Below are positions 1 to 64,000 of a DNA stretch of 64,000 bases, piece by piece. A model generated the notes under the pieces. That model did not search any database, was not told the origin of the DNA, and saw only the letters and a program-made list of their open reading frames with translations. The DNA comes from Catajapyx aquilonaris (taxonomy: Eukaryota). Position 1 is the first letter of the stretch. Every line of letters starts with the position of its first letter. The translations under genes and the position numbers were made by a program. Location of the stretch: positions 1 to 64,000 of the forward strand of contig KZ538299.1 of assembly GCA_000934665.2 (NCBI GenBank), given 5' to 3'.

Positions 1-700
1 ACACTAGATTAAGAAAATACTGGATTAATTATTAAGAAAATACTGGATTAATTATTAAGAAATTAACACTGTAGATTAATTAAGAAAATAATACTGTAGA
101 TTAATTAAGAAAATAGTACTGTAGATTTATTAAGAAAATAGTACTGTAGATTTATTAAGAAAATAATACTATAGATTAATTAAGAAAATAATACTGTGGA
201 TTAATTAAGAAAATAATACTGTGCATTAATTAAGAAAATAATACTGTAGATTAAGAAAATAATACTGTAGATCAATTAAGAAAATAATACTGTGGATTAA
301 TTAAGAAAATAATACTGTGGATTAATTAAGAAAATAATACAGTAGATTAATTAAGAAAATAATACTGTAGATTAATTAAGAAAATAATACTGTAGATTAA
401 TTAAGAAAATAATACTGTAGATTAATTAAGAAAATAATACTGTAGATTAATTAAGAAAATAATACTGTAGATTAATTAAGAAAATAATACGGTAGATTAA
501 TTAAGAAAATAATACTGTAGATTAATTAAGAAAATAATACTGTAGATCAATTAAGAAAATAATACGGTAGATTAAGAAAATAATAGCCTACTGTAGATGA
601 ATTAAGAAAATAATACTGTAGATGAAATAAGAAAATACTGTGGATTAATAAATAAAATATTGTAGATTAATTAATAAATTAATTAGAATAATGTATTAAT
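1..700. repeat. AT-rich tandem satellite, ~25-bp unit ATTAATTAAGAAAATAATACTGTAG, probably within a GM130 intron
   Basis: More than 20 near-identical copies are visible, degenerating toward 600-700. The array ends just before the splice acceptor at 750-751. Confidence 0.95.
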
Positions 701-751
701 TATTAAATATGACGACTGTTGCAATCACATTTAATATTAAAATAATTTCAG

Positions 752-3700
752 GATCAGCGTGTTCAAGAGGAGCCTCCGAGTGTGCCACAGCCTGTTGTAA
801 AAGTTAAAGAATCGGTTGAGCAAAGGACAGTTGAACAGTCGAGTCGTTCTCCTCCGAGTGTGAGTCCCCCACTGAATCCTCCAGTTGTTGAGTTGCCTCA
901 AAGTGCCAAGGAAGAGAAGCTTCCCCGCTCCAGCAGCGAGAGCCTGCGTCAGTTGGCCCTGCAGGTCAACGGTCTCATTCAGGATTCGCCGGAGCTAGTC
1001 AACGGGGAGTCCGGACGGAGGGAAGGAGAATTGGAGAGGAGGAACCAGGAGCTGGTGGCCCTGCTGGAACAGGAGAGACTCGTTTGCAGGCAGACCAAGG
1101 CGCAGAGTCAGGATTACGTAAGAGAGACACTCTGTCGCAATTCGTTTAAAGGAAGATATAACAATTTGTTTCCATCGCGTAGAAATCGCAGGTGACTCAG
1201 CTTCAGTTGGAACTGAAACGACAGCAAGAAGGGTTTGAAGGGAAGCTGATCAAGGACGTCGGGACACTTCAGGAGCAGCTTCAGGTACACGTTCAGACCA
1301 TTGGGATTCTGGTGGCGGAGAAGACGGAGCTTCAATCCTCGCTTTCAAAGAGCCAGCACGTCGCTAAGCAAAAAGCCGGTTCGTGCAAAGTTGGTTCAAT
1401 TAATGAGCCATGATTTAATTTTTTGTATTAATTAGGTGAAGTGGAAGAACTCCAGGGTCGTCTGAAGGCTTCCAGGCAGCGGATTCAGGAGCTGGAGAAA
1501 GAACTCTCCTCGGCCACATCGTCCGGCCAGCAGTTTGAAAAGTCGTCAAAGGAGTTCAGCAAAGAAGTGGACAGGGTCAAGCTTGACCAGTACAAGACCA
1601 GGTATTGCTCCGAATTTGAAGCGTGTTTAGTCCACTGAAAAAAATAATTATGCTGATGTAAACTGACGGTTTCACCGGATTGGCACTGATTTGATTTCTT
1701 GACGTTCGGTTGCAGGAAAGAAGTTGAGGAGGTGCGACTGGAAGCGTCCGAATTGCAGAAGAAGCTGAGCTCAAAGGCACAGGAGCTTCAGGGAGTTCAG
1801 AAGGAGCTTCAGGAAGTCAGGTCACAGCTGTCCTTGTCTGAACTACGAGCCCAACAGGTATGCCCAATAATTAAATCTGTGCAACGTATCTTTACATTGC
1901 CCATTGCCCATTGTTTTAGCTGAGCAACAGCGATAGTTCCGAGGCATTCAGCCAAGTCGAGCAGCTTCATCGTGAGAAGGTCTCGCTTGAACAGCAAGTG
2001 GCCGACTACAGACAGACGCTGAATCGACAGAACATGGACAGAGAGCAAGTTAACCAGCAGTACCAACAGTACGTGCAGCAATTGAACGCTCAGGTTGAGC
2101 ATGCAGCCCAGGAGGTAATTCCTGTGACTGTTGTAACTGTTGAGACGTACTGATCCTTTCATTGTCTTCGACAGAATCAAAATCTGAGTTCGGAGAGAGA
2201 CCAGCTGTTGGGACGGAACCAGACGTTGGTTCAGCACGTGCAGGACCTGGAAAAGCAGCTTCAGAAGGCAGGGAAAGTCGGTCCGAGTGCGGCGGACATC
2301 TCCCAGCTGAAGCAACGGCTGGCTCAGGTCGAGGAGGAAAAGGAGGAGCTCATCTTGCAGTTGCAAGGACAAGTACGTTACTCGTCTTTCGCACTAGTTT
2401 TTGTGTTTTAACTCGTAATGTCAGATTGCAGAGAAGACGAACGCCACGAATTTGCTGGAGGAGAGTGATCGGAGGGTTCAGGATCTTGAGTCTCGCTTGG
2501 AGCATCTGGAGGATAGTGCGATCGACAGCGGCCGGCTCATGGAAGACATGCAGAGCGACAAGGTGGCTGCCAGCCGCGCCGTTTCGCAGAACCAGGAGCT
2601 GAAGGAGCAGCTGCGGGAACTGCAGGAAGGGTTCGTCACTTTGAGCAACGCTAAGCTGACTCTGGCTGAGCGGCTGGATCATGAGCAGTACGTTTGTCGC
2701 GAGTTGGGCGAACGGTTGTCGCAACAGGAGGAGGAGCTGGAAGAACTGCGGCAACAGCTGTCGGCTCGGGAACAGGATATTTCGAAGCTTCAACGAGACA
2801 AAGGGCAGGAGGCGAAAGAGGCGTTTCAGCGAGATCAGATCACGGACAGGATGCGGCACTACGAGGCGCAGGGGCATCTGACTGAGATGCTGCAGAAGGA
2901 GTTGGAGCAAGCGCAGGAGCGGATTAAGGCGCTCTCCAGTCAGAACTCGGAGCTGCGAGGACTAGTCGCACAGCAGGCGCAAAGAGTCGTGCAGAACGGG
3001 GACGGAACGAAGCCGGAAGAGGAAGGCGAAGGGAAGAAAGACGCGCTTCTGGCCAGTCTGTCCGCAAGTGTACGGCAGTTGGAGCTGGAACGGAATCAGC
3101 TGCTGACACAGATGGAAGAGCAGAGACGGCAATTGGACCAATACAACCAGCAAATGGAGGAGGCGCATCACCGTAATTATTGTTACGCTCGTTATTAGCT
3201 AATTACGAGGTGCTAATATATTTTTACACACAGATCCGTCGAATGCCGGAACCGTCCCGTGCGAAGAGTACCACAACCTGAAGGGAGCGATGGAGCAGCT
3301 GGAGTCTCGCTTCACACGGACTATGAACGAGATCGCTGACTTGTCCGAGGAAAAGCAACGGTTGGAGCATCTGGTTATGCAGCTTCAAGGCGAAACCGAT
3401 ACGATCGGTAGGTAACGTACATTTAAACTTGCGGTATGATCTAACATAGCGGTATTGCAGGCGAGTACATCGCGCTGTACCAGATGCAACGAGGCATACT
3501 GCATCAGAGGGCGAAGGAGAAGGATCAGCAACTGGCGACGTTGGCTCGGGATCGGGAGGAACTCAAGTGTAAGCTGGAGGAGCTGAACAAACTGGTGCTG
3601 GAGCTCATGAAGGAACGAGACGCGAGGGAAGAGCACGGCAATTCAATTACGACAGGTACATTCGCCTGAAAGGTTGGAATTCGGATGAGTTCACATGTGC

Positions 3701-3905
3701 CGTTTCAGATGTTCCAGATGGATTAGTCGACAGGGAAGGAGCTGATTCTCAACAAGCGGACAGATCGAGCGAGAGTGAATCCGCAGCCGCAACCAAAATC
3801 ATGGCGCTTCTCTCGGAAATCAGCAGCACCAACCTGATCGATCAGCCGGTCGGAGACAACTTCCATCCATGTCTCTATTGCTCCGGAAAGCTGCTGAACG
3901 TCTGA
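752..3905 (+). CDS. GOLGA2: Golgin subfamily A member 2 (GM130) homolog, multi-exon, 5' end outside the window
   Basis: Long coiled coil with golgin-A2 motifs [41 protein letters not shown] and [20 protein letters not shown]-terminus [15 protein letters not shown] (TGA 3903-3905). GT-AG introns join ORFs 782, 1192, 1441, 1699, 2208, 2452 and 3484. Confidence 0.9.
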
Positions 3906-4392
3906 GGAACTTTTGCGGACGTTAATTGTGATTGTTATCGTGTGCGGTCACATGTGTAAATATGTGCGGATTTATTGCATATAGAGTGTAATTTAACGGT
4001 TTTGTATTATTGCAGGTGGAAAAAATATATGCCCGGTTTATATAGCACGGATTCATGACATATTGAGCAGTATTTCTAGTCTTGAAGCAATTATTATGTA
4101 AAGGTGCAAAGAATTGAGTCTAGTTTTTAGTTAACATATTCCAATTGCATGAACATACGATTCCGAGTCGTCGGATGCAAAATAGTTCCCTCCACGACTT
4201 TTTAACATCTCTCGTGTTTGCATGACACGTGACTAATGTGCCTCAGAAGTTTTCGTCTCAGTTTGAAGGTGGCGGGCGTAGTTTTTAAGTTTCCACATGT
4301 ACATTCCAATGTAATTATTATTTGTCGGGAGCATTACATAAACAGAGCCAGTTGGAAACAGTTGTTTTGTTGGCGAATCTTCAGTTTCCAGA

Positions 4393-4406
4393 GTAACCAT
4401 GTAAAC
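4393..4406 (+). promoter_or_regulatory. RFX X-box-like motif GTAACC-AT-GTAAAC
   Basis: One mismatch to RTHNYY-WT-RRNRAC, 20 nt upstream of the CFAP47 ATG. Confidence 0.45.
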
Positions 4407-4426
4407 GATCCGTACTTGAGTCAAAC

Positions 4427-7400
4427 ATGGACGAACTGGACCCCAGTAAACTTACGTCCAAAGGCGCTATGGAGGTTAACGGGATCCGGATAAGTCCGGC
4501 CGTCATCTGCTTTCTGGACGTGAAAGAAGGAGGGTTATACACCTGCAAGATACGAGTGCAGAACATCGGAGTCACTCGGAAGCATGTAGCCGTCGATCTT
4601 CCCAGACAGACGGTATGTAGCATTCTCCGTTGATTCCTTCGCTGTGTTCAGAGTCGGACGTACCGGCTTCGGTACAGCAAATGTTGTTACTAATTGTTAT
4701 GATTTTATCGGCAGCAATTTCTTCTGAAGAAGGTAGTTCCTCCTCGGCAACTTCCGTCCGGATTGGATTTGTATGCTGTGCTTCAGTACTCGTGCAAGAA
4801 GGAGATACACGAAGAAGGAGCCCTGCCGATCTCCATCAATTGGGCGTCGCACAACATACCGATTAAAGTGTGAGTACGCATGTTTGTACCTGGAAAGTTT
4901 GCCTGATTGTTGATTTTATGCGCAGAATCCCGGCACGTGTGTTCATCACGGTTGAGCCGAAAGAAATACCGTTTGGTACGAACTTGTGCGACAGCCGAGT
5001 CATAACCAAGAGCTTCAAGATTAAGAACCACGGACATCGAGACGTCAGCTACAAAACAAGCTTGGACCAACCCAGCATGTTCCTCTCCATCGAGCCACCC
5101 AGCAACACCCTTCCGCCTTACTCCGAGAAAGAAATATTCGTCCGACTTGTGGCCAAAGAAGGCGGACCGCTCAAGACGAACGTTGTGTACGTACTTGTAC
5201 TTAGCCAGAGCTGCCTTTAATGTGTGCATGTTTTTGTAGTGTGGAATCGAGCTGCCAGGCGCCTGAGATGGTGGAGCTGTCTGGGTTGCTGGTCGTCCCT
5301 GCTCTGGTTCTAATGGATCATCGTTCAGGCGGAAATGTGACGATGGTGGACTTTGGTCCGGCTTTAATCGAGACGGAGCGTTACCAGAATATAATACTGT
5401 TCAATGACAGTCCGGAGCCGACAGCATTTCTGGCCGTTTGGGAAAGCAGCGAGTCCGCAGAGGTTTGTTTTGTAGCGTTCAAGCCGTTCATGATAAAAAA
5501 GCGAGATATTTTGCAGAGAGTGATCTTGAAGAAGGTGGTTAGTACGAAGCGGAAGGAAATCACCGAGGGCAACTCCTTCTCGATCAGTCCGAGCCAAGGT
5601 CGGCTGAAGCCCTACGAGGTTCTGATGATGAACGTGAGCTTCCATCCGCAGAAGGCGTACCCGGCTCAAGGTTGGCAGCACCAAGAGCAGGCCCATCCGC
5701 ATCCGAAGTCGCTCCTGGCCTACCTGTCCATCCAGCGTGTACACAGCGGCGCTCGCGACACCGAAGCCCAACCGCCACGAGTGACATTGCACGGAGTCGT
5801 TCACTACGTCGACATTGATGTGTCTCCGGACTTCCTGGATTTCGGATCGTGCGCGAACGGAAAGTGGGTTGAAATGGCCTGCAATCTTACGAACAACACG
5901 TACCTCCAGATGTTCTTCAGGGCTAACAGGGAGGCCCATTTCGCGATGAACCCATGCTGTACCGCCATACCTTCGAGGACCACGGTCTCCGTTAAGGTGT
6001 ACTTTAGGCCGAGGCAGTACGGAGCTTTCAAGCGTCAGCTGCTCCTGACGTTCATGGGACGTTCGCAGAAGTCCAGCATCACATCGACGCTGAAGGTTCT
6101 TCGCCGGACGTGGCTTACGGTAAATGATATCTTCGTACTTGAACCATAGACGCTTTGCGCTTTGTACTTCAACCGAGATCCGGTTTCAGGTGCAGGGTGT
6201 GTGCGTGTCCACCTCCATGGTTCCGCAGCCTCGGTTCAGCATGGGCCTGAAGCCGATTATCACTAACGAGACTGGCTTCCTGACAGGTACAGTCCGCTTC
6301 TGCGATAGGATTGAGAAGCCGTGGGCCGCTGTCGTTCTGTCGCAGCAGAAGCAGGCTGTCCTCATGAAGAAGATGATATCCATGGGGGAAGGAGACGCAT
6401 ACGCAAAAGACGAGAAGGCTCTCGTGGCGTTCCCGAACGACAGGGCGCGCAGCATCCGGCCGTGGACCAACGGAAAGTGCCAGTCCATCTTCAAGCGGAC
6501 GGAACGCTACACTTACGATGACTTTGACTACAGCTTGGGCGCGGAGGGAGATCTGCAGAGGGCGGACCACCACAAGTACTGGCTGAATTTCATGCGGAAC
6601 CTGTTTCCGCCCAAGCCCAGGTGTGACATGGACAGCATGGACCTGTACGGGCCGGGATGCCGGCATGACATGATGCGGCTCAACTACAAGGGGTACAGAG
6701 ACCAGGAGTTGAAGCTGAAGCAGCTGGAGGAAGGGCAAAACGTCACAGCTGGATACATCGGTAAGTCAGGTTCAATTGCGGCAGGGCCATTGCATGTCAA
6801 ATCATCACACCGATTGGCCTTGACCTGGCACTAAAAGCTCTAATGCACACGTGAAAATTCCAGAGCAGCTGCGGGCCGTTGGGAAGACTTACTTCGGCGG
6901 GATCTCATACGCCCAGATGAAGAAGCTGAACATCAACTTCATTCCCTTGGAGCCGACGCATCTCTGCAACGTGATGGTTCATCCGGACGTGCTTCTGTTC
7001 AACGAGGTCATGATCGGCACTGAGACCCGGCGGTACCTGTCCATCGCCAACATGAATCCGTTTCCCGTCCACATCAAGTTCGACCTCAAGTATAAAGAGC
7101 TGGCGTACACTCCCAAAGGATGCGTCATACTCCCGCCGACTTCCAACACTCGGTTCTGGTTCCATTTCCGGGCATATCACGTCAGGCGATTCGAGACGTG
7201 AGCATGTTGCGGTTTAACTTGATTGCACTTTAACCTGTGTGCTTTTCCGCAGTTGCATGCAGTACATCATAAACTTCAAGCACTCATCGTCCATCCCCGT
7301 ACTTGCCGATGGCGTTCCTCCTCGTGTTGAGCTGTCCCACCGTGAGCTCATCTTCACATCTGTTGTCACACACGAAGATATGACCGGCTACAAGCAGAAG

Positions 7401-10400
7401 GTGACTCTGCACAATCCGCTGAACGGAGAAGCGAACTTCACTTGGACGCAAGACAAGCCTGACCCTGAGACGAGCGGACAGGTGTTTGTCGTTGAGCCGT
7501 CATCAGGTTGTATTTTATTTACTTATGCAAGCAGAGAGCATATGCTAACACATTTCGTCTCCAGGTCATATCAAATCCCGCGAGACGATTACGGTCGAAG
7601 TCACATACATCTCGACCTACTCATCTCCCACACGTGGGACGCTCCTGCTTCACATGCCCAATGCGGTGCCGATTTCGGTTCAGTGCAGGGTTCATCTCGC
7701 CCCGCCGCATGTTTACTTCCTGCGGACCCACATCGAGTTCGGTGCGCTCTCCCTCTGCATTCCGGCCAGCAAGGTCGCCGTTCTGCGTAACGACAGCCAC
7801 TTCGACGCTCCGTTTTACGTGGCGGGAGATTTGGTGCCGCCAGGACTGTCAGTCGATCCGTTGAAAGGAGTTGTGAAGGGGCTAGGAACGCTGCAGCTCA
7901 ACCTGACCATGTGTCCGCCCGTGTCTGTCCCGTCACTGAGCCTCGACGTACGGGTGCAGTTTGTGTTCCGGGAGTCGGTCGTGCTTGTGATGCGGCTGAC
8001 CGGACAGGTGCGTATCATTGTATTTGTCAGGGGAATGGTAATGTACGTTCTAATGATAGGTGTACCTGCCTCGAGTGGTGCTGGAGCCGTCTAGCATTGA
8101 CTTTGGTGGCGTCCGCAGCGGGTCGTACCTCACCAAGTACTGCCGCTTGGCCAACTTCGGTCAGACTGAATCTGAAGTCACCATCAACCTCGACCAAAAC
8201 CACGGGTTCGCAGTCTCACACCTGGCTGATCCGGACGCACCCCCGCCCAGCCACAGCTCATTGCAACTGGACCATTCCGACCGGATGCCGCTACCGACCA
8301 GCCTAGAGACCCGCCACGTCTTCCGGATCCCGCCATCCCGAGCCGTTGAGCTGTACGTGCACTTCATGCCTGAGGAGGTCTCGCTGTATGACTTCGAGAG
8401 CTCCCTGATCGTGAACGGGATGCAGCTGGAAGGAGGGAGCAGGTGTCCGACCCTCCCTGTCGTGACGTCCAAGCACTCCAAGGTCAGAGGGGTCGAACCG
8501 CAAAGCATGCTGCCCTTCCCTGTGCTGCAGGTTAAAGCACTGAGCATGAGGCCGCCTATTGAAGTGTTCAGCCGGATGGGATGGAAGGTCTGCAGCGTCG
8601 GGGAGACATCCTCTGGTGACTTCACGGTAAGCCAGCCGAGTCATTTATCATTTTGCAAGTACTGATCGCCATTGTTTCGACAGGTGAGGAGTCTGTGTGA
8701 TGAGCCAGTGCACTTCTCTGTCGATTTGCGTAGCCTCCGAGGGACTCCATTCAAGGCGTTTGCGGCTGGAAGCGACTTTTCAATGAGCGACCACTCACTG
8801 GAATGCAGCATCCAGCCGTTGAAGGATGCAGTGGTGACAGTCTCGTTCTGTCCGGAAGTCTCCGGGAAGTTCTACGTTAACATTCCGTTCCACCTGAACC
8901 GGGAGAAGGACCCGTTCAACTTCATACTTGCCCGCGGTGAGTGCCTTCCGATCACGATGGTGCCCACCAGTCCTAGCATCAGCTTCGTGCCGGTTCCACT
9001 TGACGTGGAGGTGCGGACGAGGCTCATGCTTATTGTCCACGGCGTCAAGAAGGAACAGCTCAATCTCAATTGGGAGCTTGACTTTCGGAAGGTAACTAGC
9101 CGGTAATTAAAGTGATGGCAAGTATAATGTGCTGATAGGTTGCAGGGATTCTGGACGTCATGAGTCCCTCTGGCCGACGTGTGCAGCTGGAGCCGAAGAA
9201 GGTGGTTCGCATTCCCATCATCATCACCTTCAAGAGTCAGCGACCTGTGTCGTTAGCGACTGAGCTTCACTTTTCATTGGGGTCAGCGTCCTGCACCGTG
9301 ACGTTCGCAGGGTCTGCGGACAACTCCATCCTAACGACATACATATTCCTAGCCTTCTACGCGAAGGACTACGAGATACGCAGCTCTCCAGGGGAGTACG
9401 GCCAACAGACAATGAGCACCACACCACCACAGACTCCAACCGGCGGATTTACACCGAGGCTCGTGTGCGATTCGGTCATCTTCCTACCCAGCCCGACGGC
9501 TCAGGACTCCGACGCGTGGAGGTATGTTGCTGCACGTTTGGTGTGAAATGTATCCCTGAAACCTTTCCGCACGCAGCATGCAAGTTGGATCGGACAACCT
9601 GACTTCGAAGGACAACCTGGGGAGCCTGGACGATTCTGTCAGATGCGTCTCCAACTACCCTTGCTTCCCGGAGGACGACTCGACGCCGATCGGGCAGATC
9701 CTGAAGAAGGTCGTGTCCATCACCGAGAAGTGGATGTCCGAGGAGGCCTTTCCGGGAGGGATGTTTTCTGTTACGATACCGGACACATTGTGCGAGGGGC
9801 TGCCGTACATAATGCCGTCCCAGGCCAGCAGCAAGTGCGAGCGTGTGGCATTGCACAAGCGGTTCAAGACCATCCTGGACGCCCTCACCTTCCTCTCCGG
9901 CGAGCCAAACTTCGCGGCTCTAAACGAGCGGACCATTTCGGTTGAGCCGCGGGTACGGGCGACAGAGCTGTTCTGCCTTCTGAATGGCGTGATAGTCTTC
10001 CTGCACGCTCAGGGCGGACACATCAGCCACGTGCGGCCGGAGAATCTGATGGACTATGAGAACTACAAGAACCTGTGGGACGCTCCTGGCGACTCCGATT
10101 CCTCGCCTAGAGACGCAGCGGGGAAGCAGCTGACCCAGTCGGCTCTGGCCAACGTCCAGAAGCAGTGCTGGCTGGACGTTGTGCTCCAGATGTACAAGTG
10201 CCTGGTCGCGGCTCAGATCACGCCGAAAGCCTTCAAGCAGCACAAGTGGCCGCCCGTCCCTGGGAAGAAGCGGCAGAGGCCATCCAGCAGCTCTCTGGAG
10301 ATCGGGAACATGTTGAACCAAAGCAACGTGTACTCCTCAAGCGAGCGGTACATCTTGATATGGCTGAACCACCACTTTGCTTCGCAGCGGGACATACTGT

Positions 10401-12165
10401 GGCCTCACACGGGCTCAGCTGCTGCGCCGTATCACCGCAGCATTGTGAACTTTGATACCGACTTTAGCGACGGATTGGTTCTTGCCGCTGTGGTTGGAGC
10501 TTACTGCCCATATGCGCCTGGAATCAGGGTGCGTATCGGCTTCTTTTTCGTACGACCAATGTGTAATTCACGCTGCAATTTCAGGACGTATTCAGGGACC
10601 CCGTGACGTACGAGCAGCGGTTCCACAATGCCGCCGTTGTGATTGACGCGCTGGTTTGCATCCGGGCCATATCCAAGAACTCCATAAAGCCGCAGGACAT
10701 TGTCCACCCGCACATGATCGGGATGTTCATGCTGTGCGTGAAGCTCTTCGACGTCCTCCCTCAGTACTACCCGAAGGAGACCATATACTTCCAGGCGACA
10801 CTGGGCCGGTCGATGGAGAACTCCATCAAGCTTACGAACAATGCGAGGAGGGAAGTGCGGTACAACGCCATGTTCATAATGAAGGATGATCCGCCTGTGT
10901 TCTTGCTCAGAGGAGTGCCGGAAGTCATTCCGATCCCGCCAAAGACGGACATATACATCATGGTGCTGTGCCACCTCCGGCGGTTCAGGGAGGAGAAAGG
11001 TACTTTCGGATGCGATTCTCCGGCTCTTGTTAAACTTCCCTTTCCTTGCAGGTACGCTGGTGCTTCTCGGGGTGAATACTGCTCCCATGGAAGGCCCCAC
11101 GATGGCATTCAATCTGATCGGACAGGTGAAGGGAATCGAGCTGACCGGAATGCTTGAGATGAATGCGACCCTGTACAAGCCGGAGACTGGCTACCTCCGG
11201 ATCGCTTCACCGTTCGAGGAGGAAGCGGATTATGACGTCTTCATTACGGACAAGGATCCGGAGAAAGGAGGTTAGCACTTGCTTGATCCGGCTGCAAACA
11301 TCTCCGTTATTCATGGTGTTGATCCGCAGAATGGACTTCAACAAAGATTCTGAATCCGAGGATGTCCAGCTCCGTTTTTCCGTCCCACTTCATCCTCCAG
11401 TCGACGAAGATGCGGATTCCGCTGAAGCCCAAGAAGGGCCTGCTGAAGGTCACGATCGCTCCATTGCAGACCTTAGCCAACTCCTGCTGGTTTCTCTTCA
11501 GCAACGAGCGGCTGGGAGACTTTGTGTACCGATGCAACTCGCTGGTGGACCCTCCGAACCTGATGGACACACTGATCGCAGCTCGGATCAAGACGCAGGA
11601 GGCGGCCAAAGGCGGTCCTCTGCGGTACGTCATTTACGTGCCCAACCTGAACGAGGACCTGTGGAAGACGGTCAGGTACATCTTCCAGGAGTCGCTTGGG
11701 GAGAACGACAAGAAGGAGTGGGGGTGCCACCTCAGTAAGTGTTTGTAAGCGCCTCACGTACAGAGCGATGTACTAACTGTTGTGTTTCAGTGGCTGACGG
11801 TGGTCCGACCATAATCAGAAGCCTGTTCTACCCTCTGGCGCCCTCGGAGGAGCCGGTGGATAAGGTGAAGTTTTTGTCCAAGACGAAGATGACTTACCAC
11901 GCAAAGTTTACGGACGACAAGCTCATTGCGCCGCATCTGTTCACAATTGAGTGTACGTGATGGCTGTGATTTTCAATATGATGGCTCCGATGCCATTTAA
12001 TTGCGATTTCTTGGCTTTTCAGTGAAGGGAGGGACTGTGCCTTACACTGTGATGAAGTTCGACGTGTCCCCGGGAGTCAGGGGAACTGTAAGGAAAGAGC
12101 TGCTGCTGCTGTCGGATGACAAGTGTGAGATTCGGAGGTACACTGTGGAGGTTACTGTCCCCTGA
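4427..12165 (+). CDS. CFAP47: Cilia- and flagella-associated protein 47 (tandem ASH/Ig-like domains plus calponin-homology domain)
   Basis: Repeated ASH-type motifs (VDFGPALIE, LDFGSCANG, IDFGGVRSG, FSISPSQGRLKP). The segment NVYSSSERYILIWLNHHF...IVNFDTDFSDGLVLAAVVGAYCPY is typical of the CFAP47 CH domain. Many ~50-60 nt introns; stop TGA 12163-12165. Confidence 0.85.
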
Positions 12166-12912
12166 GGAAGATTTTTGCACGTTCGGCGTATTAACACCAA
12201 ATGAAAATTATATGAGACATTTTATACTGAAAAGATGTTTTGCGTTTTTTAAGGAAGTAAAAAATGTGATTTTTTAAAATGGATGTGTGTTCAGTTCTTG
12301 GCAAGTCGTTTCAGGATAGGGAAAATCGATGGACGAGGGGCGTGATGTCGGCAGGGTTTGTATTTGTCGAGATAATATTCCAAAATGTTTTAGACCAGGA
12401 AGTGTCGACAGGTACTGTTGATGGCATTGAGAGGAATTAAAAGCGTCCCTAAATAATCATCCGACTTGTTTCAATGAAACATGCGATGACTGGTTGATGC
12501 TTCCTTTCTTTTTGTGCTCCACAACAATGCGGGGCTTCCTGTAAATTATTTTGTCATAATTTGACTATTGTTGGATCTGCTATTTCAAGACACATAAAAA
12601 CATATATTTTTTAAAATATTTGTACAAAGTATGGAATTTTTTGAGGGGCTCATTCATGATGTGTCGGGTGATTACATGATCTGCATGTGATCTTGATGAA
12701 TTACGTAAATAGAATTGCATGCAATTTTTTTCCCCCATTGAAAAAAAATAACCGTGCGTGTGAAATAGATAATGGATTTCTCACAATTAAACTGGCTTTA
12801 CAACGCTGATTGCATAATGATCCCTTTGCATGTCTGATACAAAATTCCTGGGCTTGACCGTCATGCAGTTTCAGTCGACCAAGTCGGCCAAGTTGTTGCA
12901 AACGAAGGCAAA

Positions 12913-14499
12913 ATGAATCTGAAAATAATAATTGCGGCTGCGATATTGCTGCATAATAATAATTACTCTGTGATTGAAGCGCGTGACAGTGGCTACTTCC
13001 AGTACAATGTTAATTGCTCTGTTGTCATTGTAGGTGCTGGGATGTCCGGAATATCAGCAGCTCACAGGCTGATGCACCACCACGGAATAGACGACTTTGT
13101 CATTGTGGAGGCCTCAAACAGGTATACATTATTGATCTCATTGCGCTAATTAGTGCAGTAATGAATTATTAAAGAGTGGACATTATTTTGCAGGATTGGG
13201 GGTCGTTTGTTGACGAAACCTTTTGGCGACACGATTGTTGAGATGGGAGGGAACTGGATCCACGGAGGGAGCCACGGGAACCCACTCTTCAACCTGGCCA
13301 ACAGGTACGGCCTGTTGAATCAACAGTCCAGCAGCAGGGAAGATGAGTCGGACAGCAGCACTTATTGCTACACTTCCGAAGGAGAGACAATACCTCGGTC
13401 TGTGTCGGACAAGGTCGAAGAGGAGCTGGAAGGGATTGTCGAATCAATGAAGTACGACACCGATGAGGTTCCGACATCGTTCCAGTCGTACCTGGAGCGA
13501 CGATGGACACAGTTCGTGTCTTCTGCTCCTCAACATCTTCGTCCACACTACGACAGGGTGTACGGCCACTACGTGAACGGCCTGAGGATAGAAAACGGAG
13601 ACTGTCTCCGCGTGCTGAGTTCCACTGCGGAGACCACGTACAATTACGTCGAAGGTGGGGACCTGGTCATACCCACTGGTTACTCCAGCCTGGTCCAGAG
13701 GATGGTCAATGATCTTCCTCCCGACTGCATCCTCTTCGGCGCACCTGTCCACTCGGTCCAGTGGAACGGAGATGGGGTCGAGGTCAAGTACGGGTCAAGT
13801 GTCATCAGGGCAAAGGCAGCCATCGTCACAGTCTCGTTAGGTATAACACTGTACATTCCAATCGATCGAAGGATCAAGCAATCAATAACCCCAGTAATTA
13901 TTATAGTGATCAGTCACTGGCTTCTTGGAGTTATAATTACTGCTCGATTCATTAATTGATTCATTGATCGATCAACTAATCAATCAATTCTACCCTGCCT
14001 GCTCGATTCATTGATTAATTAATCAATAATCCCTTATTTATTTGTCAATCAACAATTGATTTATTGATTGATCAATCCTTAGTTACTGGAGTTGGTTAAT
14101 TACTGATTGATTTGTTGTTTGAGTGTCTCATTTATTCATTCATTTATCGATCGATTCAACCACTAATTCATTGACCACTAGTTGCTGCAGGTAATTAATT
14201 AATCAATCAATTAATTACAGATCGACTCGTTGTTTGATTGTTTGCTTGATCCATTTGTTTGTTTATTCATTCATTCATACACTGATTGATCGATCGATCA
14301 CCAGTTACTAGAGGTGACAACTGATTGATGGTCACTCTCATTCATTGATGGATTGATCGATTCATTCATTCATTTATTCAATCATTGGTTGATTGATCAC
14401 TATAGTTACTGGAGCTAATTAATTAATTAATTGCTGTATGATTCGCAGCTTGATTGATTTATCAATTTGTTTATACTTCCATTTTATGTATTGATCCAC

Positions 14500-14536
<37 letters not shown>

Positions 14537-15588
14537 TCAATGCATGTCCACTTCTTATAGGAGTCCTGAAGAGCGATGCCGAGAGGACCTTCAAGCCTCC
14601 CTTGAGTCCCGAGAAGACGATCGCTATAAACAGACTTGGGTATGGGAAGGTAGGGAAGATCTTCCTGGAGTTCGAAGACCCCTTCTGGACTCCAGGGAGA
14701 GGAGGACTCAACCTGGGCTGGACAAAAGAGGAGCTCCAGGAAGGGGAGAAGGACACCCATCTGTGGTTCAGGGCCATCGAAGGGTTCATGGAGGTCAAGG
14801 ACAACCCTCGAGTCCTCATGGCTTGGTTGGCAGGCCCACAGGTAATATTATAAGCCTATATATATATATAATAATAATAAGATATAGGGTGGCCCAGTAA
14901 TGGACAGTGTCCCAGTGGTGGTCCAGTTCAGACTAAATAACAATGGAATGAGGCAATATTAACCAGTTTGTCGAAAATTTATATGAATAAAAAATCTATT
15001 CCTTTGCAATACTATTCTTGATACTACTCGTAAATAAAAATACTGCCTGCCTTGGGAAGGGGGTGGAAGGGGGTGTTGTAAAGAAAGGGCGCCATCACTG
15101 TATGCAAGGCGGGCTAATGTGACTGGCAATAAACAGAGTCAGCAGGGGGACAGATGAGTCACAAATGATGGCCAATCGCCCAATCCTATGGGTTTTTTGT
15201 GACATTTCAGGCGATGATCATGGAGCAGGAGAGTGAGGATGAGGTTCTGTCTGTGTGCACCAATCTCCTGAGGCAGTTCACTGGTGACCCTACCATCCCC
15301 AGGCCAACTGGTATCCTGAGGACCGGTTGGTGCAGCGACCCTCTCTTCAGGGGCACCTACTCCTACATAGTGGCAGGGTCAGAGGGCACGCAGGAGGAGG
15401 GCCAGGACGCCCTCGTGTTGTCCCGTCCTCTTCCAGACGAGGACAACCCGATCCTCCTCTTCGCAGGAGAGGCCACACATCCTTCCTTCTACTCAACTGC
15501 CCATGGAGCTTACCTCTCCGGAGTCAGAGAAGCAGACAGGATTGGACCCAAACTGGGGGGTGCCAACCTGACCTTCATTACAGAGTGA
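12913..15588 (+). CDS. Flavin-containing amine oxidase (spermine/polyamine oxidase-like); exons 12913-13121, 13194-13840, 14561-14841, 15211-15588
   Basis: Motifs VVIVGAGMSG, EASNRIGGR, VEMGGNWIHG, IVTVSLGVLK, GYGKVGKIFLEF, WCSDPLFRGTYSY and LLFAGEATH...TAHGAYLSGVREA. Splice phases are consistent. Confidence 0.92.
13860..14540. repeat. Complex tetranucleotide (ATTG/ATCG/ATTC) microsatellite-minisatellite filling amine oxidase intron 2
   Basis: Pure (GATT)n at ~14501-14535, with a recurring AGTTACTGGAG-like motif about every 100 nt. Confidence 0.85.
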
Positions 15589-15896
15589 CTGGAGATGAGG
15601 AGACCCAACAGTAGTGCGAGTCTCCTCTATGTCGTCATCATGCAGGGGATAATAGTTGGGGTCAGTTGCGGATGCTTTCTGAGCTGTGCTTACAGGTTGT
15701 ATAAAGTACCCAAAAGACATTACATATAATTTGAAAAATTTGTATAAACAACGTTATTAATCTTGCTACAACATTTATTTGATCAACACAGTCCACATAA
15801 ATTACGTTACATTAAATTCTCCTGGCATATTGGCCCCTTATATGTTTTTGCATACTATACATTGCATTATTATATAATCCGGGTAATGAAGCATGT

Positions 15897-18800
15897 TCAG
15901 TTGTTCTTCTCCTGGAGCAATTTGCCTGAGAGTTGTCTGATTTCGTCCCATGCGTACTTGATGTCTGAAGATTCGGTGGTCCTTGCGCAGACTGCGAATC
16001 TTAGGATGAAGCTGCCCTTCAACTTGCAAGGAACCAAGTGGATCTTTCCGTTGCCGTTGATTCGCTTCAGGAGATCTTCATTCCACTCATTCGGGCCCTG
16101 AAATTAAATATAGAAATGTCTGTGCCTCTGTTTGTCCAGCTATAGGCGCATGTAGCCAATCGGTGCTCACCTTGAGTCTGAAGCAGACCAGTCCTAATAT
16201 GACAGGTGCGCAGATCTCAAACCGATCGTCTGATCTGACCATCGCCTCAAACTCCTTGGCCAGACCCACATGTCTCCTGATGTGCTGCTGGATACCTTTA
16301 ACTCCGTACAGTCTCAGTACAAACCAGAGCTTGAGCGATCTGAAGCGACGACCCAATGGAATTTGCCAGTGCTGAACAATAAACAAGAGTGTTAATAAGA
16401 GTTTGAAAGGAAATAATCCAGTTCAAATAGTTCGAAATAATTAATTGGTGATCATACTCTGTAATCTGGTGCTTGTCCTTGCTGGTCATGTTTGAGGTAC
16501 AGAGGATCTACATTGAATGCTTCCACTACATCATTGGCTCTCTTTACCCTGAAAATGTTTGCCATTAACTAATTATTTATTTATTAAATTATCAATTGAT
16601 AAGTAATTGCTGATTAAAGATACAGGCCGATTGTTGTACGATAATGAATATAATTCATCATCGTACACCAATCCTTTATCAGCCATCAATTCCTTGATAT
16701 CATTACGAATTTTTTCTCATCAATTATTGTTGACCAAAAAAATTCGTTATTATTTTGAAGTTAAGTAATTATGAAATTTACTCACCACATGGCAGAGCAA
16801 TCAAAATTCACGAGCATCCACTTGTGAGGGTTGAAATTAAAAGACTCTGAGTACTCCACGCCTTTTAGAAGGTGTCGAAATTCAGGGCAAACAAATGCGC
16901 TTCCTGCCAAAAAAATAATTACATACTAATTATGGTTTATTTTAAAAATTACCAATTTTTTTTTGTGCGCATCATACCTGCGTAGGCTGCATCCACGTGC
17001 ATCCACAACCCTTCCTTCTGACACACTTCCCCTAGTTCTTCCAATGGATCAAACACACACGAATTTGTCGTGCCCAAAGTGGCCACCACCTGTCAAAAAA
17101 AATACACAATTATGCAAAAAAAAAAATGCGAATCAAATTTTTAGCAGGCAAAACTTACGTAAAATGGGATGAGTCCATTGGCCTTGTCTTCCTGAACAGC
17201 GTTCTGCAAGGTGTGTCCTCGAAGACGGAAGTCGTCGTCTCCGTCCAGAAGTCTCATCCGGACACCTCCCAGCATCCCAGCCCTCTCCACAGATGAATGG
17301 GATTGAGCTGATGAGGAAAATAAATAAATAAATAATGATCATATTTTTGATGAAATCGCTACATTATTAAAAGTGATAGAAGATTCCAACAGTTCCGCTT
17401 TAACAAATCCGATTAACGGTAATTTAAACTTCACTTTGCCGGCATTGCGGCGACGGAAATTATCTGGTCGCTGATTGAGATCAAAAGGAGAGCCTTTCAC
17501 AAAGCGCTATATTCGCTCGAGTGCTTCTTTTTTTTTTCGTCATCTCTTAGGAACGAAAAGTGGAGCAGAAAATTGATGCTGGAAAAGGCCAGAGCAAAAT
17601 GGAAGTGAACAGATAAAATATTGGCTGCAAAACCGGCAATATTACTTGTCCGTCTTGTAGAGCGAGGCAGGCAGGTGAACGAACGTTATTGTGGCTATGC
17701 CACCCAGCACAATAATGCAGATCACTGCAAGCAAATGCCAGGGAGCATATACTACATAAGAGGCGCAAACATTCGATTTCCGCGTCTCTCTGTTTGGGGC
17801 CGTTGCCAAGGCTGGCGGCCATTTTGAAGTGTGGGCAACGCCAACGAGGGTACAGGCAAAAATAGGGTCCGCCATCTTTGATTCGCGCGTGTTCGTCTTC
17901 TTGCAGCGTAGTTGCCATGGCCGCCAAAACCATCAAAGATGGCGGACCCAATTTTTGCCTGTACCCTCGTTGGCGTTGCCCACACTTCAAAATGGCCGCC
18001 AGCCTTAGCAACGGCCCCAAACAGAGAGAAGAGGACATCGAAGGCGCCGACAGATGTTTGCGCCTCTTATGTAGTATATGCTTCCTGCCAAGGCCATGAA
18101 AGTGTTGTCTCTACTAAATGTTATCATACGTAGAATTGGCTATAGGCTTGACTTTGTCCCTACACGCGTTGACTAATCACCAACGTGCATGTAGTACTAC
18201 TTTCCTCCTGAGAGTGGCAGTAGTGTGCAGAGAGGGAGGATGTGGCCAAAGTGGGGAACGAACCGGGGAGTGTTGCCACATTTTTGAGTTATACTATTAC
18301 TGACCTGAAGTGTATGCGACCAGCTTCCCAACAGTGGTGCTGTCATCCCAATCAGGATGGTCTTCCTTGACGGCCTTCAATGTCCTGGATTTTGCAGATA
18401 ATAGTGCAACTAGTGTGGCCTCGCTCGCAGTTCCCTTGAAAATAAGGCAGACGATAATTAGATTAGGCCCGCTTACACCTGATGCTTTTTATCGATTGTC
18501 CTGTGTAATTACCTGTATGACTCCTCCTCCTGTTCCTCCAGAGCCGCTGGCCAAAAAACTAGATGGCAAATCCAGCATCTTTCCAAGCCAGTCCAATGTC
18601 ACAACTTCCAGCTCAGTGCAGGCCGGACTCGATATCTGTTTGGAGGTCATATTGTGGGTCAGAGGTCATATTATGTCTAAGGTCAACAGGGACTTACCCA
18701 GGTGAATCCAATGCAGGCAATGGCTCCACTCAGCATGTCTGCCACGATTGCAGGATATGAATTCGCCGTCGGAAAATACGCGTGGAAATGCGGAGAGTGC

Positions 18801-19155
18801 CAGTGGGTCACCTGAAATATTAAATTTGTTAATTTTTTATGCACAATTTTTGTGCACGTTAATAATTATTATAATTACCCCGGGCATGATGACACGTTCG
18901 ATGTCTTTCATCACATCTTCCCATTTCTCAGGTTCTTCCGGGGCGCTGTCAGGAACAATTTCACGCAAATATCCGGGTTGGACAGTCGGCAGGACACGTC
19001 TGGACAAAAAGGTCACAAGTGGGGGAGGGGTCAAAGGTCACATATTGTCTATATACTGTTATAGCAAAACCTTACCTGTCTCGGATATTCTCCAAATAAT
19101 CTGCGACGTAATCCACCATAGCTTTTGCAAACGGTCGGAATTCTGCAGCCTCCAT
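15897..19155 (-). CDS. Ddc: Aromatic-L-amino-acid (Dopa) decarboxylase, 11 coding exons (19076-19155, 18879-18999, 18698-18811, 18513-18635, 18305-18434, 17159-17307, 16978-17089, 16786-16903, 16458-16548, 16171-16371, 15897-16097)
   Basis: Motifs [67 protein letters not shown], the PLP lysine motif NFNPHKW and [23 protein letters not shown]. All introns are GT-AG and in phase. Confidence 0.95.
17741..18085. mobile_element. Fold-back MITE in Ddc intron 5, with ~145-bp inverted arms and a 5-bp TSD (TGCCA)
   Basis: 17741-17882 is the near-perfect reverse complement of 17932-18085. TGCCA flanks both sides (17736-17740 and 18086-18090). Confidence 0.85.
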
Positions 19156-20631
19156 ATTCCCTCAAAAAAAATTAATAATTGCAATTAAGACAATTAATCG
19201 ACACAACCGACCGATTCGAACTACAACACTTGTACTGAGATTCGACCCAACTTTCTCCTGGAACAAGCCAAGTTGTTACGTCACTAGGAAAAACCACCCC
19301 CCATGGCCACGAAGAAAAAAAAATATATTCTTCAAATCAAACAGGTTGTGTGCACTGAGATAAATCCGCCCCCCCCNCCCCGTTGTAAAGTACGTCACAG
19401 GTAATAACATACGGAGAAAACTAGTGCAGTTTTATTTCGCTAAAATTATTGCATGAGGCTCAAAAGACTTGGCCGCAATCCATCGGTTCCTTTCACTTCT
19501 GATTGCTGCAATTTGATTAGTATGTAACCTTGTAAGTTGCTGATAATAAAAAAAAGCCACCGGAAACCTCAACACGTCATAAAATGTAACGGCATGTATA
19601 TTGAACAAGTGCAGTTATAGCAATTAAGCATTGCAAATATTTCGTAATTTCACTCCAGTTATGCATATTTCAATATAAGGTGACTCTAAAGTATAGACAC
19701 ATAGTAACCAACAATACAATATTATTTCCTCTGTGTCCAGCAGACACCATGTAAGTTATCATATGTAATGTTAAAAAAAAACAATGTACTAAAAATTAGT
19801 AGCAATTAGTAATTTTACATGAAAACTTACAGGTTCTTTTGACAATTCAGTGATGACTTAACACTCGACACACGTGCTGATGATAAGTGATCTGACCTTT
19901 CTTGATCTCTTATCTTGAACTACAGGCTCTTGAATAGTGGAAGTCTCGTATGCAACTGGTGGATTCAATGGCACACACACACACTCTCTCAATCTGAAAG
20001 CTCCTGTCAGAGTGAGGCGAGAGAGAGTGCCACTGTGTAAATGCTATCGATCAGGATTGGAAGAAGGAACTAGGGAGGCTGCTGTGCTCCTGGAGAACTG
20101 AAACTCTCTGGAGGAAACTGGAGCAGCTCCAGGGACCAACACTTCATTATATACAAGGGATAGATTTATTTTTATAAATTACTATCCGGACCATTGCAGG
20201 CCAGGAGGTCGCTCTAAAATTACATGCAGACCAAGAATATGCATGAAAGTGCTGCAAAAAAAAAAAAAGTTCATTCCATTTGTGTATTGTTCGTGCTGAT
20301 GGATACCGAATTAATATGTATATAGATTTCGACAAATTGAGCGTTACAAGTGCCATTTAAAAAATCATCAATATGTCATCTTATAGGTGTCCTTATCTCC
20401 ACCTTTTTTATGTTACAGTATACTATAAGAAAGTGGGACAGGTTCACTATCAATCTACGTCCCCTGATTCCCTCGGGAACACGGGTTTCCTCTCCCTGAC
20501 GAGGCCAATTGAGTCTCGTCCCGCGCAACTCGTCCGCCAGAGAGAGAGAGAGAGCCTATAACACAACTAGAGAGAGTGTGACGCGCTATAATATCCATCC
20601 CTCCAGCTACAAGTTCTATAGAAAATGCCGT

Positions 20632-20645
20632 GTCTCCATGGTAAC
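20632..20645 (+). promoter_or_regulatory. RFX X-box GTCTCC-AT-GGTAAC
   Basis: Perfect match to RTHNYY-WT-RRNRAC, in the intergenic region upstream of Ddc. Confidence 0.4.
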
Positions 20646-21819
20646 CCCGAGGGGGGTTGCACCGCCTATTCCTGTCTGTCTCTCCAGAGGACTATAAAGA
20701 ACAACCGGGAGTGTATAGAGATAGCAGGCCGTATATAGGACTCGATAGACTCTTCTATATATTTTTTGGGGGCTCTCATTTCCGGCTGCTGTTCCTCCGA
20801 TCAATTCTAGCAAGCTGAGTGGTTCGCCCCCCCTTTTTTTTTGTGTGTGTGTAAGGGTATTGCATTAACATATTCATTGGATGGGTGCTTTGAGATTTAG
20901 TGCTGCTGGATCCATATGCATCTTTAGCTGGGAAGGATTTTGGACTGTGCTTGGAAGTTAATGGATGATGCTGATTTGGGATAGCCTATTTGAAAGGACG
21001 TCAACATTTTATAACATCTGAACTCCCAACGTTGTCAACACAATATCATTTTTGGTGGAAAAAAGTGTGCGTAAATATAATTCGTGTGTGTCTATAGTAG
21101 AATAAGAATACCACTACAATAGAAAGGGCTGTTTTCCAACGGGGTTAACTGAAATAAACAAATATACGTGGTATAAATAAAAACAAGTAAGTACAAAATG
21201 AGTAAGTGAAAATAAATTGGTATATGTAAGGAAAAATTATCAAGTAAATAAGCAAGTAAATAAATATACGAATAAATCAGTTAGTAAATGACTAAATAAG
21301 TAATAATTAGGTAAATCAATTAAGAGCCTGTGATTGCAATTTATGCCTATTGAAAGAGGGTGGGGAATGTTACGTGGCAAGATTTTCCTATGAAAATGGT
21401 AGTTAGAAGTGAAGTACGCGTAGAGTTCACTTACTGACTGAGTGCAATAATTTCACAATAAGTAGGCGACTGGGTCTGGAACCAGGCCAGGCTTACTCTT
21501 ATACTCCTCGTTGTAGTTGTCGTGTAATTGACCTCGATTCAAACGAGCGCGGGGGAAATCCACGCAGTTCATTTAAAGGCCGGTAGATGGCAGCACGTCG
21601 CAAGGGCAGTTGTGGAACAGTGGCGCCTCCAACCGGCAGCGTTAGCAAGCACTCATGTAGCTGCAAGATCTTCCCGCCTGAGCTGCATGGCGGCGCTGCA
21701 GTAGCAACAAAAATCCCATTAGCAGCTATTCTCACTCAACAGCTACATCGCCATCGTACGCAACTGCAAAAAATTAGATAACAGCTACGAAATATATTAT
21801 GTTCGACCTCAACAATGGA

Positions 21820-22137
21820 GTTGGCAACACTGGTTTTCGACAAGGGTGCCAACAGAATTCACCGCAACAACCAGGGTTGGCAACATTGGCTTTCCCCCAA
21901 CAGGTGCAAGAGTGCCAATGGAATTCACCACAGAAACCGGGGTTGGCAGTGCTGAGCAGCTGGCTGAGTTCCATCCACCTGAACATTCAGGGTTGGCAAC
22001 ACTGCCCTTCAACAACATTGCGATAATGATGCAATGGCGCCAACAGATTTCACCGTAGCCACCGTAGGGAGTTGGCAACACTGTGCTTCAACCACCAGAA
22101 ATGTGATACGGTAGCAGGTGTACCAACAGAATTCACC
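21820..22137. repeat. Array of two alternating motifs (GTTGGCAACACTG x5, GCCAACAGAATTCACC x4) with unique spacers
   Basis: Motif A at 21820, 21876, 21942, 21992 and 22071; motif B at 21848, 21914, 22039 and 22122. Confidence 0.8.
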
Positions 22138-22828
22138 CCCCCCCTTCCACAAATGCAGATACGGTACACGACAACAACAAACAACAACAACAACAACAAC
22201 AAGTGAGCTAATATAGCTTGTATTTTAGACGAAGAAGCTGCTATGCTACCGCTGCCAGTGTTTTGTCGACCCNTATCGTATCGGGGTTGTTTTTTTTCTT
22301 TTCTTCTTTTCTTTCTTGTTGCTTCTCCCGGGTAAGGTGCGCGACAGAGGCGGGCCCCACCGACCGATTAACAGCACCCAGGGGTGGCAGGCAGGCTGCA
22401 TCCTCTGCCCCTGGTCCTTCCTTCCTTCCTTCCTGCCGCATCCTGGCCGGCCCCTGGATTCCCCAAGAACTTCCTTTTCCTCCCGCTGAGACCGGGTTTA
22501 CCGTACCGTATATTGGGGCTCGGGAGGGCGCTGTGCGAGCCTCCCTTGCGTCGCCCGCTTCCCCCCGCCAAGGCACCGGTCGGTCAGAGGCAGCGAGGGT
22601 TGGCCCCCGCCAAGGCCCCGGTGCCCGAACCAGACGGAGAGAGGGGCTGGGCAGGCCCCTAGAGGCACATCCGAACACCGGGATCACACACTTCGAACGG
22701 TACCGTACCAAACTATACCGTACTATATAGTTACGGTATCTCACCTTCTCCATTCGAATTAATCCCTGCGGTTGTACTAGTGCAAATTAATTACCGTCAC
22801 TTACACTCGCCAAATGTGTGTTCCAGAG

Positions 22829-25672
22829 ATGAAGAGGGTGTCCCAGCAGGTGTCCATCCGCCCTGGGGTGTCCCTCCCGACGGACTGCCTCCTGGCCAGC
22901 TCGGACGGGCAGGACGTGTACGTGCTGCTGGAGGACCCCAGCGACTCCTCCTCCGCAGTGGAGGAGGAGTCCTCCTCGTCCTCGCAGGACCAGCAGGTCA
23001 TCCAGATCGACGAGCCGCAGTCGGAGAAGAAGCTGTACATTGTCACCAGGCCTGGGACGCCGCAGAACGTCTACATTGTCAGCACGGACATGAACGAGGC
23101 ATTGCAGTCCGTGCAGTTTGGGTCGCAGGATGACGCCTTCGGAGGGGAGGTCACCTACCTCAGCTCCGTGGCCGAGGAAGGGAAGAAGAAGGTCATCCTC
23201 AAGAAGAAGGAGGCTGGGAAGCCCGCTCAGGGGAAGCCGCTCCTGGCAGCACAGCCGCAAGCAAAGCCACAAGCGCCCAAACCACAGCCGCAGCCAAAGT
23301 TGCCGCTCATTCTGCAGTCGCAACACAAGCCGCAACCAAAACCGCAACCCCTGCAGGCCAAACCGCAACCGGTGCAACTGGTGCAGGCCAAACCGCAGCC
23401 ACCGCCGCAACCCAAACAACCCGCGGCTGCCAAACCGCAGCCGGTGCAAACCAAACAGCTGGTCCTGCAGCAAAAGCCGCAACAGCACCTGATCCTCCAG
23501 CCCAAATCCCCAATCCCAAAAGGGCTGGTTCAGGTCAAGATCCAGCCGAAACCGGAGCAGCCAAAGCCGCAGATGGCCACAGTCTCAACCAACACAGACC
23601 CACGACCCAAGACTGAGTCTCACATGATCCAAACCGACCTCACTTTAGACATATCAGCCGCAATATTGACCCCCGCGGCTCACAGCGTACTGTTGGCCGA
23701 GATGGAAAAGCTTCGTGAGGAGAATGCGACTCTGAAGCGGGAGCGGGATGTGTACAAATCTCAGTCCCTGCTGCAGCATATGCGAGGGGACGATGGGGAG
23801 GAGCGGCTGAAGCAGATTCACGAGAGGAGAAGAAAACTGGTAGCCAACATTCAGGTGAAGGCGGGAGAGCCGGCGGCTGCGGACGAGAGCGACAAAGGGG
23901 AAGGGAGCAAATCGGAGGAGACGTCACCTCGGAGACGGACCAGGAAACGAGCAGACACTCGGATACTGGATGCCGTCTCGTTAGGTGCGCATTAATTGCG
24001 ATTAATTGTACGCCAATATTTACAGATGTCATTTCCAGGTCCAGTGCGTAAGATGCAGGAGATCAAGGCGAAGGCCGAAGCTGATGCGGCCAAGCGTCCC
24101 CGGCGTACCAGGAGACTCCCGGCCCGCTTTCGGGGCGGGGATGTTTCGGTGGACATTAAGGAGGAGGAGGAAGAGGAGAAGACGGAGGAGACGGAAGAGA
24201 AGGAGGCGGAGGACGAGGAGATGATGAGCGAGGAGGAGGAGGAGATAAAGAACCGGGAGATGCAGCTCACTTTGCATCGTGGGCCGTACAAGTAAGTACG
24301 AACCCACCTGTAATCTGCGGTATGACAATCCTTGATCTTTCCAGATGCGACGTGTGCAACCGCAGCTTCCGGTATCCGCAAGAGCTACGTGCGCACGAGC
24401 AGTTTCATGAGATCCAGGAGAGTACAAAGAGGCATGATTGCAATGAGTGTGGGAAGAGTTTTAGTCACCGGGGCGGTCTCTGGGAGCACATGAAGTCGCA
24501 CAAGGGAGAAGTCACAATGTACGTTACGCTACTGCCATTGCTGTATGCTCGGTTGCGATGTAGCTAAATTTTGTGCGCATTTCAGGTGCGAGGTTTGCGG
24601 CAAGACGTTTGCTCGCGAGCGTGAGATGCGGAAGCATGAGCAGCGTCACGAGAGCGAAGTCGACAACGTTTCATGCTGGGTGTGCGGGCAGAAGTGCACT
24701 CCGACGTACCTGCACATGCACATGAACAAGCACGATAAGGACAGGCCGTATGTGTGCGATATGTGCAACCAGGCGTTTGCTGCGAAGGTAAGCACACCGT
24801 CGAATGATTTTGCAATGTGTACTGTAAACTACGGGTTGTTACAGGGCGCACTGGATACGCACAAACATATGGAACACGGTTGGGTCAATCCGAGCACATC
24901 GTCGGCTAAAGATGAGCAGAGTATGACTTGCGGCACATGCGGGAAGAAGTTCCAGCGACGCCACGAGCTTCTGCAGCATCGGAAGGCACATGAGGATCTC
25001 CGACCATTCACATGCAAGGTGTGCGCCGCATCGTTCAAGTCGTCCCCGGCGTTGCGTCTCCACCAGCAGCTGCACACCGGAAAGCAATTTCAGTGCACAC
25101 TGTGCCCGAAGGCGTACTTGGCACGAGGCGGACTGGAGATTCACATGCGGACGCACACTGGGGAGAAGCCTTTCTCCTGCCAGTTTTGCGAGAAGAGCTT
25201 CTACCACTCGGGACACTTGACCGAACACACCCGACTTCACACGGGCGAGAGGCCCTACCAATGCTCCCAGTGCGATCGGAGCTTCCCGAACGTGGGGAAC
25301 TTGTACAAGCACATGAGGAGCGTGCATAAGTCGCAGGATCCGAAGCAGGAGATTCTGATGCAGGCTCTGGCTAAAGGGAGGCTGGCTGCGGCGGAGTTGG
25401 CCGCCAGCGAGGGAGACGCGATCTCAGAGAGGCAAGCGACGACATTGCTTGATTCGCAGGGTGGGCTGAGCGCCGCAATCGTTGAAAAGACTGCGACAAA
25501 CGGTTCGCCGCAAGACTCCGGAACAAAGAGTGACCCGCCGGTCGTACGGAAGAAGAAGACGAGCGATGCGGGTCCAACCGTGACTGACAATCACTCGATT
25601 CCTGACCCAGTAGCCAAAGACGACGATGCCGTGGCTACCGACACGTTTGGAGAAATTTCTTTCAATGAGTAG
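22829..25672 (+). CDS. C2H2 zinc-finger protein (~10 fingers) with a P/Q/K-rich N-terminal region, short coiled coil and acidic stretch
   Basis: About ten CxxC...HxxxH fingers, including TGEKPF and TGERPY linkers. Acceptor at 22825-22826 precedes ATG 22829. A probable non-coding first exon ends at the donor at 22332. Confidence 0.9.
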
Positions 25673-25809
25673 CTGTAGACCGTTTTCTTTTTCTGTAAGC
25701 CTTTTTGAAACAATAAACGATGTTAAAAATGAAACCGTGACAACCTGTGTACGTTTTAATTGTCGGTGGAGCGTACACCCAGGGCAAGGAGCTACACACC
25801 CATAGGATC

Positions 25810-27725
25810 ATGTCGGGGTTAACTCCAATTGTAAGTCGAATCCGCAATTAAAAGTACGATGGCAGTAACGCTTACTTACTATTGCAGAAGGTGTACCGGC
25901 ACAAGCTACCTGCACGTAAGTCGACGTCGAACGTATTATTCTACCGGCTAATTTGTCTAATGGATGTTTCCGTACGCAGTCCGGACGAAGACGTCGCTTA
26001 TGGGGGCCGCGTACTTGCGAAGAGCGAGAGCGACTCGTACCCCGAGGGCTCCTCCGACATCAGCTCGGAAGCAGGACATGTGCCTGTTGCCTCCCATACT
26101 GGCAGGTCCACCAGCCAAGGTACGGCACAAGCATCATGCGACGACTATGCCCGACTGGGGACCCAGGGCGGAACCGGACGGACTGCACATGCTGGCTTCC
26201 GCAATGCGTACGTGACATGTAAACATTAACGGGCAGTACCTAACATGCGATTACGCAGGTGGCGAGCGGGTGCGTCCGTTGTACCACATGAAGTGGGACA
26301 AGGCGGGACAGCCGACAAAGTACATGGAAAGCGCAATGTCGCTCCAAAGCGCCAGGATGACGCCGTCTGTCCGATTCCTGCTTCCGCCGGACGGAGCCCG
26401 GTCGTTCCATTCCACCCCGTCCATCTCGCCTTCCTCACTGATGCACGTTCCGGTGATGGTCTCGATCCCGAATATTTACAACTACATGAAAGTGGTGCGC
26501 CGTAAGCCGAACATGGAGTGGCTGGACCGTCCCTCGAACGTGAAGGACGCACTGCATCTGCACAAGGGGAAGCATCCGGCCGGACGGTTCGCTCGGCCAA
26601 CATGCAGCTGCTTCTGTCGGCATGGTTCGCAACACAAGGAGGACGTACAGTACCGCGACTACAAGCGGTGGGCAGCGGACAAACAGGACGTGGAGAAGAG
26701 GAAGGAGGAGCTGAAGGCGGACAGCACAACAGTGGCTGGCGAACATCTCTATGTAAGTCGTACGCTCCGTTCTGGTGACGAACCGAACTAACTGACGTAT
26801 CTCGCAGGAAAAATTCCCGTCGCTTCTGGTGGCTGAAGCAGCAAAGTTCATGTCCCGCAAGGCGCTTCTCAGGTTCTTCCGTGCCTATCGAGCAGCCGAG
26901 ACAATCCTGCAGGCACAGATAACCAACATGGAGGCTCGTGTGGCTAGGGAGAAGGAAATAATGGAGCTGATACACGCGGAGAACGAGAAAATGTTCCGGA
27001 AGCTGGAGCACGAGGAGGACTGGTACCACTCGCAAGTGATGGGCCTGGAGGAGCGGTACGTGCAGCTCAGCAAGCTGGCACACGCCAAGAAGCAGCACCT
27101 GGCCCAAATCTCTCCACTGGACGTCAAACCGGGTCGTTCGGAAACTGAGCTGCTGATATACAAGGAGCAGTGCCAGATTGCAACGCTGAAGGAAAGGATA
27201 ACCGAAGTACAGCAGCAAGCAAAGCGGGACAAGATGGAGTACGACAAGCAGGTCGCACTCCACCAGGAAATAAAGTCGTCAAAGGACATCCCGAACCTGC
27301 GCGCCCTACTCGAGAAGACAAAGCAGGAAGGCGAGCAGGAGCTGCAGCGACTGTCCAAACTGTTCGAGTCGCAACTGAATGGGCTCCGGCAAAAGTGCGA
27401 CTTTGATCGCGAGCTTCCGGTGGACAAGTCGTACGACGAGGCCCTATCGCAGGTCGACCCATACTGGATCGTACTCAATCAGGTCAACAAATTCCACGGG
27501 GAATATTCATACATATGCGACGGAGACATAACGGCTCTGGAGGATGAGATACGTCAGCTGGAGCGGGACATCCGGGAGCTAACGGACTCCAGAAACGAGG
27601 AGCAAGACAAGTGGGAAAGGCGTCTGGACGTTAAGCTAAATCTCCGGGGTATGTCAGACCAAGCGCCATGTACGCCAGGACGGGACTTGGAACTGAACGT
27701 TCCATTGAGGGAACCGAAAGGATAG
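25810..27725 (+). CDS. Uncharacterised protein with a C-terminal coiled coil, possibly CCDC83/DUF4515-like; exons 25810-25830, 25888-25915, 25980-26207, 26259-26752, 26808-27725
   Basis: Five exons join in frame through GT-AG introns. The C-terminal heptad region ALSQVDPYWIVLNQVNKF...ITALEDEIRQLE resembles CCDC83 spacing from memory only. The gene model is firmer than the family call. Confidence 0.6.
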
Positions 27726-28297
27726 GACAAAATTGAACCGCGATACGGAAATAAATCCAGGCATATTTTGGTGGGAGCGGGGCTCCACAACCAGGGCATT
27801 TACTCAATTTGTCTTTTTTTTTTCTTCTGCTCCTCTTTCTTTCCCTCCGTGGGACTGTACAATTTAGGGACTTCAGAGGGAACGGGGATGCGTGCGTGTG
27901 TGTGTGTGAGAAGAAAGAAAATAAAAACTGGACATATCAATAACTTTTTGCTTTTTAAACTCGTTTGACTAACACGGGCTTCCCTTTGCCAGCACCTTCG
28001 ACTTTCCCCCCAAACAAATGTGACAATTTAGACGGTGCTTTCCAGACAAACGGAGGCCAGCAAAGGGCCACCTAATTATCGGAACGCAAGACGACTCCAG
28101 CATTTTTTCCTCTTCTTCCGGTTGTAATCATTATTGTTTGCCTGCTTGCCTAGCCTATGTGGCTAGGTGATTACGACAAAAACAAAAAAAAAAGCAAGAG
28201 GCGATAACAGTAAATCCCCCCTCCCCCAAAAAAACAACGGAGTCGCCTTGCGGACCAAAAAAGACCCTTCTCATTTTTCGCTACTTTCTTCCTCGTT

Positions 28298-28931
28298 TTA
28301 CTTCTTCCAGCAGTTGTTTTCATAATCGTACTTGCTAGCAACCCCATCAACTGGGTTCATCCTCAAGTCGACAATGCGCTGCAGCTGCGCCTTCTGCCTC
28401 TCCAGATCGAAAGTCTCAGGCATGGGTGAATACACTGGAAAGAAACGCAAAATGTAAGCATCCGGTATTAAAGGTACGATTCATTTTTAAAAAAAGCAAC
28501 TGACCGAATGTCTTCATCCACATATAGGACCAGATGGATAGGGAGATGCCGATGAGCCCGAGGCCGAGGATGGACTTCCACTCTCCTGTGGGGGCCTTCA
28601 TCTCCGCAAAGGTCTGGCAGAAGGAGGCGCGGTAGAGGGCCTTCTTCTCCTCCAGGGTCAGCTTCTTCCAGTCCCCCTTCTCCTTCTCCCTCAGGGCCTG
28701 GATGTCCGGAGTGGTCTCCCGGAAGCGGATGGCAGGCAGCGGGAAGTCCGATCTGTCCACGTAGTTGGCCGACCCATTGTAGCCGAACCCAACCACTTCC
28801 CGGTTCCCGATGCGGCTGCGGGAGTGGTAGCTGGCGGTGGGAACCAGGCGGAGGACTGTCAGGCAGTTGGTGCCCGACGGGAGGTAGTTGCGGAGGAGGG
28901 GAAGCCGCCGGAGTATGACCAGGCTCGCCAT
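28298..28931 (-). CDS. COX4: Cytochrome c oxidase subunit 4; exons 28505-28931 and 28298-28434
   Basis: Arg/Leu-rich mitochondrial presequence; IGNREVVGFGYNG..YVDRSDFPLPAIRF; LREKEKGDWKKLTLEEKKALYRASFCQTFAEM; TM helix; C-terminus NPVDGVASKYDYENNCWKK*. Confidence 0.97.
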
Positions 28932-28984
28932 GTCCGTGGAATTAAGGTCTTGCTCCTAGGTCTCCTGAAATTAGGCCATGGGTT

Positions 28985-29650
28985 GACAATGACATAGACC
29001 TAACAAAGTTGGTTGCGATCGGATGCGACAGAGCAGCTGTAAACACAGGCGTCAAAGGAGGTGTTATACGAAACATGGAACTAATCCTGAAGCATCCACT
29101 ACAATGGTTTGTGTGCCAGTTACACGCCAACGAGCTTCCACTACGTGTGTGATTTGAAAGACGTCATCGACCCTGTTATTAAAAGAAACTGGTGTTTTGG
29201 CCATACTGAAAATGTCCTGATGTCAATGCTGGCTGACGAGAGAAGTGACGTAAAGGAATTGGCCCTTCGAAGAATCCCGAAAGCGCGCAAAGTCAAACGG
29301 TCTGCTGCAAGCATTGCAATGAATAATATCCGTATCTTCAAGTTACTAGAATTTGACCTTTGTGCGACAGATTATGTGGACTTGATTAAGTGGGAAAATG
29401 TGACTGAGCCCCCACTGACTGAACGATTTAATGATGACACGATTTCAGAAGCAATGGTAAATCATTCAGGCGGCCATCCTACCTACCATCATGGAGTTTC
29501 CCTGCCACACTCAAGCTACAGAACGAGTAGTCAAAATCTACTGCTGCTGCTGTATGTGGACCATGCAGAAGAGACGGATTTATAAAAAATCGCCTGGAAT
29601 CATGAAAACTCATGCCACTTTTCAACACCAAATGTGATTACCGTCCACTG
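28985..29650 (+). pseudogene. Degenerate, internally deleted DDE DNA-transposase fragment
   Basis: LVAIGCD(R)AAVNTGVKGGVIR...LQWFVCQLHANELPLR (CxxH motif) is fused directly to DPVIKRN..FGHTENVLMSMLADER...TEPPLT, followed by a frameshifted FPCHTQATER-like tail. Confidence 0.75.
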
Positions 29651-29747
29651 TAATTTCGATGGCTTTTTAGGTTTTCCTTAATTTAATGCTAAAGTAACTG
29701 TTCAGTTTATCTGTTTAGAACATCTTTTCTGCACAGGTAGGTTTTGA

Positions 29748-29811
<64 letters not shown>
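29748..29811. repeat. (AAT)n microsatellite
   Basis: About 21 perfect AAT units. Confidence 0.95.
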
Positions 29812-30647
29812 TTTTTAAAAATCGATCCACCCTAAAGGATAATCCAAAACGTAGGTAATAAGCACCTGGATAATCAGAAGTACAGTGTATTTATTTCTTT
29901 TTAAAAAAAGTTGATGGTAAATATTTCATTCACGTTGGGCTCTCTACTGCAGATGTTATAAATAACATGTTCCATGTTATGTAATCGTACAGCTAGCATG
30001 TGCCACAGTGTGATGTAATATTGTCGCAGTTACGTAACATGTGATGAATTCATATGGTTTAATGAACCTCACATTAAATGACATTTACATCTCCATAATA
30101 TTAACATTTTAAATAATGTGTCACCTACACATTGATATCAGAATTTACTTGTCTTTTAGAATGTTGATCTAAGGAATTAAATCAAAATACTGGGAATTAC
30201 TACAGCTGCTATTACTAGGTGCCATTGGCCCATGCCTGCTGGACTACATAAAAAATGGGTCAAAATATTCGAGATGCAATGCTAATTGCTCTAATGGGAT
30301 ACTCCTAATTAGCAATCCATAGCATAAACTCAACCAGTCCACATTTTTCAAAAAAATTATAACTAATTAAATACAAAATAAATTCACTAAAATATAAAAT
30401 AAAATGTTTTTTAAATGATAACTTAAATAGTAATAAAGCAAATGAAATAAGTCATAAAATAACAAAATAAAAACGCTCAGTATATAAAATATGAACAAAT
30501 GAAATAAAATACGAATAAAATAATATAAAGTAAAATAATAAATAGTTTTTTTTCCTTACTTGTACCCCGTTCTCGGGCCTGGGCCCTTTTTAGGGGGGTG
30601 GAAATACCACCATCTTTTGGAACCATACAATATGATATTGTTTAATT

Positions 30648-30915
30648 GGGGGGAGGTGTGGTGGCCGAGATGGTAACGTCTCGGCTTGCTGAGCGAAAGG
30701 TCCCAGGTTCGATCCCCGCCTGGGAGCTCCCTTTCACCTGCGTCGGGAGGGTCTCTGACCTGCACCAAGGAGGTGTCTGGCTACCTAACCTCCTGGGGGA
30801 CTGCACGTGACCCAGCGCTTGACAATGCAGCTGCACAAGTGTCCCTTCCCCAACAATCCCTATCCCTACCCCATATCCCAAAGTCCTTGCACGGAGATTA
30901 AAGTAAAACGGAAAA
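30648..30915 (+). mobile_element. tRNA-derived SINE
   Basis: Box A TGGCCGAGATGG and box B GGTTCGATCCC in a tRNA-like head, then a ~180-nt non-tRNA body and an A-rich tail, set in AT-rich flanks. Confidence 0.75.
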
Positions 30916-30981
30916 ATTATTTCTAAAATGGTGGTAATCCACTCCCCTATAAACCCTAATCTGGTTATCACGAGATAATAG

Positions 30982-31230
30982 AAAAAAAAGTTTAATAATT
31001 GGTCCAAGGGTATGTAGGAGGGGATGTGCAAATTGCAAGTGCAATGTCGCATATTGGTCATTTTGTGAACTCCCCCGGGTGGATCAGTCTAGCAGAAATT
31101 TCCACCCGAGACGAAGCCAGAGATGGACCAACTCTGCAAGAGATGATGGGGGGAATCCCGGGCTGGAATCGAACCCGGGACCTTAACATCCGTGGGTGCG
31201 TACGTTACCGCAGCACCACTCCACCTCCCT
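30982..31230 (-). mobile_element. tRNA-derived SINE, a related but diverged family member
   Basis: Minus-strand head GGGAGGTGGAGTGGTGCTGCGGTAACGT...AAGGTCCCGGGTTCGATTCC. The head and the body motif CC.GGGGGA...TGACC...GACA.TGCA are shared with the + copy. Confidence 0.7.
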
Positions 31231-31686
31231 TAAATTAATAATTATTAATAAAATATAAACATTTACTACAGAGTAACTCCTTAAAAATAAGCACCAAAAT
31301 ATTGGTAGAATTTCACTTTAAATAATTGCACAGCCTGCATGGGAACCACAGTAGCTTTTTCCTATCATTTCTTTCCATTCCATTCACGTTCCATGCAGCT
31401 CACTAAAAACAAGCCCAAAAAATTCAGGAACAAGCCACAGCGCCATCAATTCTCTGGTTAACGACCCTTTGAAGGCAACAACCAGTACCAGGTCTTAGAA
31501 CCAGTCCCATTCCACCCCCTGCGACATTGAGAACCAGGAAAAGAAGAATTCGAACACGACCTCGCCACGAATATTCTCCTTTTCGGGCATGTCCTTCCTT
31601 CACCTCCTGGCTGGCACCTCGCCCGCCCGAACACCAAGTGGCCGCACCCTACGTTTAGAACCAAGACTGAAGCCAAATCCAGCTCA

Positions 31687-32300
31687 CCTGCCGGGGGGGA
31701 ATCGGGCCCTTCTTCCTAGTCTCCCGGTCTTCGATTCTCTTCCCTTCCTCTTCTCAGGCCGAGGGAAGGAAGAGCAAGATGGCGGACAGGGGAACCGAGT
31801 GATGTAGTGTCCACCTCGGCCACCAGGCGGCCACTCTTCGATTTTTTTTAAAAAAAATAATATTTATAATAATTTGTTATCAATTCGAATAACCACGGTG
31901 TGATCCCCCTAATTCGAATTATTTTGTTGACACATTTTGCACTCTTTTAATTGTTAATCGCTGTTTGCAAACTTTGGAGGGGGGATTGTCCGAATCGGGT
32001 GGGTTGGTGACGTCATGCAGATTTCGGACGCGGCAGTACATATGGCAGCGGATTTTCAGGTGAAATGTTGGGTTTTTCGCACTGGTTTCAAGGGGATTTT
32101 GCACGGATCGCAGGGGATTTGCACGGGTTTGCACGATTTATCATGCTGGTATGGGTAGCAGGAAAGACTCGCATGAGCTGAAAAGGCATCGGATTTGCTA
32201 ATCGAGTGTTGGGTTTCTGAGTGATTCGCATTGTTTTTTGTTTTTTTGCGAGGATTTGCCCGGTTTTTTGCAAACTTATTGTGATTCCAGCAGAGTCCAC
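31687..32300. promoter_or_regulatory. Probable bidirectional promoter for COX4 (non-coding exon 1, minus strand) and SYS1
   Basis: The minus-strand donor CAG|GTGAG near 31687 pairs with the acceptor at 28965 just upstream of the COX4 ATG. YY1-like AAGATGGCGG at ~31776 and CRE TGACGTCA at ~32008. Confidence 0.5.
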
Positions 32301-32316
32301 TGCCATTGTGTGAGAG

Positions 32317-32840
32317 ATGTCTGGCCAGTTCCGCTTCACCGTGTGGGATCCGCTGCTCATCGTGTCTCAGATTGTGGCCATGCAGTCCCTCTTTTATGTG
32401 ACACTCGGTGTTTGGACAGTCGCAGTTGACCTCCTGACCGGACAGCCCTTCACGCTTGACCACTTCTTCAGCCTGGGACTCATAACGATGAAGGACGTGC
32501 ATGGGATCCTCGTTGTCGTTACGTTCGTACTAAACGCGCTCTCAAGGTACGCTGCGTACAATGTCGTCATAACAAATGTTAACGTGGACTCCGTTGCAGC
32601 TCTTTAGTCCTGTGGTGGGTTGTGCGGCGGACCAAGCAATGCTTGGACTTCACAGCAACGATGCACTTCTTACACCTCCTGGCCTGCTGGTTCTACGAGG
32701 GAGCGTTCCCAGTCTCGCTCTCGTGGTGGCTCCTTCAAGCAGCATGCATTACGTTAACGTGCGTGTTGGGAGAGTTTCTCTGCCTCAGATCGGAGCTGAG
32801 GGCCATCCCGTTAGGAATGGGACCCAAAGCTGATCTGTAG
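32317..32840 (+). CDS. SYS1: SYS1 Golgi membrane trafficking protein; exons 32317-32546 and 32600-32840
   Basis: Motifs MSGQFRFTVWDPLLIVSQIVAMQSLFY, VRRTKQCLDFTATMHFLHL and LGEFLCLRSELRAIPL. AATAAA at ~32974. Confidence 0.95.
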
Positions 32841-33342
32841 TCACAAATTCTTCCGCCGAAGAATGAGCTCGAGGCGACCGATTCTTCCAAAGACCCTTTT
32901 CTGTGAAGCTGTACATAACGCATGTTATTTATTCCGTACAGGACAAAATGTAGGCGCATACAACAAAGAATGCAATAAATTTTGTACTGAACACTGATAT
33001 TGCTCTAAAAAAAAGGGAGGGAATGATCTAAGTTGTGCTAAATGCAAAAACCACTAACTAAGGGGACGGTTTTTTTTACAATTAAGGAAGGCACCACATG
33101 TTACAGGAAAAAAGGGGTGGAATTTTCATCCCACTGTTTGTTACTGCTAACGTAGCAGTACCAGTGTTGGCTGTGGTACTGCAGCTAAGTAAGCAGTACA
33201 CAGTAGCTGTGGGACGAAAATTCCACCCAAGCTTTAAAGTACTTAAAAGTCTGACTATGGCAGTCATTTTCTTTAACTGAATAAGTAAAAAGGCAAGTTT
33301 GCATGTAATCCTTAATTGGAACTGGAAGCAATCACTGGTGAT

Positions 33343-36300
33343 TCATTTGTGCACTGGTGACTCGGGTTCATCAGCTTCCTCGATCACCGAATCCAATTCC
33401 CATAGTTTGCGCTCCTGGAGAAGCTTATCTCTCACCTGCGAATTGTTAAGAAAAATTGTCACTAACAGCTCAACGTTTCAGTGACTTTCAGATGTTATCG
33501 GCGACACTTATTCCCAAGCAGACAACACAAGTGCATGCCAAAAATCAACCCCACCCACATTTCTCCGTGTCCACGTGACACGTTATCGGGAACTGTGTCA
33601 CACAAGTCACCTAAATCGGTGATGGCACCCCAGTCACCAACCTCGGCGGTGAGCCGCACTATCCTCCCTTCAATGCTGGGGGCCAACCGGGCCGTCTCCC
33701 TCTCCAGGTCGTCTAGTGACGTCTGGCGGGTCAGCTTGGGCCTCTCCCTTGGGATGCTGGTCTCCCTGGTGATGCCCAGTTCCTCCCGACTGGGCAGTGC
33801 GTCGACAGTGTCACCGGGACTGCTGGAGTGTGACAAGCATGAAGATTCCGATGGATTCGGAGACGCCATGACTGACAGTCCAACTGATCCGGAGCTGAAG
33901 TCGAGGGAGCGGAGGAGACTGTGACGCCTGGACAATGTCACCAAGCTCTGCCTGTGACGCGAATTGCGGCGAGTCATCCCCCGGTACATTTTAACGGACC
34001 GGAAGTGATTCTGGATGGACATGCACAGCTCAGGGGCAGCTTCCACACCAAGCTGATGGAAACGAGGTTTAAAAACCGGTTATGACATTTCTTATGACTA
34101 GACTCACCAACACTGGGCACTGCGTCAACACATCGTAACCATCCCTCCCGCTGGATAAGTACGCCTTCGTGACCAGCCTGTACTCCTGATCGTCCTCCAA
34201 GTATGAGTCTCCAATCTTGATTAAGCGAGGGTCGACCCTTTTCCCTACTTCAGCGTTGGGATCAAAAGCAAAGCTGCAGCCTGACACCTGCGGAAACCTT
34301 CCCTCCAGCCTGGGAAACTGGGACACGCTGTTCTCCAGAGCATTCACCAGCTGATGGCCCTTGATGCTCAGGACTATCATGTGGTCCAGCATGGGCAGGA
34401 CATGCAGGAGGTCGCGCATCGTGAAGGGTCCCGCAGGATGAACCCTGTCGGATCGAAGGGTGCCGGAGTTGAGCAAGGCGACGTCCGACTGAGTGGCGGC
34501 CAGCATCACGTCGCACACAAAGTTGCCCAGGTTGGTCTCTCCAGAACGGATTGAAGAGAAGCGGCCATCCAGTGGAACCGAGAACTCGCCCAGGACATCA
34601 TCTAGCTTCCCCTCCAACATATCTGAACAGTGACAATTAGGTCATAAATCATTCTCTCTTCGCAGCACTAGTTAAAAAGATGCACTGTAGAAGCTTAATT
34701 GGCTTGTGACATTCTACAAAATTGCAATGTCTTATTATGTGAATGCCCGTTCACATCTTAACGACCACACATTTACCCAACTTATTCGCATGTCCTTTTC
34801 AAAATAAATTGCCTTCAATGGAACGAGTTACATCATCGAGGATGGCAATTAAGGCCTATTATGACTACAAATTCATCCGTTTCCGGCTGCCGATGAAGTT
34901 CTGTGTCACTCAATCAACTTCTCGAAGACACCAAATTAATTGATTAGCACCGCATAATTAGCTTCATTAATTTTGCTGATATGAAAGCTGTTAGCAAAGT
35001 TATGAGTCGTGTTTAATTTCAGTTTCCATGTTACGCAAGGGCTCAAATGCGTGCTTCCTTCTGTAAATTGAGTTGTTACAATGCGCTTACGTGTGTACTT
35101 CTCCAACATATGGCTGAGCTCCTCGTCTTCCTCAAACTTTGACGTCACTTCGACCCTCTCGATATGAAAATCAGGTTTACCGTTTGGAAAAGTGATTGTA
35201 ATCGCTGAGAACTGACGGAAATCCGTCCCGCTCTTTAGCACGTACGTTCCGTTGATCTGGAAACCATGAGAAAATATAATGAGCGTTGAGTACGCACTTG
35301 ATCAATCAGGAGCATTTACCTTCTCCACCTCGTAGACATGGTCATGGCCGCCTAAAATGATGTCAATGTCATCCACTTCCTCAGCAAGACGAATATCATT
35401 AGGTGTGCGCATGTGGGTCAAGGCGATTATCAGGTCACATTTCTAAAATAAGCAGAGTCATGTAACGTGCTTGATTAAAACATTACGACCATCAAAATCT
35501 ACCTCTTCATCCCTCAATTGACGACACAACCGGCGTCCACACTCGACAAAGTCCTCGAAGGTGACTTCGTCCGGGTTAATGGTCGAGAGCGTGTCCAGCC
35601 ATTCCATCTCAACCAGTCCAATCTGGAGAAAAGCAACGTTAGAAAATATCTACACATCCATATGAACAAATTTACCAGTCCTATTTTCTTCCCAGCCCAT
35701 TCCATAACATGCGTCACTTTCCCATCGGCTAACGGAGCACCTGTTTCATTGTCCACTACGTTGGACATAAGCCATGGAAAAGTCGTCTTCTCCACAAGGT
35801 CCATCAGAATGTCTATGCCGAAATCTGAAAAGGTGACAAAATAAGTTGGCTTTGTTCCAGGTCCAATTATGAAACTTGAAGTGTGCTGTCTTTAGTTTTA
35901 ATGATTAAGCAACAGCACTAAGCCATGTGTAAATAGACGGATGTAATTAAATAAAGCTGTGCCAGATTTATTGACTGTTTGCCAATGGCTGCAAGTTGAT
36001 CTTTTTGAACGCTGCTAAAACCTTGTTAACTAGTCGATTTAGCACGTGACGTGCATAAGCAACAAGCAAGGACAAAAAGGTTAACATGTACCAAATTCAT
36101 GATTGCCGTACACAGCGCAATGAACTCCAAGCGACTCCAGAACCGGTATCATCTGCTCTCCTTGCGTGAAAGTACTCACTGCAAAGAAAAACGTACGTGA
36201 ACAATATTCTGCGACTTTCAAGTGAGAAAACTTACAAATGCTGGGCGCAAATATGTCGCCGCTGAATAGAACCAGCGGGTTCAAGTGCTGGTAAGTCTTG

Positions 36301-36410
36301 AAAGCGGCGCAGAATCTGGCAGCCCCTCCCACCGGCTCCATCTTCTGCGGCTCCACGTTGTACACATCATTGAAGTGCAGGATTGTCAGCGCGTCTGATT
36401 CCAACCCCAT
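33343..36410 (-). CDS. 5'-nucleotidase/apyrase-family metallophosphoesterase without signal peptide (CG11883/YfkN-like), multi-exon
   Basis: Motifs LTILHFNDVY, LFSGD, GNHEF, IALTHMR, ILGGHDH, ETNLGNFVCD, LNSGTLRSD and GRFPQVSG. Last exon VRDKLLQERK...PVHK* (TGA 33345-33343). Confidence 0.9.
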
Positions 36411-38162
36411 CGTTACCTGGGAACTATCGACAGAGCTATTAGTACAAGAAATTGCTCTTTACGACGCAGCAGGTTTTGGTGTAAAAAAGTAACTTTTAAA
36501 TTTAATATTAGTGTACGCGACTGTAATTAAGCGACTTACAAGCCACTTTTGAGCCGTTTAACCTCGGAAACTTCCCACAGCGGAAAACGTCTAAATGAAA
36601 AGCACCTATTAGCACTAATAAGTTTGTATGATATGTTTCTGCCAAGTAATAGAGCATGACACATGATTGCAACACTTCATTACATAAGCAGTGTGCCTGA
36701 TCACATTTCCAATCTGTGATAAGGCCTGCCAATCAATATTGAAACAATGGATATCGATCTCGGGGTTATGCATTCCACGGCGAAAAAAAAAAAAAAAAAG
36801 GCCAACCAAAGCCCTGAGGGTGTCCATGATTAATTAACTCACCTACAAATTAATTACTAATTAAGAACACGTTCTGATATGGAAGACTGTTTAGGACGTG
36901 TTGAAGGTTCGCTCCACCGTCTGTGTCTGGGCCGCCTTTTTCCCCTCCGTAAGCCAGCTCAGCCTCCCGACCTTGAAGGGCTGGGCCGGCCCTTGAGTAA
37001 TTAACAGTCTGAAGGCGAAGAAAAAAATTAATTAAAGAATGGAACGATTTTGCGGATCAGTCGCCATTTCGAAGCGCGCCTATTCGGACGCTCCCCCCAG
37101 TCGATCGAACGTCGGGTGTCCGACTTCAAATATCTGCAAATTTAAAGCCGAAAAATTGGCGTCGTTATTTTTTTTAAAGTGGATAAAAATTAGTAATTTT
37201 AATGTACGTATTTTGCCGCCGAATTTACGTGGGTTTGGAATTAATTGTGACGTAATCTGGCTGCTTCGATTTGACGCCAAAAATTCGAATTTTAGATCTG
37301 CACTATCTCTACAATATTTAATCACAATTATTGTCAATAATGTGGGTCAAACCTGTGACCTCATTGACTATTTCTGGCCATTACCTCATGCGATACTCAC
37401 CTGCACAAGAATTTTGTGCAACTTTGTTCAACAATATTAACAAAATTTGAAGAGTTGCCACTCTTGTATAATAAGTGTGCTGGGTCTAGACCAGGTCCAG
37501 TTTCCTTGTGAATGACTCCGGTGGCGCCCTGTGTCAAAAGCAAATGACGACAACAGGACAAAATAAAAATGAATGCGCCAAGTGCTAGCATTACAATATT
37601 TATTGCCACTATATTTCTCTTGTTATTGCACCCGTGAAAGAGTATCATCAAAAATGCATTAGTTAGTTTTTTGGTTTATTGGAATAGTTTGCAGACAAGA
37701 GACAATCAAACTACTCGATCACACCTAGTTATTATTTTTTTTAAATATAATGCGGTCATCTACCCCCAATCTTGTAACCCCCTTCAAACACTAATCAAAA
37801 AAACTTGACATGCACTAACAAATTTCGAAGCTTTTAGACTGGCTAAGCAGTATTGGAAAAATAAAACCACACGCACGCTTTGTGTACAATCCGAAAAACA
37901 AAAATCTTCCCTGCCAAAATTTTTCGAATCCGACTCATTCTCACAAGACTTGCATCCCACGCTTATTGGTGTGTGTGTGTGTGTGTGTGAAACGTGAACA
38001 TAAGACCAATGCAACAGGAAGATAGTTATTGAGTTTGTGTGTGTGTGCGCATGGCGGGGGGGAATTGACAACCAAAAATGATGGAAATTAGGAATAGCAA
38101 CAATTGACAGCAGGTCCATTAATTTTCTTTTCCATTCCCCTGGGACCTCCGGCTGTGCAAAT

Positions 38163-39706
38163 TCATGGCTCCACTTTAAGCAGCTCCACGTCAAAGATCA
38201 GGGTCGAGTTGGGTGGGATGATCCCGGGATGCCCGCGGGAACCGTAGGCATAGTCTGGGGAGCAGATCAGGCGAGATCGCTCTCCAACGCACATCTGGAA
38301 GGACAAGAAGTCAGTAACAGCGAATGTACACAATTAGCAAACGGTATTGCAAACAATAAATTTTTTTTGCCTGTGCCACTCCCTGGTCCCATCCCTTGAT
38401 GACCTCTCCCTTTCCGAGGCGGAACTTGAAGGGGACGCCACGGTCGCGCGACGAGTCAAACTTCTGCCCGTTCTGCAGGGTACCTGCAATTTGCAAAATG
38501 TGGAGCTAAGTCAAGTTGCAAAACATAATTTCGACATAAATGCTTACCGGTGTAGTGCACAACCACTGTTTGCCCAGTCTTCGGGTAGGTCTCGCCTGGG
38601 GAGAAACGAAAAATTAATGTGAAACAGTCTATGACCTAATTGCACATACATGTTCAATTAATTATATTAATTAAATTCAGTGCTGACTTCTCAACAACCA
38701 CTGCAGGCAATTATTACATAATGTTTGATCAGTCCCTGCACTTCCTTAGTGGTGGGATTTGAAGCAACATTGTGCTTGTTTTCCTGTTACAACAGTATTA
38801 CATAACACACTGTACTGCACTTACAAACTATAATTTATTCCTGGCAGATCAAATCAATAGCAGTTGTGCTGCATCCCGATTGGATAACAAAAGCACATGA
38901 GAAATGTTCTCACGACTAAAAGGAACCATATGTTATGTAATACCACACCTTTAAATGTTTTGGACCACCTGATTTTATAAGTGGAAAAACGCATTGACAT
39001 TCAAAAAAATCCTGGTATGAAAGAAAGGAATTCTTACTTCACCTCCAGTCAATTAGAGATATGAACTAACAATGCAAACAATGCAAATACAGGATGTAAA
39101 TGAAATAAATGTGCCTTTTTTTGAGGAATGACAGTCATCAAAAGCAACCTTTTTTTAATGCCAATACACTTGGGTGCTGCAGACGCATCTTTAGATCAGA
39201 AAACGTGCACTTACATTTTACACCCTGCACATGTAAAGTAGCAGTATCAGATCAACTGCGATTTCTTGCCGTTGTGAGGGCCAAATATCAATAATACTTA
39301 TTTTGATACCCCCAAGGTAAGGCCAAAGACCTTTTTTTGAAGCGTTATAATATCTATGATGAAAACATCAACATGACTGATTCGCACATACTGCAGTGGA
39401 AGTTTGGAACAGTTTTGCCATGGCAACCTTTCGCAAACAGTTAGGGTCGACATGGCAACCGTGGCAAACTTCAACTGCGACTGTCGACCAGGCGGAACGT
39501 GCATTACAAAAATTCGCATGGGAAGAGTGCTTTACATAATGTAATAGGCTAACCAATGCGACTTTACATCCCGGCGAGTACTGCGACCTTACTTTTGTCG
39601 TACTTAAGTCTACATTACCAGCAAGCGGTAGACACTATTTCCATGCCCATTTTCGCCATGTACTTGTTTAATTACTCCTCAGCACAAGTACACGTAACCA
39701 TTAGGC

Positions 39707-39756
<50 letters not shown>

Positions 39757-39815
39757 CCCATTGATGTGGAATACTGACCATCTCCAGGGCTGATATGCTC
39801 CACTTCCACTCCCAT
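38163..39815 (-). CDS. FKBP1A: FK506-binding protein FKBP12 (109 aa); exons 39779-39815, 38548-38595, 38371-38483, 38163-38294
   Basis: Spliced protein: [109 protein letters not shown]. Intron 3 is GC-AG. Confidence 0.96.
39711..39755. repeat. Poly(A) tract (~45 nt) in FKBP12 intron 1
   Basis: Directly visible. Confidence 0.9.
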
Positions 39816-40035
39816 GTCTGCTGCTGCTCCGGATGAACCTTAGGGAAGGCGTCGGAAAGGCGACGGCGACGCTGGGCGACGCTGGAGACGGAGGGAGGGA
39901 GAGAGACGCTGAAAAGGCGGCGTCGGAAAGACCAAAAAAAAAGATGGGAGACGTTCGAAATTGACTGCAGCGCCAAACCGGCTCAGCGGACGACAATCGA
40001 ACTGATTTCCAAGCCCAATATTTTGCAAAGTCAAC

Positions 40036-40049
40036 GTAACTATGGCAAC
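40036..40049 (+). promoter_or_regulatory. RFX X-box GTAACT-AT-GGCAAC in the divergent FKBP12/CEP192 promoter
   Basis: Perfect match to RTHNYY-WT-RRNRAC, ~270 nt upstream of the CEP192 ATG. Confidence 0.55.
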
Positions 40050-40317
40050 GCTGCAAATCAATACTGGTTAGGCCGCTACTTATTATTATTATTATTATTT
40101 TAGCACATTTTAATAATTATTACAAATAAGTTTGCTAATTACAAATAGACTCTGGTATTTTTAACGTAATGGTTGTCCGTTGCTGCCGGATCGTTTCTGC
40201 GCATGCGTGGAAACTTTTTGGCGCCAACTTGTTCATGGCATGAATGGCCGCCGATTGCTTTGTGTCCGCTGCAGCTGACCTGAGCGGGTCAAAGGGCAGG
40301 TTACAAGGAGCTGAGGT

Positions 40318-43300
40318 ATGGCAGAAGGCGTCCAGGAGGCTCCGGCTAGACGTGGACGTTCGATGGAGGCCGAGACGCAGCCGGGAAACGCGGTGAGGAA
40401 GTGGTCAAAATGTTACATTTACACATGTGCAGCTGGGCCTTGATCAGGTTCAGACGACAACAACGACAACAACAACAACAGCAACAATAGCTAATTATCA
40501 TTTTCCCTAATTTTAGGAAAGCTCTGATTCGTCTCTTGGATTGCTGTCGTCGTCATGCCTGGCTGGTAAGTCACAATTTAATCTGATTTACATTGTGGAT
40601 TAAATAGAGATGGGAAATAGTGTAGGCCTACCGACAGTCCAGCAGTATGTGATGATTGCTTTTATGTCTGGTACAGAGTTGCTACACCGATTGCTTTCAT
40701 TTGCAGATCCGTTTGATGAGCAGATTCACCCCGAGATAACGCCACTGCCGGCTGCGTATTTCGAGAGAGAAAGCGGGGTGTCCATCAGCTTGTCTAAACT
40801 GCCGTTTTCCCCGCACGTATTCAAGTCGTTTGAAGACCTCTCGAGGGTAAGAACGATGCGCATTTTTTATTTTACGTGTCTGGAGATTGCTGGTGATGAC
40901 GAAGCAGGTAGTCGTAATTAATATTGAATTTCATTAATACAAAAGGTGGCTGGAAATGGTAGTAATGTTACATTGTATGGCAACGGCAACCTCACTGCAA
41001 GGTGTTTGACCAGTGCTGTAGTGAATGCCTTTTATTTTATTGTGGGAAAGTTTTCATGCAATTTTTGGTACCAATTGATGAGGTCAACACATTTTTGAAA
41101 TTGATAGTTGGTATTGTTATGTTATCATTGCATTTTCAGAGGCTGTCCTTCAATGACACAGCTTTGGAAAATGGACATTCTGCTGATGAAAGTGATCCAT
41201 GGAAAGATTTTGAGAAAGGAGGAATTTGCAGCACCCTTAGGTATATGTTGTTCATACACACTTATTACACTTTCTTAACCTCAGCTACAGCACTTTCCCG
41301 CAGTAATTTTTCCATGATATTGAATTAGATATTGGAATAGGAAATTTAGTGGGAATTATTCTGTTACGGAGCATTATAACGTCACCATTTTAATCATATT
41401 GCTTTTTTTGATGTTAACAAGCTGATATTGTTTCTAAATAATTGTTAATACATGCTTCATGCAGTGAGGAGAATTGCGAATGGCAAAAGGAATTGGCAAA
41501 TGAGATCTTCAGTCCTGCTCGTAAGTGAAAATGAATTTGAGACTCTGCCGCAGTCTCATTGCTTTTCATGATTGTTACAGAGGAAGTGATACCATCACTA
41601 ATCGAAGATGAGCTTCTGGTGCAATCAGAAAGGAGTGCGCTAGAATCATATAGTTCAAATAATTGCAATGAAGTTACATTGCTCCAGAAGTATTTTCAGA
41701 TCCGAAGTCTTCCTATTGGATCTCTAGCCGGTGATGACAATTCAAGCAGGGTGAGTTCGTAATTCCAAGCGAATTATTTCTGGAATTTTGTTACACATTG
41801 TAACTTAATTGAACACATTAGTGTGCATGCACCTTTAATTTGTTTCCTCATTCAATTTTCTTTCCTCAGCCATATTTTGATGTGACAACTAGCGATGTGT
41901 GTGGCTCTGGAGATCAAACTATTGAGAGGCCAAAATCAGACATGACCTTGGTGTCTGAATGTCTTGACACCGTTTCACTGTCCGAGAGCCCTGAAAGTGT
42001 GGTTGCAAAATTTATGAACCTCTTTAGGGACAAACGTACTCATGATTCTATATCTGAGTCACTGAAAGCAGGGAGTGAGACCAAACCTGAGACTGTGAGT
42101 GCAGATGTGGGGAGCTGTGCCATGCCAGGTGACTAAATATGCAGCCAATTTGCTTATAAAATATTAACTGCTGCCGATATTTCAGGTAAAAGATCAACAC
42201 CAGGAGAAAGGAAGACAAAGGACGTTACATCTGAGCAGAAACGTGAGTGTCTATTCCGAGGAATGATTAGTGACATTTATTTTTACTCTTTTCTAGGCCA
42301 GATTTTAGTGCCATTACGAGTTCCAGTGACTGAAGTCATGGGAGTTGGGGTGATGAAAGATGTGTGCTTTACCTGCACTAATTGTGGTCAACAAAAAATT
42401 AATTTTACAATGAAACTTCACAGCGCATTTGTTAACAACAAATGCGAACGAAATAATCCATCCGATGTGATTAGCCTGCTGAGTGAAACTTTTACAGCCG
42501 ATCCTGGAAAAGAGGTGCACGTCCAGGTGAGGTTAATTTGCTTCTAACGTAATTAGAGTGGTACAGTATAATTGTCTTTATTGCATTTTGAACTTAGGTA
42601 TCAGTCACACCTTTGGTTGCTGGTCACTTACGTGGCGTTCTGAAAATTGTTAATCTGGATAGACCAACGAAAGTAGAAGCAAGGATGTCAGTGACCCTGG
42701 AAGCTGAGGATCCGATGGTAACAATTACAATTCCAGAGAGGGGCGAACTTCTTGACTTTGGGCTGATGGCAGAAGGATGTCAGAAGTTAATGTCACCAGT
42801 GATTTCTACAAATGGAAAAGCAGTTGTACCTCTTAGGATTGAAATAGTGAGTTTGCTTCTTCGTGTGTAGTGTTTATTAACCTAATTGCAATTCTTTTTG
42901 TTACAAGGATATGCCAGTATTTTCGTTCAGCCCACAGCAGGATGAAGGTGTGACTTACAACTCTCCTTTGGTGATTCAGTGTTGCCTACAAAGGAGTCGG
43001 CCTGTTCCAGTGCATGTCGAGTGCAAAGTGCAAGACACAGATGCAAAAGGTTCATATCTTGATCAAATTATTATGCATGTTTGACTTTTATGAGCTTGCC
43101 TTTTTAGAGTCCTTGCATCCTACAACTCTTCAAGGGAAAATGATGACCCACCTTGATGTGTCACGATCAGATGGAAAGGTTATCAGGCCAGCACTAGAGG
43201 AAGTTATTCTTAGGGTGCAAGTGGGACGAGCCAAGGTTTCTGTTGATGCAAACCCTTTAGTATTCCTAGCCGACACTGCCAGTGGTACAATGACAAAAAA

Positions 43301-45798
43301 ACTTTCGGTCCGAAATGAGAAGGGCAGTAACATGGCTGCACTTATAGTCATAACTGTCAAAGGAGAAGGTGTCTCAGTGTCACCGGATCTGGTCACAATT
43401 CCCCCTGAGAAGGTGGCAGAAGTCACTGTCGAGATGGTAGATGCAACGGACAATCATTGTGAGAAGTAAGTTATTATTTCATTATCTTCATCATATGAAA
43501 CTGGTATTCGAGAAGTATTGGGATGTGATACATGCCAGTTTAACTTACATTCCAGGTCGCTGATCCTGACCATTCTACCCGAAGGAAGGCATATAGAAGT
43601 TCAGCTTAAGATTGAAGACCGTGAACCTCCACCTCCACAACCAGCACCACCGGAAGACAGCAAAACGGTTCTATATGCAAGCCAATCCCGTGTCTGCTGG
43701 GGCTGCGTTCCATTGGGTCATTCATCAACACGGACAGTCACGCTGTCCACCCCGGCATCATACCCTGTGCCCGTCAGGGCCAGTGCACATGGAGATGGGT
43801 TCTTCCTGAACGAGAAGACAATCACGTTGGCTCCTGGTGAAAGGCAGAAGATTACCATTGCATTCCAGCCTAGGAAAGTGGGACCTAGCGGAGGAAAGCT
43901 AATCATAAAAGTGGCTGCTGCCGACAAGTTAGTAAATTAAATTAAATTAAGCTGGCCTGGGTTATTGGTCAATTAGGATTTACTGGGGTAAAACTGTAAC
44001 TCGTGAATGTTGTTAATATTTTACTATCTCTTGTGCAGGGAAAAGAGTTTCAGGTACGTGATTGCGCTGGCAGGCCTGGGCGGATCGTGCAATACTTACC
44101 TCAGCTGCATTACTCGTGACCTGGATGGCTCCCCTTGTATTACCCTGGAGCCCTGGAGTAAGGGAGGCTTTTACGGGTCAGCCATGATTTCTAATGCGGG
44201 CAACCTCACAGCATTTGTTGCTGTTGTTGTGAAGCCTGATTCAGCCCTCAGCTTGCAAGCAGATGTGGATAAGTTCTTGTTGGAGCCAGGGGCTGGCAGA
44301 TGGATCAACATGAAGTGCGGAGAGGTTCCATCTTCAGTGTTGACAGCTTCATTTTACATAGTGACTGTCGAGGAGGTGACCCGAGCCAGATATTGCAGGT
44401 TTGGGATGAACGCTGGTCTTCATTATTTTTTTACTCCATTTTAACCCAGTAATTTGCAATGCCAGTTATAATTGATACAAAATTATCATATTTTGTAACT
44501 AGATTGCATGTTGGTTCTTGGACACAATTTCTCACCAGGAAATATTTGGCGAAGTCTAATTGTTTAAATCTGCCCCACAGAGCAGTTAGTCTACTTGGAA
44601 AGAGGTCAACCAATATTGGCCCACATCCGTCCTTGAGTCATCTTGACCTGAGCCAACCCTGCTCTAAAGAGAACCTTGAGATGCTCCCTTCCGACCGCAG
44701 TGATCTTAAAGACCTAGGGCAGAGCCTCAAGTTAACGGAGGTAGTGGTCAGGATCGTGAGGGAAAGAGGCTCGGATGTCACCTTGCCTTCTGAAGAGACT
44801 CTCAGCAACACCGTGGCTGACTCGAGGTCAGATTTGGTTTATCCTGTTGCTGGATAAGCAGTTTAGAAGTAATAATAATGTAGATGTTTATCATTACTTT
44901 GATGCCTGATTTTTTTTTTTCTTTTTTTCCCCAGGTTGCAAAGGACATTTTTTCCACCTGTCTGTCTATCAAGAGCTTTTTCTGCTGCGTCCTTGCAAGT
45001 AGGCGACTGTTGAATAATATTTCCTCTGCAAATTGTGATTGATATTAATTTCTTCAACAGTTAGAGGCCAGTTCTAGTGTATTGGATCCAGATAATCAGA
45101 AGGTGATGGATCCAGTGCTTCAGTAAGTTCATCTTTGAATAATGGAACTGTTTGTTGGGCATGTTGTTACATTTTGAGCTGCCCATATATTTTGCAGTGC
45201 TAATGTCAATTATATTTTTACATCACTGTTTTCATTTGCTACATTTACACTTGCCGGACTCTTCTAGGGTGTGTATCATGTTAGCAACCGATGTAGAAGC
45301 AAAACCGGAGGCTGAATCGATTGTGCTTGCTTTTGCGCCAACCATCACAGGAAGTTGCAGCACAGCAAAACTGAAGATGTGTAATAGAAGCAATGAAAGG
45401 CAGAGGGTTAGTACTGCATTAATTTCTACATTATTAACTCCACAGTACAGCAGCGCTTCTCCGATTTGGAGTCGCAACATAAATTGGAGTTTTTGAAACA
45501 TAATGTTGGCTCCCTGTGAATCAGTCCACATGATTTTGGATAGCTTTTCAGTTGACTCTTGCACACACATGATATTTTCATTTTATATTCGCAGGTCTGC
45601 ATGAAAGTGGAACCATTTGATAACGCTTTTAGAATTCCGTGCGACAGTGTTGAAGTGCGTCCTCGTTATTACGTGCGGATGCCATTCCATTTCACTCCCA
45701 TCTCAGCAGGTGGCTTTGAGGCCAGGCTTCACATCATCCAGGAAAAAAGGGAACCCCTAGTGATTACAGTGAGAGGCATAGGGCTTCCAAGCCAATAG
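40318..45798 (+). CDS. CEP192: Centrosomal protein CEP192/Spd-2 homolog, multi-exon
   Basis: Disordered acidic/Ser-rich N-terminus followed by several ASH/PapD-like domains: LLDFGLMAEG, VCWGCVPLGHSSTRTVTL, YVIALAGLGGS, ISNAGNLTAFV, STAKLKMCN and VRPRYYVRMPFHFTP. Confidence 0.75.
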
Positions 45799-48097
45799 AG
45801 GTATTTCTAGGACTTCAGGTAGGCACTAATTACAGATGTCATGTATGCGCTTATGACCTGGGAAAACCATGACAGAAGATTCCATGAACCTGAAAACTTT
45901 TCTTTGCTTCTGACTTTAGAAATATGTCAGCCCATAATGCGAGGAGTAATACATAGTACAAAATAAAGTGTTGCGGAGAATGCAACGCAAACACGGACAC
46001 TATACCACAATAATTATTGGTTCGTGGTTCAAAAAACATCGTGAAGCAGTGAATATATATTAGCCAATTACTATTTGGCTTATTATTAGTACTACAAAAT
46101 AGTAATGTTAATTATTGTTAAACATATTTGGATTATAATTTTTGGCAAACAAGGAACACGAACACCATGTTGCATGGCTGTAGATCGGGACTAGTGTTAA
46201 GTGTTTTGAAAATGAATATATTTTTTTTTGCGGCACGTCACTTTTGCTTTAAATGCAGATGACATTCAATGCTAGCACAATCAAGCATACATCCATATCA
46301 GATATGGGACCATGCCACATATCGCTTAATTAAAATTTTGATAACCATTACCAGGAGGAATAGGTGTTCTCGTATTAAACTTACCACCATGTACTTGTCA
46401 ACAGTTTGAATTAAACTGTAGCTTTTAGGGAATTGTTTTTCTTCTAATACCTTCACTTTGTTTAATTGCTGTGCTGTTGGTGGCTCTTAATTGTTAGACA
46501 AAATGGGAGAACCCTGAGAAATCCTATGATGCAGAGAGAGAACCCATCAGACGTTCTTGGATCAACTTAAAGATCAATTATTGTGGTACCGGTACAACAG
46601 ACCTGGAAACATGTGGCGTCTACTACTTCACCTCTGCTGCTCCTGCAGTCATTCATTTTTAAAAGGTTTTCAAGTTTGGCTTATTGCGGAGCTGAGGTGA
46701 TGAAGCACAGGGCATAAATTGTTTATAGTGAGGCTGGAGACATTTTAAATGACATGTGGTCACTAGTATGAACTATGTTGTACGATGTAGGGATATGTAT
46801 GTAATGGAGGAGATTCTACTGGTAATTATCTATAAAAATAATATGGATACTGGTTTGGCATTCAGTGTATTTTATTATTGAGTACTGGACATGATCTTGT
46901 CCCAGAAAAGGAAGGTGCCATTTGCAAGATTTCTACCAAAAAGCTAACTTTCGTTCATAAATGATCATATGTTAACAGGGTGTTAACCCCTTAATTTGTT
47001 GTGCCCTGTAAATTTTAAGACACAGGCAAAGAGTGCAATGTTTGTCCGTTCAGTGTATCTGGGAGTCTTATTGAAATCCCCTCCTGGGTCACAGAGCTGG
47101 GTCACAGAGCTGACCCTAGATCCCAGCCATGAATCATCACACAAAACCTGAGTGAGACAGTTGACAGTGAGACGACCTCCAGCTAAAATGCCATGCAAGA
47201 AGTTATAGAGGCACTCCTTTACACTTGCCAAAAAGGGCAAAATCATTCTTTCTCACAGTCAGATACATTTGCCTAAAAAGGAGACGGCAGAAGAAAATTA
47301 TGTTTTTTTTTTTGTCCTGTGAAATATTTACTGGTAAACTAATCACTGCATTTTTGTGGATTAAATAGTAGGGCTATGCTGTAGTGTGTATTATAGGCAT
47401 AGATCAGGCAGAAAACTTTATGTATTTGTTGCAAAAGTGGGGATTTCGCTCTAACAGACCATGGTGCCATGGTTGTGATAGACTGATTTCCGCAGTCCAT
47501 TTTCTTGTGAAGGTTGTGATCAGAAGGGAAACAGGTGACATAAGTAAACTCGCAAGGATATCTCACAATCATTTTTGACCTGACTGTGAGGGGTAAACAT
47601 TCCACAGGTTATTTTGGTGGACTAAGGACATGATCTGTGCTCCACACTGTACACGTACTGTGTATGTAACTACAACTTTGTTTGCCTCATGTTTGCAATA
47701 CTTTGTAGTATTTTAAAGATACCCAACATCATCACGTATCGGTTTTAACTGTTTTATTTCTTCAGAAACAAAGGGCAGCATTAATCTGTTTTATAGCATT
47801 TTTTTTTCTCTAGCTTACATTGAAGGCAATGCTAATTAGACCAGTGACCTCGGCACTTTTAAATCATCCAATGGTAAGCAATGTCTAATTGTACCAAGTT
47901 CTGATTGGTAGCTTTGCTACACAGATGCTGCAAGTTATGATCTTCTAAGATTTCACTATCTTCCATTGATGCCTGTACAGAAAGTACATGACTGTAACCA
48001 TATGCAAGGGGAGCTGTCCAGAACCCAGATGAGTGCTGCTATGTGACAGTGCAAGCCCAATGGGGGCATCAACAACAAGGGATGAAGGCAGCTAAGC

Positions 48098-50934
48098 CTA
48101 TCCACTGCGTTGGGTACAGAAAATCAGGACAGCGTGCAGCAGAAGGGCAATGATGATGTTGGCCAGGACAGGGGCATGCGCTTGGGATGAGTTGCCCTCT
48201 TGTCCTGGGTAAGGGTTCTTCCTCCTGTAGTCCTTCATGTTTGAGTAGTCCTTCTGGATCGCCTTTGTTCCCTCTGGATCGGCCTTGCAATCTTCCGTAT
48301 TCCTACAACATCAAAGCCTGGCATTATTTATTATTTTTGGCCACATACATTCAACAAACAGCCATTTGGAGAACCTTCCTCTTTTTTCCAAGCGACAAAA
48401 GGAGTTTGTTCACTCTGTTTACTCCTTTTGTCTCTTGAGGGTGTATCTCCATTGAAATCTAGACGTGCATTCCCAGATGTCCATTGACTTACAACAGATA
48501 TTAAGTTTAATGTTAACATTTTTCTTCCCTTCTGTCATTAACTGCAGTGCATATAATTAAATTGCAATGATGGCCCCATAAAGATTGGGCTGCCCTTGAA
48601 ACTTCCATCCACAGATATCTACACTCACATGTTTATCAGCATGCGAGTCCAGACCCTACCCTATATTGGCGCACATTGTAAACCACCCTAGGTACAGCAC
48701 CAGAAATGATTGCTTACAACATTCCTGGACTGATAGCGCATGGGGTGGTTGTCGTGATAGTGTCGCAGCATGCCTTCTGCTTGCATGGGTAGAAGTAGTG
48801 AGTGGTGCCGCAGTCGCATTCCTCTCCTGGTTCCACTATGCCTGCAAATGCAAGTTGCTGTGATGATTGGTCCCGGATTTATTGAGTGCCACGGACTCAC
48901 CATTCCCGCATGTCGCCCTGAGCAAGGGAAAGAAGCAGGTGCCCTGTGCCCTCAGCACCCTCTCGATGGCCTTCCTGGAGCACTCGGACAGACGGTAGTT
49001 GTTGGCCTTGTTCCCGTTGGGCCTCTTTCCGTCCTCGTCTCTTCCCATCAGGTACAAGCCCTCCATTCCTGAGAATGAGAGACGTCGTCTCTTGATAATA
49101 AGCAACACCATGCATATCTATACTGTATATTATAGGGAGGGGTTGCCTCACTGCTAAATATCCCTAGTTCTTTGTATTCTCCCGCTATTGTCTTTCCGCA
49201 GTCCGGGTCCTTAGCCGGGTCGTCTTTTCCTGCTCCCATGGACTCTGCCATGAGCGATGCTGCCAGGATATTGAGCTCACGGTGGCCAAAGGCTGCCCCG
49301 TCCCCTGGTGACCTTCCGCTGACCACGAACAGGTTGCGACTCATGGCCTCGCCGTTCATCCGGACGTTCTCCTCGCAGATGCCCCCTGTCATCCTGCCTG
49401 GGTCGGCACGGTACGCTGACCCTGCCGGTGCAAGACAATGCTCAATTATTAGCACAGGGTATACATTATTTGGATCTAAACCACGATATGAGTTAGTGCG
49501 AAACCGACCTGGTTCTTCTTGGAACTTCAACCCTGTGAGTACAATAACCATGCAGAAGTCGTTCAGGTTGAGCCTCCTGCTCATCGTGTCCCTGTACCTC
49601 ATGGGATCGGTGGCCTGGAGCACCTCCGCCGGGAATCCAGTAGCATCATCGTGAGTGAAAACGGTCATCTGCAAATCAGCCGTGTAAGGGCCGGAGGGAG
49701 GAGGAGAATTAGTTTTAAATTGTTGCTTTGTACGTACGTAGTTGGGTATGAACAAACTGACGTCGTTGATGACATAGTCGACATTCTGCGAGCAATTCAG
49801 GTTGATTCCGTCCCAGTTGACGGGATAGAAGATGTTCCTGACCGATATTGCCACGTCGGCCATCCTGAGGAACGCGAAGTCGATGGCGCTGAAGCAGAAC
49901 TCCCTGAAGAATTCTGGATCCGCCACCACCCCTATCCTGCAGCCCACTGCGTAAGGCCTGAAGTTGGGACCATACATTATTATATATATATAATAATTAT
50001 GAGGTTGCCCGCATTCCGCCCTTCTGCACCTTACAGGAGATGTAGGCTGGCCGAATCGCAGGCTTACCTTTTATAGTCGAATATCCGAATCGGGTTGAAC
50101 TCGTGGTACTGGTCTTTCGGCTTGACGAAGTGACCGTACACCCCAAATGTCTCTGGCTGAACCAGCCGTTTGACCCGACGCAGCGGGCGCTCATCTGACC
50201 TGTTGTCAACCTTGGCCTCATTAGTCCTGTGAATGTGTCCAACTTCGTACATGACCGTCTTCTCCTCTGGACGCAGAGGGTACGGAGCACCTCCACTCTG
50301 CCAAATCAGATCCGAAACAAATGTTGGCCTATACAGTTATGTACACAGCATTTATGTTGCACCATCAGTACCTGCTCGACGATCCCTGCCATGAGGTCGG
50401 CGTGTTCCAACACGAACTCCTTCTCTCCAGCCCTGAACTGTCCGAAGAAGTGACCCTCGTGGACGTAGCCACTTGCGGAGGAGTTGACCCCTCCGTGTCC
50501 GGTCTCGTAACCTTTAACTATGGCGCTCCTAGGGTCGTTGTGCAGCTTGACCGTCCTCTTTCCCGCGGACGACACGACGTTCATCCGGACGTGGTCGTGG
50601 TTCTGGACCGACAGGCACAGGTTGTACCTCGTACCGGTCTTGTTGATGGTCACCTCCAGGCAGGGTCCATGCCGCTATTGTAATTTAATATTATTATCAG
50701 CTACACTAACCGATATGTATTCGCTCACCTTCTCCTGATCTTCTGGGAGAGGCCATGTGTTCTGCAAAAAGAGATCGGTACTGACCCCCATTTGCAAAAT
50801 GCAAGCTGCTGCTGGACACTTACCTGATCGACCAAAGTGGAGACGTGGTGATACTTCTCGAAGTAAGTCTTACCACATGTCGTCTCGACACTTAGGACCA
50901 CTATGATTGCAAGCAGCAACACTCTAAACTCCAT
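48098..50934 (-). CDS. ADAM10/17-like pseudoprotease, copy A (signal peptide, prodomain, zinc-less M12B domain, disintegrin stub, GPI-like tail)
   Basis: Signal MEFRVLLLAIIVVLSVETTCG; furin site RRVKR; GSAY...GGICE; ILAASLMAESMGAGKDD in place of HExxHxxGxxHD; GLYLMG...NNYRLSECS; CGNGIVEPGEECDCG; tail EGNSSQAHAPVLANIIIALLLHAVLIFCTQRSG*. Confidence 0.8.
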
Positions 50935-51603
50935 TTAGGATCTGCGCAATCCCACAACTGACCAGATGTGGAATATTGCTCATTTCCCTTGGTTACTGGG
51001 AACTGTTGATTATTATTTGCACACACAGAGTGCCAATATACTGTCCGTAGCTACCAAAAATGCAGTGACCAACATACCTGGGAAACATGTGGCATATCTA
51101 CCGATTCATCTCTGCTGCTATCTGCTCTATGTAGAAAAAAATTGGCTCATATACCTGATGCCTATAGAACCCCTCTACCATCCCCCAAAGCCATCTTAAA
51201 TTTTTCGTACTCTGCTGCCCTGTATATGCAATCAGAACTATTTAATTCCATCACTGCTGGTAACGTCAATTGTCGGAAATAAAACAAGTTGCACTTTCTG
51301 AACGGTTGTATTGACATCGATCTCCACTAAAATTGATCAAACTGTGAAACAACTTGTCACTTATTCAGAAGCTGCTGCAGAATTTCTCTTCTTCCAGGTA
51401 TTATAGGGTTTGTAAGTTTTCCCAAATCCTGCACCCAGTGCGATGATTGTTCAACCAATCAACTGAAGAAGAAACAATGGAGGTGCCCTCCTGTTTGGAA
51501 CGTTTAATTTATACATGAATTCACTGCACATACCGTACCTATTCTTAGGTGCTACTCCAGTTAAAACCACTTTTTCTTGACTTGTTGTATATAAAAGGCA
51601 ACA

Positions 51604-54358
51604 CTAATTAGACCGTTGGGTACGGAGAATCAGGACAGCCTGCAGCAGCAGGGCAAGGAGGACATACGGCAAGACAGGGGCATGGGCTGTGAAGGCGCCA
51701 GCTTTTCCTGGGTAAGGTCTTAACCTCCTGTAGTCATTCACTGTTGGGTAGTCGTCCTCTGGCTTCTCCTTTCCTGCAGCATCAGCCACACACATTTTCT
51801 TTTGCGTCTCAGGCAGGTTCCTACAACATCGAAGCCTTTATTATCATCATCATATTTTAATAATATTATTCTTCCTCCCCTATACCATGCATTATTGCAC
51901 ACATCGGACTATATGGATATGGGCAATTAACCAGCATAAATCCTTCTGATTGCTTACCCGGATATAGATATTCTGCATGCTTTGAGTTCGTTTATAGTGT
52001 TGCAGCAGCCCTTCTGCTTGCATGGGTAGAAGTAGTAAGGAGCGCCGCAGTCGCATTCCTCTCCTGGTTCCACTATTCCTGCAAAATGCAAGTTGTGAGT
52101 ATATGGATGTGATTTTGGTCCTGGACGTGCCACGGACTCACCATTTCCGCATGTCGACCGGAACAACGTGTAGAAGCAGTAGGCCTTAGCCCTCAGCACC
52201 TTCTCGATGGCCTTCCTGGAGCACTCGGACAGACGGTAGTTGTTGGACTTGTCCCCTTTGGGCCTCCCCCTCTCGTCTCTTCCCATCAGGAACAAGCCCT
52301 CCGTTTCTGTGAATGAGACACGTCGTCAGCAGCTGCGAAACCCTCCGTTTGCACCAAAGGCCTCACTGCTAGGTTGTGGTTGCGCTATTGTTATCCCGCA
52401 GTCCGGGTCATTCGGGTCGTCTTCTCCGGCTCCCATGGACTCTGCCATGAGCGAGGCGGCCAGGATATTCAACTCCTTGTGTGGGAGGGCATCCCCGTCC
52501 CCTGGTGACTTCCCGCTGACCACGAACAGGTTGCGACTCATGGGCTGGCCGTTCATCCGGACGTTCTCCTCGCAGATGCCCCCGTTCGTCTTGTCTGGGT
52601 GGGCACGGTACGCTGACCCTGCCAGTGAAGACAATTTGTATACCCGGTATATTCGGATATAACCACGATCTGAGTGGCTGTTCCCACACCGCGACAACCG
52701 AGAGCGATAAGAAGCTCTCGGAGGAACTCATTATGAAAGTCACACCCTCAGTTCTCGCGGTGGGCTGTCCGATTGCGTTCTGCATCGCGAAATTCGGAAC
52801 CGACCTGATTCCGAGACGAACGTCAACCCTGTGAGTACCACAACAATGCAGAAGTCGTTCAGGTTGAGTTTCCTGCTCATAATGTGTCTGTACATCGAGG
52901 GATCGGTGGCCTGGAGCACCTCGGAAGGAAATCCCTTCGCATGATCCTCTGAGAAAATGGTCATCTGTGAAGCCGTGCAGGAATGAGAGAGAAACTAATT
53001 AGTGTTTTAATAACCCCTTTTAAGAAATTGGCGAATTGCGCGAAAACAAGGTGCCATAACCAACATTGCTCGCATCAGCTACAATCTTTGGCATCTCAAT
53101 AACCGATCTCAACGCAATACGCCAACCTGATGCGGTCAATGTATAGAAACGACAAAGCCCTGTTGTTGCATGTAAGTTTGGTGTGAAAAACTGACGTCGT
53201 TGATGACATAGTCGATGTTCTGCGATCTCGCCGTGTTTCCTTCCCAGTTTACGGGGAAGAATATGTTTCTGATTGATTGGCCCACGTCGATCATCCTGAG
53301 GAACGTGAACCTGGTGTCGCTGAAGCAGAACGCCCTGAAGAATTCTGGATCCGCCACCACCCCCATCCTGCAGGCCACCGGGTACTTTCTGAAGTTGGAC
53401 AAATTACACATGCGCAGGTTGCCCTCTTTGCGCCCGTCTGCACGGGAGAGAGCTTATCTCGCCCAACGAATCGCAGGTTTACCTCTCGTTATCGAATATC
53501 CGACCCGGGCTGAATTGGTGGAACTCTTTCGTCTTGGCGTAGTGACCGTAGACCGGAAATATCTCTGGCTCAACTCGCCGTTTGACCCGACGCAGCTCAT
53601 CTGACCTGTTGTCAACCTTGGCCTCATTAGTCCTGTGAATGTGTCCAACTTCGTACATGACCGTCTTCTCCTCTGGACGCAGAGGGTACGGAGCACCTCC
53701 ACTCTGCCAAATCAGATCCGAAACAAATGTTGGCCTATACAGTTATGTACACAGCATTTATGTTGCACCATCAGTACCTGCTCGACGATCCCTGCCATGA
53801 GGTCGGCGTGTTCCAACACGAACTCCTTCTCTCCAGCCCTGAACTGTCCGAAGAAGTGTCCCTCGTGGACGTAGCCACTTGCGGAGGAGTTGACCCCTCC
53901 GTGTCCGGTCTCGTAACCTTTAACTATGGCGCTCCTAGGGTCGTTGTGCAGCTTGACCGTCCTCTTTCCCTCGGACGACACGACGTTCATCCGGACGTGG
54001 TCGTGGTTCTGGACCGACAGGCACAGGTCGTACATCGTACCGGTCTTGTCGATGGTCACCTCCAGGCAGGGTCCATGCTCCTATGTATAATTAATTATTA
54101 TCAGAGCTACACTAACCGCTGTTTATTCGCTTACTTTCTCCTCATCTTCTGGAAGCGACCTCTCCCCCCGTGTGTTCTGCAACAAGACAATATAGATACT
54201 GACCCCACATTCCGACCTACATGGTGCTGCTGGACACTTACCTGGGTGACCAAAGTGGACACGTGGTGATACTTCTCGAAGTAAGTCTTACCACATGTAG
54301 CATCGACACTTAGAATAACCACGATGATTGCAAGCAGAAACATTCTTTCGAACCCCAT
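51604..54358 (-). CDS. ADAM10/17-like pseudoprotease, copy B (tandem paralog)
   Basis: Signal MGFERMFLLAIIVVILSVDATCG; CRMGVVADPEFF; GGICEENVRMNG; ILAASLMAESMGAGEDD; CGNGIVEPGEECDCG; tail AGAFTAHAPVLPYVLLALLLQAVLILRTQRSN*. Same exon layout as copy A. Confidence 0.8.
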
Positions 54359-54688
54359 TTTGGAACTTTTACAATCCAACAATGGACCAGTAGGTAGCAA
54401 CCTGTTCACTAACCTGTTGATTATTGTTCGAACAAATACCGGTTTGTTGTGCAGTGTACTGTTCTTCATGTAATTAGGTCGGGTAGTGAATGAAAGACAC
54501 GTCATATAATACAGTAAAGCAGGCAAAAAATAAAACCCATTTTAATGAATCAACAGCGGGGAATTCACACAGCAACAATGAAAATGGACTCGGTCTGGAC
54601 CAGGTCCGCTTTCCTCGGAGCTGTGTAAACGATCCCGATAATACATCAGTTCGGATAACAATGGAAGTCCTTGGGTGCGTACTGTTGA

Positions 54689-57600
54689 TCAGTTGATGAG
54701 GTCCTCGGGAGTCCCTGGCAGGTTCGGTGCGCTGTACCTGTACGCGAAGTCCTTCCTGAGCGCCGGTATCGACTTGCTGTACCGACGAGGTACCCGTGCT
54801 GGAGAGACCGGTTCAATGTCTATGGTCGGAGGACCTATCGGAGGCAGCAGGGGTCGCCTTCGGGTCACCTGGAGGGCACCACTCTCCAGGGTGTGCTCGA
54901 ACTTGACCGGACGATACGTCGGTACCACGCCGTCACGGAAGCTCCTATTGGCTGCCTAATAGAAGTGTCACGACGTCAGTTGTGCTCTGTGCGGACTTTT
55001 TACACCTGCAGAAAATATCTCACTCTAGATGAATTTTTTTTATACAAACGCAACCGAGTGCCCACCACAGTTCGCGAATTATGCATCAATGATTGTTGGT
55101 AACCTGTCTGCAGACTGCGCTGCACTTATTTCCAACGCTACACCGACTGTTTGCGACGTTGCCAAAGCTATCAACTAACCTCAGAGGCTATTTTTAGGCC
55201 CCTGGGCAGTTACTCTGGCAACGTTGTTGGAGCTGCGTGAGTGTGGGTGCGCACTCGGTTGCGCTCGTTAAAAAAATTATCTACAGTTGACCTGCAAAGG
55301 CTGGACAGATCCGGCCCGCCTCTTCCTCTTCCTCTTGTAAATGAAGACTGCGATGGACACGACCACTATGAGAAGGATGACCACTCCTCCTGTCACCCCT
55401 CCGATTATCGCTGCTGTCGATTCAGTCACTGACGACGACGAACCTGACGACGAATGAGGTTGGACATAACCAGATGTTAATATATTTCCGGCTGACCTTA
55501 TACCTTTGGCCACTTGGTCCAGGTTGACCAACGCTGTCCTCAGACTCTCGTTGTCGAAACCGGTCAACAGAAGCTTCCTCTCAGCCAGAAGTCTCATCAG
55601 ATCGTCGTACAATTCCTGTGGTGTACGTCCTCCGCCATCTGGGTCCACCACCAGCTGAAGAGTCACTATGATGCTCCCTGGATGGTAATTACAATCATGA
55701 TGATGCTAACAGTTAGTTAATATGGAACTAGTAGCCAAATGTTGGCCACATTGTTTATTTGCCCACCCTCCAACTTGGACGTATAGTACGATATGCCATT
55801 ACCAGTTGACGCATCCTGCCACTCTCAGAGCGAAAGTACTACATGCACGTTGGTGATGAGTCGCCGCTGGGACAAAGTCCACCAGTCCAGTTTCTTAAAC
55901 TGTATATTTAAAATAGAAAGGACCACTTGCTCTCCCCTACTGACCTTTGTACACTCGCAGGTTGGCAATTTGTTTCGGAGACGCTCGCAGTAATGTTGCC
56001 AGCTGGTTGGTGAGAAGAGACTCGAACTTTTCCTTCCTGTTCCTGACCACCGCATCGTAGTCTTCTTCAAGGCTGCAAATGTGCCATTTACCCCAAATTG
56101 TTTTCATGGTATATCATCATGAATTAACTGTACCTGAACGTTGCGTTGATTCCTGGGTCATCAGGTGTCTTCGGAGTAACCGGAGCGTTTATATCGTCCG
56201 ATACTTTCGGAGATGTACCGTCTGAATTGGGACCCGTCGGCTGTGCTTTGGTCATTGTGTTATCAGTAGGTGATGAAGGCTTTATTGTTGTGACCTGGTC
56301 TGTTCTTGCTGTAGTTTGCGTAGAAACTCCGTTGACCGCAGTTGGTTGCGTCGCAGTTTCTGCGTTCTGTCCGTTACTCGCTGGAGCACTGTCTCCTGAT
56401 GTTGAATTAGTTGCGTCGGTGTCCTCACGACCATTTTGTGCGCCGTCTCTGAACGCGACTGTCGTACCGTCTTGCACCGTGCCTTTTGTCGTAGTCGTAC
56501 CAGGAGTCATTGTCTTGACATTTGTCACACTAGAAGTCGTGCCTTGTTGTTCACTCTGCATTGTAGGGTTTGGAACCAGAGTACTGCCTAAGGCACTGTC
56601 GCCGGTACTGTCAGGGTTCTGCTGATTAGGCTGTACTGTATCACTTGTACCTGGGGTGTTTCCAGTACTTGTTGCGTCCTGTGCTGTACCACTTCCAGTA
56701 CTTGTACTTGTCACAGCACTTGTACTGCCTTGTTGATCAGGTTTTACTGTACCACTTCCAGTACTTCCTGTTGCGTCTTGTGCTGTACCACTTGCAGTAC
56801 TTCCTGTTGTGTCTTGTGCTGTACCACTTGCAGTACTTCCTGTTGTGTCTTGTGCTGTACCACTTGCAGTACTTTCTGATGTGTCTTGTGCTGTACCACT
56901 TCCAGAACTTCCTGATGTGTCTTGTGCTGTACCACTTGCAGTACTTGCAGTACTTGTCACACCTGTACTTACTTGTTGGTCAGGTTGTACTGTGTTATTT
57001 GTGAGTGTGGTGCTTCCAGGTGTCTGTTGATCATTCGTGGGCGATGTATTGCTTGTTTGTGTCTGTGTACCGTCGTTGGTGACAGTTCGTGTTGTAGTGT
57101 TTGTACTGTCACTTGGCGCACTTGTGTCACCGGCTGAAGTAGTGTTTTGGTCAGGCTGTGCACTGCCGCCTGTTTGCGTGTCTGTACTGTCACCTGTCAC
57201 GTTCGCACTGCCAGGTACTGTGTCACTTGCTGTACTGCCTGGTGATTGTGTGTCTGTACCGACACTTGTCGCACTTGTGTCACCACTAGGAAGTGTTGCA
57301 TTTCCAGTACTTCCCGCTGTTTCCGTAGTGTCAGTTGTCACACTCTTATTGCTTGGTGATTGCGTCTCTGTACTGTCACTTGCTGTACTATTTGTACTGC
57401 CTCCCTGTTGATCAGGTACTGTACCGTTCGCTGGTAGTGTACTGTCAGTACTGTCAGTTGTTGAATTAGTACTGCCTGGTGATTGCGTACCTGTGCTGTC
57501 ACTTGGGACATTTGTACTGCCACTAGGTACTATACCGTTTGCTGGAAGTGTGTCAGTACTTACCGCTGTTTCCGTACCGTCACTTGTCGTATTCTTACCA

Positions 57601-60600
57601 GGTTGCACCGTACTGCCTGGCGATTGCGTACCTGTACTTGTTGCTGTACTACCACCCTGTTGATCAGATACTGTACCATTCTCTGGTTGTGTATTGCCAG
57701 TACTGTCCGGTGTCTGTGTTCCCGTACTGTCAGTTGTGTTAGTACTACCAGATTGCACAGTACTGCCTGGCTGTTGTGTACTTGCCGTACTTGTGTTACC
57801 ATCAGGCATTGTTGTGTCATTCGCAGGCACCGTGTTGCCTGTACTTCCCGTACTGTCAGGTGATTGCGTCTCTGTACTGTTACTTGCGACACTTGTACTA
57901 GGTTGTACTGTACCATTAGCTGGCAGTGTGCTGCCAGTATTACCAGCTGCCTGTGTCGCATTGTCTGTTGGTCCAACTTCAGTACCAGTACTGCCTGATG
58001 GCAGCGGCTCCGTAGTACCTGCTGGAGTACCATTGACAGCGTTGCTTGACCCTCCTGTTTGACCATCAGTCACTGTGGTATTGTTAGTCTCACTGACACT
58101 ATTGGGTGTGCTGGTTGACACGTTGTCTGCACCTGAAGTTCCGTCACTGACAGTGTTAGGTACTGCTGTGCTGGTTTGGTTGTTGTCCACGCTGGTCGGG
58201 ATTGTACCGGTTGTACCCTGTTCACTTCCTGTGGTCGCTGTCGTAGTGACGTCCCCTGAGAGTGTTTGGTTCGTCGCAGTGTCGTTTGAACTCTGACCGT
58301 TCGTATTGGTCTGTGACCCAGGAGTTGACCCATCAGTGTTAGCCGGAGAGGTCGTTTGGAGTTCAGGTGTCGGTGCTGGTCTCTCTGTGTCCTTGATGTC
58401 CCCTGACATGTTGAACACCCTGAAATGACCACCGTACGGTTAGAGCTTGGTCAGCATTTCAGGACATGTTGTCCATACCCGAAATATCCGATGTTTCGAC
58501 ACATGCAACTGACTGTGAGCGATTGCACTCCCGACACGGTGCAAGACTCTTCACTCCAAGACTCTTTATTCCACCACAAGCACTACGGATTTAAAAAGAT
58601 TCGTTGCTGATTACAAGTCCCAAACTCATGCCAAGTTTTGTGCGTACTCACTCTAATGTCGTCATACGCTGCTTCAGTCGTGTTCAACGGAATTTCGAGA
58701 GAAAACGGCTTCTCAAAGGTCAGATCCTGCAGTACTTCTCCGGTTACAGGATTGTGCAAGCTTATGTGCACCAACGCACTCCTGAAAAGTAGGATGTATT
58801 ACAAGATGCCCAGTAGTACAATCATAATATGACTTAATTACATCTCTAATAAGTGTATTTATGAATTGCATTGCTTTGATTTGTCGTACAGACTTTTATT
58901 TTTACATGGTGTGACGATGATGATGAGTTATTCGGGCGGTAACTGACCTTCTCCTGTTTTCCCATCGCAGTTGTTGTGACACGTAGTCTTCCGGAAATGC
59001 AGCCGTACCAAGACACACCCCATGGCAGATGGACCCTTCCATGCAATTCCAGGAATCTAACCCTGCGGATATCTCCGACCCAATCTGCCAAAATTAATAT
59101 ATATGAATCCAATGCCGTGCTTCCAAAATTAAACGTTCCCGGAACTTACATAAGCATAATTAATGTCGCTAATGGGTACCGTCCACCTGCTGTTCGCGTT
59201 TCCAGAAGTGAGTTGCATGCCCAAGGTAGCCGACGGGCTCTGAACCTTAATTATTGGCTCATTGGAAGGCGCCAGGCAGAGTTGACCCAAATATTTCGGC
59301 ACGTCGTCCAGGAGACGCTGTAGTTCTTGACCTCTGACCCCAGAAGACACGCCGGGCTTCAAGGCCAGCTCGGACGATCTCAGCAAACTTCGGACCTGTA
59401 CAGACATGTCATTATTACTATACTGTACATGCCCAAATTCCGAAAAATATCTTTCAGTGTGTTTCAGTGTGTCAGGATTCATTGAAAACCTGTAGTGCAT
59501 TATTTCATTCACTTTCAATTCATTTTGGACATCATTTTAATCCATTTTAATGCACAAATACATGCACTGAGCGCATTTTCAAATTCACACATGTCCTCTT
59601 TGAAAATTCAAATATTTTCCTTAATAATTATTATTAAGGGAAATATTATTCACCTGCCCCAGTTTTTTAAAGTTTGCCATCAGTTAGTAAAATAATGCGC
59701 TCCAGGGTTTCAATGTTCTTGCGCTATGTCCATATAATGCAACGTGCATTATTTTTGTATAAATTACAGGTTGGACGATAAACATTGATTAATAATAATA
59801 GTACCTCCTGAGATGTCAGTCCGGATGACGTAGTTCGAGCAACAATGGCGCGTTTGCAACGCAGCACTTTTGTTACTGTCGAGTCGGAGGGACTGAACAT
59901 GGATAGGGTTGATACCATGTCTTTCAGAACTGTGATTGATTCCCTGATAGGAATCGACCCTTGATTTATTTGCATCAGCAGGTTGCGTGCGATCGATCTT
60001 CGTATTGTGTCCTCCACGTGGGAGGACACGTTGCGAAAGGTGTCCTGCTGGTCCGGTATGGTCAGCAACACCGTTTGGGACAAGGTCAAAGCTGCCTGGA
60101 CAGACAAAGAGTCGATCCGGTCCTTTAACGACCTGAAATTACGTGTTTGATTACATCTGATTAAACTGTACCGGTGCTAATAAGTACTCACTGAACGTCG
60201 TTGTCTTGCAGTGTACCCGGTGGCTTTGTAGTTATGTTCTGAGCCTCAACAGTAGTGCATATTTGGTACGTATCGCACACTCTCAGCACCGGTACGCAGC
60301 TTCCATCCGGGAGATATCCGTCAGCATCCGGCATGTCCGCAGTCACCCGATGCAACACCCTCATGTCCTCCTCCTGAGACAGCCGGTACCCAAAATAATG
60401 CGTCATGGGCATAGATTCAGAGTACCATCCACGTGCTGAGAACTTGAAGACAGTCCGAAGCGACTCTCCGTCGTTCGGTTCAACCCGGAACGATCCGGGC
60501 TGAGGCGGTACAGCAACGGACACGCTGACGGTACTGTCGGATCTGTCTGCTCTTAGCCTAAAAGAGTAGTCTGCACCTGGAAGCAACGAGTGGACCACAA

Positions 60601-63600
60601 GCGGGATGCGATGCTGGGATGCTGATCCCTGCAGATTGCGTCTGGACCATTCGGACCAAGTGTTTCCTAAGCTTCTTTCCCATACGGCTTCGACTGCATC
60701 GGACGAAGACACGAATCCGTCAATTTGAAAAGGCGTGTTCGGGTCCACAGATCTTGATGGACCAACGGCGGTTGTCGTCACTGGAAGAAGTCCTGGGAGG
60801 ACAGTGACACTGGCTTGCGATTTGGATTGAACTGAACCTTTGCTGACTGTCACCACAAATGTGTATCTGAAAAGGTACCACGGCTCAGAAGAATTCGTGC
60901 CGTACACTGTAATTCATGCACCGATAAACAAATACTGTATGGTACTGACTTGTAGACAATACATCGTTCAGAAGTACTAACTTGTAGACAGTACATCACT
61001 GTCTGCTGTATCGTTCACATGTCCTGACTATTAGACAGTACATCGGTACTGACTTGTAGACAGTACAGTGTTCAGATGTACTGACTTGAAACTGGTACCG
61101 TTTCATGTACCGACTTGGACAATACCGTCTGCAGAACTGACTTGTAGACGGTACATTTCCATTACAAACACCAAGTCGGTACATGAATATTGCAGTGTAC
61201 TGTACCTTTCAACTGCGAGAGTATTTGGAGGTATCCTAAGCACTGGATCGGCCAGAACAGACCCGATGATGTGGCTCTCCAGTCTGGTGGGTGGATCACC
61301 ATTTGGTGACACCATGCATGGTGATCCGGCCACGTTGCATTCCCACGAGTATGTCACGTTTCCAGGCGTTGCGTCCAAGTCGGACGAACCGGATGTGTCC
61401 AACACAAGTGCGTTCTGGACACCAATCACTAGTGATGCTGGTGACACTCGAGCTGTTACACCTCCAGAAGTGACATATACTATTCGCGACGCCTGGAAAT
61501 ACAACATGGTACAATTTGAGCGAAGAAGTTGTTGGATTGTTTGCTGCGGATAAACAATCACAATCGTGTCCTTACCTTCGCAAAAACTGTAAGATTTGTC
61601 TCCAGCACAACAATGCACGAAAATTCGTACGTGACTCCGACACGCATTGTTTCTGGTTCCAACATGAGGGTTCGTCCACTTAAAGACTGCACCAAGGTCG
61701 CAATGTCTGAACTATTTACGCTCCAAAAGTACTGCAATAAATTTTCAATTTTTAATAATTGTTGCGTTCGTAGTACAAATCATTGTTACCTACATTAACT
61801 TTGAGCGGTCCTGGTTGGCATGAGTACAGCTGCGTTTCCAGAACAAGAGTTGCTTCAGGCTGAATCCTGTTGGGACCGATCAGACGCAAGTTCAGAGTCG
61901 CAGGTTCTGAATCGCTTCTGCGTAGCACAAACGCCTGAATCCCAGTTTTCTTTCCTCTGAAGTTTTCGCCAATCACACTCACTTTGTACGTCATGTCCTT
62001 GCGGATCTGCAAATAATGTTTCCATGTATTTGACCCGTTCCTGTTGGCACAGCGGTACGCATTTTCCATCTTATTTATTATGTCATGCGGATGATTTTTT
62101 TTACGAGCTCAATCGAGTGCGCACTCACATTCGCGCAGCTACATTGTTTCGACAACAATGTTGCCGCTGAGGTTCGTTCCAGATCATTGGCACCGTCGCA
62201 AACGTAGCGTTGGAAACAGCTATCATTGATCATTCCAACCGTGGAGGCTGCGCGAACTGTGGTGCGCACTCGGTTTTGTTTGTTTAAAAAAATCCATATA
62301 ATCACCTTTGATCCGTCAAGCTCGATGACTCCGTATTTGTACTGAGGTCCTGCACTGACTAGTCTCTTCTGTAACTCTCGGACACTGTCCCACATGGCCA
62401 GGTTGTGCTTTCGAGAGTGGGTCAGCACCAGAGAGTCGTACAGGACAGTCCAATTAAAAGACATGGGACGCGCCCCGACGCCTTCAATCAGCGGAAACGT
62501 CACGTGGAAAGCGGCGTCGTCGCACACAACCAGCGGATACGAGACGTCCATTTCCGGAACCATTTCCTATATACCAAAAGATTCAGCGCTACAGTTATCG
62601 TGCACGTGTAAGGACAGAGTCACGCCTAGCCAATTTTATATACCTGAGATCCGGGCACTGTGACTTCTCCGGATGCGAACTGCGCTTCGTTGCTGGCTGA
62701 ACTCCGGACTGAATCTCTGAACTTCAGCTTGACGCCAGCGTCTAGCCCGGCCCCGACGCCCAGGGTGACCAGCACCTTTCGTCCGCCGAAAATACATTTG
62801 GGTTCGTCACCCAGAAGCTTGGAAGTGTCGTCGAAGATGTCCCGACAGTCTCTTGGTCCTTCGACTGGACGGTCGAATTCAATGGAAAGTCGACGCCAGT
62901 CTTGGGTCAGTCTCACGGAGGTCACTACTGGAGGACCTGACGCCTCATCAGTGCTGTTGGTCCTATTGTCCACACTAGAAACGGCTGGAAGACACTGCAT
63001 TGTACCGTCCACCGACACCTCTCGGTTGGAGACACCGCACTGCTTTGCACAATCTCTGGTGACAGGTGATGTCACACACATGCCACAGTCCCAATACGCA
63101 TCTGAGGATAAACGAAGCGTTACTTTACGAGCTCAGCCAAGTGCGCACCCACACTCGCGCAGTTCTATCATTGCGCATGCTTGCTGCGCAGACATCATGC
63201 GCAATGTGCGAGTGTGGGTGCGCACTCGGTTGCGATCGTAAAAACAGTGCTCATACTTCCATTCGGTTGATTGTTGCAATCTGTTGGCACGTCCGGCGAC
63301 GCATTTTCCCATTGTAGGCCCATCACAACAATGCTGTCCGACATGGGCGATCCTTTTCCGCACATCTACGTCATAAATACACTATAGTGAACTCGTTGCC
63401 AAAATCAGTATGACAGTGACAATCAATCGACTTTCAATAAGGCGGTCATACTATTGTTCATGCATATAGATGGAGCATAAATCATCTGCACACTCTCAGT
63501 TCGTGCGAGGGATAGCGGTACTATCAGGTCGGACAAACATCCGACGGAGAGAATAAGCGGATTAGGAGAAAGATTTATAGTTGAATGCGGGTATCGGTGT

Positions 63601-63912
63601 TCAAAGCTCGTATATGTTTTACAACACCATTGATTTCTGTTGCATTTTTGTTATTATTTTAAAATTGGTGCAATAAGCAAATCGATTTGGCATTTTATGT
63701 ACCTTCCCGCAGTTTGGTAGAAACACTGCCATGGTCTCCGCAGAGTCGTCAGCTGCTGTGTCCCATGCTGCGAAAATTAGTCGCGTGCTTCTCATCGCCT
63801 GCACCCTGTCCCATGGGGGTGTCCCTCCGGGGTCAGGGTTGAATCCAGGGGCAGGGACGAACCTCAGCTGGTGTCCGGGGCCTAAGACCGAGGCTGTCAC
63901 GGTCAAAGATGA
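54689..63912 (-). CDS. Large single-pass membrane protein: Cys-rich / REJ (PKD1-like) / GAIN-GPS / S-T-rich mucin stalk / SEA-like / TM / ~100-aa tail; 5' end outside the window
   Basis: REJ motifs LVLDTSGSSDLD..VTYSWEC, YTFVVTVSKG and PPQPGSFRVEPNDGESLRTVFKFSARGW; GPS CLWWNKESWSEESC...CMCRNIGYFGVF; 764-aa S/T/G exon; RVYKGSIIV; TM AAIIGGVTGGVVILLIVVVSIAVFIY followed by KRKRKRR; last exon 54689-54955. Confidence 0.8.
55026..55283. mobile_element. MITE family 2, copy 1 (imperfect ~50-bp TIRs, TA at both ends)
   Basis: TAGATGAATTTTTT..CGCAACCGAGTGCCCACC at the left and GGGTGCGCACTCGGTTGCG..AAAAAAATTATCTA at the right. Homologous to 62088-62296. Confidence 0.75.
56745..56945 (-). repeat. 36-bp coding tandem repeat (TASGTAQDTTGS)x~5 in the mucin exon
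   Basis: Repeated GTGTCTTGTGCTGTACCACTTGCAGTACTTCCTGTT units on the + strand. Confidence 0.9.
60940..61160. repeat. Intronic minisatellite, core GTACTGACTTGTAGACAGTACAT x~6
   Basis: Degenerate direct repeats within REJ-gene intron 60867-61205. Confidence 0.8.
62088..62296. mobile_element. MITE family 2, copy 2 (opposite orientation to copy 1)
   Basis: GATGATTTTTTTTACGAGCTCAATCGAGTGCGCACTC at the left and GCGAACTGTGGTGCGCACTCGGTT..TAAAAAAATCC at the right. Confidence 0.75.
63121..63245. mobile_element. MITE family 2, short hairpin copy 3
   Basis: TTTACGAGCTCAGCCAAGTGCGCACCCACACTCGC at the left and GCGAGTGTGGGTGCGCACTCGGTTGCGATCGTAAA at the right. Confidence 0.75.
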
Positions 63913-64000
63913 CCTGGAACAGATTGTTAAAAGGTGGGAACAAACAAACAATATTGTTTGTCCAGGCTTTTGTTCGTCGTACCTTTGCGAAGAAGAGTCA

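What the first reader, a model, noticed from the sequence alone, without database searches (positions are those of the whole stretch)
48098..54358. Tandem pair of catalytically dead, apparently GPI-anchored ADAM10-like proteins
Seen: both genes have a signal peptide, a prodomain ending in RRVKR and an M12B fold with ADAM10 landmarks (GGICE, Met-turn LMG, NNYRLSECS, CGNGIVEPGEECDCG). The zinc motif reads A-S-L-M-A-E-S-M-G-A-G-(K/E)-D against ADAM10 A-H-E-V-G-H-N-F-G-S-P-H-D, so all three His and the catalytic Glu are gone. I see no cysteine switch before the furin site. The disintegrin stops after ~30 aa, and the protein ends in small residues plus a hydrophobic tail with almost no cytosolic segment. 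Established: ADAM10/17 are type-I TM sheddases with full disintegrin/Cys-rich domains, and dead ADAMs are known mainly from other ADAM clades such as the mammalian sperm ADAMs. Inference: a lineage-specific GPI-anchored pseudoprotease family acting as an adhesion molecule or decoy. The dead motif is conserved in both diverged copies and the frames look intact, which suggests selection rather than decay.
Basis: partly seen in the sequence, partly recalled or inferred. Interest (0 to 1): 0.8.

Follow-up and report, generated by a model that had tools for sequence, protein, structure and literature searches.

The report
Dead, probably lipid-anchored ADAM10-like gene pair
Two neighbouring arthropod genes encode intact relatives of the cell-surface cutting enzyme ADAM10 that have lost their zinc-binding active site and seem to hang on the cell by a lipid anchor, so they probably act as binding proteins, and they come from a little-noticed third branch of this enzyme family.

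Summary
Confirmed. Two ten-exon genes (596 and 599 aa) have open frames and canonical splice sites. All three zinc histidines and the catalytic glutamate are replaced. The rest of the disintegrin and the Cys-rich domain are absent from the whole window. Each protein ends in a hydrophobic tail with 4-6 residues after it.

They belong to a clade of at least 10 dead loci in this genome. This scan noted other members before, on other pieces of the same genome.

(1) They are not Kuzbanian/Kul derivatives (AU p 0.012). They sit in a third, widespread invertebrate ADAM10-like lineage.
(2) The GPI-like tail and missing cysteine switch predate the loss of catalysis: beetle and moth members with intact motifs share both.
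(3) dN/dS between the copies is 0.44-0.82, so constraint is relaxed, and about 430 bp of prodomain DNA is homogenised.

Best reading: furin-matured, zinc-free, GPI-anchored binding proteins; a gamete-surface role is the leading guess. GPI anchoring and expression are untested, and the tails are hydrophobic enough to be short-tailed membrane helices. No dead relative was found among 131 public homologues. Ten literature searches found no description of the family.

The parts
51604..54358 (-). Gene A, 596 aa, 10 exons: 54358-54242, 54176-54135, 54080-53778, 53703-53483, 53388-53196, 52964-52805, 52618-52367, 52306-52142, 52078-51958, 51820-51604
   Evidence: no transcript evidence
48098..50934 (-). 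Gene B, 599 aa, 10 exons: 50934-50824, 50761-50729, 50674-50372, 50297-50068, 49957-49762, 49668-49509, 49421-49152, 49068-48901, 48841-48718, 48302-48098
   Evidence: exons 1-8 and the start of exon 9 recovered automatically from A alone
54296..54358 (-). Signal-peptide-like hydrophobic N-terminus of A (cleavage site approximate)
   Evidence: hydropathy 3.62 over 11 residues; no signal-peptide predictor was run
50878..50934 (-). Signal-peptide-like hydrophobic N-terminus of B (cleavage site approximate)
   Evidence: hydropathy 3.44
53597..54028 (-). Homogenised prodomain tract in A (exon 3, intron 3, part of exon 4), about 99% identical to B; likely gene conversion
   Evidence: identical runs of 57, 111 and 262 bp
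50191..50622 (-). Matching homogenised tract in B
53578..53592 (-). Furin-type site RRVKR in A
   Evidence: basic site also present in 4 other modelled dead members
50166..50180 (-). Furin-type site RRVKR in B
52419..52457 (-). Erased zinc motif in A: His1 to Ser, Glu to Leu, His2 to Glu, His3 to Glu
49222..49260 (-). Erased zinc motif in B: His1 to Ser, Glu to Leu, His2 to Glu, His3 to Lys
51958..52151 (-). Kept N-terminal (shoulder) part of the disintegrin in A, 7 Cys, split by intron 8
   Evidence: weak Pfam Disintegrin hit, E 0.039, model positions 1-22; Cys positions
48718..48910 (-). Kept shoulder part of the disintegrin in B
51604..51820 (-). Last exon of A: one Cys, polar linker, small-residue patch about 30 aa from the end, 19-residue hydrophobic stretch, 6 further residues (GPI-like signal)
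   Evidence: GPI reading is inference
48098..48302 (-). Last exon of B: same layout, with N-S-S 31 residues from the end and 4 residues after the hydrophobic stretch
   Evidence: GPI reading is inference

Best explanation
A and B are functional pseudoproteases displayed on the cell surface by a GPI anchor. SHOWN in the sequence: signal-like N-terminus, prodomain, furin-type site, an ADAM10/17-type M12B domain without any zinc ligand, only the shoulder of the disintegrin, and a terminal hydrophobic stretch with almost nothing after it. INFERRED from how ADAMs and GPI proteins are known to work (recalled): the protein enters the ER, about 30 C-terminal residues are swapped for GPI, the prodomain chaperones folding and is cut off by furin. 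That leaves about 370 aa of zinc-free head close to the membrane, which cannot cut and cannot signal by itself. It binds an extracellular partner, as dead ADAM22 and the dead sperm ADAMs do. The copies share an interchangeable prodomain but have diverged in the exposed head (67% identity), which fits differing binding partners. Relatives put the same head on stalks of up to about 1,300 aa. GUESS within this explanation: about 40% that the surface is sperm or another gamete-related cell.
For: Intact models; 8 of 10 exons differ in length between copies and all 8 differences are multiples of 3. All 18 Cys of A are matched in B, and 271 substitutions outside the converted tract gave no stop against 7.8 expected, P 0.0002. 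ML/YN00 dN/dS is 0.44-0.66, and 0.04-0.47 in other dead pairs. In 10 of 10 dead loci the helix residues A, M, A, M, G, A are invariant, while the three ligand sites and Glu take 4, 5, 5 and 2 different residues. All 4 other dead members whose end I could read also finish in a hydrophobic tail, and some are too short or polar for a membrane helix (12 uncharged residues in C395). 14 of 14 apparently complete beetle/moth relatives end within 11 residues of a hydrophobic stretch, 13 within 3, whereas 92 of 101 other homologues have tails over 20 residues. Dead ADAM1a, 2, 3, 6 and 7 act on mouse sperm (PMC9114714, passages). A REJ-domain gene lies directly upstream, which is only a weak hint.
Against: There is no transcript or protein evidence. 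The tails of A and B are as hydrophobic as true membrane helices (2.36 and 2.56 against a median of 2.45) and 4-6 residues follow, including an Arg. No GPI predictor was available, and prediction separates GPI from TM poorly (PMC10863630, passages). Simple dN/dS estimators give 0.68-0.82, bootstrap 0.53-1.02, and 1.10 in the tail. No binding partner is identified. Gene neighbourhood is poor evidence of function in animals.
Confidence: 0.6

Rival explanations
1. Same dead binding head, but held by an ordinary single-pass membrane helix with a 4-6 residue stub in the cytosol.
For: 19-residue hydropathy of 2.36 and 2.56 equals that of homologous TM helices. An Arg follows the helix. Scorpion and centipede members of the same lineage have strong helices with 6-31 residue tails.
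Against: Polar Gln/His sits inside the stretch and small residues lie about 30 aa from the end. Homologous tails in sister genes are shorter or weaker, and beetle/moth relatives end almost at the hydrophobic stretch.
Confidence: 0.17
2. Regulator of active paralogues: the dead head traps their substrates or inhibitors as a decoy, or the furin-released prodomain inhibits active ADAM10-like enzymes in trans.
For: The genome holds 4 intact-motif and 2 half-dead genes of the same lineage. The furin site is kept and the prodomain is homogenised between copies. The edge-strand G-x-A pattern before the helix survives.
Against: Heads diverge fast and several relatives carry giant stalks, which fits reach and recognition better. 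A conversion tract needs no selective reason, and it includes an intron.
Confidence: 0.12
3. Young duplicates drifting under relaxed selection towards pseudogenes; the dead motif was inherited and A/B no longer matter.
For: dN/dS 0.68-0.82 by counting methods, with an interval touching 1. Expression not shown.
Against: P 0.0002 for no stop under neutrality, 18 of 18 Cys kept, frame-keeping length changes, and all 18 splice junctions canonical.
Confidence: 0.07
4. A still-active enzyme with a non-canonical metal site, built from the two Glu residues in A and nearby Asp residues.
For: A has Glu at the His2 and His3 positions. His3-to-Asp is thought to be tolerated in ADAMDEC1 (PMC3055250, passages).
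Against: B has Lys at His3, the catalytic Glu is Leu or Tyr in 10 of 10 loci, and no acidic ligand set is conserved across the clade.
Confidence: 0.02

Closest known systems
ADAM10 / Kuzbanian-type and ADAM17 / TACE sheddases (PDB 6BE6, 8ESV, 1BKC)
   Same: Only PDB sequence hits of the dead-only profile and top fold hits. Same prodomain, furin site, M12B domain and start of the disintegrin.
   Different: No zinc ligands or catalytic Glu, no rest of the disintegrin, no Cys-rich domain, no cytosolic tail. The genome has its own two canonical ADAM10 genes and a TACE. Grouping the dead clade with canonical ADAM10 is rejected (p-AU 0.0115).
Database-annotated 'ADAM10-like' proteins of beetles and moths (e.g. 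Cryptolaemus P0009, Phaedon P0037, Choristoneura P0123), within a third invertebrate lineage that includes centipede, scorpion, mollusc, annelid, hemichordate and amphioxus proteins
   Same: Nearest public relatives in the trees: 96/94 under LG+G4 and 90/92 under the mixture model; whole lineage 93/98 and 99/96. They share the GPI-like end, and 13 of 16 have no Cys before the catalytic domain.
   Different: 18 of 18 keep HExxHxxGxxH, and the complete ones keep the full disintegrin/Cys-rich region. The best BLAST hits of A and B among all 131 public homologues are only 24-31% identical. I found no paper on this lineage.
Catalytically dead ADAMs: mammalian sperm ADAM1a/2/3/6/7 and neuronal ADAM11/22/23
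   Same: Pseudoprotease head used for binding. Sperm members are needed for migration and zona binding (PMC9114714), and ADAM22 is the LGI1 receptor (PMC3055250); passages read for both.
   Different: They belong to other ADAM clades and are transmembrane with full disintegrin/Cys-rich domains (domain detail partly recalled). This is an analogy, not membership.
ADAMDEC1 (decysin)
   Same: Lacks part of the disintegrin and all of the Cys-rich domain, and has a His-to-Asp change (PMC3055250, passages). The half-dead C4771 genes and scorpion P0118 also have Asp at His3.
   Different: Secreted, thought to be active, mammal-specific and derived from the ADAM28 cluster; the truncation is convergent.

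Membership tests
ADAM10/17 group (M12B adamalysins) | ADAM10/17-type M12B domain by sequence and fold | tested here: met
   Dead-only HMM hits only ADAM10/17, best E 4e-7. ESM Atlas top hits are Reprolysin at 0.90-0.91. Foldseek top hit ADAM10, E 4e-9, from a model whose alignment held ADAM10/17 homologues. Pfam found no M12B family in the single exons or the read-through ORF.
ADAM10/17 group (M12B adamalysins) | Signal peptide, prodomain and furin site | tested here: met
   by pattern and hydropathy only
Active ADAM sheddase | HExxHxxGxxH/D zinc motif | tested here: not met
   All four residues replaced in A and B
Canonical ADAM10 (Kuz/Kul) orthogroup | Phylogenetic placement with canonical ADAM10 | tested here: not met
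   p-AU 0.0115 under LG+G4, where long branches may pull
Canonical ADAM10 (Kuz/Kul) orthogroup | Full disintegrin, Cys-rich domain, TM helix and cytosolic tail | tested here: not met
   No such exon in the window; control genes recovered
Canonical ADAM zymogen | Cysteine switch in the prodomain | tested here: not met
   0 Cys in the 100 aa before the catalytic domain; also absent in 13 of 16 intact-motif beetle/moth relatives
Third invertebrate ADAM10-like lineage (unnamed) | Nested placement with beetle, moth, centipede and scorpion ADAM10-likes | tested here: met
   94/94, 96/94, 90/92 inside a 99/96 clade; inner order unresolved
GPI-anchored proteins | Signal peptide, omega-site small residues, spacer, terminal hydrophobic stretch, no cytosolic domain | tested here: inconclusive
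   Pattern present, but hydropathy is TM-like and 4-6 residues follow; omega rule recalled; no predictor available
GPI-anchored proteins | PI-PLC release or glycolipid attachment | not testable with these tools
   needs an experiment
Sperm-type pseudoprotease ADAMs | Testis or sperm expression | not testable with these tools
   no expression data in hand

The most novel reading that the evidence does not exclude
Invertebrates kept a third ancient ADAM10/17 lineage, which insects moved onto a GPI anchor. In this arthropod it turned into an expanded family of zinc-free recognition receptors: one dead head on stalks from none to about 1,300 residues of an unclassified Cys/Pro repeat. They work on gametes, which would be an independent reinvention of the mammalian dead sperm ADAMs from the sheddase branch.
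Probability: 0.25. Interest if true: 0.8.

Novelty: new variant of a known kind. Interest (0 to 1): 0.58.

Why it matters
ADAM10 and ADAM17 are treated as a small, stable, always-active, transmembrane pair. Dead ADAMs in the papers read here come from other clades. This pair shows the sheddase branch giving rise to a maintained pseudoprotease family. One genome holds a graded series from intact to half-dead to fully dead motifs, which is a natural experiment in how an enzyme becomes a binding protein. The comparison also exposes an apparently unstudied lineage whose beetle and moth members look like GPI-anchored, catalytically competent ADAMs; that is directly testable in Tribolium or a moth.

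Tried and rejected
No RNA holder was listed for the stretch; this is not evidence either way, and read mapping could not be done.

Searches that found no dead relative outside this genome: the read-through ORF against longer public proteins, 0 of 1,944 candidates; the dead-motif exon profile against 1.84 billion representatives, 1 hit that is an unrelated repeat protein. That profile also missed ordinary ADAM10s, so it is insensitive. phmmer of the read-through ORF against the PDB gave only 2 chance ORC2 hits.

The AlphaFold control built from dead-clade exons alone had mean pLDDT 42 and was not used for a fold search. The usable model (pLDDT 65) covers exons 5-7 of B with two introns read through and lacks the Met-turn, so the cleft could not be judged.

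The quick 81-row tree rooted on ADAM12 put the root on the beetle/moth long branch and was set aside. The Cys-rich stalk of relatives had no Pfam or Atlas hit.

A 36-nt mini-exon at 48458-48423 proposed by my aligner was not adopted, because the donor at 48717 matches A and C382 in sequence and phase; RNA is needed to settle it. Short hydrophobic ORFs downstream of both genes lack supporting exon context and were treated as chance. No complex prediction was run, as no specific partner is claimed.
Full report
OBSERVATION. The window is G000:C528:1-64000 in a 285.6 Mb assembly. That it is an arthropod is my inference: its canonical ADAM10 gene C5157 groups with mite and tick proteins at 99-100% support. 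On the minus strand lie two genes of 10 exons each: A (54358-51604, 596 aa) and B (50934-48098, 599 aa). All introns are GT-AG, phases match and there is no internal stop. A spliced aligner given only A recovered B's exons 1-8 and the start of exon 9. It placed the last junction differently, through a 36-nt mini-exon. I kept the donor at 48717 because A and the paralogue on C382 splice at the same point in the same phase. The proteins are 75% identical overall (442 of 587) and 67% after residue 190 (271 of 402).

THE DEAD SITE. Pfam does not recognise M12B in the single exons or the read-through ORF. A profile made only of dead-clade exons hits only ADAM10 and ADAM17 in the PDB (21 of 21 hits, best E 4e-7). 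The ESM Atlas returns Reprolysin clusters at 0.90-0.91. A partial AlphaFold model (pLDDT 65) gives ADAM10 then TACE as best folds. Its alignment contained such proteins, so it is not independent, and the dead-only control failed (pLDDT 42). His1, Glu, His2 and His3 are Ser, Leu, Glu, Glu in A and Ser, Leu, Glu, Lys in B.

TRUNCATION. After the catalytic domain come 7 Cys of the disintegrin shoulder and one more Cys in the last exon. An HMM of the missing part, built from 114 homologues, found those exons in five control genes of this genome and nothing in the window. Only 670 bp separate A's stop from B's start.

FAMILY. The motif exon matches 10 loci (10 of 10 candidates), and a distant member returns the same 10 (of 11 candidates). 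These are lower bounds. Two close pairs (dS 0.12-0.13) could be haplotypes. All 10 are dead: six helix positions are invariant, while the ligand positions take 4, 5 and 5 different residues and Glu is always Leu or Tyr. This points to a kept fold with a released metal site. C382 has the same short build as A and B. C395 and the C1325 pair put the head on long Cys/Pro-repeat stalks ending in hydrophobic tails, with no Pfam or Atlas match. C2534 and C3688 have the start of such a stalk, but I did not find their ends. The genome also has two canonical ADAM10 genes (C1478, C5157; which is Kuz and which Kul was not tested), a TACE-like gene and a meltrin-like gene. It has six atypical ADAM10-likes as well: four with intact motifs, two of them with a short disintegrin and GPI-like end, and two half-dead. 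Earlier notes of this scan describe other dead members on other pieces of this genome; I found the family before reading them.

ORIGIN. Of 131 public homologues, 130 keep HExxHxxGxxH and one scorpion protein has Asp at His3; best hits of A and B are 24-31% identical. These are the top rows of two searches, one of which listed 120 of 2,228 hits, so dead relatives lower down would be missed. In careful trees (48 of 141 rows under LG+G4; 34 rows under a mixture model; rows chosen by me to span taxa) the dead clade is 100/100. It joins this genome's atypical genes and beetle/moth 'ADAM10-like' proteins (96/94 and 90/92), next to centipede and scorpion proteins. The whole forms a lineage that also holds mollusc, annelid, hemichordate and amphioxus proteins (93/98 and 99/96), apart from canonical ADAM10 and TACE. 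Forcing the dead clade together with canonical ADAM10 is rejected (p-AU 0.0115), with the caveat that long branches can pull. All 18 beetle/moth rows keep the zinc motif, yet 13 of 16 lack a Cys before the catalytic domain. All 14 apparently complete ones end within 11 residues of a hydrophobic stretch (13 within 3), against 92 of 101 other homologues with tails over 20 residues. The GPI-like end and the lost switch therefore came first and the loss of catalysis later, assuming the tree is right.

ANCHOR. A and B have small residues about 30 aa from the end, then 19 hydrophobic residues containing a Gln or His, then 6 or 4 residues (hydropathy scale and omega rule recalled). Against GPI, the hydropathy of 2.36 and 2.56 equals the homologues' TM median of 2.45. 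For GPI, sister tails are weaker or shorter (1.1-2.1). Lobb-Rabe-type tests in S2 cells show that prediction alone does not separate the two (PMC10863630, passages; I cite it by id only). I put GPI at about 70-75%.

SELECTION. About 430 bp spanning exon 3, intron 3 and part of exon 4 are about 99% identical between the copies, while other introns are heavily diverged; this suggests gene conversion. Outside that tract, dN/dS is 0.68-0.82 by counting methods (bootstrap 0.53-1.02 for residues 196-525; tail 1.10) and 0.44-0.66 by YN00 and ML, with GC3 of 0.70. Against decay: 271 differences gave no stop where 7.8 were expected (P 0.0002), 18 of 18 Cys of A are kept, and 8 of 8 exon-length differences are multiples of three (partly circular, as I chose the junctions). 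Other dead pairs give 0.04-0.47.

MECHANISM. Most likely (0.6): ER entry, GPI attachment, prodomain-assisted folding and furin removal leave a zinc-free head that binds an extracellular partner without cutting or signalling on its own. The anatomy is shown; processing, anchoring and binding are inferred from recalled ADAM and GPI biology. Fast head divergence, tandem expansion, variable stalks and the precedent of dead ADAMs on mouse sperm (PMC9114714, passages) make a gamete role my leading guess, at about 40%. The REJ-domain gene about 900 bp upstream is a weak hint only. Rivals: short-tailed TM anchor (0.17), decoy or prodomain inhibitor of active paralogues (0.12), decaying duplicates (0.07), non-canonical enzyme (0.02).

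LITERATURE. Ten searches were made. Four returned nothing; one was too loose (2,491 papers, 20 listed and seen as a listing only); the rest listed 1-4 papers. I read passages of PMC3055250, PMC1867822, PMC9114714 and PMC10863630, and no supplements. None describes a dead or GPI-anchored ADAM10/17-group protein or this lineage. PMC3055250 treats a vertebrate 'ADAM10-like' and gives ADAMDEC1 as the precedent for truncation. Most subscription journals are not covered, and I recall that a eukaryote-wide ADAM survey exists which I could not see; it may name this lineage.

VERDICT. The finding is real and well supported as a maintained pseudoprotease pair. It is a new variant of a known kind: dead ADAMs are known, but in what I could search not from the ADAM10/17 group nor with a GPI-like anchor. 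Function and anchor are unproven, and the scan has seen sister genes. Interest 0.58.

Noticed in passing
window 55277-63132 and probably beyond, minus strand: Gene directly upstream of A with two REJ-domain exons above the Pfam cut-off (E 8.7e-7 and 2.5e-15), a GPS-like Cys/Trp exon near 58500-58580 (pattern recalled), a 770-aa Thr/Ser/Gly mucin-like exon and one TM exon. A REJ-GPS-mucin-single-TM layout without a channel domain looks unusual.
   Followed up: partly
P0009, P0022, P0037, P0052, P0068, P0071, P0073, P0083, P0093, P0096, P0110, P0123: Beetle and moth 'ADAM10-like' proteins with intact zinc motifs end in GPI-like tails and mostly lack a cysteine switch: candidate active GPI-anchored ADAMs, apparently unstudied.
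   Followed up: partly
L027:5306-9181, L026:4688-8500, L025:3660-6752: Single giant exons encoding up to about 1,290 aa of Cys/Pro-rich repeats as a stalk under the dead ADAM head; no Pfam or Atlas match.
   Followed up: partly
L035 (G000:C4771) and L033 (G000:C5793): Two tandem pairs of atypical ADAM10-likes. The C4771 pair is half-dead (Glu to Thr or Gln, His3 to Asp); the C5793 pair has intact motifs.
   Followed up: partly
window 49048-50070, minus strand: Introns 5 and 6 of gene B (93 and 87 nt) are stop-free multiples of three, giving a 340-aa read-through frame; intron retention would give in-frame insertions.
   Followed up: no
A residues 197-233, B residues 194-231: A roughly 35-aa extension between the furin site and the first strand of the catalytic domain is conserved across the dead clade and partly in two intact-motif paralogues.
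   Followed up: no
window 5205-11738 (+), 13165-15588 (+), 22781-25672 (+), 28416-28955 (-), 33495-34641 (-), 42975-45800 (+): Other genes: ASH/Hydin Ig-repeat ciliary protein, flavin amine oxidase, C2H2 zinc-finger protein, COX4, 5'-nucleotidase and a Cep192-like gene.
   Followed up: no
window 55040-55300, 62090-62300, 63130-63240: A short dispersed element with inverted ends recurs in introns of the REJ gene (seen by eye); probably a small non-autonomous transposon.
   Followed up: no
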